NCBI GenBank assembly: GCA_002269645.1
Contig: NIVC01003740.1
Coordinates: 15,616-79,615 of the forward strand
Direction: 5' to 3'
DNA from: Macrostomum lignano
Taxonomy: Eukaryota
DNA: 64,000 nt
The position numbers were made by a program, and so were the translations under genes. Shown one piece after another: positions 1 to 64,000 of the stretch (position 1 is the first letter of the stretch; each line of letters opens with the position of its first letter). The notes beneath the pieces were generated by a model. The model searched no databases, had not been told where the DNA came from, and worked only from the letters and a program-made list of their open reading frames with translations.

Positions 1-37
1 AATTATTGTGCAGTGCAGTGCAGTGCCAGTGGACTTT

Positions 38-346
38 AGTGGTGTAGCCAGGGAGGCCGCCTTAACAATCGTTGGGGCGGCAACTTCACCCCACCTGCAA
101 GACACCCCACCTGGGGGGGTGGGGTTGGGCGTGGCGGGTACCAAAAACCATGAGGCGATTGAGTGCCTGCGGCGCTTAAATGAGTGCCTGCGGCGCTTAA
201 ATGAGTGCCTGCGGCGCTTAAATGAGTGCTTGCGGCGCTAAAATGAGTGCCTGCGGCGCTAAAAGTGGCAATGGCATGAGGCATGGCCAGCCAGGCCAAC
301 CCGCCCCCCCCCCAATTAAAATTCCTGCATGGCTACGTCGATCACT
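38..346. mobile_element. MITE-like element with an internal 21-bp tandem repeat (family A, copy 1)
   Basis: Imperfect inverted ends (GTAGCCA...TGGCTAC), G/C runs and about 5 units of AAATGAGTGCCTGCGGCGCTT at 161-263. Confidence 0.5.
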
Positions 347-589
347 GAGTGGATTTGTGGAGACTACAGATGAATTTCTTTCTTTGGTTGTTTGTTTCTA
401 AGAACTAAACAAAATATTTTTATTAACTTAAAAACGAAAAGCAAAAATATTTTACCGAAAATAACAAAGTAAAAACATGTTTCAAGTATTTCTTTATTAA
501 TTACAGCGTAATACCGTATGATATTATTCACTTAGTTTTGAATTTAGGAATGAAAAATGCTAAAAATGTGACAACTGGCGTAATAGCTA

Positions 590-777
590 AGCATATCAGT
601 TTTAAATTTAAATATTGCGATTGTTGCAAAGTAACTGTAACGGACTTCCGAAATTTGAGTAACTTACCGTTACTCCGTTACCAAAATAGGAAAGTAACTT
701 GCGTAAGGAACGCTTTACGAAAAAGTAACTTGCGTTACCATTTACAAGTTACTCGGTAACGGAAGTGCCCAACACTG
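590..777 (-). mobile_element. Fragment of a hAT-like MITE end
   Basis: Repeated GTAAC/GTTAC sub-motifs ending in CCCAACACTG (reverse complement CAGTGTTGGG). The partner end was not found. Confidence 0.3.
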
Positions 778-1506
778 AGTATATATATAAAAATAGTATA
801 GCTTTAATTGATTTAGTAATAGAGTAAATATTCTTATTAGTTATGCCTAGTATTAGTAGCAATTAATTATCAGTCCCTTAAGTCCACATTATACTACTAT
901 AGTCTATAAAACTTGTCTATAAATTATAATATAATAGTATAATCTTACTATATCAGCTTAAGCTAGAAGTAGTTATTTTAAATATTAATTTTTTAAGCTT
1001 CTTTTCTGTCAAATTGATTTTACACTTAAGCATAGGCCTTTTAAAATCAAAATTTAGGTTGTTAGGTTGTTTTTGTAATATCTTTGTAATAGCTTTGTAT
1101 CTGCTTCCAATAAAAAGCTATCACTACATAAAAGTGAAAAAGTGATGAAAAGTTTCTATCTCACTAGTGCATTTCTCCATGAAAATCAGCCTTAAATAAA
1201 TTTTCCAAGATATGAAGTATCTCATCTTTCTTCTTCTAGTGGTCCTTGAATATAACACAGATGAAACTAGCCTTCTTGGACCTCATCACTTAATGAGCCA
1301 TAACTCAGCAATGGAATGACCTAGAGAAGCTATTCAACACTCAGCTGAAGTATTGAATGCTGCTCTTTAAGCTGAATTTTAATTTGATCCATTTCAATGT
1401 GGTGGAAAGAAGTTATGCACAAACAATCACTATGCCAGCAAACAGCCCTTTTATTATAAAATGAACCCTAATTATTCCTGATAATTTGTTGTTTCTTAAC
1501 TTTTAG

Positions 1507-4500
1507 AGACATTTTCCTTGAGAAGCACTACAAAAGTGTCATCCCAAAGACTGTCTGCGACTATTTCTTTGATGAAGTTGCCAAGGTAAATTATTTTTGC
1601 TTGATTGTTTAATGCTATCAATATAATGTCCCACATACTGCTGCTAATGACTGCCACACCTGCAGGCATCATCGCCAGAGAATGTGCAGCCAGTTATCCA
1701 GACTCCCAACCACATCATCATCAGTGTCTACCGCGCCCAGATTCACTTTGTTGCCGTGTGCCGCAGTGAGGTGCCACCCCTGTTTGTCATCGAATTCCTG
1801 CACCGCGTCGCCGACATTGTCAAGGATTACTTTGAGGACGTCACGGAGACCATCATCAAGGATAATGTGGTGCTTGTGTACGAGGTGAGTTTGAGGAAAT
1901 CGAAATGGAACTTGTTACTGCTTACTCTGGTGACTGCTACTGGTCATTTTTATGCTGCTCAATGCCATTGACTAAGCTACACTGGGTCGGCCCGGTCATT
2001 AATTATAATGATTGTCGTTATTGTTCTGCTGTCTCTGGTCATTGTGTATTTTTGTGTCCGGTAATTATGGATGTTGTCTGTTCATTACGTATATTCTGTG
2101 TGGTCATTATGGATGCTGTGTCTGGTAACTATGTATGATGGTCTGGTCATTATGAATGCTGCGTCAGTGCGTCTGGTCATTGTGTATGATGTGTTTGGTC
2201 ATTATGGATGTTGTGTCTGGTAATTATGGATGCTGTGTGGTAATTATGTATGCTGTGTCTGGTAACTATGTATGATGTGTCTGGTCATTATGGATGCTGT
2301 GTCTGGTAACTATGTATGATGTGTCTGGTCATTATGGATGCTGCGTCTGGTCATTATGTATGCTGTGTCTGGTCATTATGGATGCTGTGTCTGGTCATTA
2401 CGGATGCTGTGTCTGGTCATTGTCCCTGGTATGCTGCAGACTCACTGCAGCTCGCGCCACATTTCACTCTCGACAATTGATTCCGGCACCACCCCCAGCT
2501 GCTAGACGAGATGCTGGACAACGGGTTCCCCCTGGCCACGGAGCCCAACATCCTCAAGGAGCTGATCCGGCCGCCCACCCTGTTCCGCACGATCACGGAC
2601 GCCATGAGCGGCAAGAACACGAACGTGTCCGCCAGCCTGCCCACCGGCCAGCTGTCCAACATCCCCTGGCGCCGCATCGGGGTCCGCTACGCCAACAACG
2701 AGGCCTACTTTGACGTGATCGAGGAGCTGGACGCCATCGTGGACCGGTCTGGCAACGTGGTCATGTCCGACGTGGCCGGCCGCATCGACTGCCTCATCAA
2801 GCTGTCCGGCATGCCCGACCTCACCCTGACCTTCGTCAACTCCCGCCTGCTGGAGGACGTCAGCCTGCATCCATGCATTCGATTTCGCAGATTTGACAAC
2901 GACCGGGCGCTGAGCTTCATCCCGCCTGATGGCAGCTTCCGGCTGATGTCCTACCGGGCTGGGGGCGGCGGCGGCGGCCACGGACAGATGATCCCGCTGA
3001 CCCTGCGGCACACCATCCAGTTCAGGGAGGCGGCCAGCCGCTTGGAGATCAGCCTATCACCGAGGCCCGTCTCTGGCAAGGTGGGTCTTTGTCCAAGTGT
3101 CTTCAACCAGCTTGTACTGGTATTTGTAATCGTATAACTTAACGAGCAATAACCGTCTCCAGCTTGTTTCTAAGTTTCTATTTTGGGCTCGGTCCTCACG
3201 AAACACTGTATAGAAAAAACTGCCAGCTCGATAACTTTATATACGACTACAACTACTATTTACAGCACTTTCGGGATACTCTACTTGTAGTAACAATAGC
3301 AAACTATTATAAATAGAAGTATATAAGGAAAATATGTTAACAGTAACGAAAAAGAAAATATATTGAACACTTTTGATAAAAAAACTATTAATTAATTATT
3401 AACGCAGGTAGTAGACGAAGTTGCGGTTCAGGTGACCTTTCCCCGGTCTGTCACCAACGTGAGCTTGACGCCCAGCGTCGGCAAGTACACCTTTGACTCG
3501 GCCAGCCGCACTCTCACCTGGAATGTGGGCAAACTGGAGCCCCAGAAATTCCCCAGCATTAAGGGACCGGTGAGCACAGGGAGAAGTTCGTATTTGGATT
3601 TTTCCTCGTAGTTATGTTTCGCAGCCCCATAACTCACCAGAGTCTGTATTTCAACAGATCATTCTGCAAACCGGAGCCCCTGTGCCGGACTGTAATCCCA
3701 CCATCCTGGTGAACTTCTCCATCTCAGGCTGGACAGTGTCCGGCCTCAGAGTCAACCGGCTGGATCTCATGGGAGAGGTGAGACGCGTTTGCTCATCCTC
3801 AGTTTCCGTCTGCGATTGTTAGTTCACCCTAAACCATAGCGTGTTCATTGTGTACCTCACCTCACTCACCTCATTGGTCAGCCTATTGTGTGCACTGCCT
3901 GTCTGACCCCAAGCTCTTATTTGATTGGCTGACAAGCTGTAACCACACGTGGCCTCTTATTGATTAGCCGTTGCCTCCGACTAACCTCCACTTGCCTCCG
4001 ATATGTGCCCCGTGTTCTCTCATTGGCTGGTTTTTTCTGTTTTAGAAAAAAAGGCACTACTTCAGAAAAATATCATGGCAATCTGAAAATCTTTTTCTTC
4101 CTTGTTTTTTCCCCTCATTGGTGTTGGTTTTTTACGCAGTAAAATTGAGATTTGTTGAGTCGAATCGAATCGAATGTACTCGTACTTTTGACTTTTAATC
4201 GCCTAGACATTTCTCGGACTTCTTGAACTTTAGGTCAATATAAAATAGTTGCAGTTTCGATATAGGACCGGTGGGGGGTCCTAGGGCGAAGTTGCAATGA
4301 AGCGAAGCTTAAATTGAAAATTCAGCAAGTTATCAAATACCTATAGAATTATAATCCCATCAAAACTAGTTGATATCAGCAGCTGTAGTTACCTTCAAAA
4401 TGGAGACAACGCAGATTAGTAGAAATGAGTATAGGTAAACAAGTTAAAGTACAAGTAAAGAATGTGTACGTCTAGTAGTCACAACGATAAAAGAACGACA

Positions 4501-5145
4501 GCGAATCAAAAAGTGGTAGGTGAGGGGCAGGTGGCGAACCGTAGGTCAACATTTTTAAAAAACACTAAACTGACGTGACACTGTCGCTGCGCTATAACAA
4601 ATTATGTCAATAAAGCTTAGAATAGACACTCTATCGGAAGTAATATTCGAATCCTCTAGATTATGTTTTAGAATAAATTCATCAAAATTTGGAAAATATA
4701 TACGTTTGAAAGTTGATTCTAAAAAAAGTTCAATACTAAAACATACAATTCTCTAAAACTGTTTGTATCAAATTGTAACACACCGGAAAATCGGAAGTAT
4801 TTTACGTACCTAAAGTTCAAGAAGTCCCATTTTCGAGGCCTTCCTATAAATCGTTTTAAACACTTAGAATTAATCTTTATATTGCCGCTATCCTCCCTGG
4901 TCCTTCCCTCCGCTCGTCCTGCTCTCTGCTGCTGGCGGTGTTTGGGCGCAGCATTTTTCAGCGCATGCTTCTGGCATTTCTGCTTTTAAATTGCTGCAGA
5001 CTGCGGTTTTGTTAGGCAATTGAGCGACATCCAGAGGTTTCTCATCTCACCGTCTGCCTGCTCCACCGCCTCATTGCAGAAGTACAAGCCATTCAAAGGC
5101 GTCAAATACGTGACCAGGGCTGGAAAACTCGAGTTCAGGACCTGA
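1507..5145 (+). CDS. AP3M1: AP-3 adaptor complex subunit mu (5' exon not found, probably upstream of the window)
   Basis: GT-AG exons with consistent phases: 1507-1585 (DIFLEKHYKSVIPKTVCDYFF), 1666-1884 (EVPPLFVIEFLHRVAD), 2499-3080 (MLDNGFPLATEPNILKELIRPP; NNEAYFDVIEE; SFIPPDG), 3408-3569, 3658-3777 (SGLRVNRLD) and 5080-5145 (KYKPFKGVKYVTRAGKLEFRT*). The motifs match the mu3 subfamily. Confidence 0.95.
2035..2425. repeat. Degenerate ~22-bp minisatellite in an AP3M intron
   Basis: Unit approximately TGGTCATTATGGATGCTGTGTC. Confidence 0.9.
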
Positions 5146-6056
5146 GCCAGCGGTATTCGGGCCAGCCTGATTTCTCTGAACTGCATGCGGTAGATGGAGA
5201 TCATCAGATACTTTCACAATTTATCAGATACTCGTATCTTCTAGTGCTATATTTATCATGTAGCGATTCGCCAATCAAAGGTTAATCATTTCGCTTTGTA
5301 AATCTGTGCGTACAGGCATTAAGGTTTTAACTTTACTGCATCGGCATTCCATGAGCAAAGATATCCTTTGTGTCATCAAGCCTGTTTCCTTTTGCGAGTT
5401 TCGATCATTATGCTAATGCTGTGTTCTGAAAGTAAGAAAATGGAACCATTTCCTGGAAATTGCAGGTCATGTCAAGAAGCAATTATGACGTATCTAATAA
5501 TTCTAATTGTTTGTGCTATGATTTGCCAACTATCTAAAGCTTCCATGTTGTCCCTAATCGGCAGTTTATGTCTGATTTCAGTATCATGAGATTTTTCATT
5601 ACTAACTTTTATTTCAATTTGATTTCAAAGGTTTCCTGAGTTTAAAATAGCTCGTATGCTACGCTCGTATGGTACATTTTCGCAATTAGGCATGCAAATC
5701 ATACTGAATAATAACTAAATACACAAACACGACGCAGTTTTTGATTATGCGAAATCACACGAATTCTCTATTGTTATGCGGTGAGTTGATTAAAATAATT
5801 TAAGTTTTTGTTGCTTTATTGGTTGGCTAACGGGTTTATATTTTTGCGATAGTTAGCTCGTATGCCGTTTGGCATAATAATTTCAGGTGTTTGTTGTTTA
5901 TCTTTATGTTCATAGCCTTTTTTCAAAATGTCGAAGATTCGCTTCTCTACCCAACCGGAAAAAATTGTGCAAAACAAAGCAAAACATTTACATGTAACTG
6001 CAAAGCTTCAGTTCACGGCCAGCTGTAAAATGGGTACTATAGCTTAGCTGGGGTAT

Positions 6057-6098
6057 TGTGTGTGTGTGTGTGTGTGAGTGTGTGTGTGTGTGTGTGTG
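6057..6098. repeat. (GT)n microsatellite
   Basis: Direct reading. Confidence 0.95.
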
Positions 6099-7236
6099 GC
6101 AAAATCCTCTTTCAGTCCTTGAACTTTATAGCCGTATGCAGCCTTCAGCTAGATGCACCGCGTAATATCTGTGGCTGTTGGTTGTATTCAACAAAACATG
6201 TACATCTGCTCATATAGTGCAGGTGTAATCTAATTATTACGATCTTGAGTACTGTCGATTTATGAAATTTGTCATATTTACGCACAATGAATAAACCCAG
6301 TCAAGTAAGGAAAGCCCGCAGCCTTCTACATGTAGGACTTCCTAGTTCTGGTCTAAAGTTTAGTGAACCGGAGCGGTTATCATGCATGTATAGCGCAACT
6401 CATTAAAGCTCAGGGCTGGTTATTACGAAAAAAAGTTTTATTCTAACTGAAAAGTTCGAGTAGTCGCATCTCCATCTCCATCTATGACTATACTTATATA
6501 GGCTCGTTCACCGCGTCAACAAACCAATAAACAAACGACTGACAAAGCAAACCTGTGGTCCCCTCACACAGAAATTGATATTTGTTCGCTCTGTAAATAG
6601 TCTGTAATATCAGTATTTAATAACAATAAATTTATTAAAATATAATCAGCATTCAATAAACTGCAATACAGATATCAGCCATGAGTTAAACTAACTACTC
6701 ATTAATTAAAAATTTTACTGAATCAACAACTTACTACAAAATTAAACGCTATTATATAGTTAAAACTAAAGAGAAAACGAAAAAAAGTAGACGCGTTTGC
6801 TAAAAAAATACTTTTATTCAGATAAATTCTGAATGAAAAAAATTACCATAAAATAGCTTCCATTGCTAGAACTTTTACTTTATCAATATTTACTTTGCAC
6901 AAATTTAGGTTAGTTTATTGTGTGAATTTGCGTGCTCAGAATTTGCATTTTGCTTTAATATTGACAATGTATAGGTTGTCAGCTTACTCAGCTATCTGTG
7001 TATATAATAGTTGGCCTATAATGTGCTAAATTAGTAAGCCTTTCCAATTACAGCTACATTTTTAAGCTACATATATAAATTTATATACATAATACATGTA
7101 CTAGTAACAAGGCCTATAGTATGTATTAGAGACTTACTTTGTGGGTAAATTGAGTGTCACAATACCATACCTTCTACCTTGTAAGTGAGTTCTAGGGCCT
7201 ACTTCTAAATCAAAGTATTTTTACATTAGTATATAG

Positions 7237-7515
7237 GCAGGCACCAGACATGTTGCCACTGGGGGGACTGGGACAGGGGGGGGGGACATTGGACATGCCA
7301 ATTCTTTTTTTAAGTGTTTGCAGTACTAAAATGAGTGCCTGTGGTGCTAAAATGAGCGCCTGTGATGTTAAAAAGAATGCCTGTGGCACAGTGGCACCAG
7401 GAGTGCCTATGGTGCCAAAATAAATGCTTGCAGCACTAAAATAAGTGCCTACAGTGCTAAAAGGAATGTTTGCTATGCTAAAAAATGCCTGTGGTACCAA
7501 AATGAGCACTGACAG
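7237..7515. mobile_element. Family A MITE-like copy 2 (decayed, CpG-poor)
   Basis: CAGGCAC...GGGGGGGAC...GGACATGCCAAT followed by degenerate AAAATGAGTGCCTGTGGTGCT units. Confidence 0.5.
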
Positions 7516-10223
7516 CATGATTAACAAAATAATAGGATCTTAGTCATTCAGTCATGTATATGTTGAATTCTTAGTTTTATCCCTAGTGATATAGGGCTAG
7601 GGCTAGGCCCTAATTTCTATCTCTTGGAATAATTCTATCAATGCCACTAACATTTTAACAGTGCTAATTGCTCTCACTAATAACTGCCCTAGAAATGTCA
7701 CCTATGTTCTCCTATTGATAGGTAATAATGTACTTTTGCATGTACTTTTACTTATTTTTACTGGTAGCATATCTACTTGTCTATTTTCTTTTGTACTGAT
7801 AGCATATATGTATCAATTGGTAGCATTTGTATATGTATATGTATTGTAGGCCCTACTCTTGGCCTGAGCAGTCTTCTGGCACTTTATGTTCCAACTATTT
7901 ACTTCTATAAAAATTTTCTCCTAGTCCTAGATTAGAAGGTCACAGCCTTTATGCAATTTTCTGCTCTGAAGCAATTCTTTTACCCTAAGGCAATTTCCTT
8001 GCCCTAAGGTAATTCTTGCTTCCAATGGATTTTTGATACTCTAAAGGAAATGACTAAGTCTTTCAAACACTGCAAATAGCAATTTAATAAGACTAAACTT
8101 ATTGTATTTGCAAGACTTGTGAAAGAAAATGTAATAGACAAAATTGTCTAAGCTCCAAGTTGCTTGGGTTGCTCAAGAGTTGCTCTTCTTGGCCCCTCAT
8201 TGGCCCTCTATTTATATTATTTGAACAATATATTTAAAACAAAATTATATTTCGTAAACTGTTATTTGCTTTCAAAACATTTAGTATCATTTAGCATAAA
8301 TTCAAATACCATATTTTTTAAGAATTTTTTGTAAACATAGTTAATATCTATTATGGCAGGCATTCTATATCATAAAATGAGGCCACACTACATTATTAAT
8401 CTCACTATAAAATCCATGGCAATGCCCCTATATAAAGGACAAGTCTAATTATTATCTAAGGCCTATTTATTCAATTTCATATTAATATTCAATTTCTATA
8501 ACCATATAATTAAATCCATTTAGTGTATTTATATGCTAAAAAATTATAAATTTGGTTTTTTGGTCAACTTTAGTAATATCCACTTTAATAATAGTAATAA
8601 TATCAACCACTCTAGTAATAAATGATGACCTTTTAGAGCCTATTTTGGTATATTTAGATATGTTGCTAAAAGAAATAGTAGTGTTTATCCTTATCCCCAA
8701 GGTACTATAGGAATAATTTGTCTTAGGCCTATTCTTATAGTACTGTAGGAATAATTTTCTGCTTATCTTGATAGCACATGAGTAGCCTTTTGAGATTGCT
8801 CTAAGATTCGCAAAACACACACATACATATATATATATATATAAAATGAATATAATATAATAGTGAATTATTACCATATTTATAAATAGCTAAATACTAA
8901 CCAGGAAACAAAATTTATATAATGTGACTGAATATTGTATTTTTTTAAAACTCTGAGTTTACAACTTGAAATTATAACAATTTTCAATTTCATTCTATGA
9001 TTATACATTTTTAGTTTATTTATTTTAAATTATTTTTGTTTTAAAAGTTATTTGTTATTGCAAAGGGGTTTTTGCCAAAGTAGTTCTTACCAAAATGGTT
9101 ATCACTTTTTTCAAGGGGCTATTACTAATATAAATGGTATACAAATATGAGAGGTATAGATTAGGCATAAAGTAATATTGTTATTTTTTTCAAGTGTATA
9201 CTTATCATGATCTTTATCAATGGATTTTAATAGTAATAGTAATATCATATTAATTAACTATACCTTTTCTAACAAGTAAAGATGTTATCAACAGCTTAGC
9301 AATAGCTATTTTGTGGCAAATGTGAAGGTTACACAAGGCTATATAGTCCAAGTCTAAGAGTTGACACATACCTTCAGTTATCCTAGCTATTTTATTGCTA
9401 GGTGCACCAAGTAATGCAGAATTAGACCAGACTAGACTAATAAAATCCTTATATAGGCTTTATAAAAGATCTTTTTGTCATATTTCCAATCCTAAATTCT
9501 AATCATTAGCATTATTGTTGATTCTTTGTTAGCTTGTACTTGTATTAGAAATTGATTAATATAGTACAAATTGAATTTTGCTATACTGTATTTAAATCCC
9601 ATATATACTATATTATAAAACTTTTTCCTAAGTCTAGATCCTGTTGAGTTTATCCAAGAAAAAATTTGCATTTCTTAGATTAAGTGAATAAATAAATGCC
9701 TATAGTTAATACCAACTATACTCTATAGTGAACTAGTAAATTGACTAGAGTTTCATTCTGATCTATATAGCTACAGATAGGCTATAGGAATTTACAGATG
9801 TGAAGGTTTTAAGCAGAACATACAGATACAGATTTAGTTCTCAGGTGTTAGTATATAGGATCTAGTAATATTGGCCACTCAATGACTGAGCTCTGAACTT
9901 TAAAGACTTTAAGACCATTTCATGGGTTGGGACAAAGCCGTAGAAACGAATGAATTTTGCCAGTTTTAAAGCTTCTGTAAGAGGAAGTCTCAAGTCCCTA
10001 GGATTTAGGAACTCAAGCAACAGGGATTTTTGATGCTATGTGCACATTGTGTGATTAGGGTGATAGGTGGGGACTCAAGTTGAGATCAATGCAGTCCTAG
10101 CCATTCTTCTATGTAGCTCTTAACTTGCATTCATGCCATACGAGACTGCAGTGCAGCGCAGACTCCTGAAGTGCACTGTACACTTTGATGCAGTCGGACT
10201 GCCATTTGCACTAGCCAGCTAGC

Positions 10224-12784
10224 ATGCCCGGTGGAAACAAGAGGTCTTCCAAGGTGAGCTAATAGCTGTCTGGGCTCCCTGACCTAATCTCAGTAGTCCA
10301 AATCTTAAATCTCATCAGTCCTCAACTTGTCAAATCTCATCAGTTCTCACTTTGTCAAATCTCATCAGTCCTCACTTTGTCAATTCTCATCAGTCCTCAC
10401 TTTGTCAAATCTCATCAGTCCTCACTTTGTCAATTCTCATCAGTTCTCACTTTGTCAAATCTCATCAGTCCTCACTTTGTCAAATCTCATCAGTCCTTAC
10501 TTTGTCAAATCTCATCAGTTCTCACTTTGTCAAATCTCATCAGTCCTCACTTTGTCAATTCTCATCAGTCCTCACTTTGTCAAATCTCATCAGTCCTCAC
10601 TTTGTCAAATCTCATCAGTCCTCACTTTGTTAAATCTCATCAGTCCTCATCTTGTCAAATCTCATCAGTCCTTACTTTGTCAAATCTCATCAGTCCTCAT
10701 CTTGTCAAATCTCATCAGTCCTCATCTTGTCAAATCTCATCAGTCCTCATCTTGTCAAATCTCATCAGTCCTTACTTTGTCAAATCTCATCAGTCCTTAC
10801 TTTGTCAAATCTCATCAGTCCTTACTTTGTCAAATCTCATCAGTCCTTACTTTGTCAAATCTCATCAGTCCTCATCTTGTCAAATCTCATCAGTCCTCAT
10901 CTTGTCAAATCTCATCAGTCCTCATCTTGTCAAATCTCATCAGTCCTCATCTTGTCAAATCTCATCAGTCCTCATCTTGTCAAATCTCACACTATTCCTC
11001 ACTTTGTCAAACGGCCGCACCCGCAGCCGCCCTTCGGCAAGCCGGAGCCCGGCAGGTCCGCCACCTCGGCAGCAGCTGCAGGCGGCGGCGACTCGCGGCC
11101 CTACCAGTGCGACACCTGCGGCCGGCAGTTCGCCACCTCCGCCTATCTCAGCCAGCACCGCCGGATCCACAGCGGCCAGCGGCCCTACGGCTGCAGGTTT
11201 TGCGACAAGCGCTTCACCCAGCTGTCCCACGTGCAGCAGCACGAGCGAATCCATACGGGTGACAAGCCGTACCGCTGCTGGCACTGCGCCAAGAGTTTCA
11301 CCCAGATGAGCAACCTGCAGAGCCACCAGCGCCAGCACATGAAGGACAAGCCGCACCGCTGCGAGGCCTGCTACATGTGCTTCGACTCCAGCGATGACCT
11401 GGACAGCCACACTCAGGTGAGCTTTGGGGCTGACATTGGCACCCTCCAATACCCCAGTGTTTTTATGCCACACCCTCCAATACCCCAGTGTTTTCATGCC
11501 ACACCCTCCAATACCCCAGTGTTTCCCTGCCACACCCTCCAATACCCCAGTGTTTCCCTTCCACACCTCCAATACCCCAGTGTTTCCCTTCCACACCCTC
11601 CAATACCCAGTGTTTTCATGCCACACCCTCCAATACCCCAGTGTTTTCATGCCACACCCTCCAATACCCCAGTGTTTCCATGCCACACCCTCCAATACCC
11701 CATTGTTTCCCTGCCACACCCTCCAATACCCCATCGTTTTCATGCCACACCCTCCAATACCCCAGTGCTTCCCCTCCACACCCTCTAATACCCCAGTGTT
11801 TCCCTTCCACACCTCCAATACCCCAGTGTTTCCCTTCCACACCTCCAATACCCCAGTGCTTCCCCTCCACACCCTCCAATACCCCAGTGTTTCCCTGCCA
11901 CACCCTCCAATACCCCAGTGTTTCCATGCCACACCCTCCAATACCCCAGTGTTTCCATGCCACACCCTCCAATACCCCAGTGTTTCCCTGCCACACCCTC
12001 CAATACCCCAGTGTTTCCATGCCACACCCTCCAATACCCCAGTGTTTCCATGCCACACCCCCCAATACCCCAGTTTTTTTCTGCCACACCCTCAAATTCT
12101 CCAGTTTTTGTATTCCCACCTCAGGTTTTATTTTTCCTATCCTCAGGTTACTCATAATTACATTCCCCATCAAATTAGCCAAATTTCTCAATAAATTTTC
12201 CGAATTCCCCATCACATTCCCCATCACATTCCCAGGCCAAGCACGCGAACAGCCGCTACAGCAAGCTGCTGGTGTGCCGGGTGTGCGGCAAGAACTACAA
12301 CTCGGAGACCTACCTCAACAAGCACCTGGCCAAGCACGGCAAAGACGCTGCCGCCGCGGCAGCCGCAGGTCCGGGCTCGGAGCCGGCCAAACTCGATGGC
12401 CAGGACGAGGACGAAGACTCGCAGCAGCAGCCGCCGCAGCCGCTGCCTCAGCAGCAACCGCAGCTGCAGCAAGTTTCGCTGCACCAGCCGACAATATCCC
12501 TGGGTCAGCAACAGCAGCACCTGCTGCCTCCCCAGCTGCCGCCGCACTCCGTGGCCATGCTTGCGCACCCGCCGCCGCCCCTTCAGCAGCAACAGCAGCA
12601 GCAGCAGCCGCAGCAACCGCAGCAGCAACAACACGGTCTGCCCCCCTACGGTCACCCACCAGACGGTCTGATGATGCCGGCAGCTGCTGCCGCCGCCGCG
12701 GCCGCCGCAGCCGCTGCCGGCTTCCCCGGAGCCGGGAGCTGCTTCACGGCTGGCGGCCCGGCGGCCTTCAAGTTCCCCTTCTGA
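10224..12784 (+). CDS. C2H2 zinc-finger transcription factor, ZNF384/ZNF362/lin-29/rotund family, with a polyQ/polyA C-terminus
   Basis: Exons: 10224-10253 (MPGGNKRSSK, tentative first coding exon), 11027-11416 and 12236-12784. Five fingers. FTQLSHVQQHERIHTGDKPY, FTQMSNLQSHQRQHMKDKPH and YNSETYLNKH match ZNF384-family motifs recalled from memory. Confidence 0.88.
10300..11010. repeat. 25-bp minisatellite, zinc-finger gene intron
   Basis: Unit CTCATCAGTCCTCACTTTGTCAAAT. Confidence 0.95.
11440..12075. repeat. ~31-bp minisatellite, zinc-finger gene intron
   Basis: Unit approximately CCACACCCTCCAATACCCCAGTGTTTCCATG. Confidence 0.95.
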
Positions 12785-13637
12785 CGAGCCGGGGGACCTC
12801 GGCTGCCCGCATGGTACTACTTGCCCGAGCCTTGACTAGTAGTGCTGCCGGTTTTCAGCGTGAAAAGCGATGAGTTGGAGAATTGGTATCAAATCTCTCA
12901 GATCTGCCGTGAACTCGCTAGTCCTCCTGTATTCTAATACCTGTATTTGCACCTGTGTGTCATCAGTTACCTGCTGCATCAGCATACTGTCTCGTATTTA
13001 TGCCACTATCAAATATTTGTTTTCTATATTATATTGCATGCCTGACCCAAACAGATCTGACCTTTGTTATCTTAACTGTGTTTACTTTTGTTTGTTTGTT
13101 CGCCTTTTTGTTATTAGTTAGCTGGCGTATCTGTCTGAAGGCACAGCACAGCCTTGGTCATTGTCCCGTGCTGGTTGCTGCGAGGCAGGCTGCCCAGTGC
13201 ATTGAATTTGAGCTGGTGCCACCGTATCTGCTGCTTAGACTGGGCTCCCCTTCCCGAGTCTTCAGCTCCTGACTTTGCTGGTTTGTCTTCATTTTCATAG
13301 GTGCCTCCGCCCTCCGCTCGCAAACCCTTTAAAGCCACTTTTTATCCTTAGCGCGAGTGTTTTTAAGTTTGCTGACTGAATACACACTTTTAGCTTATAT
13401 ATCTGAACTCTTTTACTACTTAGCTGATTTTCTCAGTAATCATGTCTGATCAACTTTATTGAATCTCAGTGGAAATTGTTTCCTTCATCGGCTTTTTCTC
13501 TCACTTATTTTTCCCGACCATAGTCTCGCACTGAGTCTTTGTAGAAAACTTTGTAGAAAACTGCAGAGGGAATTGCTGAAATTTATTGTCTTTGTATGGA
13601 ATTATGAGCATTTGTAGGAATTATGAGCTGTCTAGAC

Positions 13638-13818
13638 TACAATGAGTCTTTGTAGGGAATGGCATTGGGCTATCTACTAGGCTACAATGAGTCTTTGTAG
13701 GGAATGGCATTGGGCTATCTACTAGGCTACAATGAGTCTATGTAGGGAATGGTATTGGGCTATCTACTAGGCTACAATGAGTCTTTGTAGGGAATGGTAT
13801 TGGGCTATCTAGGCTACG
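13638..13818. repeat. 45-bp tandem repeat (~4 copies) just upstream of AMT
   Basis: Unit CTACAATGAGTCTTTGTAGGGAATGGCATTGGGCTATCTACTAGG. Confidence 0.9.
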
Positions 13819-13926
13819 ATGGGTCTTTGAAGAGTGGGGTTATCTAAGCTACTGAGTCTAGGAGCGAACTCAAAAGCGGTTCCCCATCACTCCAGCAGTT
13901 GCCAGGCGGCCGGTCCAGTTTTTGCA

Positions 13927-16900
13927 ATGCTTAGCCGAGCCCTGAGATGCGCGCCCTGGCGCAGCTCGCCACGCCGCTTGCTGTCAGCCAAGGCCGCGGC
14001 GGCGAGGCGAACCCCGCTGTTCGACCTGCACACCGAGTTCGGCGGCCGGATGGTCGAGTTCGCCGGCCACCAGCTGCCGGTGCAGTACGCGGCAGGTGGC
14101 ATCGTGGCGGAGCACAAGCACGCTAGGGAGAGCGCCGGCCTGTTCGACGTGAGCCACATGCAGCAGCTGCGCGTCTGCGGCGTCAACAGGGACAGCCTGG
14201 TGTCCTTCCTCACCGTGGCCGACGTCGCCGCCTTGGCGCCTGGACAGGTGGGTCGATTTTCGGGCCTGCGAATCCTTGAAATCAAACTGCCCACCGACTG
14301 CAACGCATAATCAGCTTTCAGCTATGTACAACAGCAGACACCCACACCCCTATGTGTACACTACTTTGACCCCATCTACCATGTACACTCGCTGCCCCAA
14401 CCCCATCCCAATGTACACTCACTGCCCCAGCCCCACCCTAATGTACACTCACTGCCCCAACCCCACCCCAATGTACACTCACTGCCCCAACCCCACCCCA
14501 ATGTACACTCACTGCCCCGAATTCCGCAGGCCTGTCTGTCGCTGTTTCTGAACGGCCAGGGCCGCATCATGGACGACCTGATTGTCAGCCGGTGCCGCGA
14601 GCCGCACTTCTACCTGGTCACCAATGCCGGGTGCGCAGAGAAAATCCGAGCCCACCTGGACCACTGGGCTGGCGTGTTTCAGGTGGGCAAACCATCTCAC
14701 TACGATCCTGTTTATTGAGTGTCTTCCATATTTTGTTTTGCATGCTTCAATCTGCAAATTTTGGGTGCATCTGCAGACCACAAAGTCCCTAATAAGGGTG
14801 GTGGGCAGAGCAGCTCAGCGCCAAACGCTGCTGACTCTCGCGCCAGACCCCTGGTTCGATTCCGCGCACTGCCAGATTCACTTGAGGCTCGGGCAATTCG
14901 CAGACATAAGGGCCAACCCCGTTGTCAGGGCCGCTCTGTCTCCATTCTAAAGTAGTAATCGGGAGATACCCTAAATTTATTGCAGTATTGTATTCAATCA
15001 AGCCTTCAGCCTCAACCCCTACTCATCCAATCGGTCAGGCCAGGGCTCTCGACGTCCGCCTGGAGTACATGGACGCTGCACTGATGGCCCTGCAGGGCCC
15101 CCGCGCGGCCGAAGTGCTGGCCAAAGGCGTCACCGACTTCAAGCTGGCCGACCTCGCCTTCATGCACGGCCGCTACGCCACCGTGTTCGGCGTGCAGGAC
15201 TGCCGCATCACCAGGTGTGCGGGGCTGCGAGTATCCCCTTGGGGATTTGGTTGACTGTGATGAATATCCCCTTGGGGATTTGGTTGACTGTGATGAATAT
15301 CCCCTTGGGGATTTGGTTGACTGTGATGAATATCCCTTGGGGATTTGGTTGACTGTGATGAATATCCCCTTGGGATTTGGTTGACTGTGATGAATATCCC
15401 ATTGGGATTTGGTTGACTGTGATGAATATCCCATTGGAGATTTGGTTGACTGTGATGAATATCCCATTGGAGATTTGGTTGACTGTGATGAATATCCCAT
15501 TGGAGATTTGGTTGACTGTGATGAATATCCCATTGGAGATTTGGTTGACTGTGATGAATATCCCATTGGAGATTTGGTTGACTGTGATGAATATCCCATT
15601 GGAGATTTGGTTGACTGTGATGAATATCCCATTGGAGATTTGGTTGACTGTGATGAATATCCCATTGGAGATTTGGTTGACTGTGATGAATATACCATTG
15701 GAGATTTGGTTGACTGTGATGAATATCCCATTGGAGATTTGGTTGACTGTGATGAATATACCATTGGAGATTTGGTTGACTGTGATGAATATCCCATTGG
15801 AGATTTGGTTGACTGTGATGAATATCCCATTGGAGATTTGGTTGACTGTGATGAATATACCATTGGAGATTTGGTTGACTGTGATGAATATACCATTGGA
15901 GATTTGGTTGACTGTGATGAATATCCCATTGGAGATTTGGTTGACTGTGATGAATATCCCATTGGAGATTTGGTTGACTGTGAATATCCCATTGGAGATT
16001 TGGTTGACTTTGAATATCCCCTTGGAGATTTAGTTGACTGCTTTTATCCCCTTGAGTATTTCGTAGCAGCAAATATTCATTTTTATTAGCTGAATATTCC
16101 CAACAATGTCACGTGACCCGGCCGGCAGATGCGGCTACACAGGCATGGACGGCTTCGAGATCTCGGTGCCTCCGCAGGGTGCCATGACGGTGGCCCGTGC
16201 CCTTCTAGATGGCCCCCTGGTGAAGCCCATTGGCCTTGGGGCCAGGGACTCCCTGCGGCTGGAGGCCGGACTCTGTCTCTATGGCAACGATATTGACGAG
16301 ACGCGAACTCCGGTGCGTTTAGTAACTCTTTTTCAGTTAAAGCTTGGGCAGTTTTATCCGCGATTGGATAATATTCGCCATATAATAATAGAGTGCCAGT
16401 AAGAATCGCCCTGGAGTGCCAGTAAGAATCGCCCTGGAGTGCCAGTAAAAATCGCCCTGGAGTGCCAGTAAAAATCGCCCTGGAGTGCCAGTAAGAATCG
16501 CCCTGGAGTGCCAGTAAAAATCGCCCTGGAGTGCCAGTAAGAATCGCCCTGGAGTGCCAGTAAGAATCGCCCTGAAGTGCCAGTAAGAATCGCCCTGGAG
16601 TGCCAGTAAGAATCGCCCTGAAGTGCCAGTAAGAATCGCCCTGGAGTGCCAGTAAGAATCGCCCTGAAGTGCCAGTAAGAACCGCCCTGAAGTGCCAGTA
16701 AGAATCGCCCTGAAGTGCCAGTAAGAATCGCCCTGGAGTGCCAGTAAGAATCACCCTGGAGTGCCAGTAAGAATCGCCCTGGAGTGCCAGTAAGAATCGC
16801 CCTGAAGTGCCAGTAAGAATCGCCCTGAAGTGCCAGTAAGAATCGCCCATCCCTAACCATCGAGCAAGTTCAACCTCTGCGCAACCCGCAGGTGGAGGCC

Positions 16901-17864
16901 GGCCTCATGTGGACCGTGTCAAAGCGCCGTCGTCAGGAGGCCCAACAGCGTGGCTCCGAGGCGTTCCTCGGCGGCGAACAGCTGGCGGTGGCCTCCGCCA
17001 CGAAGCCGGAGGTCCGCCGGGTTGGCCTTCTGGGCCTGGAGGGGCCGCCTGCCCGGCACGGGGCTGCCGTGTTCGCTGAGAACGACGGAGATGAGCGTGA
17101 GCTGGGATCTCATGGGATCTTGGAGTAGCTGGGATCTCAGTGGGATCTTGGAGTAGCTGGGATCACAGTGGGTTCATGGAGTAGCTGGGATCTCAGTGGC
17201 ATCATGGAGGAGCTGGGATCTCAGTGGGATCTTGGAGTAGCAGGGATCTCAGTGGGATCTTGGAGTAGCTGGGATCACAGTGGGATCTTGTAGTAGCTGG
17301 AATCTCAGTGGTCTTGGAGTAGCTGGGATCTCGGTGGGATTATCGACTAGCTAGTTGGGATCACAGTGGGATCATGAAGTAGCTGGGATCTCAGTGGGAT
17401 CTTGGAGTAGCAGGGATCACAGTGGGATCTTGGAGTAGCAGGGATCACAGTGGGATCTTGGAGTAGCAGGGATCACAGTGGGATCTTGGAGTAGCAGGGA
17501 TCCTAGAATAGCCTGGGATCTCAGTGGGATCTCGGTAGGATAAAGTATTTTTTAAATCTGGAGATTTTACTTCGATTACATTTTTGAGATGTGAAACTGG
17601 AGCAAGGCTTGCTTGACCAGTTGAGGACGAAATACATGTATAGAAAATTAGCTTTCAAATCTCCCCATTGCAGCCATCGGCGTGGTGACCAGCGGCTGCA
17701 TGAGCCCCAGCCTCAACCAGCCCGTTGCCATGGGCTACCTGCGGCGCGCGAATTCCGCCGTGGGCACCCCGGTTCGGTTTGAGATTCGCGGCAAGCGGTA
17801 CCGGGGCGTGGTGGCCAAGATGCCATTCCTGCCCGCCACCTACTACACTGGCGGGCTGCGGTGA
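13927..17864 (+). CDS. AMT: Aminomethyltransferase (glycine cleavage system T protein), mitochondrial
   Basis: Exons 13927-14247, 14530-14682, 15039-15214, 16129-16312, 16892-17096 and 17674-17864, phases consistent. Arg-rich presequence; motifs [52 protein letters not shown] and KMPF. Confidence 0.96.
14345..14519. repeat. 30-bp minisatellite, AMT intron 1
   Basis: Unit ATGTACACTCACTGCCCCAACCCCACCCCA. Confidence 0.95.
15228..16050. repeat. 33-bp minisatellite, AMT intron 3
   Basis: Unit GAATATCCCATTGGAGATTTGGTTGACTGTGAT. Confidence 0.95.
16393..16847. repeat. 23-bp minisatellite, AMT intron 4
   Basis: Unit GTGCCAGTAAGAATCGCCCTGGA. Confidence 0.95.
17100..17535. repeat. ~28-bp minisatellite, AMT intron 5
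   Basis: Unit GCTGGGATCTCAGTGGGATCTTGGAGTA. Confidence 0.95.
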
Positions 17865-18573
17865 TCGCCTGCAGCCCTGAGCTGCGTCACGAGAGCTCGC
17901 TGGACCTTCTGGGCGCTAATTAGGGCTGGAGCAGTATTTTTCATCGATCCAATTGCTATTTTAGAAGTTAAAAAAAACTTGTCTATGAAGTGCACTAGTC
18001 CCAGAGAGAATCAAATTTAATTGATCTTTCAATAATACTAGAAACTAACTTGTATTTTCTCCTGCTCTGTTTAGTGATTTGACTACTTTTATATAATCAA
18101 GCACTTCAGTAGTAATTTAGCACATTTTGTCATTCTCAGCCAAAAGCCATTGCTCAAATCAATGCCAGTTAGCTTGACAGTGAAGAATCGAGCGCCTTCC
18201 AGAGGCCGAAATAAACAGCAAACTCTTGTCGAAGGCCAAGTTAAGGTTTGGCTAAATCAAATGTGCAGATTTGTCTCGGACGGCTCCAAACCTGGCCTTT
18301 GTTCTTTTATATTTTACGGTTTTACGATTGGCATACCGCCAGCTGTGCCAGACCTTTTCACAGATTTTCAAATGTCCACTCATACTACTTACTGCAATCC
18401 AGTCAGTCAGTAGCTTCAACGAAAAAAGAAATGAAGCCGAAATTTGTATTTTTAATCACACTGTCAGCTTATAAATAAAGGTTACATTGAGAAAAAGTTA
18501 AATAGAAAACTTGTCCGGGTCATACGATACAATCAAACTTGAACAAGTTCACGTGCACTCCAAGTGCGAGCCA

Positions 18574-21500
18574 CTACTTGTCTAGGATCTCAAAGAAGTA
18601 CTGCACCTCGAGCTGCGTGTCCTCGGGCAGGTCAGTGCAGTGCACGGCGTTCTGCACCTTGTCCTTGCCGAACCGGGCCCGCAGGGTGCGCGGCCGCAGG
18701 TGGCGGCCGATCTCCTGTCAATTTTGAGGGGTATTCGGGTGGCTAGTGTCCTGGGACCGGCAGGGGCATTCGGGTGGCTAGTGTCCTGGGACCGGCAGGG
18801 GCATTCGGGTGGCTAGTGTCCTGGGACCGGCAGGGGCATTCGGGTGGCTAGTGTCCTGGGACCGGCAGGGGCATTCGGGTGGCTAGTGTCCTGGGACCGG
18901 CAGGGGCATTCGGGTGGCTAGTGTCCTGGGACCGGCAGGGGCATTCGGGTGGCTAGTGTCCTGGGACCGGCAGGGGCATTCGGGTGGCTAGTGTCCTGGG
19001 ACCGGCAGGGGCATTCGGGTGGCTAGTGTCCTGGGACCGGCAGGGGCATTCGGGTGGCTAGTGTCCTGGGACCGGCAGTCACATTCGGGTGGCTAGTGTC
19101 CTGGGACCGGCAGGGGCATTCGGGTGGCTAGTGTCCTGGGACCGGCAGTCACATTCGGGTGGCTAGTGTCCTGGGACCGGCAGGGGCATTCGGGTGGCTA
19201 GTGTCCTGGGACCGGCAGGGGCATTCGGGTGGCTAGTGTCCTGGGACCGGCAGGGGCATTCGGGTGGCTAGTGTCCTGGGACCGGCAGGGGCATTCGGGT
19301 GGCTAGTGTCCTGGGACCGGCAGGGGCATTCGGGTGGCTAGTGTCCTGGGACCGGCAGGGGCATTCGGGTGGCTAGTGTCCTGGGACCGGCAGGGGCATT
19401 CGGGTGGCTAGTGTCCTGGGACCGGCAGGGGCATTCGGGTGGCTAGTGTCCTGACACCGGCAGGGACATTCGGGTGGCTAGTGTCCTGACACCGGCAGGG
19501 ACATTCGGGTGGCTAGTGTCCTGACACCGGCAGGGGCATTCGGGTGGCTAGTGTCCTGGGACCGGCAGGGACATTCGGGTGGCTAGTGTCCTGGGACCGG
19601 CAGGGACATTCGGGTGGCTAGTGTCCTGGGACCGGCAGGGGCATTCGGGTGGCTAGTGTCCTGGGACCGGCAGGGACATTCGGGTGGCTAGTGTCCTGGG
19701 ACCGGCAGGGGCATTCGGGTGGCTAGTGTCCTGGGACCGGCAGGGGCATTCGGGTGGCTAGTGTCCTGGGACCGGCAGGGGCATTCGGGTGGCTAGTGTC
19801 CTGGGACCGGCAGGGGCATTCGGGTGGCTAGTGTCCTGGGACCGGCAGGGGCATTCGGGTGGCTAGTGTCCTGGGACCGGCAGGGGCATTCGGGTGGCTA
19901 GTGTCCTGGGACCGGCAGGGGCATTCGGGTGGCTAGTGTCCTGGGACCGGCAGGGGCATTCGGGTGGCTAGTGTCCTGGGACCGGCAGGGGCATTCGGGT
20001 GGCTAGTGTCCTGGGACCGGCAGGGGCATTCGGGTGGCTAGTGTCCTGACACCGGCAGGGACATTCGGGTGGCTAGTGTCCTGACACCGGCAGGGACATT
20101 CGGGTGGCTAGTGTCCTGACACCGGCAGGGGCATTCGGGTGGCTAGTGTCCTGGGACCGGCAGGGACATTCGGGTGGCTAGTGTCCTGGGACCGGCGCAG
20201 TCACATTCGGGTGGCTAATGCCTGGGACCGGCGCAGTCACATTCGGGTGGCTAATGCCTGGGACCGGCTTGTTTGGCCAGGGACATGGGTTCGCCTACTG
20301 CCTGCCTCGTCCTAAGAACCGCATCAGAATTAGCAGAAACTTGGTCGCCCACAAACCACACTAGGATTCGCCCATAAAACACACTGGGATTCGCCCATAA
20401 AACAGACTGGGATTCGCCCATAAAACAGACTGGGATTCGCCCATAAAACACACTGGGATTCGCTCATAAAACACACTGGGATTCGCCCATAAAACACACT
20501 GGGATTCGCCCATAAAACACACTAGGATTCGCCCATAAAACACACTGGGATTCGCTCATAAAACACACTGGGATTCGCTCATAAAACACACTGGGATTCG
20601 CCCATAAAACACACTGGGATTCGCCCATAAAACACACTAGGATTCGCCCATAAAACACACTGGGATTCGCCCATAAAACACACTGGGATTCGCCCATAAA
20701 ACACACTAGGATTCGCCCATAAAACACACTGGGATTCGCTCATAAAACACACTGGGATTTGCCCTAAGCCAAAGCGAGTCTGTAGAGAAGCCCCAGTGCC
20801 GCCGGTGCTCACCGGGTCGGCGGGGCCGCAGAACTCGCGGAACTCCTTGTACACGTCGCCAGGTCCACCGATCTCCAAGACGACGCAGGGGCCGGAGGTG
20901 AGCTCGGCCACCATGGAGCTGTATTCGGCCACCACGCCTTTGTAGACCTCCAGGAACTCCTCAGCGTTCGCCTTGTCCAGGCGGAACATCGCCATGGCGT
21001 TGATGGAGAAGCCAGCCTCCGCGATGGCGGACAGGATCTGGCCGAGGCACCCGGAGGCCACGGCGTGCGGCTTCACCAGGCCGCAGGTGCAGCCTTCGCC
21101 GCCGCCGGAGGTGTTGGCGACTCGGGCGGGCCCGCTGGCTGGGAAGAAGAAGCCGAGCTCGCGGGCGGCGCTCGCCTCGCTGTCGGAGCCGTGGACGGCG
21201 TTGTTGGTGGCGTCCTGGCCGAAGCGGGCCCTCAGGCTGGTCGGCGCCTCCTGTCGGGCTCTGGCCGGGTCGGTCGGCCCGATGAGACTCCGCCAGGCCT
21301 GCGGCAAAGATGGCGGATTGAAATTTGCCATTGGAATCTGAGTGGGATTCTCCATTGGAATCTAAATGGGATTCTCCATTGGAATCTGAGTGGGATTCTC
21401 TATTGGAATCTGAGTGGGATTCTCCATTGGAATCTGAGTGGGATTCTCCATTGGAATCTAAATGGGATTCTCCATTGGAATCTAAATGGGATTCTCCATT

Positions 21501-22420
21501 GGAATCTAAATGGGATTCTCCATTGGAATCTAAATGGGATTCTCCATTGGAATCTAAATGGGATTCTCCATTGGAATCTAAATGGGATTCTCCATTGGAA
21601 TCTGAATGGGATTCTCCATTGGAATCTAAATGGGATTCTCCATTGGAATCTAAATGGGATTCTCCATTGGAATCTGAATGGGATTCTCCATTGGAATCTA
21701 AATGGGATTCTCCATTGGAATCTGAGTGGGATTCTCCATTGGAATCTGAGTGGGAATTTCCATTGGAATCTAAATGGGATTCTCCATTGACGTCAAAGCG
21801 AATCTTCAGAATTCACCTGTACAGCGTCAGGACCCATTAGCTCGATGGCCAGGATGGGGCCGGATGTGATGGAGCCGAGCAGCTGGGGCAGGAAGGATTT
21901 GCCCTCATGCTCGCGGTAAAACTCCAAAGCTTCCGACCTGCGAAGGGGATTGGAAAGGTTTGCTAATAAATCATTACTTCAAAGTGGATCGAGGGCATCG
22001 AGTGATGAAGGCGGGCCGCTGCACCACCACCCACCTGTCCAAACGGCCCATGCGCAGGTTGGCCACGGAGAGGCCGGCGGCCTGCGCGGCTTCCAAGATG
22101 GCGCCGGCCTTGGCGAAGGCGGCCGGCTTCACCAGCGCGCAGGTCCGCTCGGTGCGCTGGCCGAGGCGCCGCTTCGTGAAGTCGTCGCCGTAGTCAATGA
22201 AGGTGAGCTGGCGGGACAGCACGTTGACGGTGTTGCCGATGAACAGGTCGGCGAGCTTCAGGTTGTCCACGGTGGTCCGGCGAAGGAAGGAGCGCCGGTT
22301 TTTGAGGTCGAACATCTCGACAGTGTTGTCGGCGGTATGGTAAAGCAGCTGGTAGCGGCGCACGATGGCGGCCTGTGGATCGAACCACTCGGCGATGAGG
22401 GCGAACCGTTCGTCAGCCAT
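18574..22420 (-). CDS. NME7: Nucleoside diphosphate kinase 7 (DM10 domain plus two NDK domains)
   Basis: Minus-strand exons 22420-22035, 21937-21817, 21298-20813 and 18714-18574. Motifs: [12 protein letters not shown] (DM10), NAVHGSDS (NDK-A), [17 protein letters not shown] and [11 protein letters not shown] (NDK-B), ending [10 protein letters not shown]. Confidence 0.96.
18735..20268. repeat. 35-bp minisatellite (~43 copies), NME7 intron 3
   Basis: Unit CGGGTGGCTAGTGTCCTGGGACCGGCAGGGGCATT. Confidence 0.97.
20358..20760. repeat. 23-bp minisatellite, NME7 intron 3
   Basis: Unit CTGGGATTCGCCCATAAAACACA. Confidence 0.95.
21330..21789. repeat. 24-bp minisatellite, NME7 intron 2
   Basis: Unit CCATTGGAATCTAAATGGGATTCT. 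Confidence 0.95.
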
Positions 22421-24739
22421 AAAGTGGGGCAGTAGCAAGCGCTTGCTATTGGAGCTTCCATTTCAGAGAAGAAAATATAACAAAATAAATTAATATATTG
22501 TTAATGGCAGAAGTAAAACTGAATTACCAAGGAAAAACAAGCTGTAAAATTATAAGTCAAGGTTCAAAAAAAATTCATAAACTTTTAAAAAAGTTATAAT
22601 ATCAAGATATTAAATAAAGAGCATCTGTGAATATAGAATTCTATATAGCCTCCAATTGCCAGACATAATGAACTAAATACCAATACCATAGGGCCAAGAG
22701 TTGCCAGTTTGGCAATAGCAAAATAGAAAATAAAAACATCTATTTGAATTGATGATAACCCAATCTAGAGGCTTCAAATAACTGAGATATTATTCTTCAA
22801 TCAAATGCCTATTTAGCAATTCTAATAAAATTTTATATAAAAAACTTGTATGAAACTTAATTCAACTTAAATACTACTACTTAAACAATATTATCTATAA
22901 TTTTCAATAAACTCTGCAGAATTATTATGTTGTTTTGAATTTAGGTTCATTTTTATTAAAAGTCTTGTAAAAGTTAGTAGATAAAGAGGCAATTAATTCC
23001 CTTAGTTACTTTAAACTATGTATGGCTAGTGAAATACAACAATTCATTGTCAAATCAAATGCTAACTTATGTTGGGACATAAAAATCGATTGAATATTTA
23101 TCAGATTTAAATTGTTTCTTAAGTTGTCCGTCAACAGCTTTTTTATACGTTGTTGACCGATGGACGGCTAAAATCAAATAGAAAATTTGAAAAGGAATTG
23201 AACGCAAGCTTTGACGCGGACTATACGATGTAAAGTAAGCCGATTAAACGATTGATAATTTTGTCTCTCTTTGGTTAACGCTAGCACCTCTGGCTCTGAG
23301 AGACTTGAAAAAAACAAAAAAATTAATAGTACAAGACTTCGAAGTACAAAATATGCTATAGTTAATAACAACTTGGCTTTGAATTGAAGTAGCGAAATTG
23401 TATTTTTCGAGGTCGAATGCCTGACGCTTAAAATACCATCGATACGAAAATATTCCTCTATATACATCAAAAAAGTGAAATAAGAAATAAACTAAAAAAA
23501 TATTATTCCTGCATCAAACATTTTACGCTTTTTAACAAGAGAAAAATATTTATGTTTACTTTTTGTTATACACGTTAATCGTTTTATTATTTCAACTTCA
23601 TTGTCAGGAACGATTTGTACCGATTAAAAAAATGGGTCCCAATAATTTGAAATCGTCATTTATTCAAATAATCCACCTGTATTTTGAAAATCTTTGGGAC
23701 TTTATTGCATTGTTTCGGTTCTGTCGGATTTACTCGTCTAGAATTGTATAACGCTCATATATCGATCGTTTTTTCAACGGGAACAAGTTTTATATTTACC
23801 TTTTAAGTCAGATGTGATCGGGGATTTGTAGGGGAAATGTCCATTGTACCGTTCCCAGCTTTGCTCAAAACCGAGGGATCCATTCAAAAGTTCTTATGGT
23901 GGAAGCCTGTTGCAACTTACATGTACCTACCTGCTGGCCACTCCGATAAGCTGCTGTATCAACAGAGAGCTGTTCTGTCCCATTGGCGTGTTTCTCTTCA
24001 CAGTGCACATTCCAGCGGCTACAATTGCAGTGTCTACCTTCCAGACAATCTGGGTAAGTACGTGCTGCATTGCCCAGGATCTCTGCAACACAAAGTACAA
24101 AGCTCCATCGTAGCTCGTACATTGAATTACACCGAACGAAGAATACAAATTCTGTAGCACACCCTACATGTATACGTGACCGTTCCCCCCCCCAACTCAC
24201 GCTGTTACGCAGCAAAAAAATTAAGCAATGACTCTGAATGGCAGAGTGGCAAAAGGCAAAAGTGAATGGCAATGGCAAGTGTCATCACTCTCGTCATCAT
24301 GGCATCCAATCACCTATGCAGCCGCGGTTGATGAACTCTTGGTGCAGCTGCTGCCAGACATTCAAAACCGCCTGTCGCAACGGTTCAGCATTCTGCGCGG
24401 CTGCTAAACTCTGAATGCTCGGTGGAGCTAGGTTTATGTCGATTTGAGGAGACTTTGACGGCCTGTTTAAATGTGCGTATTGCTTTGCACAACACTACCC
24501 CTCACGGCCGTTCCTTTTACTTGGTATACCCCACTTTGCGTTGGCGTCTGGCGACGGCAGCCATTTCTAAATCGCCGATGGCATGCAAAACTTTTGGGCC
24601 GTGTGGCAGCGCGACAAGGACTACCATGGGCGTTGCCATGGATTTTAAGGTGGGGAGGTCGCCAAGAATTCAGCATGCACATCATGACTAATGACATGAC
24701 ATGACTAAATTCCTACAATTCCATTATTTTGATAATCGT

Positions 24740-24940
24740 GTTGTCAGCGCTCATTTTGGCGCCACAGGTACTCACTTTAGCGCCACAGGCACTCATTTTG
24801 GCGCCGCAGGCATTCCTTTTGGCGCCCTGAAGAAACATTATTTATTACCACAACGAGTCGCAAGGTGGGGGGGGCACAAAGCATTGGCATGTCCCCATCA
24901 TAGCATGTCCCCCTGTCCCCCCTTTGGCGACGTGCCTGAT
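24740..24940 (-). mobile_element. Family A MITE-like copy 3 (reverse orientation)
   Basis: The reverse complement gives CAGGCACGTCGCCAAAGGGGGGACAGGGGGAC...GGACATGCCAAT and AAAATGAGTGCCTGTGGCGCT units. Confidence 0.55.
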
Positions 24941-25284
24941 CGGACTATTCAAGTAGATCAGGACGGGAAGCTACGTTTCTTAGAAAGTTAAGGAGGCCGG
25001 CTGGTTTTCGCCGAAAAATACACTATGGAGATAGAGAGTTTCATTCTTTCAGCACAAAAATTGTTGTTGCTTTCAATAGGAGGCGGAACCAGAGTTCATC
25101 TTTTGGTATTTTTTACCTCTCTTTATATAATAACATAATTTTGAATTAATTACACAAAACATGTTTTTCATTTTTCTGTTTGGTGTTTATATTTTCTTCT
25201 AATTACTAACAATAACTATAAGTTGCGCTATGAGTTGTTGAACAAGCTCAGCTTGCAGTAATTGTCTCCACAGTCAGCTGTCAC

Positions 25285-26018
25285 CGCAGGCAGTTGTCTG
25301 TGCAGGGAGTTTGCAGGCAGTTGTCTGTGCAGGCAGTTTGCAGGCAGTTGTCTGTGCAGGCAGTTTGCAGGCAGTTGTCTGTGCAGGCAGTTGTCTGTGC
25401 AGGCAGTTGTCTGTGCAGGCAGTTTGCAGGCAGTTGTCTGTGCAGGCAGTTGTCTGTGCAGGCAGTTTGCAGGCAGTTGTCTGTGCAGGCAGTTGTCTGT
25501 GCAGGCAGTTGTCTGTGCAGGCAGTTGTCTGTGCAGGCAGTTGTCTGTGCAGGCAGTTGTCTGTGCAGGCAGTTGTCTGTGCAGGCAGTTGTCTGTGCAG
25601 GCAGTTTGCAGGCAGTTGTCTGTGCAGGCAGTTGTCTGTGCAGGCAGTTTGCAGGCAGTTGTCTGTGCAGGCAGTTGTCTGTGCAGGCAGTTGTCTGTGC
25701 AGGCAGTTGTCTGTGCAGGCAGTTGTCTGTGCAGGCAGTTGTCTGTGCAGGCAGTTTGCAGGCAGTTGTCTGTGCAGGCAGTTTGCAGGCAGTTGTCTGT
25801 GCAGGCAGTTTGCAGGCAGTTGTCTGTGCAGGCAGTTTGCAGGCAGTTGTCTGTGCAGGCAGTTTGCAGGCAGTTGTCTGTGCAGGCAGTTTGCAGGCAG
25901 TTGTCTGTGCAGGCAGTTTGCAGGCAGTTGTCTGTGCAGGCAGTTTGCAGGCAGTTGTCTGTGCAGGCAGTTTGCAGGCAGTTGTCTGTGCAGGCAGTTT
26001 GCAGGCAGTTGTCTGTGC
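25285..26018. repeat. Compound 16/11-bp minisatellite, intergenic
   Basis: Units GCAGGCAGTTGTCTGT and GCAGGCAGTTT. Confidence 0.95.
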
Positions 26019-26521
26019 TAGCATTTTATCATCTCTGCTACACATTTTGTTTCACAGTCAGCTATAAGAATGATAAAATAGATTCCTAAAACCAAATAGC
26101 CGAGCCGTGCCATTTTAATGGTTTGTATAGGCACAGGACACATATAATTGTAGGCAGTCGTTATTTGCACGGTAACTGAAATAAATACCCTATAAATAGT
26201 TATTTTATCAGGGACTACTCAATATTTGTCCCTGTATCTTTTATTTTGAGTTTAAACTAAACTCAAGCCGGTAGATGGAGTGTAGGCGTGTTTTATATGC
26301 ATATAGCTTAGCGTTTTCTATTAGTTCGTACTTTCTATAATTCAAAGTACGAATTAACGCTGGATTATTATGTCCCACTTTGCCAAGGACACAAACGTCT
26401 ATTGCACAATAATAGTAATACCCAGGGACTACTAAAACTACAGGGATGCGAAACAAGCCAAATAATGGTGAAAAAAGTTGGGGGCTCGTTTGAAAGCAGC
26501 GCTCTATGGCCGTTCCAACTA

Positions 26522-28190
26522 CACCATTTTACCCTCGATTTTGAACAAGGAGAACTTCGAAACTGACAAACTCCTCTTCAATATTGACACTCTATGGTCG
26601 GGCACTCAAAATCTACAATCAATATTGACAGATCAAGCTTCAATTTTGACAAACTCTGGTTCAATTTTGACAATGCACGTTTAGTCAACTTCTGGGAGAA
26701 TTCGGTAACAAAGTAATCCAATGAAAGCCTGAACGGGGCTGAAGTGAGCTGTGCAAAATCAGCTTATTCTGACTTTGCTTTTTGGATCTACAAGTATTGA
26801 TAAAATTTATTTTTCTCTATCCTTTACACACAGACTAAAATAGCCTGACTGGTTGGGCTGCAAAGTCCGATTCTATTTTGACAGAGTTGCTTCAAAACTG
26901 ACACTCTATGGTTTGTGTACCCAAAAAGTCCGCTTCATTTTTGACAACTCCGAATCAATATTGAACAGTTAACAATCGATTTTGACTAAGACATTTTTTG
27001 AAATAGATTTTGACAATTTTTACTAAGATTTTTCTCTTGAGGGGGGTACTTGCTATTTGGGAGAAGGGGTACTGGCTGCATGTATCTACGAGTACATGTA
27101 TGGGAATCTTTCTATCCAGGGATGCTTGCTATCTGGGTGGATGTTTGCTATCTGCAGGATGCTTGCTATCTGGGTGGATGCTTGCTATCTGGGTGTATGC
27201 TTGCTATCTGGGTAGATGATTGCTATCTGGGTAGATGCTTCTATCTGAGGGATGCTTGCTATCTGCAGGATGCTTGCTATCTGGGTGTATGCTTGCTATC
27301 TGCAGGATGCTTGCTATCTGGGTGTATGCTTGCTATCTGGGTGGATGCTTGCTATCTGGGTGGATGCTTGCTATCTGGGTGTATGCTTGCTATCTGGGTG
27401 TATGCTTGCTATCTGGGTGTATGCTTGCTATCTGGGTGTATGCTTGCTATCTGGGTGGATGCTTGCTATCTGGGTGTATGCTTGCTATCTGGGTGTATGC
27501 TTGCTATCTGGGTGGATGCTTGCTATCTGGGTGGATGCTTGCTGTCTTGGGATGTTAAATGAGCGGCCTTTTGCTAGAGTCCCTTGAGAGAGCAGGGACT
27601 CTAGCAAGCATCCCTGGATAGAAATATTCCCATACATGTACTCGTAGATACATGCAGCCAGTACCCCTTCTCCCAAATAGCAAGTACCCCCCCCTCAAGA
27701 GAGAAATCTTAGTAAAAATTGTCAAATCTATTTCAAAAAATGTCTTAGTCAAAATCGATTGTTAACTGTTCAATATTGATTCGGAGTTGTCAAAAATGAA
27801 GCGGACTTTTGGGTACACAAACCATAGAGTGTCAGTTTTGAAGCAACTCTGTCAAAATAGAATCAGACTTTGCAGCCCAACCAGTCAGGCTATTTTAGTC
27901 TGTGTGTAAAGGATAGAGAAAAATAAATTTTATCAATACTTGTAGATCCAAAAAGCAAAGTCAGAATAAGCTGATTTTGCACAGCTCACTTCAGCCCCGT
28001 TCAGGCTTTCATTGGATTACTTTGTTACCGAATTCTCCCAGAAGTTGACTAAACGTGCATTGTCAAAATTGAAGCTTGATCTGTCAATATTGATTGTAGA
28101 TTTTGAGTGCCCGACCATAGAGTGTCAATATTGAAGAGGAGTTTGTCAGTTTCGAAGTTCTCCTCGTTCAAAATCGAGGGTAAAATGGTG
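26522..28190. mobile_element. Non-autonomous foldback element with ~600-bp inverted arms and a central 18-bp minisatellite
   Basis: Arms about 26522-27129 and 27601-28190 are near-identical reverse complements (CACCATTTTACCCTCG...CGAGGGTAAAATGGTG), flanked by TA on both sides. The centre is (ATGCTTGCTATCTGGGTG)n at about 27120-27545. Confidence 0.88.
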
Positions 28191-28514
28191 TACAACTCTT
28201 CAGTCTAAAGAGGTGTGAGGGCAAATAAAAAGCCCTCAACTCTTGTGCGACTGTGAAAAATGTCGAGAAAGTGTAGCGTCTTTAACTGCAAATCAAACTA
28301 TAACTCAGAAGAAAGCCGAACAACGATATTTTCTCTTCTTTGAGATGCACGAGAATGGGAGCGTTGGAGACAAACCCTACCAAATATTTTTGAGGTGAGA
28401 AGGATGTTAATTCTAAGCGATCATACGCTGGTATGCGTGGATGAATTTATTATAAACTAATTGTTAAAAATAACCACTGCGATAAAATTTACCATTCTAG
28501 AAAGTGACTGAACA

Positions 28515-28975
28515 CATGGACATATGCCAAAAGCACTGGCCAAGTGACACCCCATGTTAAAGAATATGAAAGACCGAAAGATCCGCCTTCTGTCTTCTCT
28601 GGCTTTCCCTCTTCGTGCTTGATACAGACGGACAGACAGACAGTTTTTATTGCCCCAAACTTCTCCGTTCGCGCACTCATTATGCATACGCCAGTTTTGA
28701 TTCGAGACTTGCAACAATTGGCAAACTGAATCCAATGGAACCTTAAATATTCAACCGTCAGGTGCAGACAGTTATATCGGCCAAATGGATGGACGCAATC
28801 CGACTGTACAAATCAGAAGAATATCACGTTGTCAAACGAACGGAATTAACCCATGAAGCTTGCTATCCTTCAGTTCAAGCATACAGAAAAACGAAGGTAA
28901 CACTCGCTCTCCAAGTCTTCAATGAAAAGGCTGTTGCAGCACTGAAGTGCGACAGCTCCATAGACACGGCAGTAT
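28515..28975 (+). pseudogene. Degenerate THAP/P-element-like transposase relic
   Basis: Fragments in different frames: ICQKHWP and RPKDPPSVF (THAP-like), CNNWQTE, and AKWMDAIRLY...TELTHEACYP...KTKVTLALQVFNEKAVAAL (P-superfamily-like helix region). Confidence 0.6.
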
Positions 28976-29726
28976 GAGTCGTCGGCTTACGAATGTTTAT
29001 TTTAAAGGCCTGGTAAAGCACTCATTGAAGGTTGCACCTGCGCCGACTACATCGCACGACAGAAAGCTACGCAAACTGGGAGGCCAGTGAATTCGAGGTA
29101 TAGTTTTTAGTATTCTGTCTTTGGAGTTTTAAATCTTCCAATCCGAAATCTTTCATATCTAGCTGCTCCTCATCTGGGTTCCTCCTAAAATTCTTTCTGT
29201 TTAGTCCTGATTTTCTGTGTTCTATTCTACGAGTACGAGTTGCCGTGTACTTTTGTTAACACACCATTTCATGCTTTTAAACTTTTTTCTCTTTTGCTTA
29301 TCTCACATGCTTAAATATATGTAATTTTCGCTTAGTACCCCAGTTTTTCCTATACAGTATACAGGTCCCCGTATAAGTTCCTCCTCAAATAAGTTATTTA
29401 GTTCCGTTCCACGATATACACACCATGCTAAGTTTAAACCTTTTCTTCGTGAATATCTCGCGTGTCTAATTGTATGTCATTGTGCTCTGTACGGCCGTTT
29501 TTTGTACTCAAAAAAATTTAAAACTGAATAAAAAACCTTTTAGACAACTGACTGAACCTTTTAAAGCAAAAATAATATTGTGGCCTTAGTCTTTTCAGCA
29601 GCTAAGCTTAGCATCTGGCGCCCATAGACTCAAACGAGCCCGCAACTTTTTCGCCATGATTTGGTTTGTTTCGCGTCCCGGTAGTTTAAGTTGTCCCTGA
29701 GTAATATTCTTTCCTCCATGACTATA

Positions 29727-30559
29727 CCTTTTTGCGATCTAGTTTGCCAAAACTGCAATCAATTTTGCATGCGGAAAAATATCACTTATAATTTTGCTGT
29801 CTAGGCCAAGTCTGCTCAGTCATGACCAGAGTTTCAGCCACAGACAACTCTTTGAAAACTGAAATCAATTTTGCCAAAAAGCAATTGTTTTTTACTCTTT
29901 TTACTCTCCCATGAAAGCTGACTGCACAAGAATCCATAAGAGCCTGTTGATTTCAACACAAGTTTTGGCCATAGACTAATGTTAGCCAGGCTGAACACTG
30001 CGCGCAAACCGATTCCTTCCCATGTGTGCTTGCTCCATAGACTCAGCAACCATAGACAATAGCTTGTTTGTCTTTTCCTCACTTTTTTTTCTCTAACCTT
30101 TATGTACATAACACTGGCCTGTTCACACGCGCTTCTTCGAATAAACTTTTTCTTGACCACATCATGGAGCTGAGATTCGCAGCTTTCATTTGAATCAAGT
30201 TACAATTAAAACGGACTGAAATTATGTCCGCTAGAAGACATCGTAGCAAGGGTTCCGGAACTTTTGACGGACAGTATAGCATTAAAGTTTGACTTACGAT
30301 TATTGTGTAGACAACGTCAATAATCTATGTTTTAGCCCAATTATTCGCAGCTACATGCAGTTGAATGAAAAAATATAGCTTTATACGATCATACTACCGA
30401 ACAGAGAGTAGTTTTGCTAAATAAAGTCGAGTAAACCATGTGGTATTTAGTATCTGTGGTCATGACTGAGCAGACTTGGCATAGACAGCAAAATTATAAG
30501 TGATATTTTTTCCGCGGGCAAAATTGATTGCAGTTTTGGCAAACTAGATCGCAAAAAGG
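29727..30559. mobile_element. MITE with ~100-bp TIRs, TA-flanked (Tc1/mariner-like target)
   Basis: 29727-29828 is the reverse complement of 30457-30559 with few mismatches. TATA lies on both sides. Confidence 0.8.
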
Positions 30560-30954
30560 TATATTGATGTATGTTGTCTTTCTGTTGGAGTTTTTTATTC
30601 ATTGAAGTCGGCCATAGACAATTGCAGCGGGCGAGATTCACTTCGAGAAGGCAAATTGAGCCGCAGAGAGAGAGAGAGAGCGACGAGGTTTAAAAACACC
30701 CGCCACCCCGGGGGTGGGTGGCGATGGACATATCAACGCGCTGGACAAACCAGTTTATTTCACCCCGTTTCAACACACTTAGACTAACTATAACTGACTC
30801 GAAGTCGTTGGCTTCTGGCTGCAGCCATAGACAAAAAACAAAATGTTTTCTAATATTGACTAGCTCACAAGTTTATCTACATCACCCCAGTAGAGGAAAA
30901 GAGAAAAAGATCTTCAAACAAATTTGAAGCGAAAATTCTGCCCAAACGACAGCA

Positions 30955-32144
30955 ATGGAAACAAAACGCATATTTCTTCTCGCCTGTGCCTTAATGGCGC
31001 TAATCATTGTTACTAATCACTATTCCCGGAAACAAACTGCATCACCTCGGAGTCGTATCCCTTCCGGGCCCAACAATTTGACCGCTTCAAAAGTACATCT
31101 CATTCGAAACAAAGGCCTGACCGCTGAAGAGTCGCTGCCAACGCTGAGCGATGTCGAAATGATCAAGAACTGTCCTCCGTACAACGAGCTTCGAAACGTC
31201 GACTTCACGAACCCCAGCCTGCGACACCGGCTGTGTCAGGAGACGCCGGCCTACCAGTTAGTCAGGGGCAAGTTCCCCTGTGCAAGCTGAACAGGAACTT
31301 ACCGCAGCAGATGTACACCATTGTCAGACAAGGGTCTCCTGTGGCCAATGTGACCCGAGCGATGGGCGGCCCTCTAATGCCGATGTTCACCTTCGGCAAG
31401 GAGGACATGATTTCCGCGCATATGCTAAAACACAACGACTGGGAAAGCAGCTCTATTCGGACGATGCTCAACCTGTTACAGAAGCTTCCGAAAAACTCTG
31501 CGACGTTCCTCGATATCGGCAGCAACCTTGGCATCTACAGCCTGCAGGCCAGAGAGCTCGGGTATCCCGTGGTGGCCATCGATGCAAACATTCGCACACT
31601 GGTCAGGCTGCAGATGTCAGCGAAGCAGCTGAACTTGCTTGACGACAAGCTGAGGCTCTTCTGGGGCTTCATCAGTGACGACGTGGCGGTCAAGCGGATC
31701 AGCTGGGACGCTGACGGCATGAATTGCAATGTTGGAGGCGGCTCAGGCGGATTGGCTGACTGGAAACGGCAGGTCAAGAAGTCAATCGAGGACACGATTC
31801 CCGTGACCACTGTCAAAGCGGACGAGCTTCGAGCGCACATCGGCACCAAGAATGTGGTCATCAAGATGGACATCGAGTCCGGTGAGCACCTGTTCATGAA
31901 GACTGGCGAGAAGCTGTTTAGAGAGTTCAACATCATGGCGCTGCAGATGGAGTTCTGGCGGAAAAAACTCAGTAACGGACCGCAATTGTCCAAACATTAC
32001 GAGTTTGTGACGCACTTCATGACCTCGAGGAACTTCTCTCTGCTGTCCATGAGCTTCCAAGTGCAGAACATCGCTACATTCAACGAGTGGGACGGACTGT
32101 GGGTCAGAAACGACTTTGTGGCTCAAGTTGCAAAGAAAGTTTGA
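30955..32144 (+). CDS. FkbM-family SAM-dependent methyltransferase with an N-terminal signal anchor; intronless, one apparent frameshift near 31233-31290
   Basis: ORF 30955-31290 (hydrophobic N-terminus) overlaps ORF 31233-32144 in another frame. The second ORF has FLDIGSNLGIYSL, VVAIDAN and VIKMDIESGE motifs. No GT-AG intron joins the two frames. Confidence 0.75.
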
Positions 32145-33229
32145 ACATATTTTAAAGGCGGACGTTACCTAATTAGAAATTAACATGTCAAATAATTTCG
32201 ATATTCTTCTAATTTTTGTCGAATTGTCAAAATGTCGATAATAGCTGGATGTGTCATGCAGTTGGGAGTTTAGTTGCTTATTATATTTCTTGCCTTGCGC
32301 AATTAAGGGAAACAATTGCAAAAGCCACCTACAGCTGGTACGTGGTTCCTAACCTCAGTAACAGCAAATGTCTGCACTCAGTTTATCAGACATTGCCAGA
32401 TAGCTCTGAGGCGCAGCTCGCTGCTGTCAACGGCAAGATGCGCTGATTTTGCCGTTAATTGAGCAAATTTTGCAACGACCAATTGTGCAAAGTCTCTAAT
32501 GCGATTTTATAACAATACCTAATATCTGCCTGGAGCCAGGGCTGGCGGAGCGATCATAATTAATTGGCGCAACATTTCTCTCGTTGTTTACGCTAGCACA
32601 ATGGTACCTTCACCACTAGTGCATGTTTTGACGATGTTGATGGAAAACTTTTTTGTGCCAGCTGCCTGCATCAAATTCGCGACTAGTTAATCTGCGATAC
32701 AAATTGTTGCTTCGTGGCTAATTTTAAATCTTAACTGTTCATAGTTCAATTTTTACATTTGACTAAAAATTATAATCATTTCACTTGATTGGCTATCGAT
32801 TATATTGCTTTAAGCTTTTAATACTGGCTATATTCTTACGTTCTTAAAACACCTATCATAGCTTTCTGCTCAAGCCACAGATACTATCTGTATTGTAGTA
32901 TCTATCTATCTGTAAGCAGTATCTGTGGCTCAAGCAAATACCGAATGCTTTCTCAGCGATAGTTCCTCGTGCCTACCGCAATTTTAGTAGCTTGCTTCTG
33001 CTATTGAAATGTTGTCTTATAATTTCTTATTAAACATCACTACTGGTAATTCTTGGCGCTTGAGATCGCAGATAGATAATCGTAAATTCTGGCACGTGCT
33101 ACTGTCAGTGTGAATTTTTCGGTCACATTTTACTTTTCTAAATCTCCGTCATGGGACCGCCTTAGAAAGAACCTGGCATTGGAGTGCACCTGGGGTAACG
33201 GCCGTTGCCTAGTCGTGTCCGTTACAGAA

Positions 33230-33740
33230 CAGGTAAGCTTGTCCTTGATGCATAAGTCTTGAAGTTCCGGTGCCAGTTGCTTGGATGCCATGCAGCTATA
33301 GTTCCAGGCTGAGTTCTGTGCTCACTGCACCACACCTGCACGACCTTCTGCTCCTCAGCTTTTCTTTCTCGCTTCTTCGTGAGGTAAGTTTTCGTGATGC
33401 GTGACGAAGCGCAGTCCACACAAACTGTACTGGTGGTTCGCTCCCTTGGACCGCATGCTGCCGAACTCTCTGGAAGTAGTCGGGAAGACTGATCATCAAA
33501 AACCGAGAGCCAAGCACTTCCCGGTGTAAAATTCAGCAACGGTGCATTTAATCATGTGGGCAGCAGTCGGATCCAAGTTGTTGATTTTCAGAATACATAT
33601 ACCGGGTCCTCGCTTTCTGCTTTCTGTGTTACCGTGGGCCAATTTTTTCTGTTTTTGGCATGGCCGATGCTCGATCCTGTTAGATATGTGTTGATCCTTG
33701 TACTCTGGAACGAAATCTAAAACCGTGATACACAAGCAAC
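33230..33740 (-). pseudogene. Possible degraded Mutator-like transposase fragment
   Basis: Broken minus-strand frames (NLDPT...TGKCLALGF; LPDYFQRVRQHAVQGSEPPVQFVWTALRHASRKL) loosely resemble MULE DDE motifs. Weak. Confidence 0.25.
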
Positions 33741-34261
33741 TTGGCTTTGCCGTCGTTCATTGTGGTTAATGCGTCTCAATTTACATGCGTATGTAAATGT
33801 AACATGTAAAGTTCATGTACATTTAAAGGTCAACAATTATATTGGACGTTAGTGCAGTGCAATTTAAAATTACAATAATGACCCTTGTACCTTAAATTGA
33901 ACATGCATCCGTCATACGAACGTTCCTTAACTCTCATGTCATTTATACCTCCAACAAGCTGTTGAAACCCGTGGATTTTGAACCCGGGGAATTCCGATTC
34001 CCGGAAATATTTGTGCATGTGCTCTGAGATCTGAGGCCATACTCAAACAAAAACTTGTTAATAGTTAGTAGGATAGAGTAAACATTAAAATGGAGTACAT
34101 TCGTGTAAAATTAGGATTTGAGGCAAACATTTGATATTGTTGGCTGGGGTACGTGCTGCGCAGAATGTCGGGCAATGTCTGTCTGACTCTAAAACATGTA
34201 TTGGCAGACTCTGGCCTCTGCCTCTGACTCTCCCTACGTACCTTGGATCGATTGCAACTTG

Positions 34262-35215
<954 letters not shown>

Positions 35216-38213
35216 AAATTTGCAGTTTTCCCATATAAGTTTCGACGCTGACTTGGCAGAATTGTAGGAGTTCACTTGCAACATACAGACAGACAGACAA
35301 ACATCGCGTCAGTTTTAGTATATTGAGAGATAATACATAAATGATGGGTTTCGGCCTTTTCAGCGTTAAAACGCCTCCGGGTCTCAGGTCTCAGAAATAA
35401 ATCAATTAGAGTCCTGGCCCCCATTCCTGTCAGATGGTCAGCCCCATTGTAGCTTGATCGTGTGGCGAGCAGTCTAGGTCATATAGCTAAGAGAGGGACA
35501 GCGAGAGACAAGCAGGGAGAATTTTGAAGGTAGAAATTAGTTAACCCGCAGGTTAGCTAACTCGCTGCCACCAGCCCGTGCGTTCCGGCTCACCAAACCG
35601 GAACTTTCGAAATCGGGCTTCCGACTAGAAGGGGCTTTGCACTTACCTGCCAACTAGTGTCTTTTTGCTGTCAATCTCGAAGTCATAGCCGATGATAAGG
35701 GACATTGCTGGGACTAGATCGCATTGGCCATGCAGGTACAGAGGGGACTTGTGCAGAGGATTCTTGCAGTGGCGAGTCTATGGGGTAGCTACATGTACTA
35801 TTACATTGCTAAATTCGAGAGATTGTACTTCTGAACTTCAACGTGCTAACCAGCCTCTCGTAGCGCTGATGATAGACTAACTCGAACTTTAGAGATCGCA
35901 TGATTACCCGAGCCGCTTGGCGAATCTAGAGTGCCCGGAAGTACATTTCTAGCGCCGATTTTGCACTATTGGCAATTTCGCTAACTGATTTGATAGATTG
36001 ATCGACTGAGAACTGCCTTGCCATTGGTCCACTGTGACCGGCGCCTACTAGCTTAGCTATTCATTTTAACCATCAGCGAAAAAGAAATAAAACCGATAAA
36101 AATAACTGTCAGATTTAACCTTCTCGCTGAATCACTTAACACTTCAGATTGAATCGGAGTAAATAGACTACTAACAATATTATTAAATGATTTCCGCCTC
36201 AATAACAGCAATACTGAATAAAATGAGCAAAAGCGTGCGCCTAATCCGGCTACTGAAATAGGGGACAGATAGGGAATCACCCAATCAAGCAAGTCAAGGT
36301 AGCCTCTCACCCAACCAATCAGAACTCAGCAGTCGACCGGGGGAGACGTCCTTGATGATGAGGGGGATGTCGCAATCCGGAGATCAAGAGACGACGGCCG
36401 TGAGTCCGGAGTAGGTCGTGCCCCGGGAGCCAGAAGGTGCAGAACAGTTTGAGTCCGAGCGGGCCAAAACATTGGCTTAAATAGCCGCTAACTGGACCGT
36501 AGTTTGTTAAAATGGAACACCTCGACGCTGATTGGCTGAGCCGATTTGTTACCCAAACTCACGTGACTCAAAGATCCTATCAGTTCCCTTGGGGCCATAA
36601 GAATACGCTAGATGTCATTAGAAATCACTCAAAATAACTACATTATGATGTATGGATTTTCGCGTAAGAATTACAAAAATCAATGAACAAATATGCACTA
36701 GAAAGGTCTCATTAAGTAGAAAGGGAAGATGGTGAAGAGAAATCGATAATTTCTAATCCCAAAGTACTTCTAGGGGTAAGACGCATATAAGCTGTCAGAG
36801 CTGTCAAACGCCTGAGTGAACAAGAACAAAAGGCCCTGGCCTCATAAATCTGATGGCCTGTCGAAAATGATGAGAAAAAAGCGAACCGCCCGCATCCTCT
36901 CAGACCAACTGGCGCCAGCTTCGTTGAGTGAGGCGCAGTTGGCTGTCAGAAACACCTACGAGCTATGATTTATGACCCCAAAAATAGCAAAAACCGCGCC
37001 TATGTTATAATGACTACAATATAAGTATGACAAAATCATATAGCTACAAAAATCCTATACTATGAATTCTAGGAAAATTACAGAAAAGAAAGAAAATGCC
37101 CATAGCCTGCTATCAGTAGACTAACAAGTTTAAAACCCAAGTGCGTGAGATTTGGAAAAAATTGCGTTCTCATCAAATATATTGTACATGCATTGTGCAA
37201 ATCAGCATCCATTGATGCTGATATAAAAAGGGACAATTTACAATGTAGAACAAAAGGAACAAAAAAGCAAAAAATACTTCGCTCTATAGCACGGACGCGT
37301 TCGCAGAACAGATGAGAGGGGAAGGTCATGTTCAAGTGAGTCCGGAACGTTTCAGTGTAGTGACAGTACTCCATTGGCCACGCCGCGTAGATACCAATAA
37401 ATACTCCAATGAAGTGAAAGCCTAGATAGAGGTAGAAGACATACATTTTTTTTCTATTTAGGTCTGAATAATTTTCAATAGTTTTCTTTTATACTAGTCT
37501 ATCTCTTTGTGTGCAGTGTCAGTCAGGAAGCTCATGGAGTTTTCACTCGTAGGTTAGAATAAATTAAGCAAATAACTATTTTTTGCAGCTGTAAAATTTT
37601 CCGCGTTATGTGTGTCTTAACAAAAAGTGCTATCTAGAGTACTGTTTCTGAAATAAATTCGTATTTTATTAAACATATATTAAGATAGTATATGAAACCA
37701 AGCAGAAAATATAGAATATTGACAATAATAACACTCATTGTGGTATATTTCTTGGGATAAAAGCACACTTTTGATGAGTCACTGGCGACTGGCCTATCCT
37801 GGAATTTTCGCTAAGTTCACTCTACAATTTAAGCCTATATCGATAGGAATATTATACTTATACTGGTCATTTACTGGCTGTATACACATTGGTCGCATTG
37901 ATTTAGAAAATCGTTAGATTTGCTTTTTGTTATTTACCCTGTATTTCGGCCATTTTTAGGCTATTGGCAAATATTCAGTTAACCTTTTTGACTTGAATTA
38001 ATCAGTTATTAATAAAATTTTCTCCGTGCTGTCTGTGCTGGCTTAGCCTAGACAGTAGAGACTACTTACTGTCTTGATTGTGTACTGTCAGAAAACTATT
38101 AATTTAAGTCAGTTTCCTTTGAATTTGTAGGCCTGACTCTAATCATTACATAGGCGTAGGCCCTATTTATTAGTTTGTCACATTATTTAGAGACAAATTA
38201 AATTAACTTGAAA

Positions 38214-41200
38214 ATGGCTGGACAGGGACAGGCTGGTAACTCTGGAATGGAACAGCTTATTTTGATAATGAATAAGCTGCAAGATGCTTGTTCTTCATCT
38301 GGAACTGCCCACAAATTTGATTTGCCACAAATAGCTGTTGTTGGAAGTCAAAGTGCTGGAAAAAGCAGTGTTTTGGAAAACTTTGTTGGAAAGTAAGTAT
38401 ATTATAATGAGTTAATTATGATTTTATGAGCTATGGTAATTATTAATGGTTTTTATAACTAAATCAAATCAAATAAAAGAATACTCATTTTAGAAACAAC
38501 CATTTTAAATAGTGATGAACTGAATGTAGATTTTTGCAAGTTTTTAAAACCAAATCCAAATGTGTTTCCAAATGTAAAAAAAGTGAAAAGTAAATGGTGG
38601 GAGTAACTATGACACCTTTCATTGACAAAAACCTTATCATCTAATTAGTAATCATATTAGTATTGTACATTAGTTTACTAGCAAGATTCAATCTATCTTG
38701 GGCTTATACTATATCTATCTAGTATCTGAATTGAAGTGAACTTAGAATTGAACTTCATTCTTATATATCTAATCTAACTACTAATTCCAATTACTAATAC
38801 TAACTGACATTGCATTTGTGCAATTTGATGACTTTACCATGTACAGTTAATTGTTATTACTTATGTTTAATCAATTATATTTATAAATACTGATGCAATA
38901 ATAGATTTGAAACTAATTACCTATAATACAAAACTTTAATCTTTTTCAATGTATATGCCAATTTATTCACAATCATTACATCTATCAAATCTATCCCTAT
39001 CTGTTTATTAAAAAAACCATTGCTACTAGTAATGCTATGCAAAAATTAAGATAAATATGCAACAAGGCAAGGTATTTATTTTGTGTTAGGCTACTTGCTT
39101 GATATAGTAAATAAATATCTATAGGTCAAGCTATAATAAAAGCTAAAGCCAAAGGAATGATTATAATATAATACAATTCCAATATAGCATCTTTTAGCAT
39201 CTATTTCTCTAATTATTACCAATAGGAAATAAGTGAAATATATAGACCTAGGCTAGCCTAGTATCTATTATTATCTATTTAGACACTTAGAGCTATGACC
39301 ATTTTAGTATATAGCTATCTTGGTCATGCGCCATATAATTTAAGTTTGTTTAAAATGAAAATATTTGTAATACTTTAAAGACTTTTTGTTCAAAAACCTT
39401 TCTTAGAAAACTCAACTTCTGAAAAATGAATGGCCTTTTTAGAAAATTTTTTAGCATTTTAGGGATTTTTTGTTTTCGGCCTACAGTGGCATACATTTAG
39501 CAAAGATAAAATTCTTGTTCCAGCATATATTACTACATGATCTAGACCTTGGTATATTACCACACTATTGTCAAAAAGGTATCTAGTACATACCAGAGCT
39601 TTTTGGACAAAATTTTAGCTAGGTGAGGACCAAATATACCAAAAAATGAAAATGTGACCTTGTCAAAAATGCCAAAATTTCAAAATTATTCAACCTTACT
39701 TTTAGGCTGCAGTAATAAAAGAACTTTTTTATATTATAACAATTTTTAAATAGCCAATTTAGCAATAGACAATCTGGCAATAGTCAATCCAGCAACAAGG
39801 TATAAACCTATTAAATAGGCTATTTGACATTTAAATAGATTTGAGAGCTTTCATATGTAATATTATAATTATTACAATTAGCAGACTCAAAATCCATGGG
39901 TTTCAATAGCTTGTTTTCTTAATGATGACATTACTTTAAAAAAAGGGAAACTGTATTAAATTAATACATTATTTATTTTCAGTAAGAGATGCACACTAGT
40001 TTTATAATTAAATGCCAAACCACCTAGCAGTTATTTTCCACTTCATAGCTTAATAGAGATGTCAACTGGGAAGTTCCAACACAACCATCATGCATGTAAA
40101 AAATTCACAACACATTATTTAACATTTGACATAATACCCTAAATTATATCAGAAATAAAAATAGCCATAAATGTTTAATTTTCATTTGAAAAGATCCAAT
40201 ACTATCCTACTAAAATGAATTCTCTATATGTAAAATTCAAACCTACATGTAAAAAGTTTTGTTTGTATTTAAAATCCATATAAAATCTACAATACAAAAT
40301 CTGTTGCCAGATTGTCTATTGCTGCTTTGACTATTACCAGATTGTCTATTGCTAGATTGTCTTGTCCCTATATTGACTAGAAGCCCAACCATTAAGGATC
40401 TTTTTCCATTGTTACATTTGACATTTATATGTACATTTTAACAAAATAGGTGGCATGTCTATTACTCCTTTATAACAACTTATAATCATGAAGGTACAGT
40501 ACCTAAATTCTTTAGAATAGCACTATCACTTTCCATTATTCTATATATATTACTCAGACTCACACTATCAAAGTCACCTTTTAATTAAGCACTACCTTTT
40601 GTTATAGAAACTAAAGCTACTTAACAAGTACAAGTACCTATTTTCAAATAGCTTTGTAAACCACTTTTTGTAAACCAAATACAACTTTTTAAGATTCAAA
40701 CATACTAAATATGCATATTAATGAACTATGAAGGGAAGGGCTAATGCATGCCAGAAAATTCTGGCATATAGGACACCTTTGTAATTATAGCTGCCAAATT
40801 AGCTAGATATAGTTGTAAAAGTGTCTAAGCCTTAGTCAATTTGCCTGCATCCAATTCAGCTGCTTCTAGTTTGTCTATAAAATAGTTTAATGAGCATTTT
40901 GTTTATATGCTACCTTTTTGTCTATGTTTATAGACAGTATAAAATATACGAGACAACATTAAACAACTTTTCCTAATTGCACTAGCAATCTATAGTCTAG
41001 ATCATGGTAGGTATTTGCTAGAAAGAAAACTAGTTTTTTGATTATATGCCAATATAAATAAAAAATTATACAAAAGGTAAAGTTGCTTATACACAAACTT
41101 TTTTAGAAAAATATTTGCAAATAGCATGTTTTTTGAATATTTAATCCCTTTAGCATCAAGCAATTTCTTAGTCACATTGCATGTACTGTCACGGAAAAAT

Positions 41201-44200
41201 TTCTGATTGAACAGTGCAAGTTTAAAGAAAATTGGTTGAGTCATTTTTGCTAAAATCGATCACACACATACCTACCTACCTACCTACTGACAGACCATTT
41301 TTAGTATATGGAAGTTTTCATTTTTAGTATATCTGAACTATTTCAACAAAAAATAGTTTAACTAAACTTTAAAGCATTTGTTTTTAACTAGAAACTATTA
41401 ATATTTGCTTCCATTTATTTTTAAAAGAGCTTTCTCTAATTGATATTTAATTACACAATATATGCTAAGCTTAAACTTTGGTTTTTTGTATGTCAACTGT
41501 CATACATGCGCAACCTCCAAAATTCAGTCGGCCGTGCAACTAAGTTTTAACAAAAATGCGACGTAGTTTTTGGCCAAAAATGCGACTTACATGTGAAAAA
41601 ACCCTAAAGCAAAATTAACGCAACTTTGGGTAAACGGCAGGAGTAACTATAACTGTCTTATTAAGTCAAAATGCCTCGTCAGCTACTTAGTACTACTATT
41701 AGGGTTTTTTGGGTGGCCATTTTTGCGACTTCCTTGGTTGGCCGCCAAATCGGTCGGCCGGATCGGCCGACTGTTGCGCATGTATGTCAACTGTATATAC
41801 TAGTGTTACCTGAAAATTCTATATGCTAAATGTTCACCAAGATTCTCAACAAGGGCAAAAATATATTGAATTTTTTGGCATAAAGGCTACCTTCTGGACT
41901 ATGGTAGACAATTAGTATTTTAATTAGTACAAGCATATATCTTTACATACAACATAGGCATTGTGTTTAGCATTTACATGCATATGAAAAAGATTAGAAA
42001 TAAACTATGCATTATTTAAGAGCAATAAAATTCAATAATTCAGAATATATGTATTTTAAAATATGGCCTATTTGTCATTATTATATCAAAAATAGTAATC
42101 TTTTTGTTTTATTTGGAAAACAAACTATATATCTATACAATTAAGTATAGTTATATAGCCAATAAAGGAGAAAAAATTTTTATTATTACATACCATGTGA
42201 TTAATAGTGTATATATATACATAGAGTATGATCTAGACAAATTGCCTATTATTATTTTGTCCATTGGTCATTTCATTTGCCTGTAGCTGAATTGGTAAGT
42301 AGATAGATTGATTAGGATCCATTATGGATAGTTTATATAAATCGTATATCACACAGATGAGAAAATCAATCCGGGTGTCTATATACTTAAACATGTTTTA
42401 AATCTTCAATTCCAAGTTTAGTGTTTCTAAGTTTCTTAAGTTTAAGTTGCATAAAAGCTCAATTATACTATTTAGCCTTAAGTCAATTAGTCAAAGAATA
42501 TCAAATAATCAAAATAATGTTTAGCTAACTATGAAAAACATTTTTAAATATTAGTATGATACCTGCATCTAGAATCAAAATTTTCCTGCATACTTTCATG
42601 CTCAACAGAGTATTGTATCTATTTTTTAGATTTTTTCCAATAGAGACCAAAAGCACTTATTATGTTTAGTTCATAGTAGAGGTTAGACATGATTGCAGTT
42701 GTGATCACAATTTTGTGAATTCATGACCATTTTTTACAATTGTGGTTGTGGTTTGCTTTAGCAGGTTTATGAGATAGTGATTTATTTACTTGCTTTTTTA
42801 TCTTTTTAACTCATTTTATAAGTTTTGTTATTGATTTTATACATTCAAGTTTCATTAACAATATAATTGCCATTACTTGTTTTAGATACCTTAGGCTTAG
42901 TAGTTGTAGTTAATGACTCAAACAATAATAAAAAGTATACTAAATGATATCACAGTCACAATCAACATCATGCCTAGATGCAAAATTCATGAAATTTCAC
43001 TTCCAACTAAATATTTCATGCTTGTCTAACCTCTAGTTCCAAGTCAATTTGTCTGCTGCCAATTTGGTTCTTTTTGGTTTTAACTTTGTTAGTATAATAT
43101 TAATGGCCAAATTTGTAAAATTGGTCTGCATCTAGTCTTTCTTGTCTAAGATGTTTTTTTCCTAACTTTAGTAAAATTTGGGCACTTAGTCACAATCTAC
43201 CATATAATCTATACATGTCTTGTGTAAATTATTTTGGTATGCATTTACATTTTAGTTTTGTCATGGTTTCTATAAGGCATTTATTTCTATGGATGCTGAG
43301 ATAGTAAAGATGTAGTTTTGGTCTGCATATTCTTTTGCCCATAGACAAAATTCCTACCAAGATTTGCCCACAGTGCATTTTGCCTTATTAGGCATACCCC
43401 ACCATGCTTCTAAAAGAGCCAGGCAACCTAGTTTATGGGATCCAAAGCTTTTTAGAAATCTATGAGGAGCATGGACAATTTACATAGCTCTTTGTGAGAC
43501 TCTGGTGTCAATGATAGCTCATATACCAGATTACAGAAACTTGTTTTGCCATTGACCATCTGGGTTGGAAGCCACTCTGGGTTTTGAGAAGCCGCTCGTT
43601 GATAATGGGCTAAATGCAGTTGCAAAGAATGGTGTTAGGGACTCTAGCCAGAGTGCACTCTAGGGCAGGGGTTTGCAAACTTCTTACCTTAAAGGGCAAG
43701 ATAAAAAATCTAGCTTTTAGCTCATGGATATAGGCCAGATGAGAGTGGAAAGGAGAGGAAATGGGGAGAGAGATGAGAAATGACGAAAGAGAGAGGAGGT
43801 GAGAGGCAATATGAGAGAGGCCATGAGAGAAGAGATGAGTGAGAAGAAAGGAGAGAAGATGAGAGGAGAGGTTGAGAGGAGTAGAGAGAAGAATAGAGAT
43901 GAGAGGAGAGCAGGAGAGATAACTGAGAAGAGACTAACCTTGAGCTGGCTAGATTGCCATTCTTAAGTGTCCAAGGACCCAAGGGCCAGATAGAGGGGCT
44001 TTGCAGGGCACATGAACTCGTATGGCCCATGGGCTAAGTTTGCCCATCCCTGCTCTAGGGCAATGCACACAGGTTGTCAAGGCCACAAGAGTTGCTCTTT
44101 TTGGGAATGTCCATGAACTTAGGAGTTTTCCATTGCTCTGAGGCACCAAAATTCTATAGTATTTCAACTTTAAATAAATTATCTCTTGACCAATTTTTGT

Positions 44201-47200
44201 AGCCTCTATAGTATTGAGCTTATAGTATTATATTAACTTATTCTAGTTGTTTTCAAAAGTGACACTCACACTGTATAGCTTGATTTATAATTTGTTTGAC
44301 CAATAATATTTTCAAACAAAAATATTGATAGAGCCAAATGCTCCTACCATTATATTAAAGTACCTAAAAATAAGTAATAAATATAATATGCTCGTAAAGA
44401 TTTTTAGCTATCCTCTCCACAAAAATTTTACCTAAAACAATCAATACAAATTTTAGAGACTTTCTGCCTCGTGGTTCCGGCATTGTCACCAGGCGCCCGC
44501 TGATACTCCAGTTGTTGTACAATCCATCGGGTAGGAAGGCCTTTTTGACACAATAATTCAATAGTTAGTTACTGCTACTGTTCCTTGACCTCTTACTGTT
44601 AGCAATCTAAGAGTTGCCCACATATTCCAAACCTCCCCTGACCCCATTGCCCTATTCAAGACCTTCCCTGACCCCACCACCATCTTCAAGACATTCCCTG
44701 ACCCCACCACCATCTTCAAGACATTCCCTGACCCCACCACCATCTTCAAGACATTCCCTGACTCCACCACCATCTTCAAGACCTTCCCTGACTCCACCAC
44801 CATCTTCAAGACCTTCACTGGCTCCACCACCATCTTCAAGACCTTCCCTGACTCCACCACCATCTTCAAGACCTTCACTGACCCCACCACCATCTTCAAG
44901 ACCTTCACTGACCCCACTGCCATCTCGAACACCCGCCCTGACCCCACTGCCATCTCCAACACCCGCCCTGACCCCACTGCCGTCTCCAACACCCGCCCTG
45001 ACCCCACTGCCGTCTCCAACACCCGCCCTGACCCCACTGCCGTCTCCAACACCCGCCCTGACCCCACTGCCATCTCCAACACCCGCCCTGACCCCACTGC
45101 CATCTCCAACACCCGCCCTGACCCCACTGCCATCTCCAACACCCGCCCTGACCCCACTGCCATCTCCAACACCCGCCCTGACCCCACTGCCATCTCCAAC
45201 ACCCGCCCTGACCCCACTGCCATCTCCAACACCCGCCCTGACCCCACTGCCATCTCCAACACCCGCCCTGACCCCACTGCCATCTCCAACACCCGCCCTG
45301 ACCCCACTGCCATCTCCAACACCCGCCCTGACCCCCCAACACCCGCCCTGACCCCACTGCCATCTCCAACACCCGCCCTGACTCCGCTGCGTTGGCAGCC
45401 GAGTACGCCGAGTTCGGGCACCAGCGCGGCCGGAAGTACACCAACTTCGAGGAGGTCCGCCAGGAGATCGAAGCGGAGACGGACCGGCTCACGGGCCGCA
45501 ACAAGGGCATCTCCAATGTGCCAATCATGCTGCGCGTGTTCAGCCCGCACGTGCTCAATTTGACCTTAGTTGACCTGCCCGGCATGACCAAAGTGGCTGT
45601 TGGCGACCAGCCGCCCGATATCGAGGTGCAAATCCGCAACATGCTTCTGGAGTTCATCACCAAGGAGAACTGCCTGATTCTGGCCGTCAGCCCGGCCAAC
45701 TCGGACCTAGCCAACTCCGATGCGCTCAAACTTGCCAAAGAGGTTGCCGATTGTTTTTGCGTGCAAATATCGGCGCCATATTCATTTTGCAGGTGCGGAG
45801 TTATATTAATCTGCTACTGTTCGCTCCCGCCAGGTGGACCCCGCCGGCACCCGCACCATCGGCGTCATCACCAAGCTGGACCTCATGGACCAGGGCACCG
45901 ACGCCAGGGAGGTTCTGGAGAACAAGCTGCTGCCGCTTCGCCGCGGCTACATCGGCGTGGTCAACCGATCCCAGAAGGACATCGAAGGTGAGACTGCTCA
46001 CTGCTCAGACTCTACTCCACTGACTGCTCAGACTCTACTCCACTGACTGCTCAGACTCTACTCCACTGACTGCTCAGACTCTACTCCACTGACTGCTCAG
46101 ACTCTACTCCACTGACTGCTCAGACTCTAATTCACCCTATAATGCCCATAGACCTCATCTACACAGCTCCCTGCTCCCCTCTGAAACGTCACCCCAGGCC
46201 GCAAAGACATCAAGGCAGCCATGGCGGCGGAGCGGAAGTTCTTCCTGTCGCACCCGTCCTACAGGCACATGGCGGAGCGCATGGGCACCCCGTACCTGCA
46301 GCGCTGCCTTAACCAGCAGCTCACCAACCACATCCGGGAGACGCTGCCCTCCCTGCGCAGCGAGCTGCAGACCAAACTGCTAGCCATGGAGAAGGACTAC
46401 CAGGCCTACGCCAATTTTAGTCCCGACGATCCCAGCATCAAGACCAAGGCGATGATGACGTAAGCCGCCGTTTGCCAGCTGTCTGGGGTTTTTCCGCTGG
46501 GCTGCCCGCGATCATCTTTCATCCATTCCTATAGGAGGTTGTGGGGGGTTTCCATCGAGCTGATGCACTCATTCCAAGGGGGGTTAAATGTGGGGGGTTT
46601 CCATTGAGGAAATGCTTAGGCGATCGCATGAAGCAAGCCAAAGTGGCCATCTTGCAGGATGATCAACCAGTTCACTGACGAGTTCACCCAGTCCATCGAA
46701 GGCTCCGGCGAAGTCAGCACCAAGGAGCTGTCCGGCGGAGCCAGAATCAATCGCATCTTTCACGAGAGATTCATGTACATGCTGCATCAGGTAAGATAAT
46801 TAGCAGTGCGTGCATACTGAGCTGTCACCTTGTCAAGTGCTTTATTCAATTTTATAACTTGAGCCCGTCTTAAGCTGAGCCTAAGCTGTCCGATATTTAA
46901 TTTACCAGTGCTAGAGTACAAAGATTTTATCGCTACATATCGGATTCTTCCAGTGCTAGAGTACAAAGATTTTATCGCTACATATCGGATTCTTCCAGTG
47001 CTGGAGTACAAAGATTTTATCGCTACATATCGGATTCTTCCAGTGCTGGAGTACAAAGATTTTATCGCTACATATCGGATTCTTCCAGTGCTAGAGTACA
47101 AAGATTTTATCGCTACATATCGGATTCTTCCAGTGCTGGAGTACAAAGATTTTATCGCTACATATCGGATTCTTCCAGTGCTGGAGTACAAAGATTTTAT

Positions 47201-50200
47201 CGCTACATGTCGGATTCTTCCAGTGCTGGAGTACAAAGATTTTATCGCTACATGTCGGATTCTTCCAGTGCTGGAGTACAAAGATTTTATCGCTACATGT
47301 CGGATTCTTCCAGTGCTGGAGTACAAAGATTTTATCGCTACATATCGGATTCTTCCTAAAATGTGTTTAGTAAACTGACAAAGTAAATATTTTTATAGCC
47401 AGAATAGTATAAGAAGAATTTATTAGAGATTTTATCAAAGGGCACTGGGCCAGAATAGAAGCAGAGGTCACTGAGCCAGAATAGAAGCAGAGGGCACTGA
47501 GCCAGAATAGAAGCAGAGGGCACTGAGCCAGAATAGAAGCAGAGGGCACTGAGCCAGAATAGAAGCAGAGGACACCGAGCCAGAATAGAAGCAGAGGGCA
47601 CTGAGCCAGAATAGAAGCAGAGGGCACTGAGCCAGAATAGAAGCAGAGGGCACTGAGCCAGAATAGAAGCAGAGGGCACTGAGCCAGAATAGAAGCAGAG
47701 GGCACTGAGCCAGAATAGAAGCAGAGGGCACTGAGCCAGAATAGAAGCAGAGGGCACTGAGCCAGAATAGAAGCAGAGGGCACTGAGCCAGAATAGAAGC
47801 AGAGGGCACTGAGCCAGAATAGAAGCAGAGGGCACTGAGCCAGAATAGAAGCAGAGGACACTGAGCCAGAATAGAAGCAGAGGGCACTGAGCCAGAATAG
47901 AAGCAGACGGCACTGAACACTTAACCGCTGCGGGAAAGCTCACAAATAAGTAATTTAATCCGCACAGCATGCCACTAACTCATTCTATTGTCACTTTAAA
48001 GCGTTTCGAAACTCATTTCTAGGCATCCCTGTTTGTAGGACTTCATGCTAAGCAGAGAGTGCGTTTTTATACAGTGCACTGATCCAAAAGAACTCTGCTT
48101 TTAATGCTTTGCATTGCCACCCATTCCAATGTAGCGTGTAAACAAATATTTCTAATACAGAAACTAACAGATTGTGTTTCAATTGTTCTTGAATTTTAAT
48201 CATTAGCCGTATCTAACTGCCCGTAGTTCACTGCAATTTACGGTGCGGCACTATTGGATAAAAAATGTAGCAGTGCTGTTGGATTGCTTATCCCCTGCTC
48301 TTTTCCTAGCTTTGTTCTGACACCATCTCAGCCACATAGGGTGATGTACAGCATCGAGACATTGCCTGGGTAGTCAGACAATTGGGCAAACACTGAGACA
48401 AACAATTAAAAACACTGAGACAAACAATTGGACAGACACTGAGACAAACAATTGGGCAGACACTGAGACAAACAATTGGGCAGACACTGAGACAGACAAT
48501 TGGGCAGACACTGAGACAAACAATTGGGCAGACACTGAGACAGACAATTGGGCAGACACTGAGACAAACAATTGGGCAGACACTGAGACAGACAATTGGG
48601 CAGACACTGAGACAGACAATTGGGCAGACACTGAGACAGACAATTGGGCAGACACTGAGACAAACAATTGGGCAGACACTGAGACAGACAATTGGGCAGA
48701 CACTGAGACAGACAATTGGGCAGACACTGAGACAGACAATTGGGCAGACACTGAGACAAACAATTGGGCAGACACTGAGACAGACAGGCAGACACTGAGA
48801 CAAACAATTGGGCAGACACTGAGACAAACAATTGGACAGACACTGAGACAAACATAAAAACACAAAAGGACAAACACAAAGATGCACTTGTAGACACTTA
48901 CGCAGACACCAACACAAAACGACAGATAGACGAACAAATAGAGACAAAGACAGGCAGAAATAGTTCTGTCTCAGAGGCTGTTCTCACGCCATTAATGCAC
49001 GCACAAATCGATTTTTGCAATCTTGAGTAGAAGTGGATTTCCAGCCGCACAGTCAAAATGGCCTCAACTTCGCTCCACTGCAGACCGAATCCGATGAGCG
49101 CGAGCTGCGCAAGGAGATCAGCTACACTATTCGCAATGTGCACGGCATCAGGTAGGAGCTCTGCTCTTCATCTGGTAACGGGTGTTTAGTGCCGGAGTCC
49201 TCTAAATCTATAATGGGATCCTTTTACTGTTTCCTTATTGCTTTCCGCACTAAAATCTAGAATCCATTCGAAACATTCCATCTTCCCGTGACTAACATCC
49301 CATTTCCCATGTTGAGAATCTCATTTCCTATATTGAGAATCCCATTTCCCATGTTGAGAATACATTTCCCATGTTGAGAGTCCCATTTCCCATGTTGAGT
49401 GTCCCGTTTCCCATGTTAAGAGTCTCATTTCCCATGTTGAGAGTCCCATTTCCCATGTTGAGAGTCTCATTTCCCATGTTGAGAGTCTCATTTCCCATGT
49501 TAAGAGTCTCATTTCCCATGTTGAGAGTCCCATTTCCCATATTGAGAGTCCCCTTTCCCATGCAGAAAATCCCACACTGGGTGCACCCGATCCCCGCAGG
49601 ACCGGCCTGTTCACTCCCGACATGGCATTCGAGCGCATCGTCAAGCAGCAGATCATGCGGCTGAAAGAGCCGACGCTGAAATGCGTGGACATGGTGATCG
49701 AGGAGCTCATCAACGTGGTGCACAAGTGCACGCAGCAGATGGCCAGCTACCCCAGGCTGCGCGAGGCCGTGGAGACCACCGTCACCAACCGGATCCGGGA
49801 GCAGGAGACCCGGGCCAAGACCCAGCTGATGCTGCTGGTGGACATCCAGCTGGCGTACATGAACACCAATCACGAGGACTTTATCGGCTTCGCCAAGTGA
49901 GTCTCGGGTTGCGTGGCCCGGATGCGAACACAATTCCCATTGCCGAATCAGTCATTGCGAATCTCACTTTTACCTTCAGCGCCCAGCAACGGACTGAGAG
50001 CACCAGGAAGGAGCGAGTGGCGAACCAGGTGCGGCAGCTTATGCTGGGGGTTGGGATAATAAAGCTGGGGGATTCGGTTCGGGGCAGTGTTGGCACCACT
50101 GCGATTTTTTATCGCTCAGCGATTTTTTATCGCTCAGCGATTTTTAATCGCTCAGCGATAATTTTGTCTGTTTTGCTCATTTCCTGCGATTTTTTGTGGA

Positions 50201-53200
50201 CACCAGTCCTTTCAACTTTTTATCAAGTACTGTGTTTCATTTTGTGCTCAATTTAAGTGTCATGAATGTCATCAATATAGCGTGAGGCTGTGCAAGCCTC
50301 CGGTTTTGAAGCTCGGCGAAAGGAGATTGAGCATGCTGCGGTCGAGCGAGCACTGAAGAAAGCTGCTGACGAAACGGCTCGGCGAAAGAGACAGGCGGAG
50401 TTCGGCGCTCGATCTGTCCTGCCAAAGGTTCCAAAGAAAAAATGAACATCCACTGAAGAGCCTGCAGTTTTGCTTGACTAACGTTTGACTAGCCAAACAA
50501 AGATTCACGTAAAAGTATTTCTTTCCCTACAGTTACCGACATTGACCAACAATTTAAATATTAAAAGAATTCATTTTAGCTATATAGAATTGAAAACAGA
50601 TTCAGACAACTGGAATATAGCACAAAATTTAGTTGCAAAATTGTTATTACTTATTACTCATCAGCGGTCGTAGCGTCTTGTGTTTTTGTTGGTTGCTCGG
50701 TTCGGTTTCATAATGAACATCAGTAATCTATATTATACACTCAGCAACAGTCAAAACCGCCACCCTACCGAGAGAGGCGACTTCTCTCTCACCTTAACTG
50801 CAAGTGACGTAACTTGCGCCACGGCGTGGCTGGAGCTGGGTGAGAGTGAATGCAGGAGAGGGCAATCAGGGGATGCCCCATCTGCTTCTTTCACCCCACA
50901 TTAGACGGAGCAGGGTGGCTGGTGCGGTCGGAGTTCGCCTGACAATCCGCAGCAGACGTCGATTTGCCCTGGCTGTTGAGCCGCGGAGATCATGGCGCTG
51001 GCTGCCTATGGCTGCGTGCTGAACACTACCAGTATCTTGGGACTTCGTTAACAGCGCCGGAATTGTTGAACGTGATCGGCCAAATTGGCGAGCAACTGCG
51101 CTGATGGATGCACCAGCTTCTACTCGTAGCATGTCAACAGCGCGCCATCGTTCAGCGTCTGTCATATGCCTGACCATTGTCACGTGTACTGTTGCACCCC
51201 AAACCCCAACCTCAGTCCCTTTTGTACTCTCACCCTGGAATTCACTCTCACCTAGCTTTAGCCACGCCGTGGCGCAAGTTGCGTCACTTGCAGTTGAGGT
51301 GGGAGGGAGGTCGCCTCTCTCGGTAGGGTGGCAGTTTTGACTGTTGCTGAGTGTACGCTCGTATGTATGCCTGTCTTATCTTAAGAAAATGCTTGTGTTG
51401 TATGACTACTTCACTGCTTCGGCGTAAATGAGAGTTGCATGCAGTTATTGCAAATTGTAGCAGTTCTTTCTGGTCAAATAGAAGATGGAATTAGAAATGG
51501 AAAGCTAAAAAATAAAGTTGTTTTCGCATACTGGCGCCTTCGGGGTTCGAGATGTGCTAGAGATGCGATGTGTGGATATGCTAGAGGTGGGTATGTGATA
51601 TGCTAGAGATAGGGGAATGGGTATGGGATTTGGGATATGCCAGAGGTGGGATATGGGAAATAGGATCCATGAGATATTAGAGATGGGATCTCTGGAATTC
51701 TAGAGATGGGATCTCTGGGATGCTAGAGATGGGATCTCTGGGATGCTAGAGATGGGATCTCTGGGATGCTAGAGATGGGATCTCTGGGATTCTAGAGATG
51801 GGACACTGTAATAGTTTATGCTAGACTGGATCAGAAAATTGGGTGAGACAACATGGTTTGGTTTGCTGCTGTCACAATTATCATTATTATTCCTCTCTGT
51901 AAAACCGTCAAAGTGTCTGAATCTGAGCTGAGCAAATACCACTGAGAATTAAATATTCTGATTTATGGAATTCGTCTGCGCCCTCTGTACTTCAGCTGTG
52001 AGTACAGCCGTTTTTGCTGAGTTGCCCAACAAAATGTGAATTAATGAGAGGACTCAATCTGAGCTCATTATATATTTTTTTTTCGCGAGGCCCATATGCA
52101 GCAATCAGGCGGAGTTGTTCGCTTTTGCGCAGTGCACTGTACAGGCTCACAGTCATTCAAGTCGCCTCTCCTCTGTCCAGGTGATTCGCAAGGGCTATCT
52201 CACGCTCAACAATGTCTCCCTTATGCGCGGCGGCTCTAAGGAGTGCTGGTTTGTGCTCACCGCTGAGTCGCTCATGTGGTTCAAGGACGAGGAGGTGAGC
52301 TGACCGGCTGACTAGCTGACCCACTGATTCCTCAATGACCCACTGACTCCTTCCCTGAGCCACTGATTTTTCAATGACCCACTGACTCCTTCCCTGACCC
52401 ACCGATTCCTCAATGACCCACTGACTCCTTCCCTGACCCACCGATTCCTCAATGACCCACTGACTCCTTCCCTGACCCACTGATTCTTCAATGACCCACT
52501 GACTCCTTCCCTGACCCACTGATTCCTTTCCTGACCCACTGATTCTTCAATGACCCACTGACTCCTTCCCTGACCCACTGATTCTTCAATGACCCACTGA
52601 CTCCTTCCCTGACCCACTGACTCCTTCCCTGACCCACTGATTCTTCAATGACCCACTGACTCCTTCCCTGACCCACTGATTCTTCAATGACCACTGACTC
52701 CTTCCCTGACCCACTGATTCCTTTCCTGACCCACTGATTCTTCAATGACCCACTGACTCCTTCCCTGACCCACTGAATCTTCAATGACCCACTGACTCCT
52801 TCCCTGACCCACTGATTCTTCAATGACCCACTGACTCCTTCCCTGACCCACTGATTCTTCAATGACCCACTGACTCCTTCCCTGACCCACTGATTCTTCA
52901 ATGACCCACTGACTCCTTCCTGACCCACTGATTCTTCAATGACCCACTGATTCCTTTCCTGACCACTGATTCTTCAATGACCCACTGACTCCTTCCCTGA
53001 CCCACTGAATCTTCAATGACCCACTGACTCCTTCCCTGACCCACTGATTCTTCAATGACCCACTGACTCCTTCCCTGACCCACTGATTCTTCAATGACCC
53101 ACTGACTCCTTCCCTGACCCACTGATTCTTCAATGACCCACTGACTCCTTCCCTGACCCACTGATTCTTCAATGACCCACTGACTCCTTCCCTGACCCAC

Positions 53201-56200
53201 TGATTCTTCAATGACCCACTGCACTCCTTCCCTGACCCACTGACCGACCACATTGCCGCAGGAGCGCGAGAAAAAGTACATGCTGCCCCTTGACGGCCTG
53301 AAGATTCGAGACGGCGAGTCGCGCGGCCTGTTCGGCAAGAAGAACGTCTTCATGCTGTTCCACTCTGAAGGCCGGTGGGTGTTACGTATGCAATCTGTAT
53401 GCAGTTTACAACTCAGCCGCTTATACCCTAAGCTGTGATATGATAAACAGCAGCCCTCCCATCTCCATCCCCCAGCAACACGTACAAAGACTACAAGACG
53501 CTGGAGCTGGCCGCCGAGTCCGCAGACGAAGTGGACAGCTGGAAGGCGTCGTTTCTGCGTGCCGGCGTTTTATCCCGAGCGGGAGAGCCGCGAAACGGAT
53601 GAGGTAAAGCTGCGTCTGGCATGAGTGGCTAGCTGGGTATATTTTGTCAATAATTGCTACTGTCAAGTAGTCCAAAGCGAGACTTTGTTGAGCAGTGTTA
53701 GTGTCGCGTGGGGTCTGTCTGGTTGCAAAAATGCAGTTGGCTGAGTTCGACGAGCCAGTTGGTCACGTGATCGTGCGGTCATACGGTCGCCAAATTATCA
53801 AGTAGATGTAGGGCCCTATTGTACTTTTATTACTCGAATTCGGTCGTTGGTGTACTTTTATTGCTCATTAGTCTCTGTCAGATAGTCGCACATCTCTTTG
53901 TTGCTCTACTAGTACCTAAAGCAGCTATGATTGGCTATTGCTCTCACTCACTGGTTGCACTGAGAATGCTCAGCTATAATTGGCTATTGCTCTCACTCAC
54001 TGGTTGCACTGAGAATGCTCAGCTATAATTGGCTATTGCTCTCACTCGCTGGTTGCACTGAGAATGCTCAGCTATGATTGGCTATTGCTCTCACTCACTG
54101 GTTGCACTGAGAATGCTCAGCTATAATTGGCTATTGCTCTCACTCGCTGGTTGCACTGAGAATGCTCAGCTATGATTGGCTATTGCTCTCACTCACTGGT
54201 TGCACTGAGAATGCTCAGCTATGATTGGCTATTGCTCTCACTCGCTGGTTGCACTGAGAATGCTCAGCTATAATTGGCTATTGCTCTCACTCACTGGTTG
54301 CACTGAGAATGCTCAGCTATGATTGGCTATTGCTCTCACTCACTGGTTGCACTGAGAATACTCAGCTATGATTGGCTATTGCTCTCACTCACTGGTTGCA
54401 CTGAGAATGCTCAGCTATGATTGGCTATTGCTCTCACTCACTGGTTGCACTGAGAATGCTCAGCTATGATTGGCTATTGCTCTCACTCACTGGTTGCACT
54501 GAGAATGCTCAGCTATGATTGGCTATTTCTCTCACTCACTGGTTGCACTGAGAATGCTCAGCTATAATTGGCTATTGCTCTCACTCGCTGGTTGCACTGA
54601 GAATGCTCAGCTATAATTGGCTATTTCTCTCACTCACTGGTTGCACTGAGAATGCTCAGCTATAATTGGCTATTGCTCTCACTCGCTGGTTGCACTGAGA
54701 ATGCTCAGCTATAATTGGCTATTGCTCTCACTCGCTGGTTACACTGAGAATGCTCAGCTATAATTGGCTATTGCTCTCACTCGCTGGTTGCACTGAGAAT
54801 GCTCAGCTATGATTGGCTATTGCTCTCACTCACTGGTTGCACTGAGAATGCTCAGCTATGATTGGCTATTGCTCTCACTCGCTGGTTGCACTGAGAATGC
54901 TCAGCTATAATTGGCTATTGCTCTCACTCACTGGTTGCACTGAGAATGCTCAGCTATGATTGGCTATTGCTCTCACTCACTGGTTGCACTGAGAATACTC
55001 AGCTATGATTGGCTATTGCTCTCACTCACTGGTTGCACTGAGAATGCTCAGCTATGATTGGCTATTGCTCTCACTCGCTGGTTACACTGAGAATGCTCAG
55101 CTATAATTGGCTATTGCTCTCACTCACTGGTTGCACTGAGAATGCTCAGCTATGATTGGCTATTGCTCTCACTCGCTGGTTACACTGAGAATGCTCAGCT
55201 ATAATTGGCTATTGCTCTCACTCGCTGGCTACACTGAGAATGCTCCACCGCCTCAGCAGCTCGGCGAAGATCCCACAGACTCGGACGGTCCGGGCCAGCA
55301 GCCCGACAGCTTGCGCGACCGGCAAGTTGAAATCATTCGCAGCCTGGTCAGCAGCTATTTCCAGATCTGCGTCTCCGAGCACAAAGACCTGTTCCCCAAG
55401 ATCGTGGTGCACCTGCTGGTCAACTGCGTAGGGCTTGATGGGTCTTTGTGACCGCCTGTCTGGCTTCGCGGCTTGGGGGGGGGATATTCGCTGATGATTT
55501 CACTCTGATTCCAGCTGCGATCACGCCTATGCTCCCAGATTGACTCACGCATTGCCTGATTGGCCCGCCACCCCAGCCCGAGCAGGACCTCGGCAGCACG
55601 GATCCGCAGATGGAGCGCCAGGTGGAGACCATCCGCAACCTGGTCGAGTCCTACATGAAAATTGTGGACAAAACCCAGCGGGATATTGTGCCCAAGACTG
55701 TCATTCACATTGTGGTCAATGAGGTAATGCCCTCGGAGCCATGACTGCCGTTCCCCTTCCTAATTGTGATTCCATCAATACTATGCATTGGCTTTAACCA
55801 CTCTAATGAACTGCAATTCACCAATGGATAGGGTTCTCAGCGCTTGTAGCCTTGAAAATTAGTGAACATGATTGATTAATGTTCAGCCCACCTGGCAGTG
55901 CCAATTGCATTCGTTTCATACCTGTCATTAGCCTAATCAGAAACCGAAGTTTCCGAAGTTTAGAGAATACCCAATTTAGAGAATATCAAATGTTAGCCTT
56001 ATCTTGAAAAACCATTCCCAGCCTCAGCTTGTAGACCCAATCCCAGCCTTCAATGTACACCCAATCCCAGCCTCCGATGTACACCCAATCCCAGCCTTCA
56101 ATGTACACCCAATCCCAGCTTCCAGTGTACACCCAATCCCAGCTTCCTGTGTACACCCAATCCCAGCTTCCAGTGTACACCCAATCTCAGCTTCCAGTGT

Positions 56201-59200
56201 ACACCCAATCCCAGCTTCCAGTGTACACCCAATCCCAGCTTCCAGTGTACACCCAATCCCAGCTTCCAGTGTACACCCAATCTCAGCTTCCAGTGTACAC
56301 CCAATCCCAGCTTCCAGTGTACACCCAATCCCAGCTTCCAGTGTACACCCAATCTCAGCTTCCAGTGTACACCCAATCCCAGCTTCCAGTGTACACCCAA
56401 TCCCAGCTTCCAGTGTACACCCAATCCCAGCCTGCACTGTAGGCCAAATCCCACCCACCCGCCCCGCAGTTGAAGGACTTCCTGAAGTCCAGCATGCTGG
56501 CGCAGCTGTACGGCGGCTACGATCAGAACCAACTGATGGAGGAGTCGCCCGAGGAGGCGCAGCGCCGCGAGGAGACGCTGCGCATCTACAAGGCCACCAA
56601 GGAGGCGCTGAAGATCCTCAGTGACGTCTCGGCCAACACCACGCACACGCCGACTCCGCCGCCTGTGAAGGATGACTGGATCCAGCCGGACTCGATGCCC
56701 GCCCCGCAGCCTCCGACTCACGGCCGGCGACCCCGTTGGCGGCGGCCCGCCGTCTCAGCCGCCTCCTGTAGCGGCCGGCCCGCCGTGCCCTCACGACCGG
56801 CGCCCTCTGTACGCGCCCTGGAGGCGCCGGGGCTCCCGGCGGTCAGCTGCCTCCGCCAATGGTGCCACAGTAAGTGCCCAGGCCTCTGGTGTCTTGGGGG
56901 TCTGCGATTTCCTGCATCCCCTATATTGATTGAATAGGCGATCCATGTGTTGCTTTTCTGTAGCTTGATTTGTTGCGCTTCGATTTTAGCTATTCGATTG
57001 GGCGCCAAACTGTGTTTAAAAATTCAATGTAATTTCACTATACAGTATTAGGACTCAGAAGCGCATATAATAAAGCGTTAAGGCACGCCAAACAGGGTGT
57101 CTGAGTAGCGCCAAACAGGGTGTCTGAGTAGCGCCAGACAGGGTGTCTAAGTTGCGCCAAACTGGGTGTTTAAATGGCGCCAGACAGGGTGTCTAAGTAG
57201 CGCCAAACAGGGTGTCTAATTAGCGCCAAACAGGGTGTCTGAGTAGCGCCAGACAGGGTGTCTAAGTTGCGCCAAACAGGGTGTTTAATTAGCGCCAAAC
57301 AGGCGGGTGTCTAAGTTGTGCCAAACAGGGTGTCTGAGTAGCGCCAAACAGGGTGTTTAATTAGCGCCAAACAGGGTGCCTAAATGGCGTCAAATAGGGC
57401 TGTTTAAATAGCGCCAAATAGGGGTGTTTAAACAGCACCAAAAGGGTGGTAAATGGCACCAAAAGGGTGGTAAATGGCACCAAAGGGTGGTAAATGGCAC
57501 CAAAAGGGTGGTAAATGGCACCAAAAGGGTGATAAATGGCACCAAAAGGGTGGTAAATGGCACCAAAAGGGTGGTAAATGGCACCAAAAGGGTGATAAAT
57601 GGCACCAAAAGGGTGGTAAATGGCACCAAAAGGGTGATAAATGGCACCAAAAGGGTGGTAAATGGCACCAAAAGGGTGGTAAATGGCGCCAAAAGGGTGA
57701 TAAATGGCACCAAAAGGGTGGTAAATGGCGCCAAAAGGGTGATAAATGGCACCAAAAGGGTGGTAAATGGCGCCAAAAGGGTGGTAAATGGCACCAAAAG
57801 GGTGATAAATGGCACCAAAAGGGTGGTAAATGCCACCAAAAGGGTGGTAAATGGCGCCAAACATGGGAGTCCAAAAAGCGCCAAATAAAACGCCCAGAAG
57901 CGCGCCGAAAGAAGAATCAATAAAGTATGCATAAAAAACCGAAATAGGCGGTCTCCACTTGCATGGACTCGCTTGCATTCTTTACCTACCAACCCCATCA
58001 GACATCGCGTCAAAATCGCCAGCTCCTGAGTAAGTTGAACTGTTTTGCGGTCGCTTCCCGTTCTGACTGTCCCGTCTGCTGTGTCCGTGCTTTGAGTGCT
58101 GCTTTGAAAACCGTTGCACTCGCTTCGTCTACTGTCAGTCGCATCACAGTTCGGATTTTATTGTTTAGAGCCAATAAAATTTTACTTGCCAATCGTACTG
58201 GCCTTAAAGGCGCACTCGCTCGCACTGAACTCTTTGAACACGCGCTTGTGTAGGAAGCCGCTGGGCCAGCGGTCTGTTTCCACTGGCGCTTTTGGCTTTG
58301 AAGCCGCAGCCGCCGCTTCGTTGGCCGCGTCCTACCAGGCTGCCCAGCCGTTTTCAAAGCAGTAGACTGTCATATTGGACCGCCTGCACCACCGCAATCC
58401 CTGCGGCTGGCAGTGCTGGATTGGATCTCTGGACTCGGATATATCATCTGTCTGTGTTATCTGTGCTTTAACGGTCTTGGATTTTTATATTTATAAAACT
58501 GACAAGTTAAGATGATTATGCATAAGAGCATTGGATAAAATTCTTATCCAGACAAAGATAAATATTCTTGCAGAATTTAGATTAGCAATTTTGTGTTCCT
58601 CCATTGGCTCTGCGCAGCAATACAATTAATTGCCAGCGAATCTTTTATTCGGACTGAAAAACTCCGATCTCATCTTGGTAGCAATTCGTCTCTCGGGCAG
58701 GACAAACTTTTTGGAGTCGGGATCTCGGCACAAGGTCGGACGGGTTCTCGGGACAGTGTCGGGACGGGTTCTCGGGACAGGTCGGGACGGATCTCGGGAA
58801 AACTCGGGACTGGATCTCCGGACAACTCGGGACGGGATCTCCGGACAACTCGGGACGGGATCTCCGGACAGCTTTGGGACGGGGATCTCCGGACAACTTG
58901 GGACGGGATCTCGAGATAGCTCGGGACGGGATCTCGGGACAACTTGGAAAATCTCGGGACAACCTGGAAAAGCTCGGGACAACTTGAAAAGCTCGGGACA
59001 ACTCGGGATCTCAGGACAGCTCGGAACATCTCGGGACAGCTTGGGACGGGATCTCAGGAACACTCGGGATCTCAGGACAGCTCGGGACAGCTTGGTACGG
59101 GATCTCCGGACAACTTGGGACGGGATCTCGAGATAGCTCGGACGGGATCTCGGGACAACTTGGAAATCTCGGACAACCTGGAAAGCTCGGGACAACTTGA

Positions 59201-61144
59201 AAAGCTCGGGACAACTCGGATCTCAGGACAGCTTCGGAACATCTCGGGACAGCTTGGGACGGGATCTCAGGAACACTCGGGATCTCAGGACAGCTCGGGA
59301 CAGCTTGGTACGGGATCTCAGGACAACTTGGGATCTCAGGATAACTCGGGATCTCAGGACCGCTCAGGACAACTCGGGATCTCGGGACAACTCAGGATCT
59401 CGGGACAGCTTGGGACGGGATCTCAGGACAACTCGGGATCTCAGGACAACTCGGGATCTCGGGACAGCTCCGGACGGGATCTCGGGACAACTCGGGATCT
59501 CAGGACAACTCGGGATCTCAGGACCGCTCGGGAAAACTTGGGATCTCGGGACGGGAACTCGAGACAGGATCTCGGGATCTCAAGACAGAATCTCATGACA
59601 ACTCGAGACGAGATCTCAGTACTTGATTTGGCCATAATCACAATCGGAACATCCATATATTACAAACTTTTACTCCATTACTCTACTGCGAGCGTAACAG
59701 CCTTCAGACTGTGAACCACAGGCTCAGAAGAGATATCTGCACAGCTGTTTAGCATATTTATTATACTTGAGAAAAATCTTCCGCTTTCATTCTTCAAACA
59801 TTTTTTCTTTTTCGCTATCTCAACAATAATTTAGAAGCTTGCATACTGCCTAAATAGTCACATTTTCAAAAACTCCTCCCTCAACCGTGGCAGGATTCTG
59901 GAATGGAGATGGAATCCCATTCTAGCACTGCCCGGAATCCCCCTAAAGTCGCAGCTGGCACTCAGCTAAGCTTCAATCCGACTGCCTTTTGCTCTCTATT
60001 TAACCGGCTGATCAATGCGGTGGAAATGTTTCAACTGGATACTTGCTACACGCTACTTACTACTGCCTGCTCTTCTTCAGCAGTAGTGCAATACGCTTAT
60101 TAGACGTATTTTTGCTATTTGTTCAATTTCCGTCACCGATTGTAGGCGAGCTGTGAATGACAGCCACGGCCTGCCGCCGCCCCTGCTGCCTGCGTGAGTA
60201 GCGAGCCGCCGGGCCCTCGCTTCCCTCATCGGCTTTTTTATCCTCGCTCATTTTTATTTGCCTGAGTGGCATTCTGTTGCTTGATCGCATGCTCCTTTTT
60301 GCTTTAGAAGCAGTCAGATTTAATTGCCAATATTTCCTTAAGTATTATTTTTATTTTAAAGTATACTTTTCACTGCATACAAACACAAGTTTATGTCTTG
60401 CATGCTCGTATGAAAATATTTTGGCAAATTATACTCACCCACTCATTATGGCTGTTGTGCCACCCTCCCAGATCCTCAGTTGCTGTACCAGCCTCCCAGA
60501 TCCTCAGTTGCTGGGCCAGCCTCCCAGATCCTCAGTTGCTGGGGCAGCCTCCAAGATCCTCAGTTGCTGGGCCAGCCTCCCAGATCCTCAGTTGCTGGGC
60601 CAGCCTCCCAGATCCTCAGTTGCTGGCCAGCCTCCAAGATCCTCTGTTGCTGGGCAAGCCTCCCAGATCCTCAGTTGCTGGGCCAGCCTCCAAGCTCCTC
60701 AGTTGCTGGGCCAGCCTCCCAGAGTGTCAGTTGCTGAGGCCAGCCTCCCTGAGTGTCAGTTGCTGAGGCCAGCCTCCAGATCCTCTGTTGCTGGGCCAGC
60801 CTCCCAGATCCCCAGTTGCTGGGCCACCGCCGCCCTCCCATGCCCAGGGTGCGGGGCGCCAGACCCAGCACCAGGATCAGTATTGCATGTTCGTGTTGTT
60901 GCAAAGCCAAAAAGCGGCACATTTCTCATAGACTCCGAGCTATCGTATACTAGGATTCGACTCTGCTTGTCTAGAAAGCTCGCATAGAAACTGTTTCAGC
61001 GGTTCGGCAGCCGACCCCCCCCCTGCACCGTCCCGCAGGCGGCCAACATCCGGCACGCCGCCCATTCCGTCCAGGCCGAACATGGCTGATTGTTTCTGGG
61101 CGCCTAGCAACCGATCGAGCCTTGATTACGAGTTTCGAACATAA
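38214..61144 (+). CDS. DNM: Classical dynamin (GTPase, middle, PH, GED, PRD)
   Basis: Exons: 38214-38392 (GSQSAGKSS), 44457-44530 ([12 protein letters not shown]), 45399-45742 (DLPG), 45834-45987 (TKLD), 46198-46459, 46658-46790, 49084-49151, 49600-49896, 49980-50028, 52181-52294, 53262-53374, 53476-53603 (PH; one extra T), 55577-55723, 56470-56869 and about 61000-61144 (PPIPSRP). The 3' end and PRD frame are uncertain. Confidence 0.93.
41501..41786. mobile_element. 286-bp hAT-type MITE in dynamin intron 1
   Basis: Perfect 14-bp TIR CATACATGCGCAAC; 8-bp TSD TCAACTGT at 41493-41500 and 41787-41794. Confidence 0.9.
43666..44052. mobile_element. 387-bp hAT (Charlie-like) MITE in dynamin intron 1
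   Basis: Imperfect TIR CAGGGGTTTGCAAACT / CAGGGATGGGCAAACT; 8-bp TSD CTCTAGGG at 43658-43665 and 44053-44060; GA-rich interior. Confidence 0.88.
44625..45382. repeat. 30-bp minisatellite, dynamin intron 2
   Basis: Unit ACCCCACTGCCATCTCCAACACCCGCCCTG, grading from a variant ACCCCACCACCATCTTCAAGACCTTCCCTG. Confidence 0.95.
46002..46127. repeat. 23-bp minisatellite, dynamin intron 4
   Basis: Unit ACTGCTCAGACTCTACTCCACTG, starting at the donor. Confidence 0.9.
46905..47356. repeat. 45-bp minisatellite, dynamin intron 6
   Basis: Unit CCAGTGCTGGAGTACAAAGATTTTATCGCTACATATCGGATTCTT. Confidence 0.95.
47440..47915. repeat. 26-bp minisatellite, dynamin intron 6
   Basis: Unit GAGCCAGAATAGAAGCAGAGGGCACT. 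Confidence 0.95.
48375..48850. repeat. 24-bp minisatellite, dynamin intron 6
   Basis: Unit CACTGAGACAAACAATTGGGCAGA. Confidence 0.95.
49295..49562. repeat. 21-bp minisatellite, dynamin intron 7
   Basis: Unit CCCATTTCCCATGTTGAGAGT. Confidence 0.93.
50281..50445 (+). other. Candidate alternative terminal exon or orphan coding fragment in dynamin intron 9
   Basis: TAG at 50278-50280, then a phase-0 open frame [60 protein letters not shown] at about 50560. Confidence 0.35.
50738..51353 (-). mobile_element. Internally deleted Tc1-like transposon (616 bp) retaining the N-terminal HTH region
   Basis: ~114-bp TIRs starting CACTCAGCAACAGTCAAAA (50738-50851 / 51240-51353) with TA on both flanks. Minus ORF 50866-51183 ([30 protein letters not shown]) is a Tc1/Tc3-like HTH. 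No DDE domain. Confidence 0.88.
51590..51805. repeat. Degenerate 23-bp repeat, dynamin intron 9
   Basis: Unit approximately TGCTAGAGATGGGATCTCTGGGA. Confidence 0.85.
52313..53243. repeat. 39-bp minisatellite filling dynamin intron 10
   Basis: Unit CTGATTCTTCAATGACCCACTGACTCCTTCCCTGACCCA. Confidence 0.95.
53925..55243. repeat. 49-bp minisatellite (~27 copies), dynamin intron 12
   Basis: Unit ATGATTGGCTATTGCTCTCACTCACTGGTTGCACTGAGAATGCTCAGCT. Confidence 0.96.
55257..55427 (+). CDS. Diverged duplicate of the dynamin GED-start exon (candidate alternative exon)
   Basis: CAG acceptor and GT donor, phase 0/0. Encodes [57 protein letters not shown], with 18/35 identity to exon 55577-55723. Confidence 0.75.
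56015..56435. repeat. 24-bp minisatellite before the last GED exon
   Basis: Unit CCCAATCCCAGCTTCCAGTGTACA. Confidence 0.95.
57085..57860. repeat. Adjacent 23-bp and 21-bp minisatellites
   Basis: GCGCCAAACAGGGTGTCTGAGTA (57085-57420), then GGCACCAAAAGGGTGGTAAAT (57430-57860). Confidence 0.93.
58254..58365 (+). other. Candidate alternative last exon of dynamin
   Basis: TAG acceptor at 58251-58253. Phase-2 frame [38 protein letters not shown]-rich. Confidence 0.4.
58720..59615. repeat. Complex degenerate repeat built on GGGATCTC / GGACAACTC modules
   Basis: Direct reading; higher-order blocks recur (for example about 58950-59160 and 59170-59310). Confidence 0.9.
60455..60830. repeat. ~28-bp minisatellite in the last dynamin intron
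   Basis: Unit GCCTCCCAGATCCTCAGTTGCTGGGCCA. Confidence 0.92.
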
Positions 61145-64000
61145 AAGATTTGCTTAACATAAATTATCACTTTATTGTTTATATCTATTCAAAGTTATCA
61201 GAGCTGTAAACTGAAGCTGCAGCTAGTTGAAATTATGAATTAATTATGCTGCCAGCCTGCTGATTGTGAGCTTCTGTGTGATAATTCAATCAAATAATGC
61301 TTACTCAGCTCCCCATTTTTCAGGTTTAGTATTTGTTTTGTAGAAACCAATTCTCCCATTCTGTTCAATTTGCTATCTGCGATTCAAGCAATTTATTTGA
61401 TTTTCTGTTGCTAACTGAAATGCGACTTATGAGCGTCACAATCACTTCGATTTTCGTTTGCCAATCTGTCACCATAGTAACCTGCGTACACCTGTCGTTG
61501 TAGCCGGAGTACTCAACATAAATAACTTTATCTACTGATATTAGCAACCACATTGATGTTATTAGTTTGATGCTTACTTGGCCCTGACCAGCCATGACCC
61601 TGCTAAAAAATAATTGACGTTGTGTCGCGCACAAACCATTTTGCCTACGAGTTATTACGATTTGTTAGTCTTCTGTACGAGTCAGTCAATGAATACTTAT
61701 TAGAAGCTACGAGGCACAATTCATATACTGTCGGTAATTAGTTTAAAAACGTAAAAGAATGAAGCATGAGAATAGAAAATCTGTTAACATTCTGCTAGTA
61801 CTACTTATTTCATGAGTAAGCGTAAGCGACAAGGCCAGGTGCATCTAGGAATTTAGGTAATTTTTGTTTACTACACATCGTGCTGTGTTGGCCCGCAATA
61901 TTGATCGTTATTTTATTTTCATGTAGGTTATTGATTGTTATTCTAATATGCTATCCGCTGACTGCCAGTTGTAAAAGTTGTCACCAATAACCCAAGTATA
62001 CTTGTAGTACGCAGGTGGCAATTGACTGATGCATGTAACTCCGCTCGATTCCTGTAATGCACTGTGGCTAATTTAGTCGCATTTTCAATCTGTTTTGCAG
62101 TAGCCTGGAACCCGAAACATCCGCCATGCAGGCTCGCATATTCCATCCTAACTTCAGTCGGTTCCTCATTGTAAAATGCTTAAAGATGTTCGATACTGGT
62201 GGATCCCGCTGCTTAATTAATTCATTTCGATTCCAATTGTCTGCAGGTGAAGAATGTCTGGCCAATTCTGATTATATAGTACGCGCTATTATTATTCGGC
62301 GCCAACCGTACTTGTACTAATTTGCCTCATCGTATATCAACTACAATGTATTATTCCATGATATATACTAATTAATTGATACTAAATGGCTTTTCATGCT
62401 TTCGTTGTCTGCATAAATCAATCAACTCTGCGCTTTAGCTGGCACAATGGATCTCCACTGTCGATTATAATTTGCACTAATATCACCTGTAACTCGATTC
62501 CTTGACCAACTTTCCCATTCCCTGCCCATTGAGTTTCAAGCCTGACCATCCTCAGAGAGCGCACAATTTGCCCCAAAGTTTGTTCTTTCTACAAACGGCT
62601 AAAATAATAGCGGATCGATCTGCGCGTGAATGCGTACTTCTATATCTTATTTACACGCATATACACATTTACGACATGATGGTTATATTAATAAATTGAT
62701 TTTTCTTGCGCGCTACTTTTGCGCTTCGTCGTGCGGTTTATTCATTTGGCGCATAAGTTCTCTCAGTTGATGCAAAAATTTTTTAGCTTTTTGATATTTT
62801 GCGCATCAGCGCGGGGTGTGTAGTTTCTTGTCCCTTCATATAGCTTATACATCACATGTACGAGTACATGTAGTAGTTTCTTAGTAGCGGTTCTAGGGTT
62901 TTGTAGAATAGCTTTGTTTATTGTATGTTACAAGTTGCAGATTAAAGTACTCGTGCTTTGTTTCAATGCACAATTACATGTATATCCGGGCGATAATGCA
63001 ATTCAGGATCCAGGTCCAAAAAATTACTAAAAAAATAAATCTTTCGCCAATCGGACAATTTTGCAGCTTAAATAAGCAAAAAACAACTTCAAAAAAGGCT
63101 AAAAGCCAACTACTACGTGCAATAGTTTGTTAGCTTTGATCAGGATCAATAACTCAGGACACCGTAGTATAGTGTAGTATAACATGGTGGTCCTTGAGTT
63201 AACTACTGAAGAAATCTAGGAATGTATTTTCCTCATTAATGTGGATTGTCGTGGAGGTGAGTCAAAATTGTTGTCTTTGATCGTTAATAAGCAAGAAAAG
63301 ATAATTAGGTCTAATCTAAAATTAAAATATAACAGATAATTTTTTACTTTTTTCTAAAATAAAATGCTTTGAAGATGCCAATAAATAATTAAAACATTTA
63401 TTTTGTTAAAGTCTACCAAAGATAAGAAAATTCAAAGCTTAAGTCTCTTTCGTCATAACTTTTTGTCACTACTGTTTTACTAATACTAGCTTGACACAAA
63501 AATTATTTTACAGTATCATTTATCCTGTGTGTATTCAAAATGTATTCACTCAAGGCAGTCAGCTATGTGCAGCGGACCATTCAGGCTACGTCTAAATTAT
63601 CTCCTCTCAGTGCAACGGTAAGCAACAGCAACAAGTATTAAACTTCTCAATGTTTATTCGATAGTCCGTGCTCTATAACATTTTGATTTTTGTGATTGTG
63701 GGGGAAGAGCCAGCGAACTAGCCACGAAGGTACCATGGTGAACGGCGAAGTGCAAGCAGAATGAAAGGAATCTGATGTCTAATTGCTAATACTACTTGAG
63801 TCTACTCTAAAGTCTGTTAAACTAATAACTTGGATTAAGGGTTCAAAGGCTTTAGTTTAGATGGCCCTAGTTGAAAAAAATCTATACTTTAAAATTTGAA
63901 ATATGCCTATTAGACCGATTGCATATGCTTTTGTTGTATATTTTCCATTTCATTCATAATATAATAATTTAAATTTACTTAAAAGGCCTAGTTTTGTAAA

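Follow-up and report, generated by a model that had tools for sequence, protein, structure and literature searches.

The window analysed here is a stretch of 64,000 nt from Macrostomum lignano. It contains a classical dynamin gene on the forward strand, with its ATG at 38214. The gene extends to at least 56869 and may continue 3′ of this position. It has at least 13 coding exons, and an exon here called A is present in addition to them. By tblastn with human DNM1, the dynamin exons are collinear with the query and show 44–84% identity. DNM1 residues ~650–691 are matched by two segments of the window, exon A and exon B, and in this search the GED exon is the only dynamin exon that is duplicated within the window. 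The features are as follows:

38214–56869, forward strand: classical dynamin gene, with the GTPase, middle, PH and GED domains and the start of the PRD (tblastn with human DNM1, three-frame translations)
53476–53603, forward strand: exon 11, end of the PH domain and start of the PH-GED linker, donor GAG/GTAAAG (three-frame translations)
53922–55245, no strand: minisatellite with a 49-bp unit in 27 copies (Tandem Repeats Finder)
55257–55427, forward strand: exon A, a second and diverged version of the first GED exon, upstream of exon B; phase 0/0, 57 codons (sequence, BLASTP, Pfam)
55428–55576, forward strand: intron between exons A and B, 149 nt (sequence)
55577–55723, forward strand: exon B, canonical first GED exon, 49 codons, phase 0/0 (sequence, Pfam)
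56470–56869, forward strand: exon 13, the remaining GED (end of the stalk and BSE helix) and the start of the PRD (DNM1 tblastn, three-frame translations)

Exon A (171 nt) and exon B (147 nt) are both divisible by three and free of stops. The acceptor of exon A is ...ccaccgcctcag/CAG (slashes mark the exon boundaries), with an AG at 55255–55256 and a second, in-phase AG at 55258–55259 (NAGNAG). Its donor is TGC/GTAGGG, with the GT at 55428–55429. Exon B is preceded by ...cgccaccccag/CCC, with the AG at 55575–55576, and followed by GAG/GTAATG, with the GT at 55724–55725. The donor of exon A is weaker than that of exon B; constitutive exon 7 has the same GTAGG type of donor (CAG/GTAGGA). The two exons have common splice partners, exon 11 upstream (donor after 53603) and exon 13 downstream (acceptor before 56470). 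The initial annotation had placed two adjacent open GT-AG exons at 55257–55427 and 55577–55723 between these junctions, and its coordinates, splice sites, absence of stops and flanking junctions all agree with the sequence.

Most of the intron 5′ of exon A is occupied by the 49-bp minisatellite, which stops 11 nt before the acceptor. The branch point of exon A is therefore probably inside the last minisatellite unit.

The frame of exon 11 shifts at 53567–53570, where four consecutive T apparently include an insertion of 1 nt. If the frame is left unshifted, it runs into a TGA at 53600–53602. The +1 frame matches VYPERES and related sequences in the homologous loci of other animals, and it terminates exactly at a good donor, in phase 0. 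Because the +1 frame fits the conserved VYPER... sequence and reaches the donor in phase 0, we read the shift as a homopolymer indel in the assembly or as a private mutation. The frameshift had been overlooked in the initial annotation. Of the phase-0 context described there, exons A and B are indeed both 0/0, but exon 11 is in phase 0 only after one T is removed. The PRD part of exon 13 also appears to switch frame.

Conservation and divergence of the two exons

The predicted proteins of exons A and B are homologous. BLASTP aligns them without gaps over 40 residues, with 19 identical and 27 positive positions and an E value of 3e-13, a similarity well beyond chance. The identity of 18/35 counted originally is reproduced. 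Exon B is the canonical copy, being 73–80% identical to the canonical exons of other animals. On its own, it matches the Pfam GED profile PF02212 with 38.2 bits. Exon A alone reaches 30.7 bits, above the cutoff of 21.4, and covers profile positions 3–38 of 92. When spliced to exon 13, exon A gives a match to GED positions 3–92 of 92 with 81.1 bits, and exon B likewise gives a full-length match with 88.5 bits. The GED with exon A aligns to residues 640–738 of dynamin-3 (5A3F) and residues 645–742 of dynamin-1 (3SNH). Exon A is placed as a classical dynamin requires, after the PH domain and before the rest of the GED. Homology, position in the gene and phase thus agree with the earlier proposal that the first GED/stalk exon of this classical dynamin was duplicated in tandem.

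The exon layout is also the one expected of a pair of mutually exclusive exons. A and B are adjacent, homologous, in the same frame, bounded by GT-AG and free of stops, and they differ in length by 24 nt, where the criteria for such pairs allow length differences in steps of 3 and up to 60 nt (PMC5740500).

At the DNA level, A and B are 52% identical across the 41 aligned codons of the helix, and the differences at codon positions 1, 2 and 3 number 17, 14 and 28 of 41. Codons for the same amino acid differ at synonymous positions in 12 of 19 cases, and one shared serine has the codons AGC (A) and TCC (B). By the Nei–Gojobori method, the comparison of A with B gives a pS of 0.78, which is saturated, and a pN of 0.40. 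Since synonymous sites are saturated and 12 of the 19 same-residue codons differ synonymously, the duplication is judged to be old. A selection signature of this kind averages over a long past, and it is compatible with a recent inactivation of exon A.

One alternative is that the duplicate is an artefact of the assembly or a mis-joined haplotype. The assembly seems to hold indel errors (the frameshift in exon 11 and the probable frame switches in the PRD), and in an unrelated case, KAF6779292.1 of Paragonimus kellicotti, the repeated copies are identical. An artefact would be expected to yield nearly identical copies, but A and B, with their 52% DNA identity, are of unequal length and have different flanks. 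The probability of an artefact is therefore negligible.

To describe the constraint on each residue, 55 unique canonical exons from 99 loci were used as the reference. Twenty positions are conserved in at least 95% of these exons, and exon A retains 15 of them; at the 21 variable positions, it agrees with the consensus 4 times (Fisher p 0.0004). The conserved positions that are lost are P18S, L20R, E21D, K40S and M51V. Every position that is hydrophobic in the canonical exons is still hydrophobic in exon A. An earlier reference of 10 canonical exons has 17 invariant residues, 14 of which are retained in exon A. In simulations of neutral drift, the probability of retaining at least 14/17 is 0.011 at 0.3 substitutions per site, 0.0015 at 0.4 and below 5e-5 at 0.5 or more, and that of at least 19/41 identity is 0.002 at 0.75. 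The 41-codon helix has no indel and the 57 codons have no stop. A neutral pseudo-exon does not describe these data, in which substitutions are uneven over sites and codon positions and neither a stop nor an indel is present. The saturation of synonymous sites, together with the retention of conserved residues and of the hydrophobic core, indicates that exon A has been maintained by purifying selection and is not a decaying relic. The initial annotation had argued for selection from mostly conservative changes. Selection is borne out by the contrast between pS and pN, but many of the changes are non-conservative, for example D>V, K>S and T>E.

It could nevertheless be considered that exon A is non-functional, either a former alternative exon that is now silent or one that is spliced only as noise. 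The weaker donor and the minisatellite abutting the acceptor fit this possibility. An intact frame of 57 codons and an indel-free helix, in spite of saturated synonymous sites, are contrary to it. So are the conserved residues and core positions kept, the rejection of long-term drift by the neutral simulations, and the fact that exon A passes the Pfam GED threshold unaided. We regard a silent or noise exon as unlikely, while still an alternative to be taken seriously.

Predicted isoforms and exon choice

Our preferred reading, held with moderate confidence, is that exon A is a functional and selectively maintained alternative first GED exon, used mutually exclusively with exon B. Exon A would have arisen via an old tandem duplication of exon B, and each mRNA would contain just one of the two, joined to exon 11 on its 5′ side and to exon 13 on its 3′ side. 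Both the splicing of exon A and its exclusive use are what we infer from the sequence. An either/or choice would be the simplest use of the pair, because a dynamin contains a single helix of this kind and the two copies lie, in phase 0/0, between the same constitutive exons.

The window lacks a feature that would enforce the choice, as the copies are separated by 149 nt and each has a length divisible by 3 and GT-AG splice sites. The steric criterion for mutually exclusive exons is ~50 nt from donor to branch point (PMC5740500). By this criterion (<50 nt), the 149-nt intron is too long for steric exclusion, as the initial annotation had pointed out. Most validated human mutually exclusive pairs likewise have no such enforcing feature (PMC5740500). 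A docking/selector pairing was looked for, and 53604–56470 contains no inverted repeat of 11 nt or longer. An RNA duplex search gave one bipartite complementarity, 55227–55240 with 55834–55851 (z -4.2 against 40 mononucleotide shuffles). It was rejected as an exclusivity mechanism, as its geometry would loop out both exons. An Rfam scan of the window found no family.

Joint inclusion of A and B, which would give a 57-residue in-frame insert with the helix twice in succession, had also been raised. The frame is indeed preserved, since each exon is in phase 0/0 with a length divisible by three, and the 149-nt intron is spliceable. The topology of the stalk makes such a protein unlikely. From PMC12550548 and the PDB matches, the GED helix would run from the PH-proximal base to the BSE-proximal top, so that a second copy must restart at the base, and ~12 linker residues would be available to span a helix of ~41 residues. 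In addition, all spliced or intron-poor dynamin contigs that were recovered contain a single copy, and joint inclusion would be impossible in the related locus described below, where the intron between the copies is 39 nt. We consider joint inclusion improbable.

The dynamin stalk is an antiparallel bundle of the middle domain and the GED. Its interface 2, which forms the dimer, is in the middle of the stalk; interface 1 lies close to the BSE, and interface 3 at the base, on the side of the membrane and the PH domain (PMC12550548). The duplicated exon codes for the PH-to-stalk linker and for the GED stalk helix up to two thirds of its length, starting at the base and running upward. Under mutually exclusive use, the isoforms would be identical except for the PH-stalk linker and the initial ~41 residues of this helix.

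The linker of exon A is 8 residues longer than that of exon B and is rich in D, P, G and Q. In the helix, the changes from B to A at variable positions include E>S, K>Q, D>V, K>S, T>E and V>F, and two Cys. Exon A is more hydrophobic and less charged than exon B (Kyte–Doolittle 0.25 vs -0.45). The variable positions that are changed are presumably exposed on the surface. The A helix would be expected to pack into the same four-helix stalk, because exon A keeps the family-conserved residues and every hydrophobic core position. The A isoform would thus have the same stalk core, a longer, acidic, Pro/Gly-rich linker and an altered helix surface. It is plausible that stalk–stalk assembly, docking of or autoinhibition by the PH domain, or both, would be altered in this isoform.

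Comparable copies in other dynamin loci

A HMMER search with exon A over 1.84 billion representative proteins gave 27 hits. Most of them are ORF fragments of canonical GED exons. One, P0007, is an ORF of 181 residues that carries two GED helices, and it is encoded in a contig of Logan SRR30767268 (L018). A scan of JGI/NCBI metagenome contigs provided 80 further dynamin loci, and one of these (L034, JAAUYG010184082.1) also contains a pair. The copies are as follows:

L018, 1005–1163: exon A′, upstream diverged copy, ...DPILERQVETICMLVQSYMKIVTVSVKDWFPKTCMRFILLH, acceptor cttcttccag/, donor CAT/GTGAGT
L018, 1164–1202: intron between the copies, 39 nt
L018, 1203–1349: exon B′, canonical copy
L034, ~1950–2102: exon A″, upstream copy
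L034, ~3274–3423: exon B″, canonical copy, ~1.2 kb downstream of A″

Both copies of L018 have strong splice sites. The intron of 39 nt is below the ~50-nt donor-to-branch-point criterion, so either/or use of A′ and B′ is predicted to be built into this locus and forced by the intron. In L034, the copies are flanked by the PH exon and by the following GED exon. A″ and B″ are identical at 30 of 41 positions, with pS 0.76 and pN 0.21. As in exon A, the changes in A′ and A″ are concentrated at variable positions, and conserved positions are kept in 18 of 20 cases in A′ and 19 of 20 in A″ (Fisher p 2e-5 and 0.002, respectively). A′ is more hydrophobic and less charged than B′ (Kyte–Doolittle 0.40 vs -0.54). 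These facts indicate that a tandem copy of the GED exon is not unique to this genome and that two other animals have one. The omega of A′/B′ is ~0.68. This value fits a relaxed constraint on A′, and by analogy it speaks for the reading of exon A as silent or noise.

A and A′ share a Phe where 51 of 55 canonical exons have Val and none has Phe, and both are without a Lys that is found in 53 of the 55. Based on pairwise identities, A, A′ and A″ are each nearer to canonical exons than to one another. Orthology of the three is therefore unsupported by the identities, with just these two rare states linking A and A′, and the sequences are compatible with one origin or with several.

A second copy of the GED exon is absent in ~26 other genomic dynamin loci that span the last PH exon, the intron and the GED exon, also when a permissive search is used. 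The exon would thus be dispensable in most lineages, and its absence from them is a further point for a non-functional exon A. No second copy was found in the contigs for P0002, P0003 and P0005. The contigs for P0001 are uninformative, as their sequence starts just 75 nt before the exon, and P0004 had no contig. In word-indexed protein searches, neither exon A nor A′ of L018 retrieved a candidate, and exon B returned only five ORF fragments. Exact look-ups of ten ORFs of the window were likewise negative. Exon A was not found in a scan of bacterial and archaeal genome contigs. KAF6779292.1 of Paragonimus kellicotti, with three identical copies, was set aside as a parallel: the PH exon is repeated too, and the arrangement looks like a segmental or assembly duplication.

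Relation to known alternative exons of dynamins

In vertebrates, DNM1 and DNM2 have the mutually exclusive exons 10a and 10b in the middle domain. They are conserved from lamprey to human, and in mouse, a mutation in one of them causes epilepsy; invertebrate dynamin has been described as single-isoform, without the 10a/10b pair (PMC2916854). The location of the vertebrate pair in the middle domain, as cited in the initial annotation, is confirmed by this source, and the corresponding exon is single in the window (TGLFTPD... segment, 49598–49894). Like 10a/10b, the pair of the window is a tandem duplication of a stalk exon of a classical dynamin, with similar size and the same frame, in which one helical segment differs. 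In both cases, the pair would be old and both copies under selection. Unlike 10a/10b, the pair of the window consists of two versions of the first GED exon, which follows the PH domain, and it is found in an invertebrate-type gene. It differs at 22 of 41 residues, whereas 10a and 10b differ at 14 of 46. Exclusivity and expression are documented for 10a/10b and predicted for the present pair. Judged from these features, it resembles 10a/10b but is not a member of that pair.

Mutually exclusive pairs that originated by tandem duplication are known in general, with tropomyosin, SNAP-25 and CaV1.2 as examples, and can be predicted with the WebScipio/Hatje-Kollmar criteria (PMC5740500). Exons A and B agree with these pairs in every sequence-based criterion. 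Among the mechanisms proposed to enforce exclusivity (steric hindrance, U2/U12 incompatibility, frame-shift/NMD and RNA pairing), none is present in the window, and the steric one applies in L018.

Other members of the dynamin family are likewise diversified by alternative exons. The muscle isoform of DNM2 and the alternatively spliced isoforms of Drp1 are reportedly cassette inserts or terminal variants, located in loops or disordered regions. C-terminal PRD variants are a further source of splice diversity in the family. The pair of the window is similar to all of them in that isoforms of a dynamin-family GTPase are involved; to our knowledge, none of them swaps a core stalk helix for a homologous copy. 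Full-text literature searches turned up no report of a GED exon that is duplicated or alternative in a dynamin, in accordance with the initial annotation, which knew of no case at this position. A literature search for the accession numbers had no result.

Taken with the preferred reading of exon A as a selectively maintained alternative exon, the data suggest that this invertebrate-type gene probably makes two versions of the membrane-cutting protein dynamin, as vertebrate dynamin genes do through another exon. More tentatively, and perhaps with somewhat less than an even chance of being right, swapping of the first GED exon can be speculated to be a recurrent invertebrate counterpart of the vertebrate 10a/10b choice. 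At least three animal lineages (those of the window, L018 and L034) would have gained a tandem copy of the exon and kept it, either independently or through a single old event. The core of the stalk would be kept, its surface would become less charged, and assembly or PH autoinhibition would be different.

The dynamin stalk governs dimerisation, the building of the helix around membrane necks and the restraint by the PH domain. If exon A is what we propose, a second version of the GED stalk helix, maintained by natural selection in invertebrates, would amount to an independent "experiment of nature" on which surface positions can be retuned with the core intact, and removal of one exon would offer a genetic handle on the purpose of the isoforms in animals with a single dynamin gene. 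For annotation, an exon of this type is usually skipped by homology-based gene models. Expression of the exon and its recurrence across invertebrate lineages would raise the significance of the pair. If the recurrence is true, the exchange of a stalk helix would be a convergent way of tuning dynamin.

Neighboring genes and minisatellites

The genes around the dynamin gene (38214–56869, + strand) were named by Pfam as follows.

2511–3137, + strand: exon of an adaptor-complex medium (mu) subunit
ca. 11100–11500, + strand: C2H2 zinc-finger protein
13834–14310, + strand: aminomethyltransferase (GCV_T)
20579–22438, − strand: nucleoside diphosphate kinase 7 (PH_NDK7_N and NDK)
31233–32144, + strand: 303-codon ORF with a weak match to FkbM-type methyltransferase

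Minisatellites crowd the introns of both the dynamin gene and the neighboring genes; their units are 18–77 bp long and present in up to 36 copies. Minisatellite-rich stretches are seen at 52317–53243, 53922–55245, 56030–56453, 57086–57885 and 58718–59617, and others are elsewhere in the window. An array of 27 copies of a 49-bp unit ends 11 nt upstream of the acceptor of exon A (55257–55427), the diverged copy of the first GED exon, and a 24-bp array ends 16 nt upstream of exon 13.

The sequence GGCTACACTGAGAA (55227–55240), which belongs to the minisatellite unit nearest to exon A on its upstream side, is complementary, in a bipartite manner, to TTCTCAGCGCTTGTAGCC (55834–55851) downstream of the canonical exon B (55577–55723). 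The z-score of this duplex is −4.2 against 40 shuffles. The pairing, if it forms, would loop out both exons A and B.

Reading frame of the assembled dynamin exons

Exon 11 (53476–53603), the upstream splice partner of exons A and B, contains an apparent 1-nt insertion in a run of four T (53567–53570). The frame following this run reaches the donor in phase 0, and as written, the exon ends with TGA at 53600–53602. The insertion is probably a homopolymer error of the assembly; otherwise, it would represent a null allele. In the proline-rich (PRD) part of exon 13 (56700–56869), PRD-like peptide pieces are spread over three different frames. This suggests additional indel errors of the assembly in G/C runs, although the low complexity of the sequence makes this uncertain.

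Tandem GED exons in other species

GED exons also occur as a tandem pair in a second species, at locus L018 (Logan SRR30767268, 1005–1349). Here, the two copies are separated by only 39 nt. This intron is stop-free and in frame, and thus the gene caller merged both copies into one 181-residue ORF (P0007). The omega between the upstream copy A′ and the canonical copy B′ is around 0.68. A′ is conserved in its N-terminal half and strongly diverged in its C-terminal half. The pair of a third species (JAAUYG010184082.1, ca. 1950–2102 and ca. 3274–3423) is about 1.2 kb apart. Both copies are well conserved, with 30 of 41 residues identical to each other and synonymous sites saturated.

The annotated protein KAF6779292.1 of Paragonimus kellicotti (LOND01000373.1) contains the GED exon three times, in identical copies. 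Because the PH-last exon is repeated as well, this locus resembles a duplication that is either segmental or due to the assembly, combined with a faulty gene model.

The alignment of 55 canonical GED exons was used as the reference for residue comparison. Exon A and A′ share Phe at a site where canonical exons contain Val (51/55) and never Phe (0/55). Both also lack a Lys that is found in 53 of the 55. The shared Phe and the lost Lys could reflect either common ancestry or functional convergence of exon A and A′.
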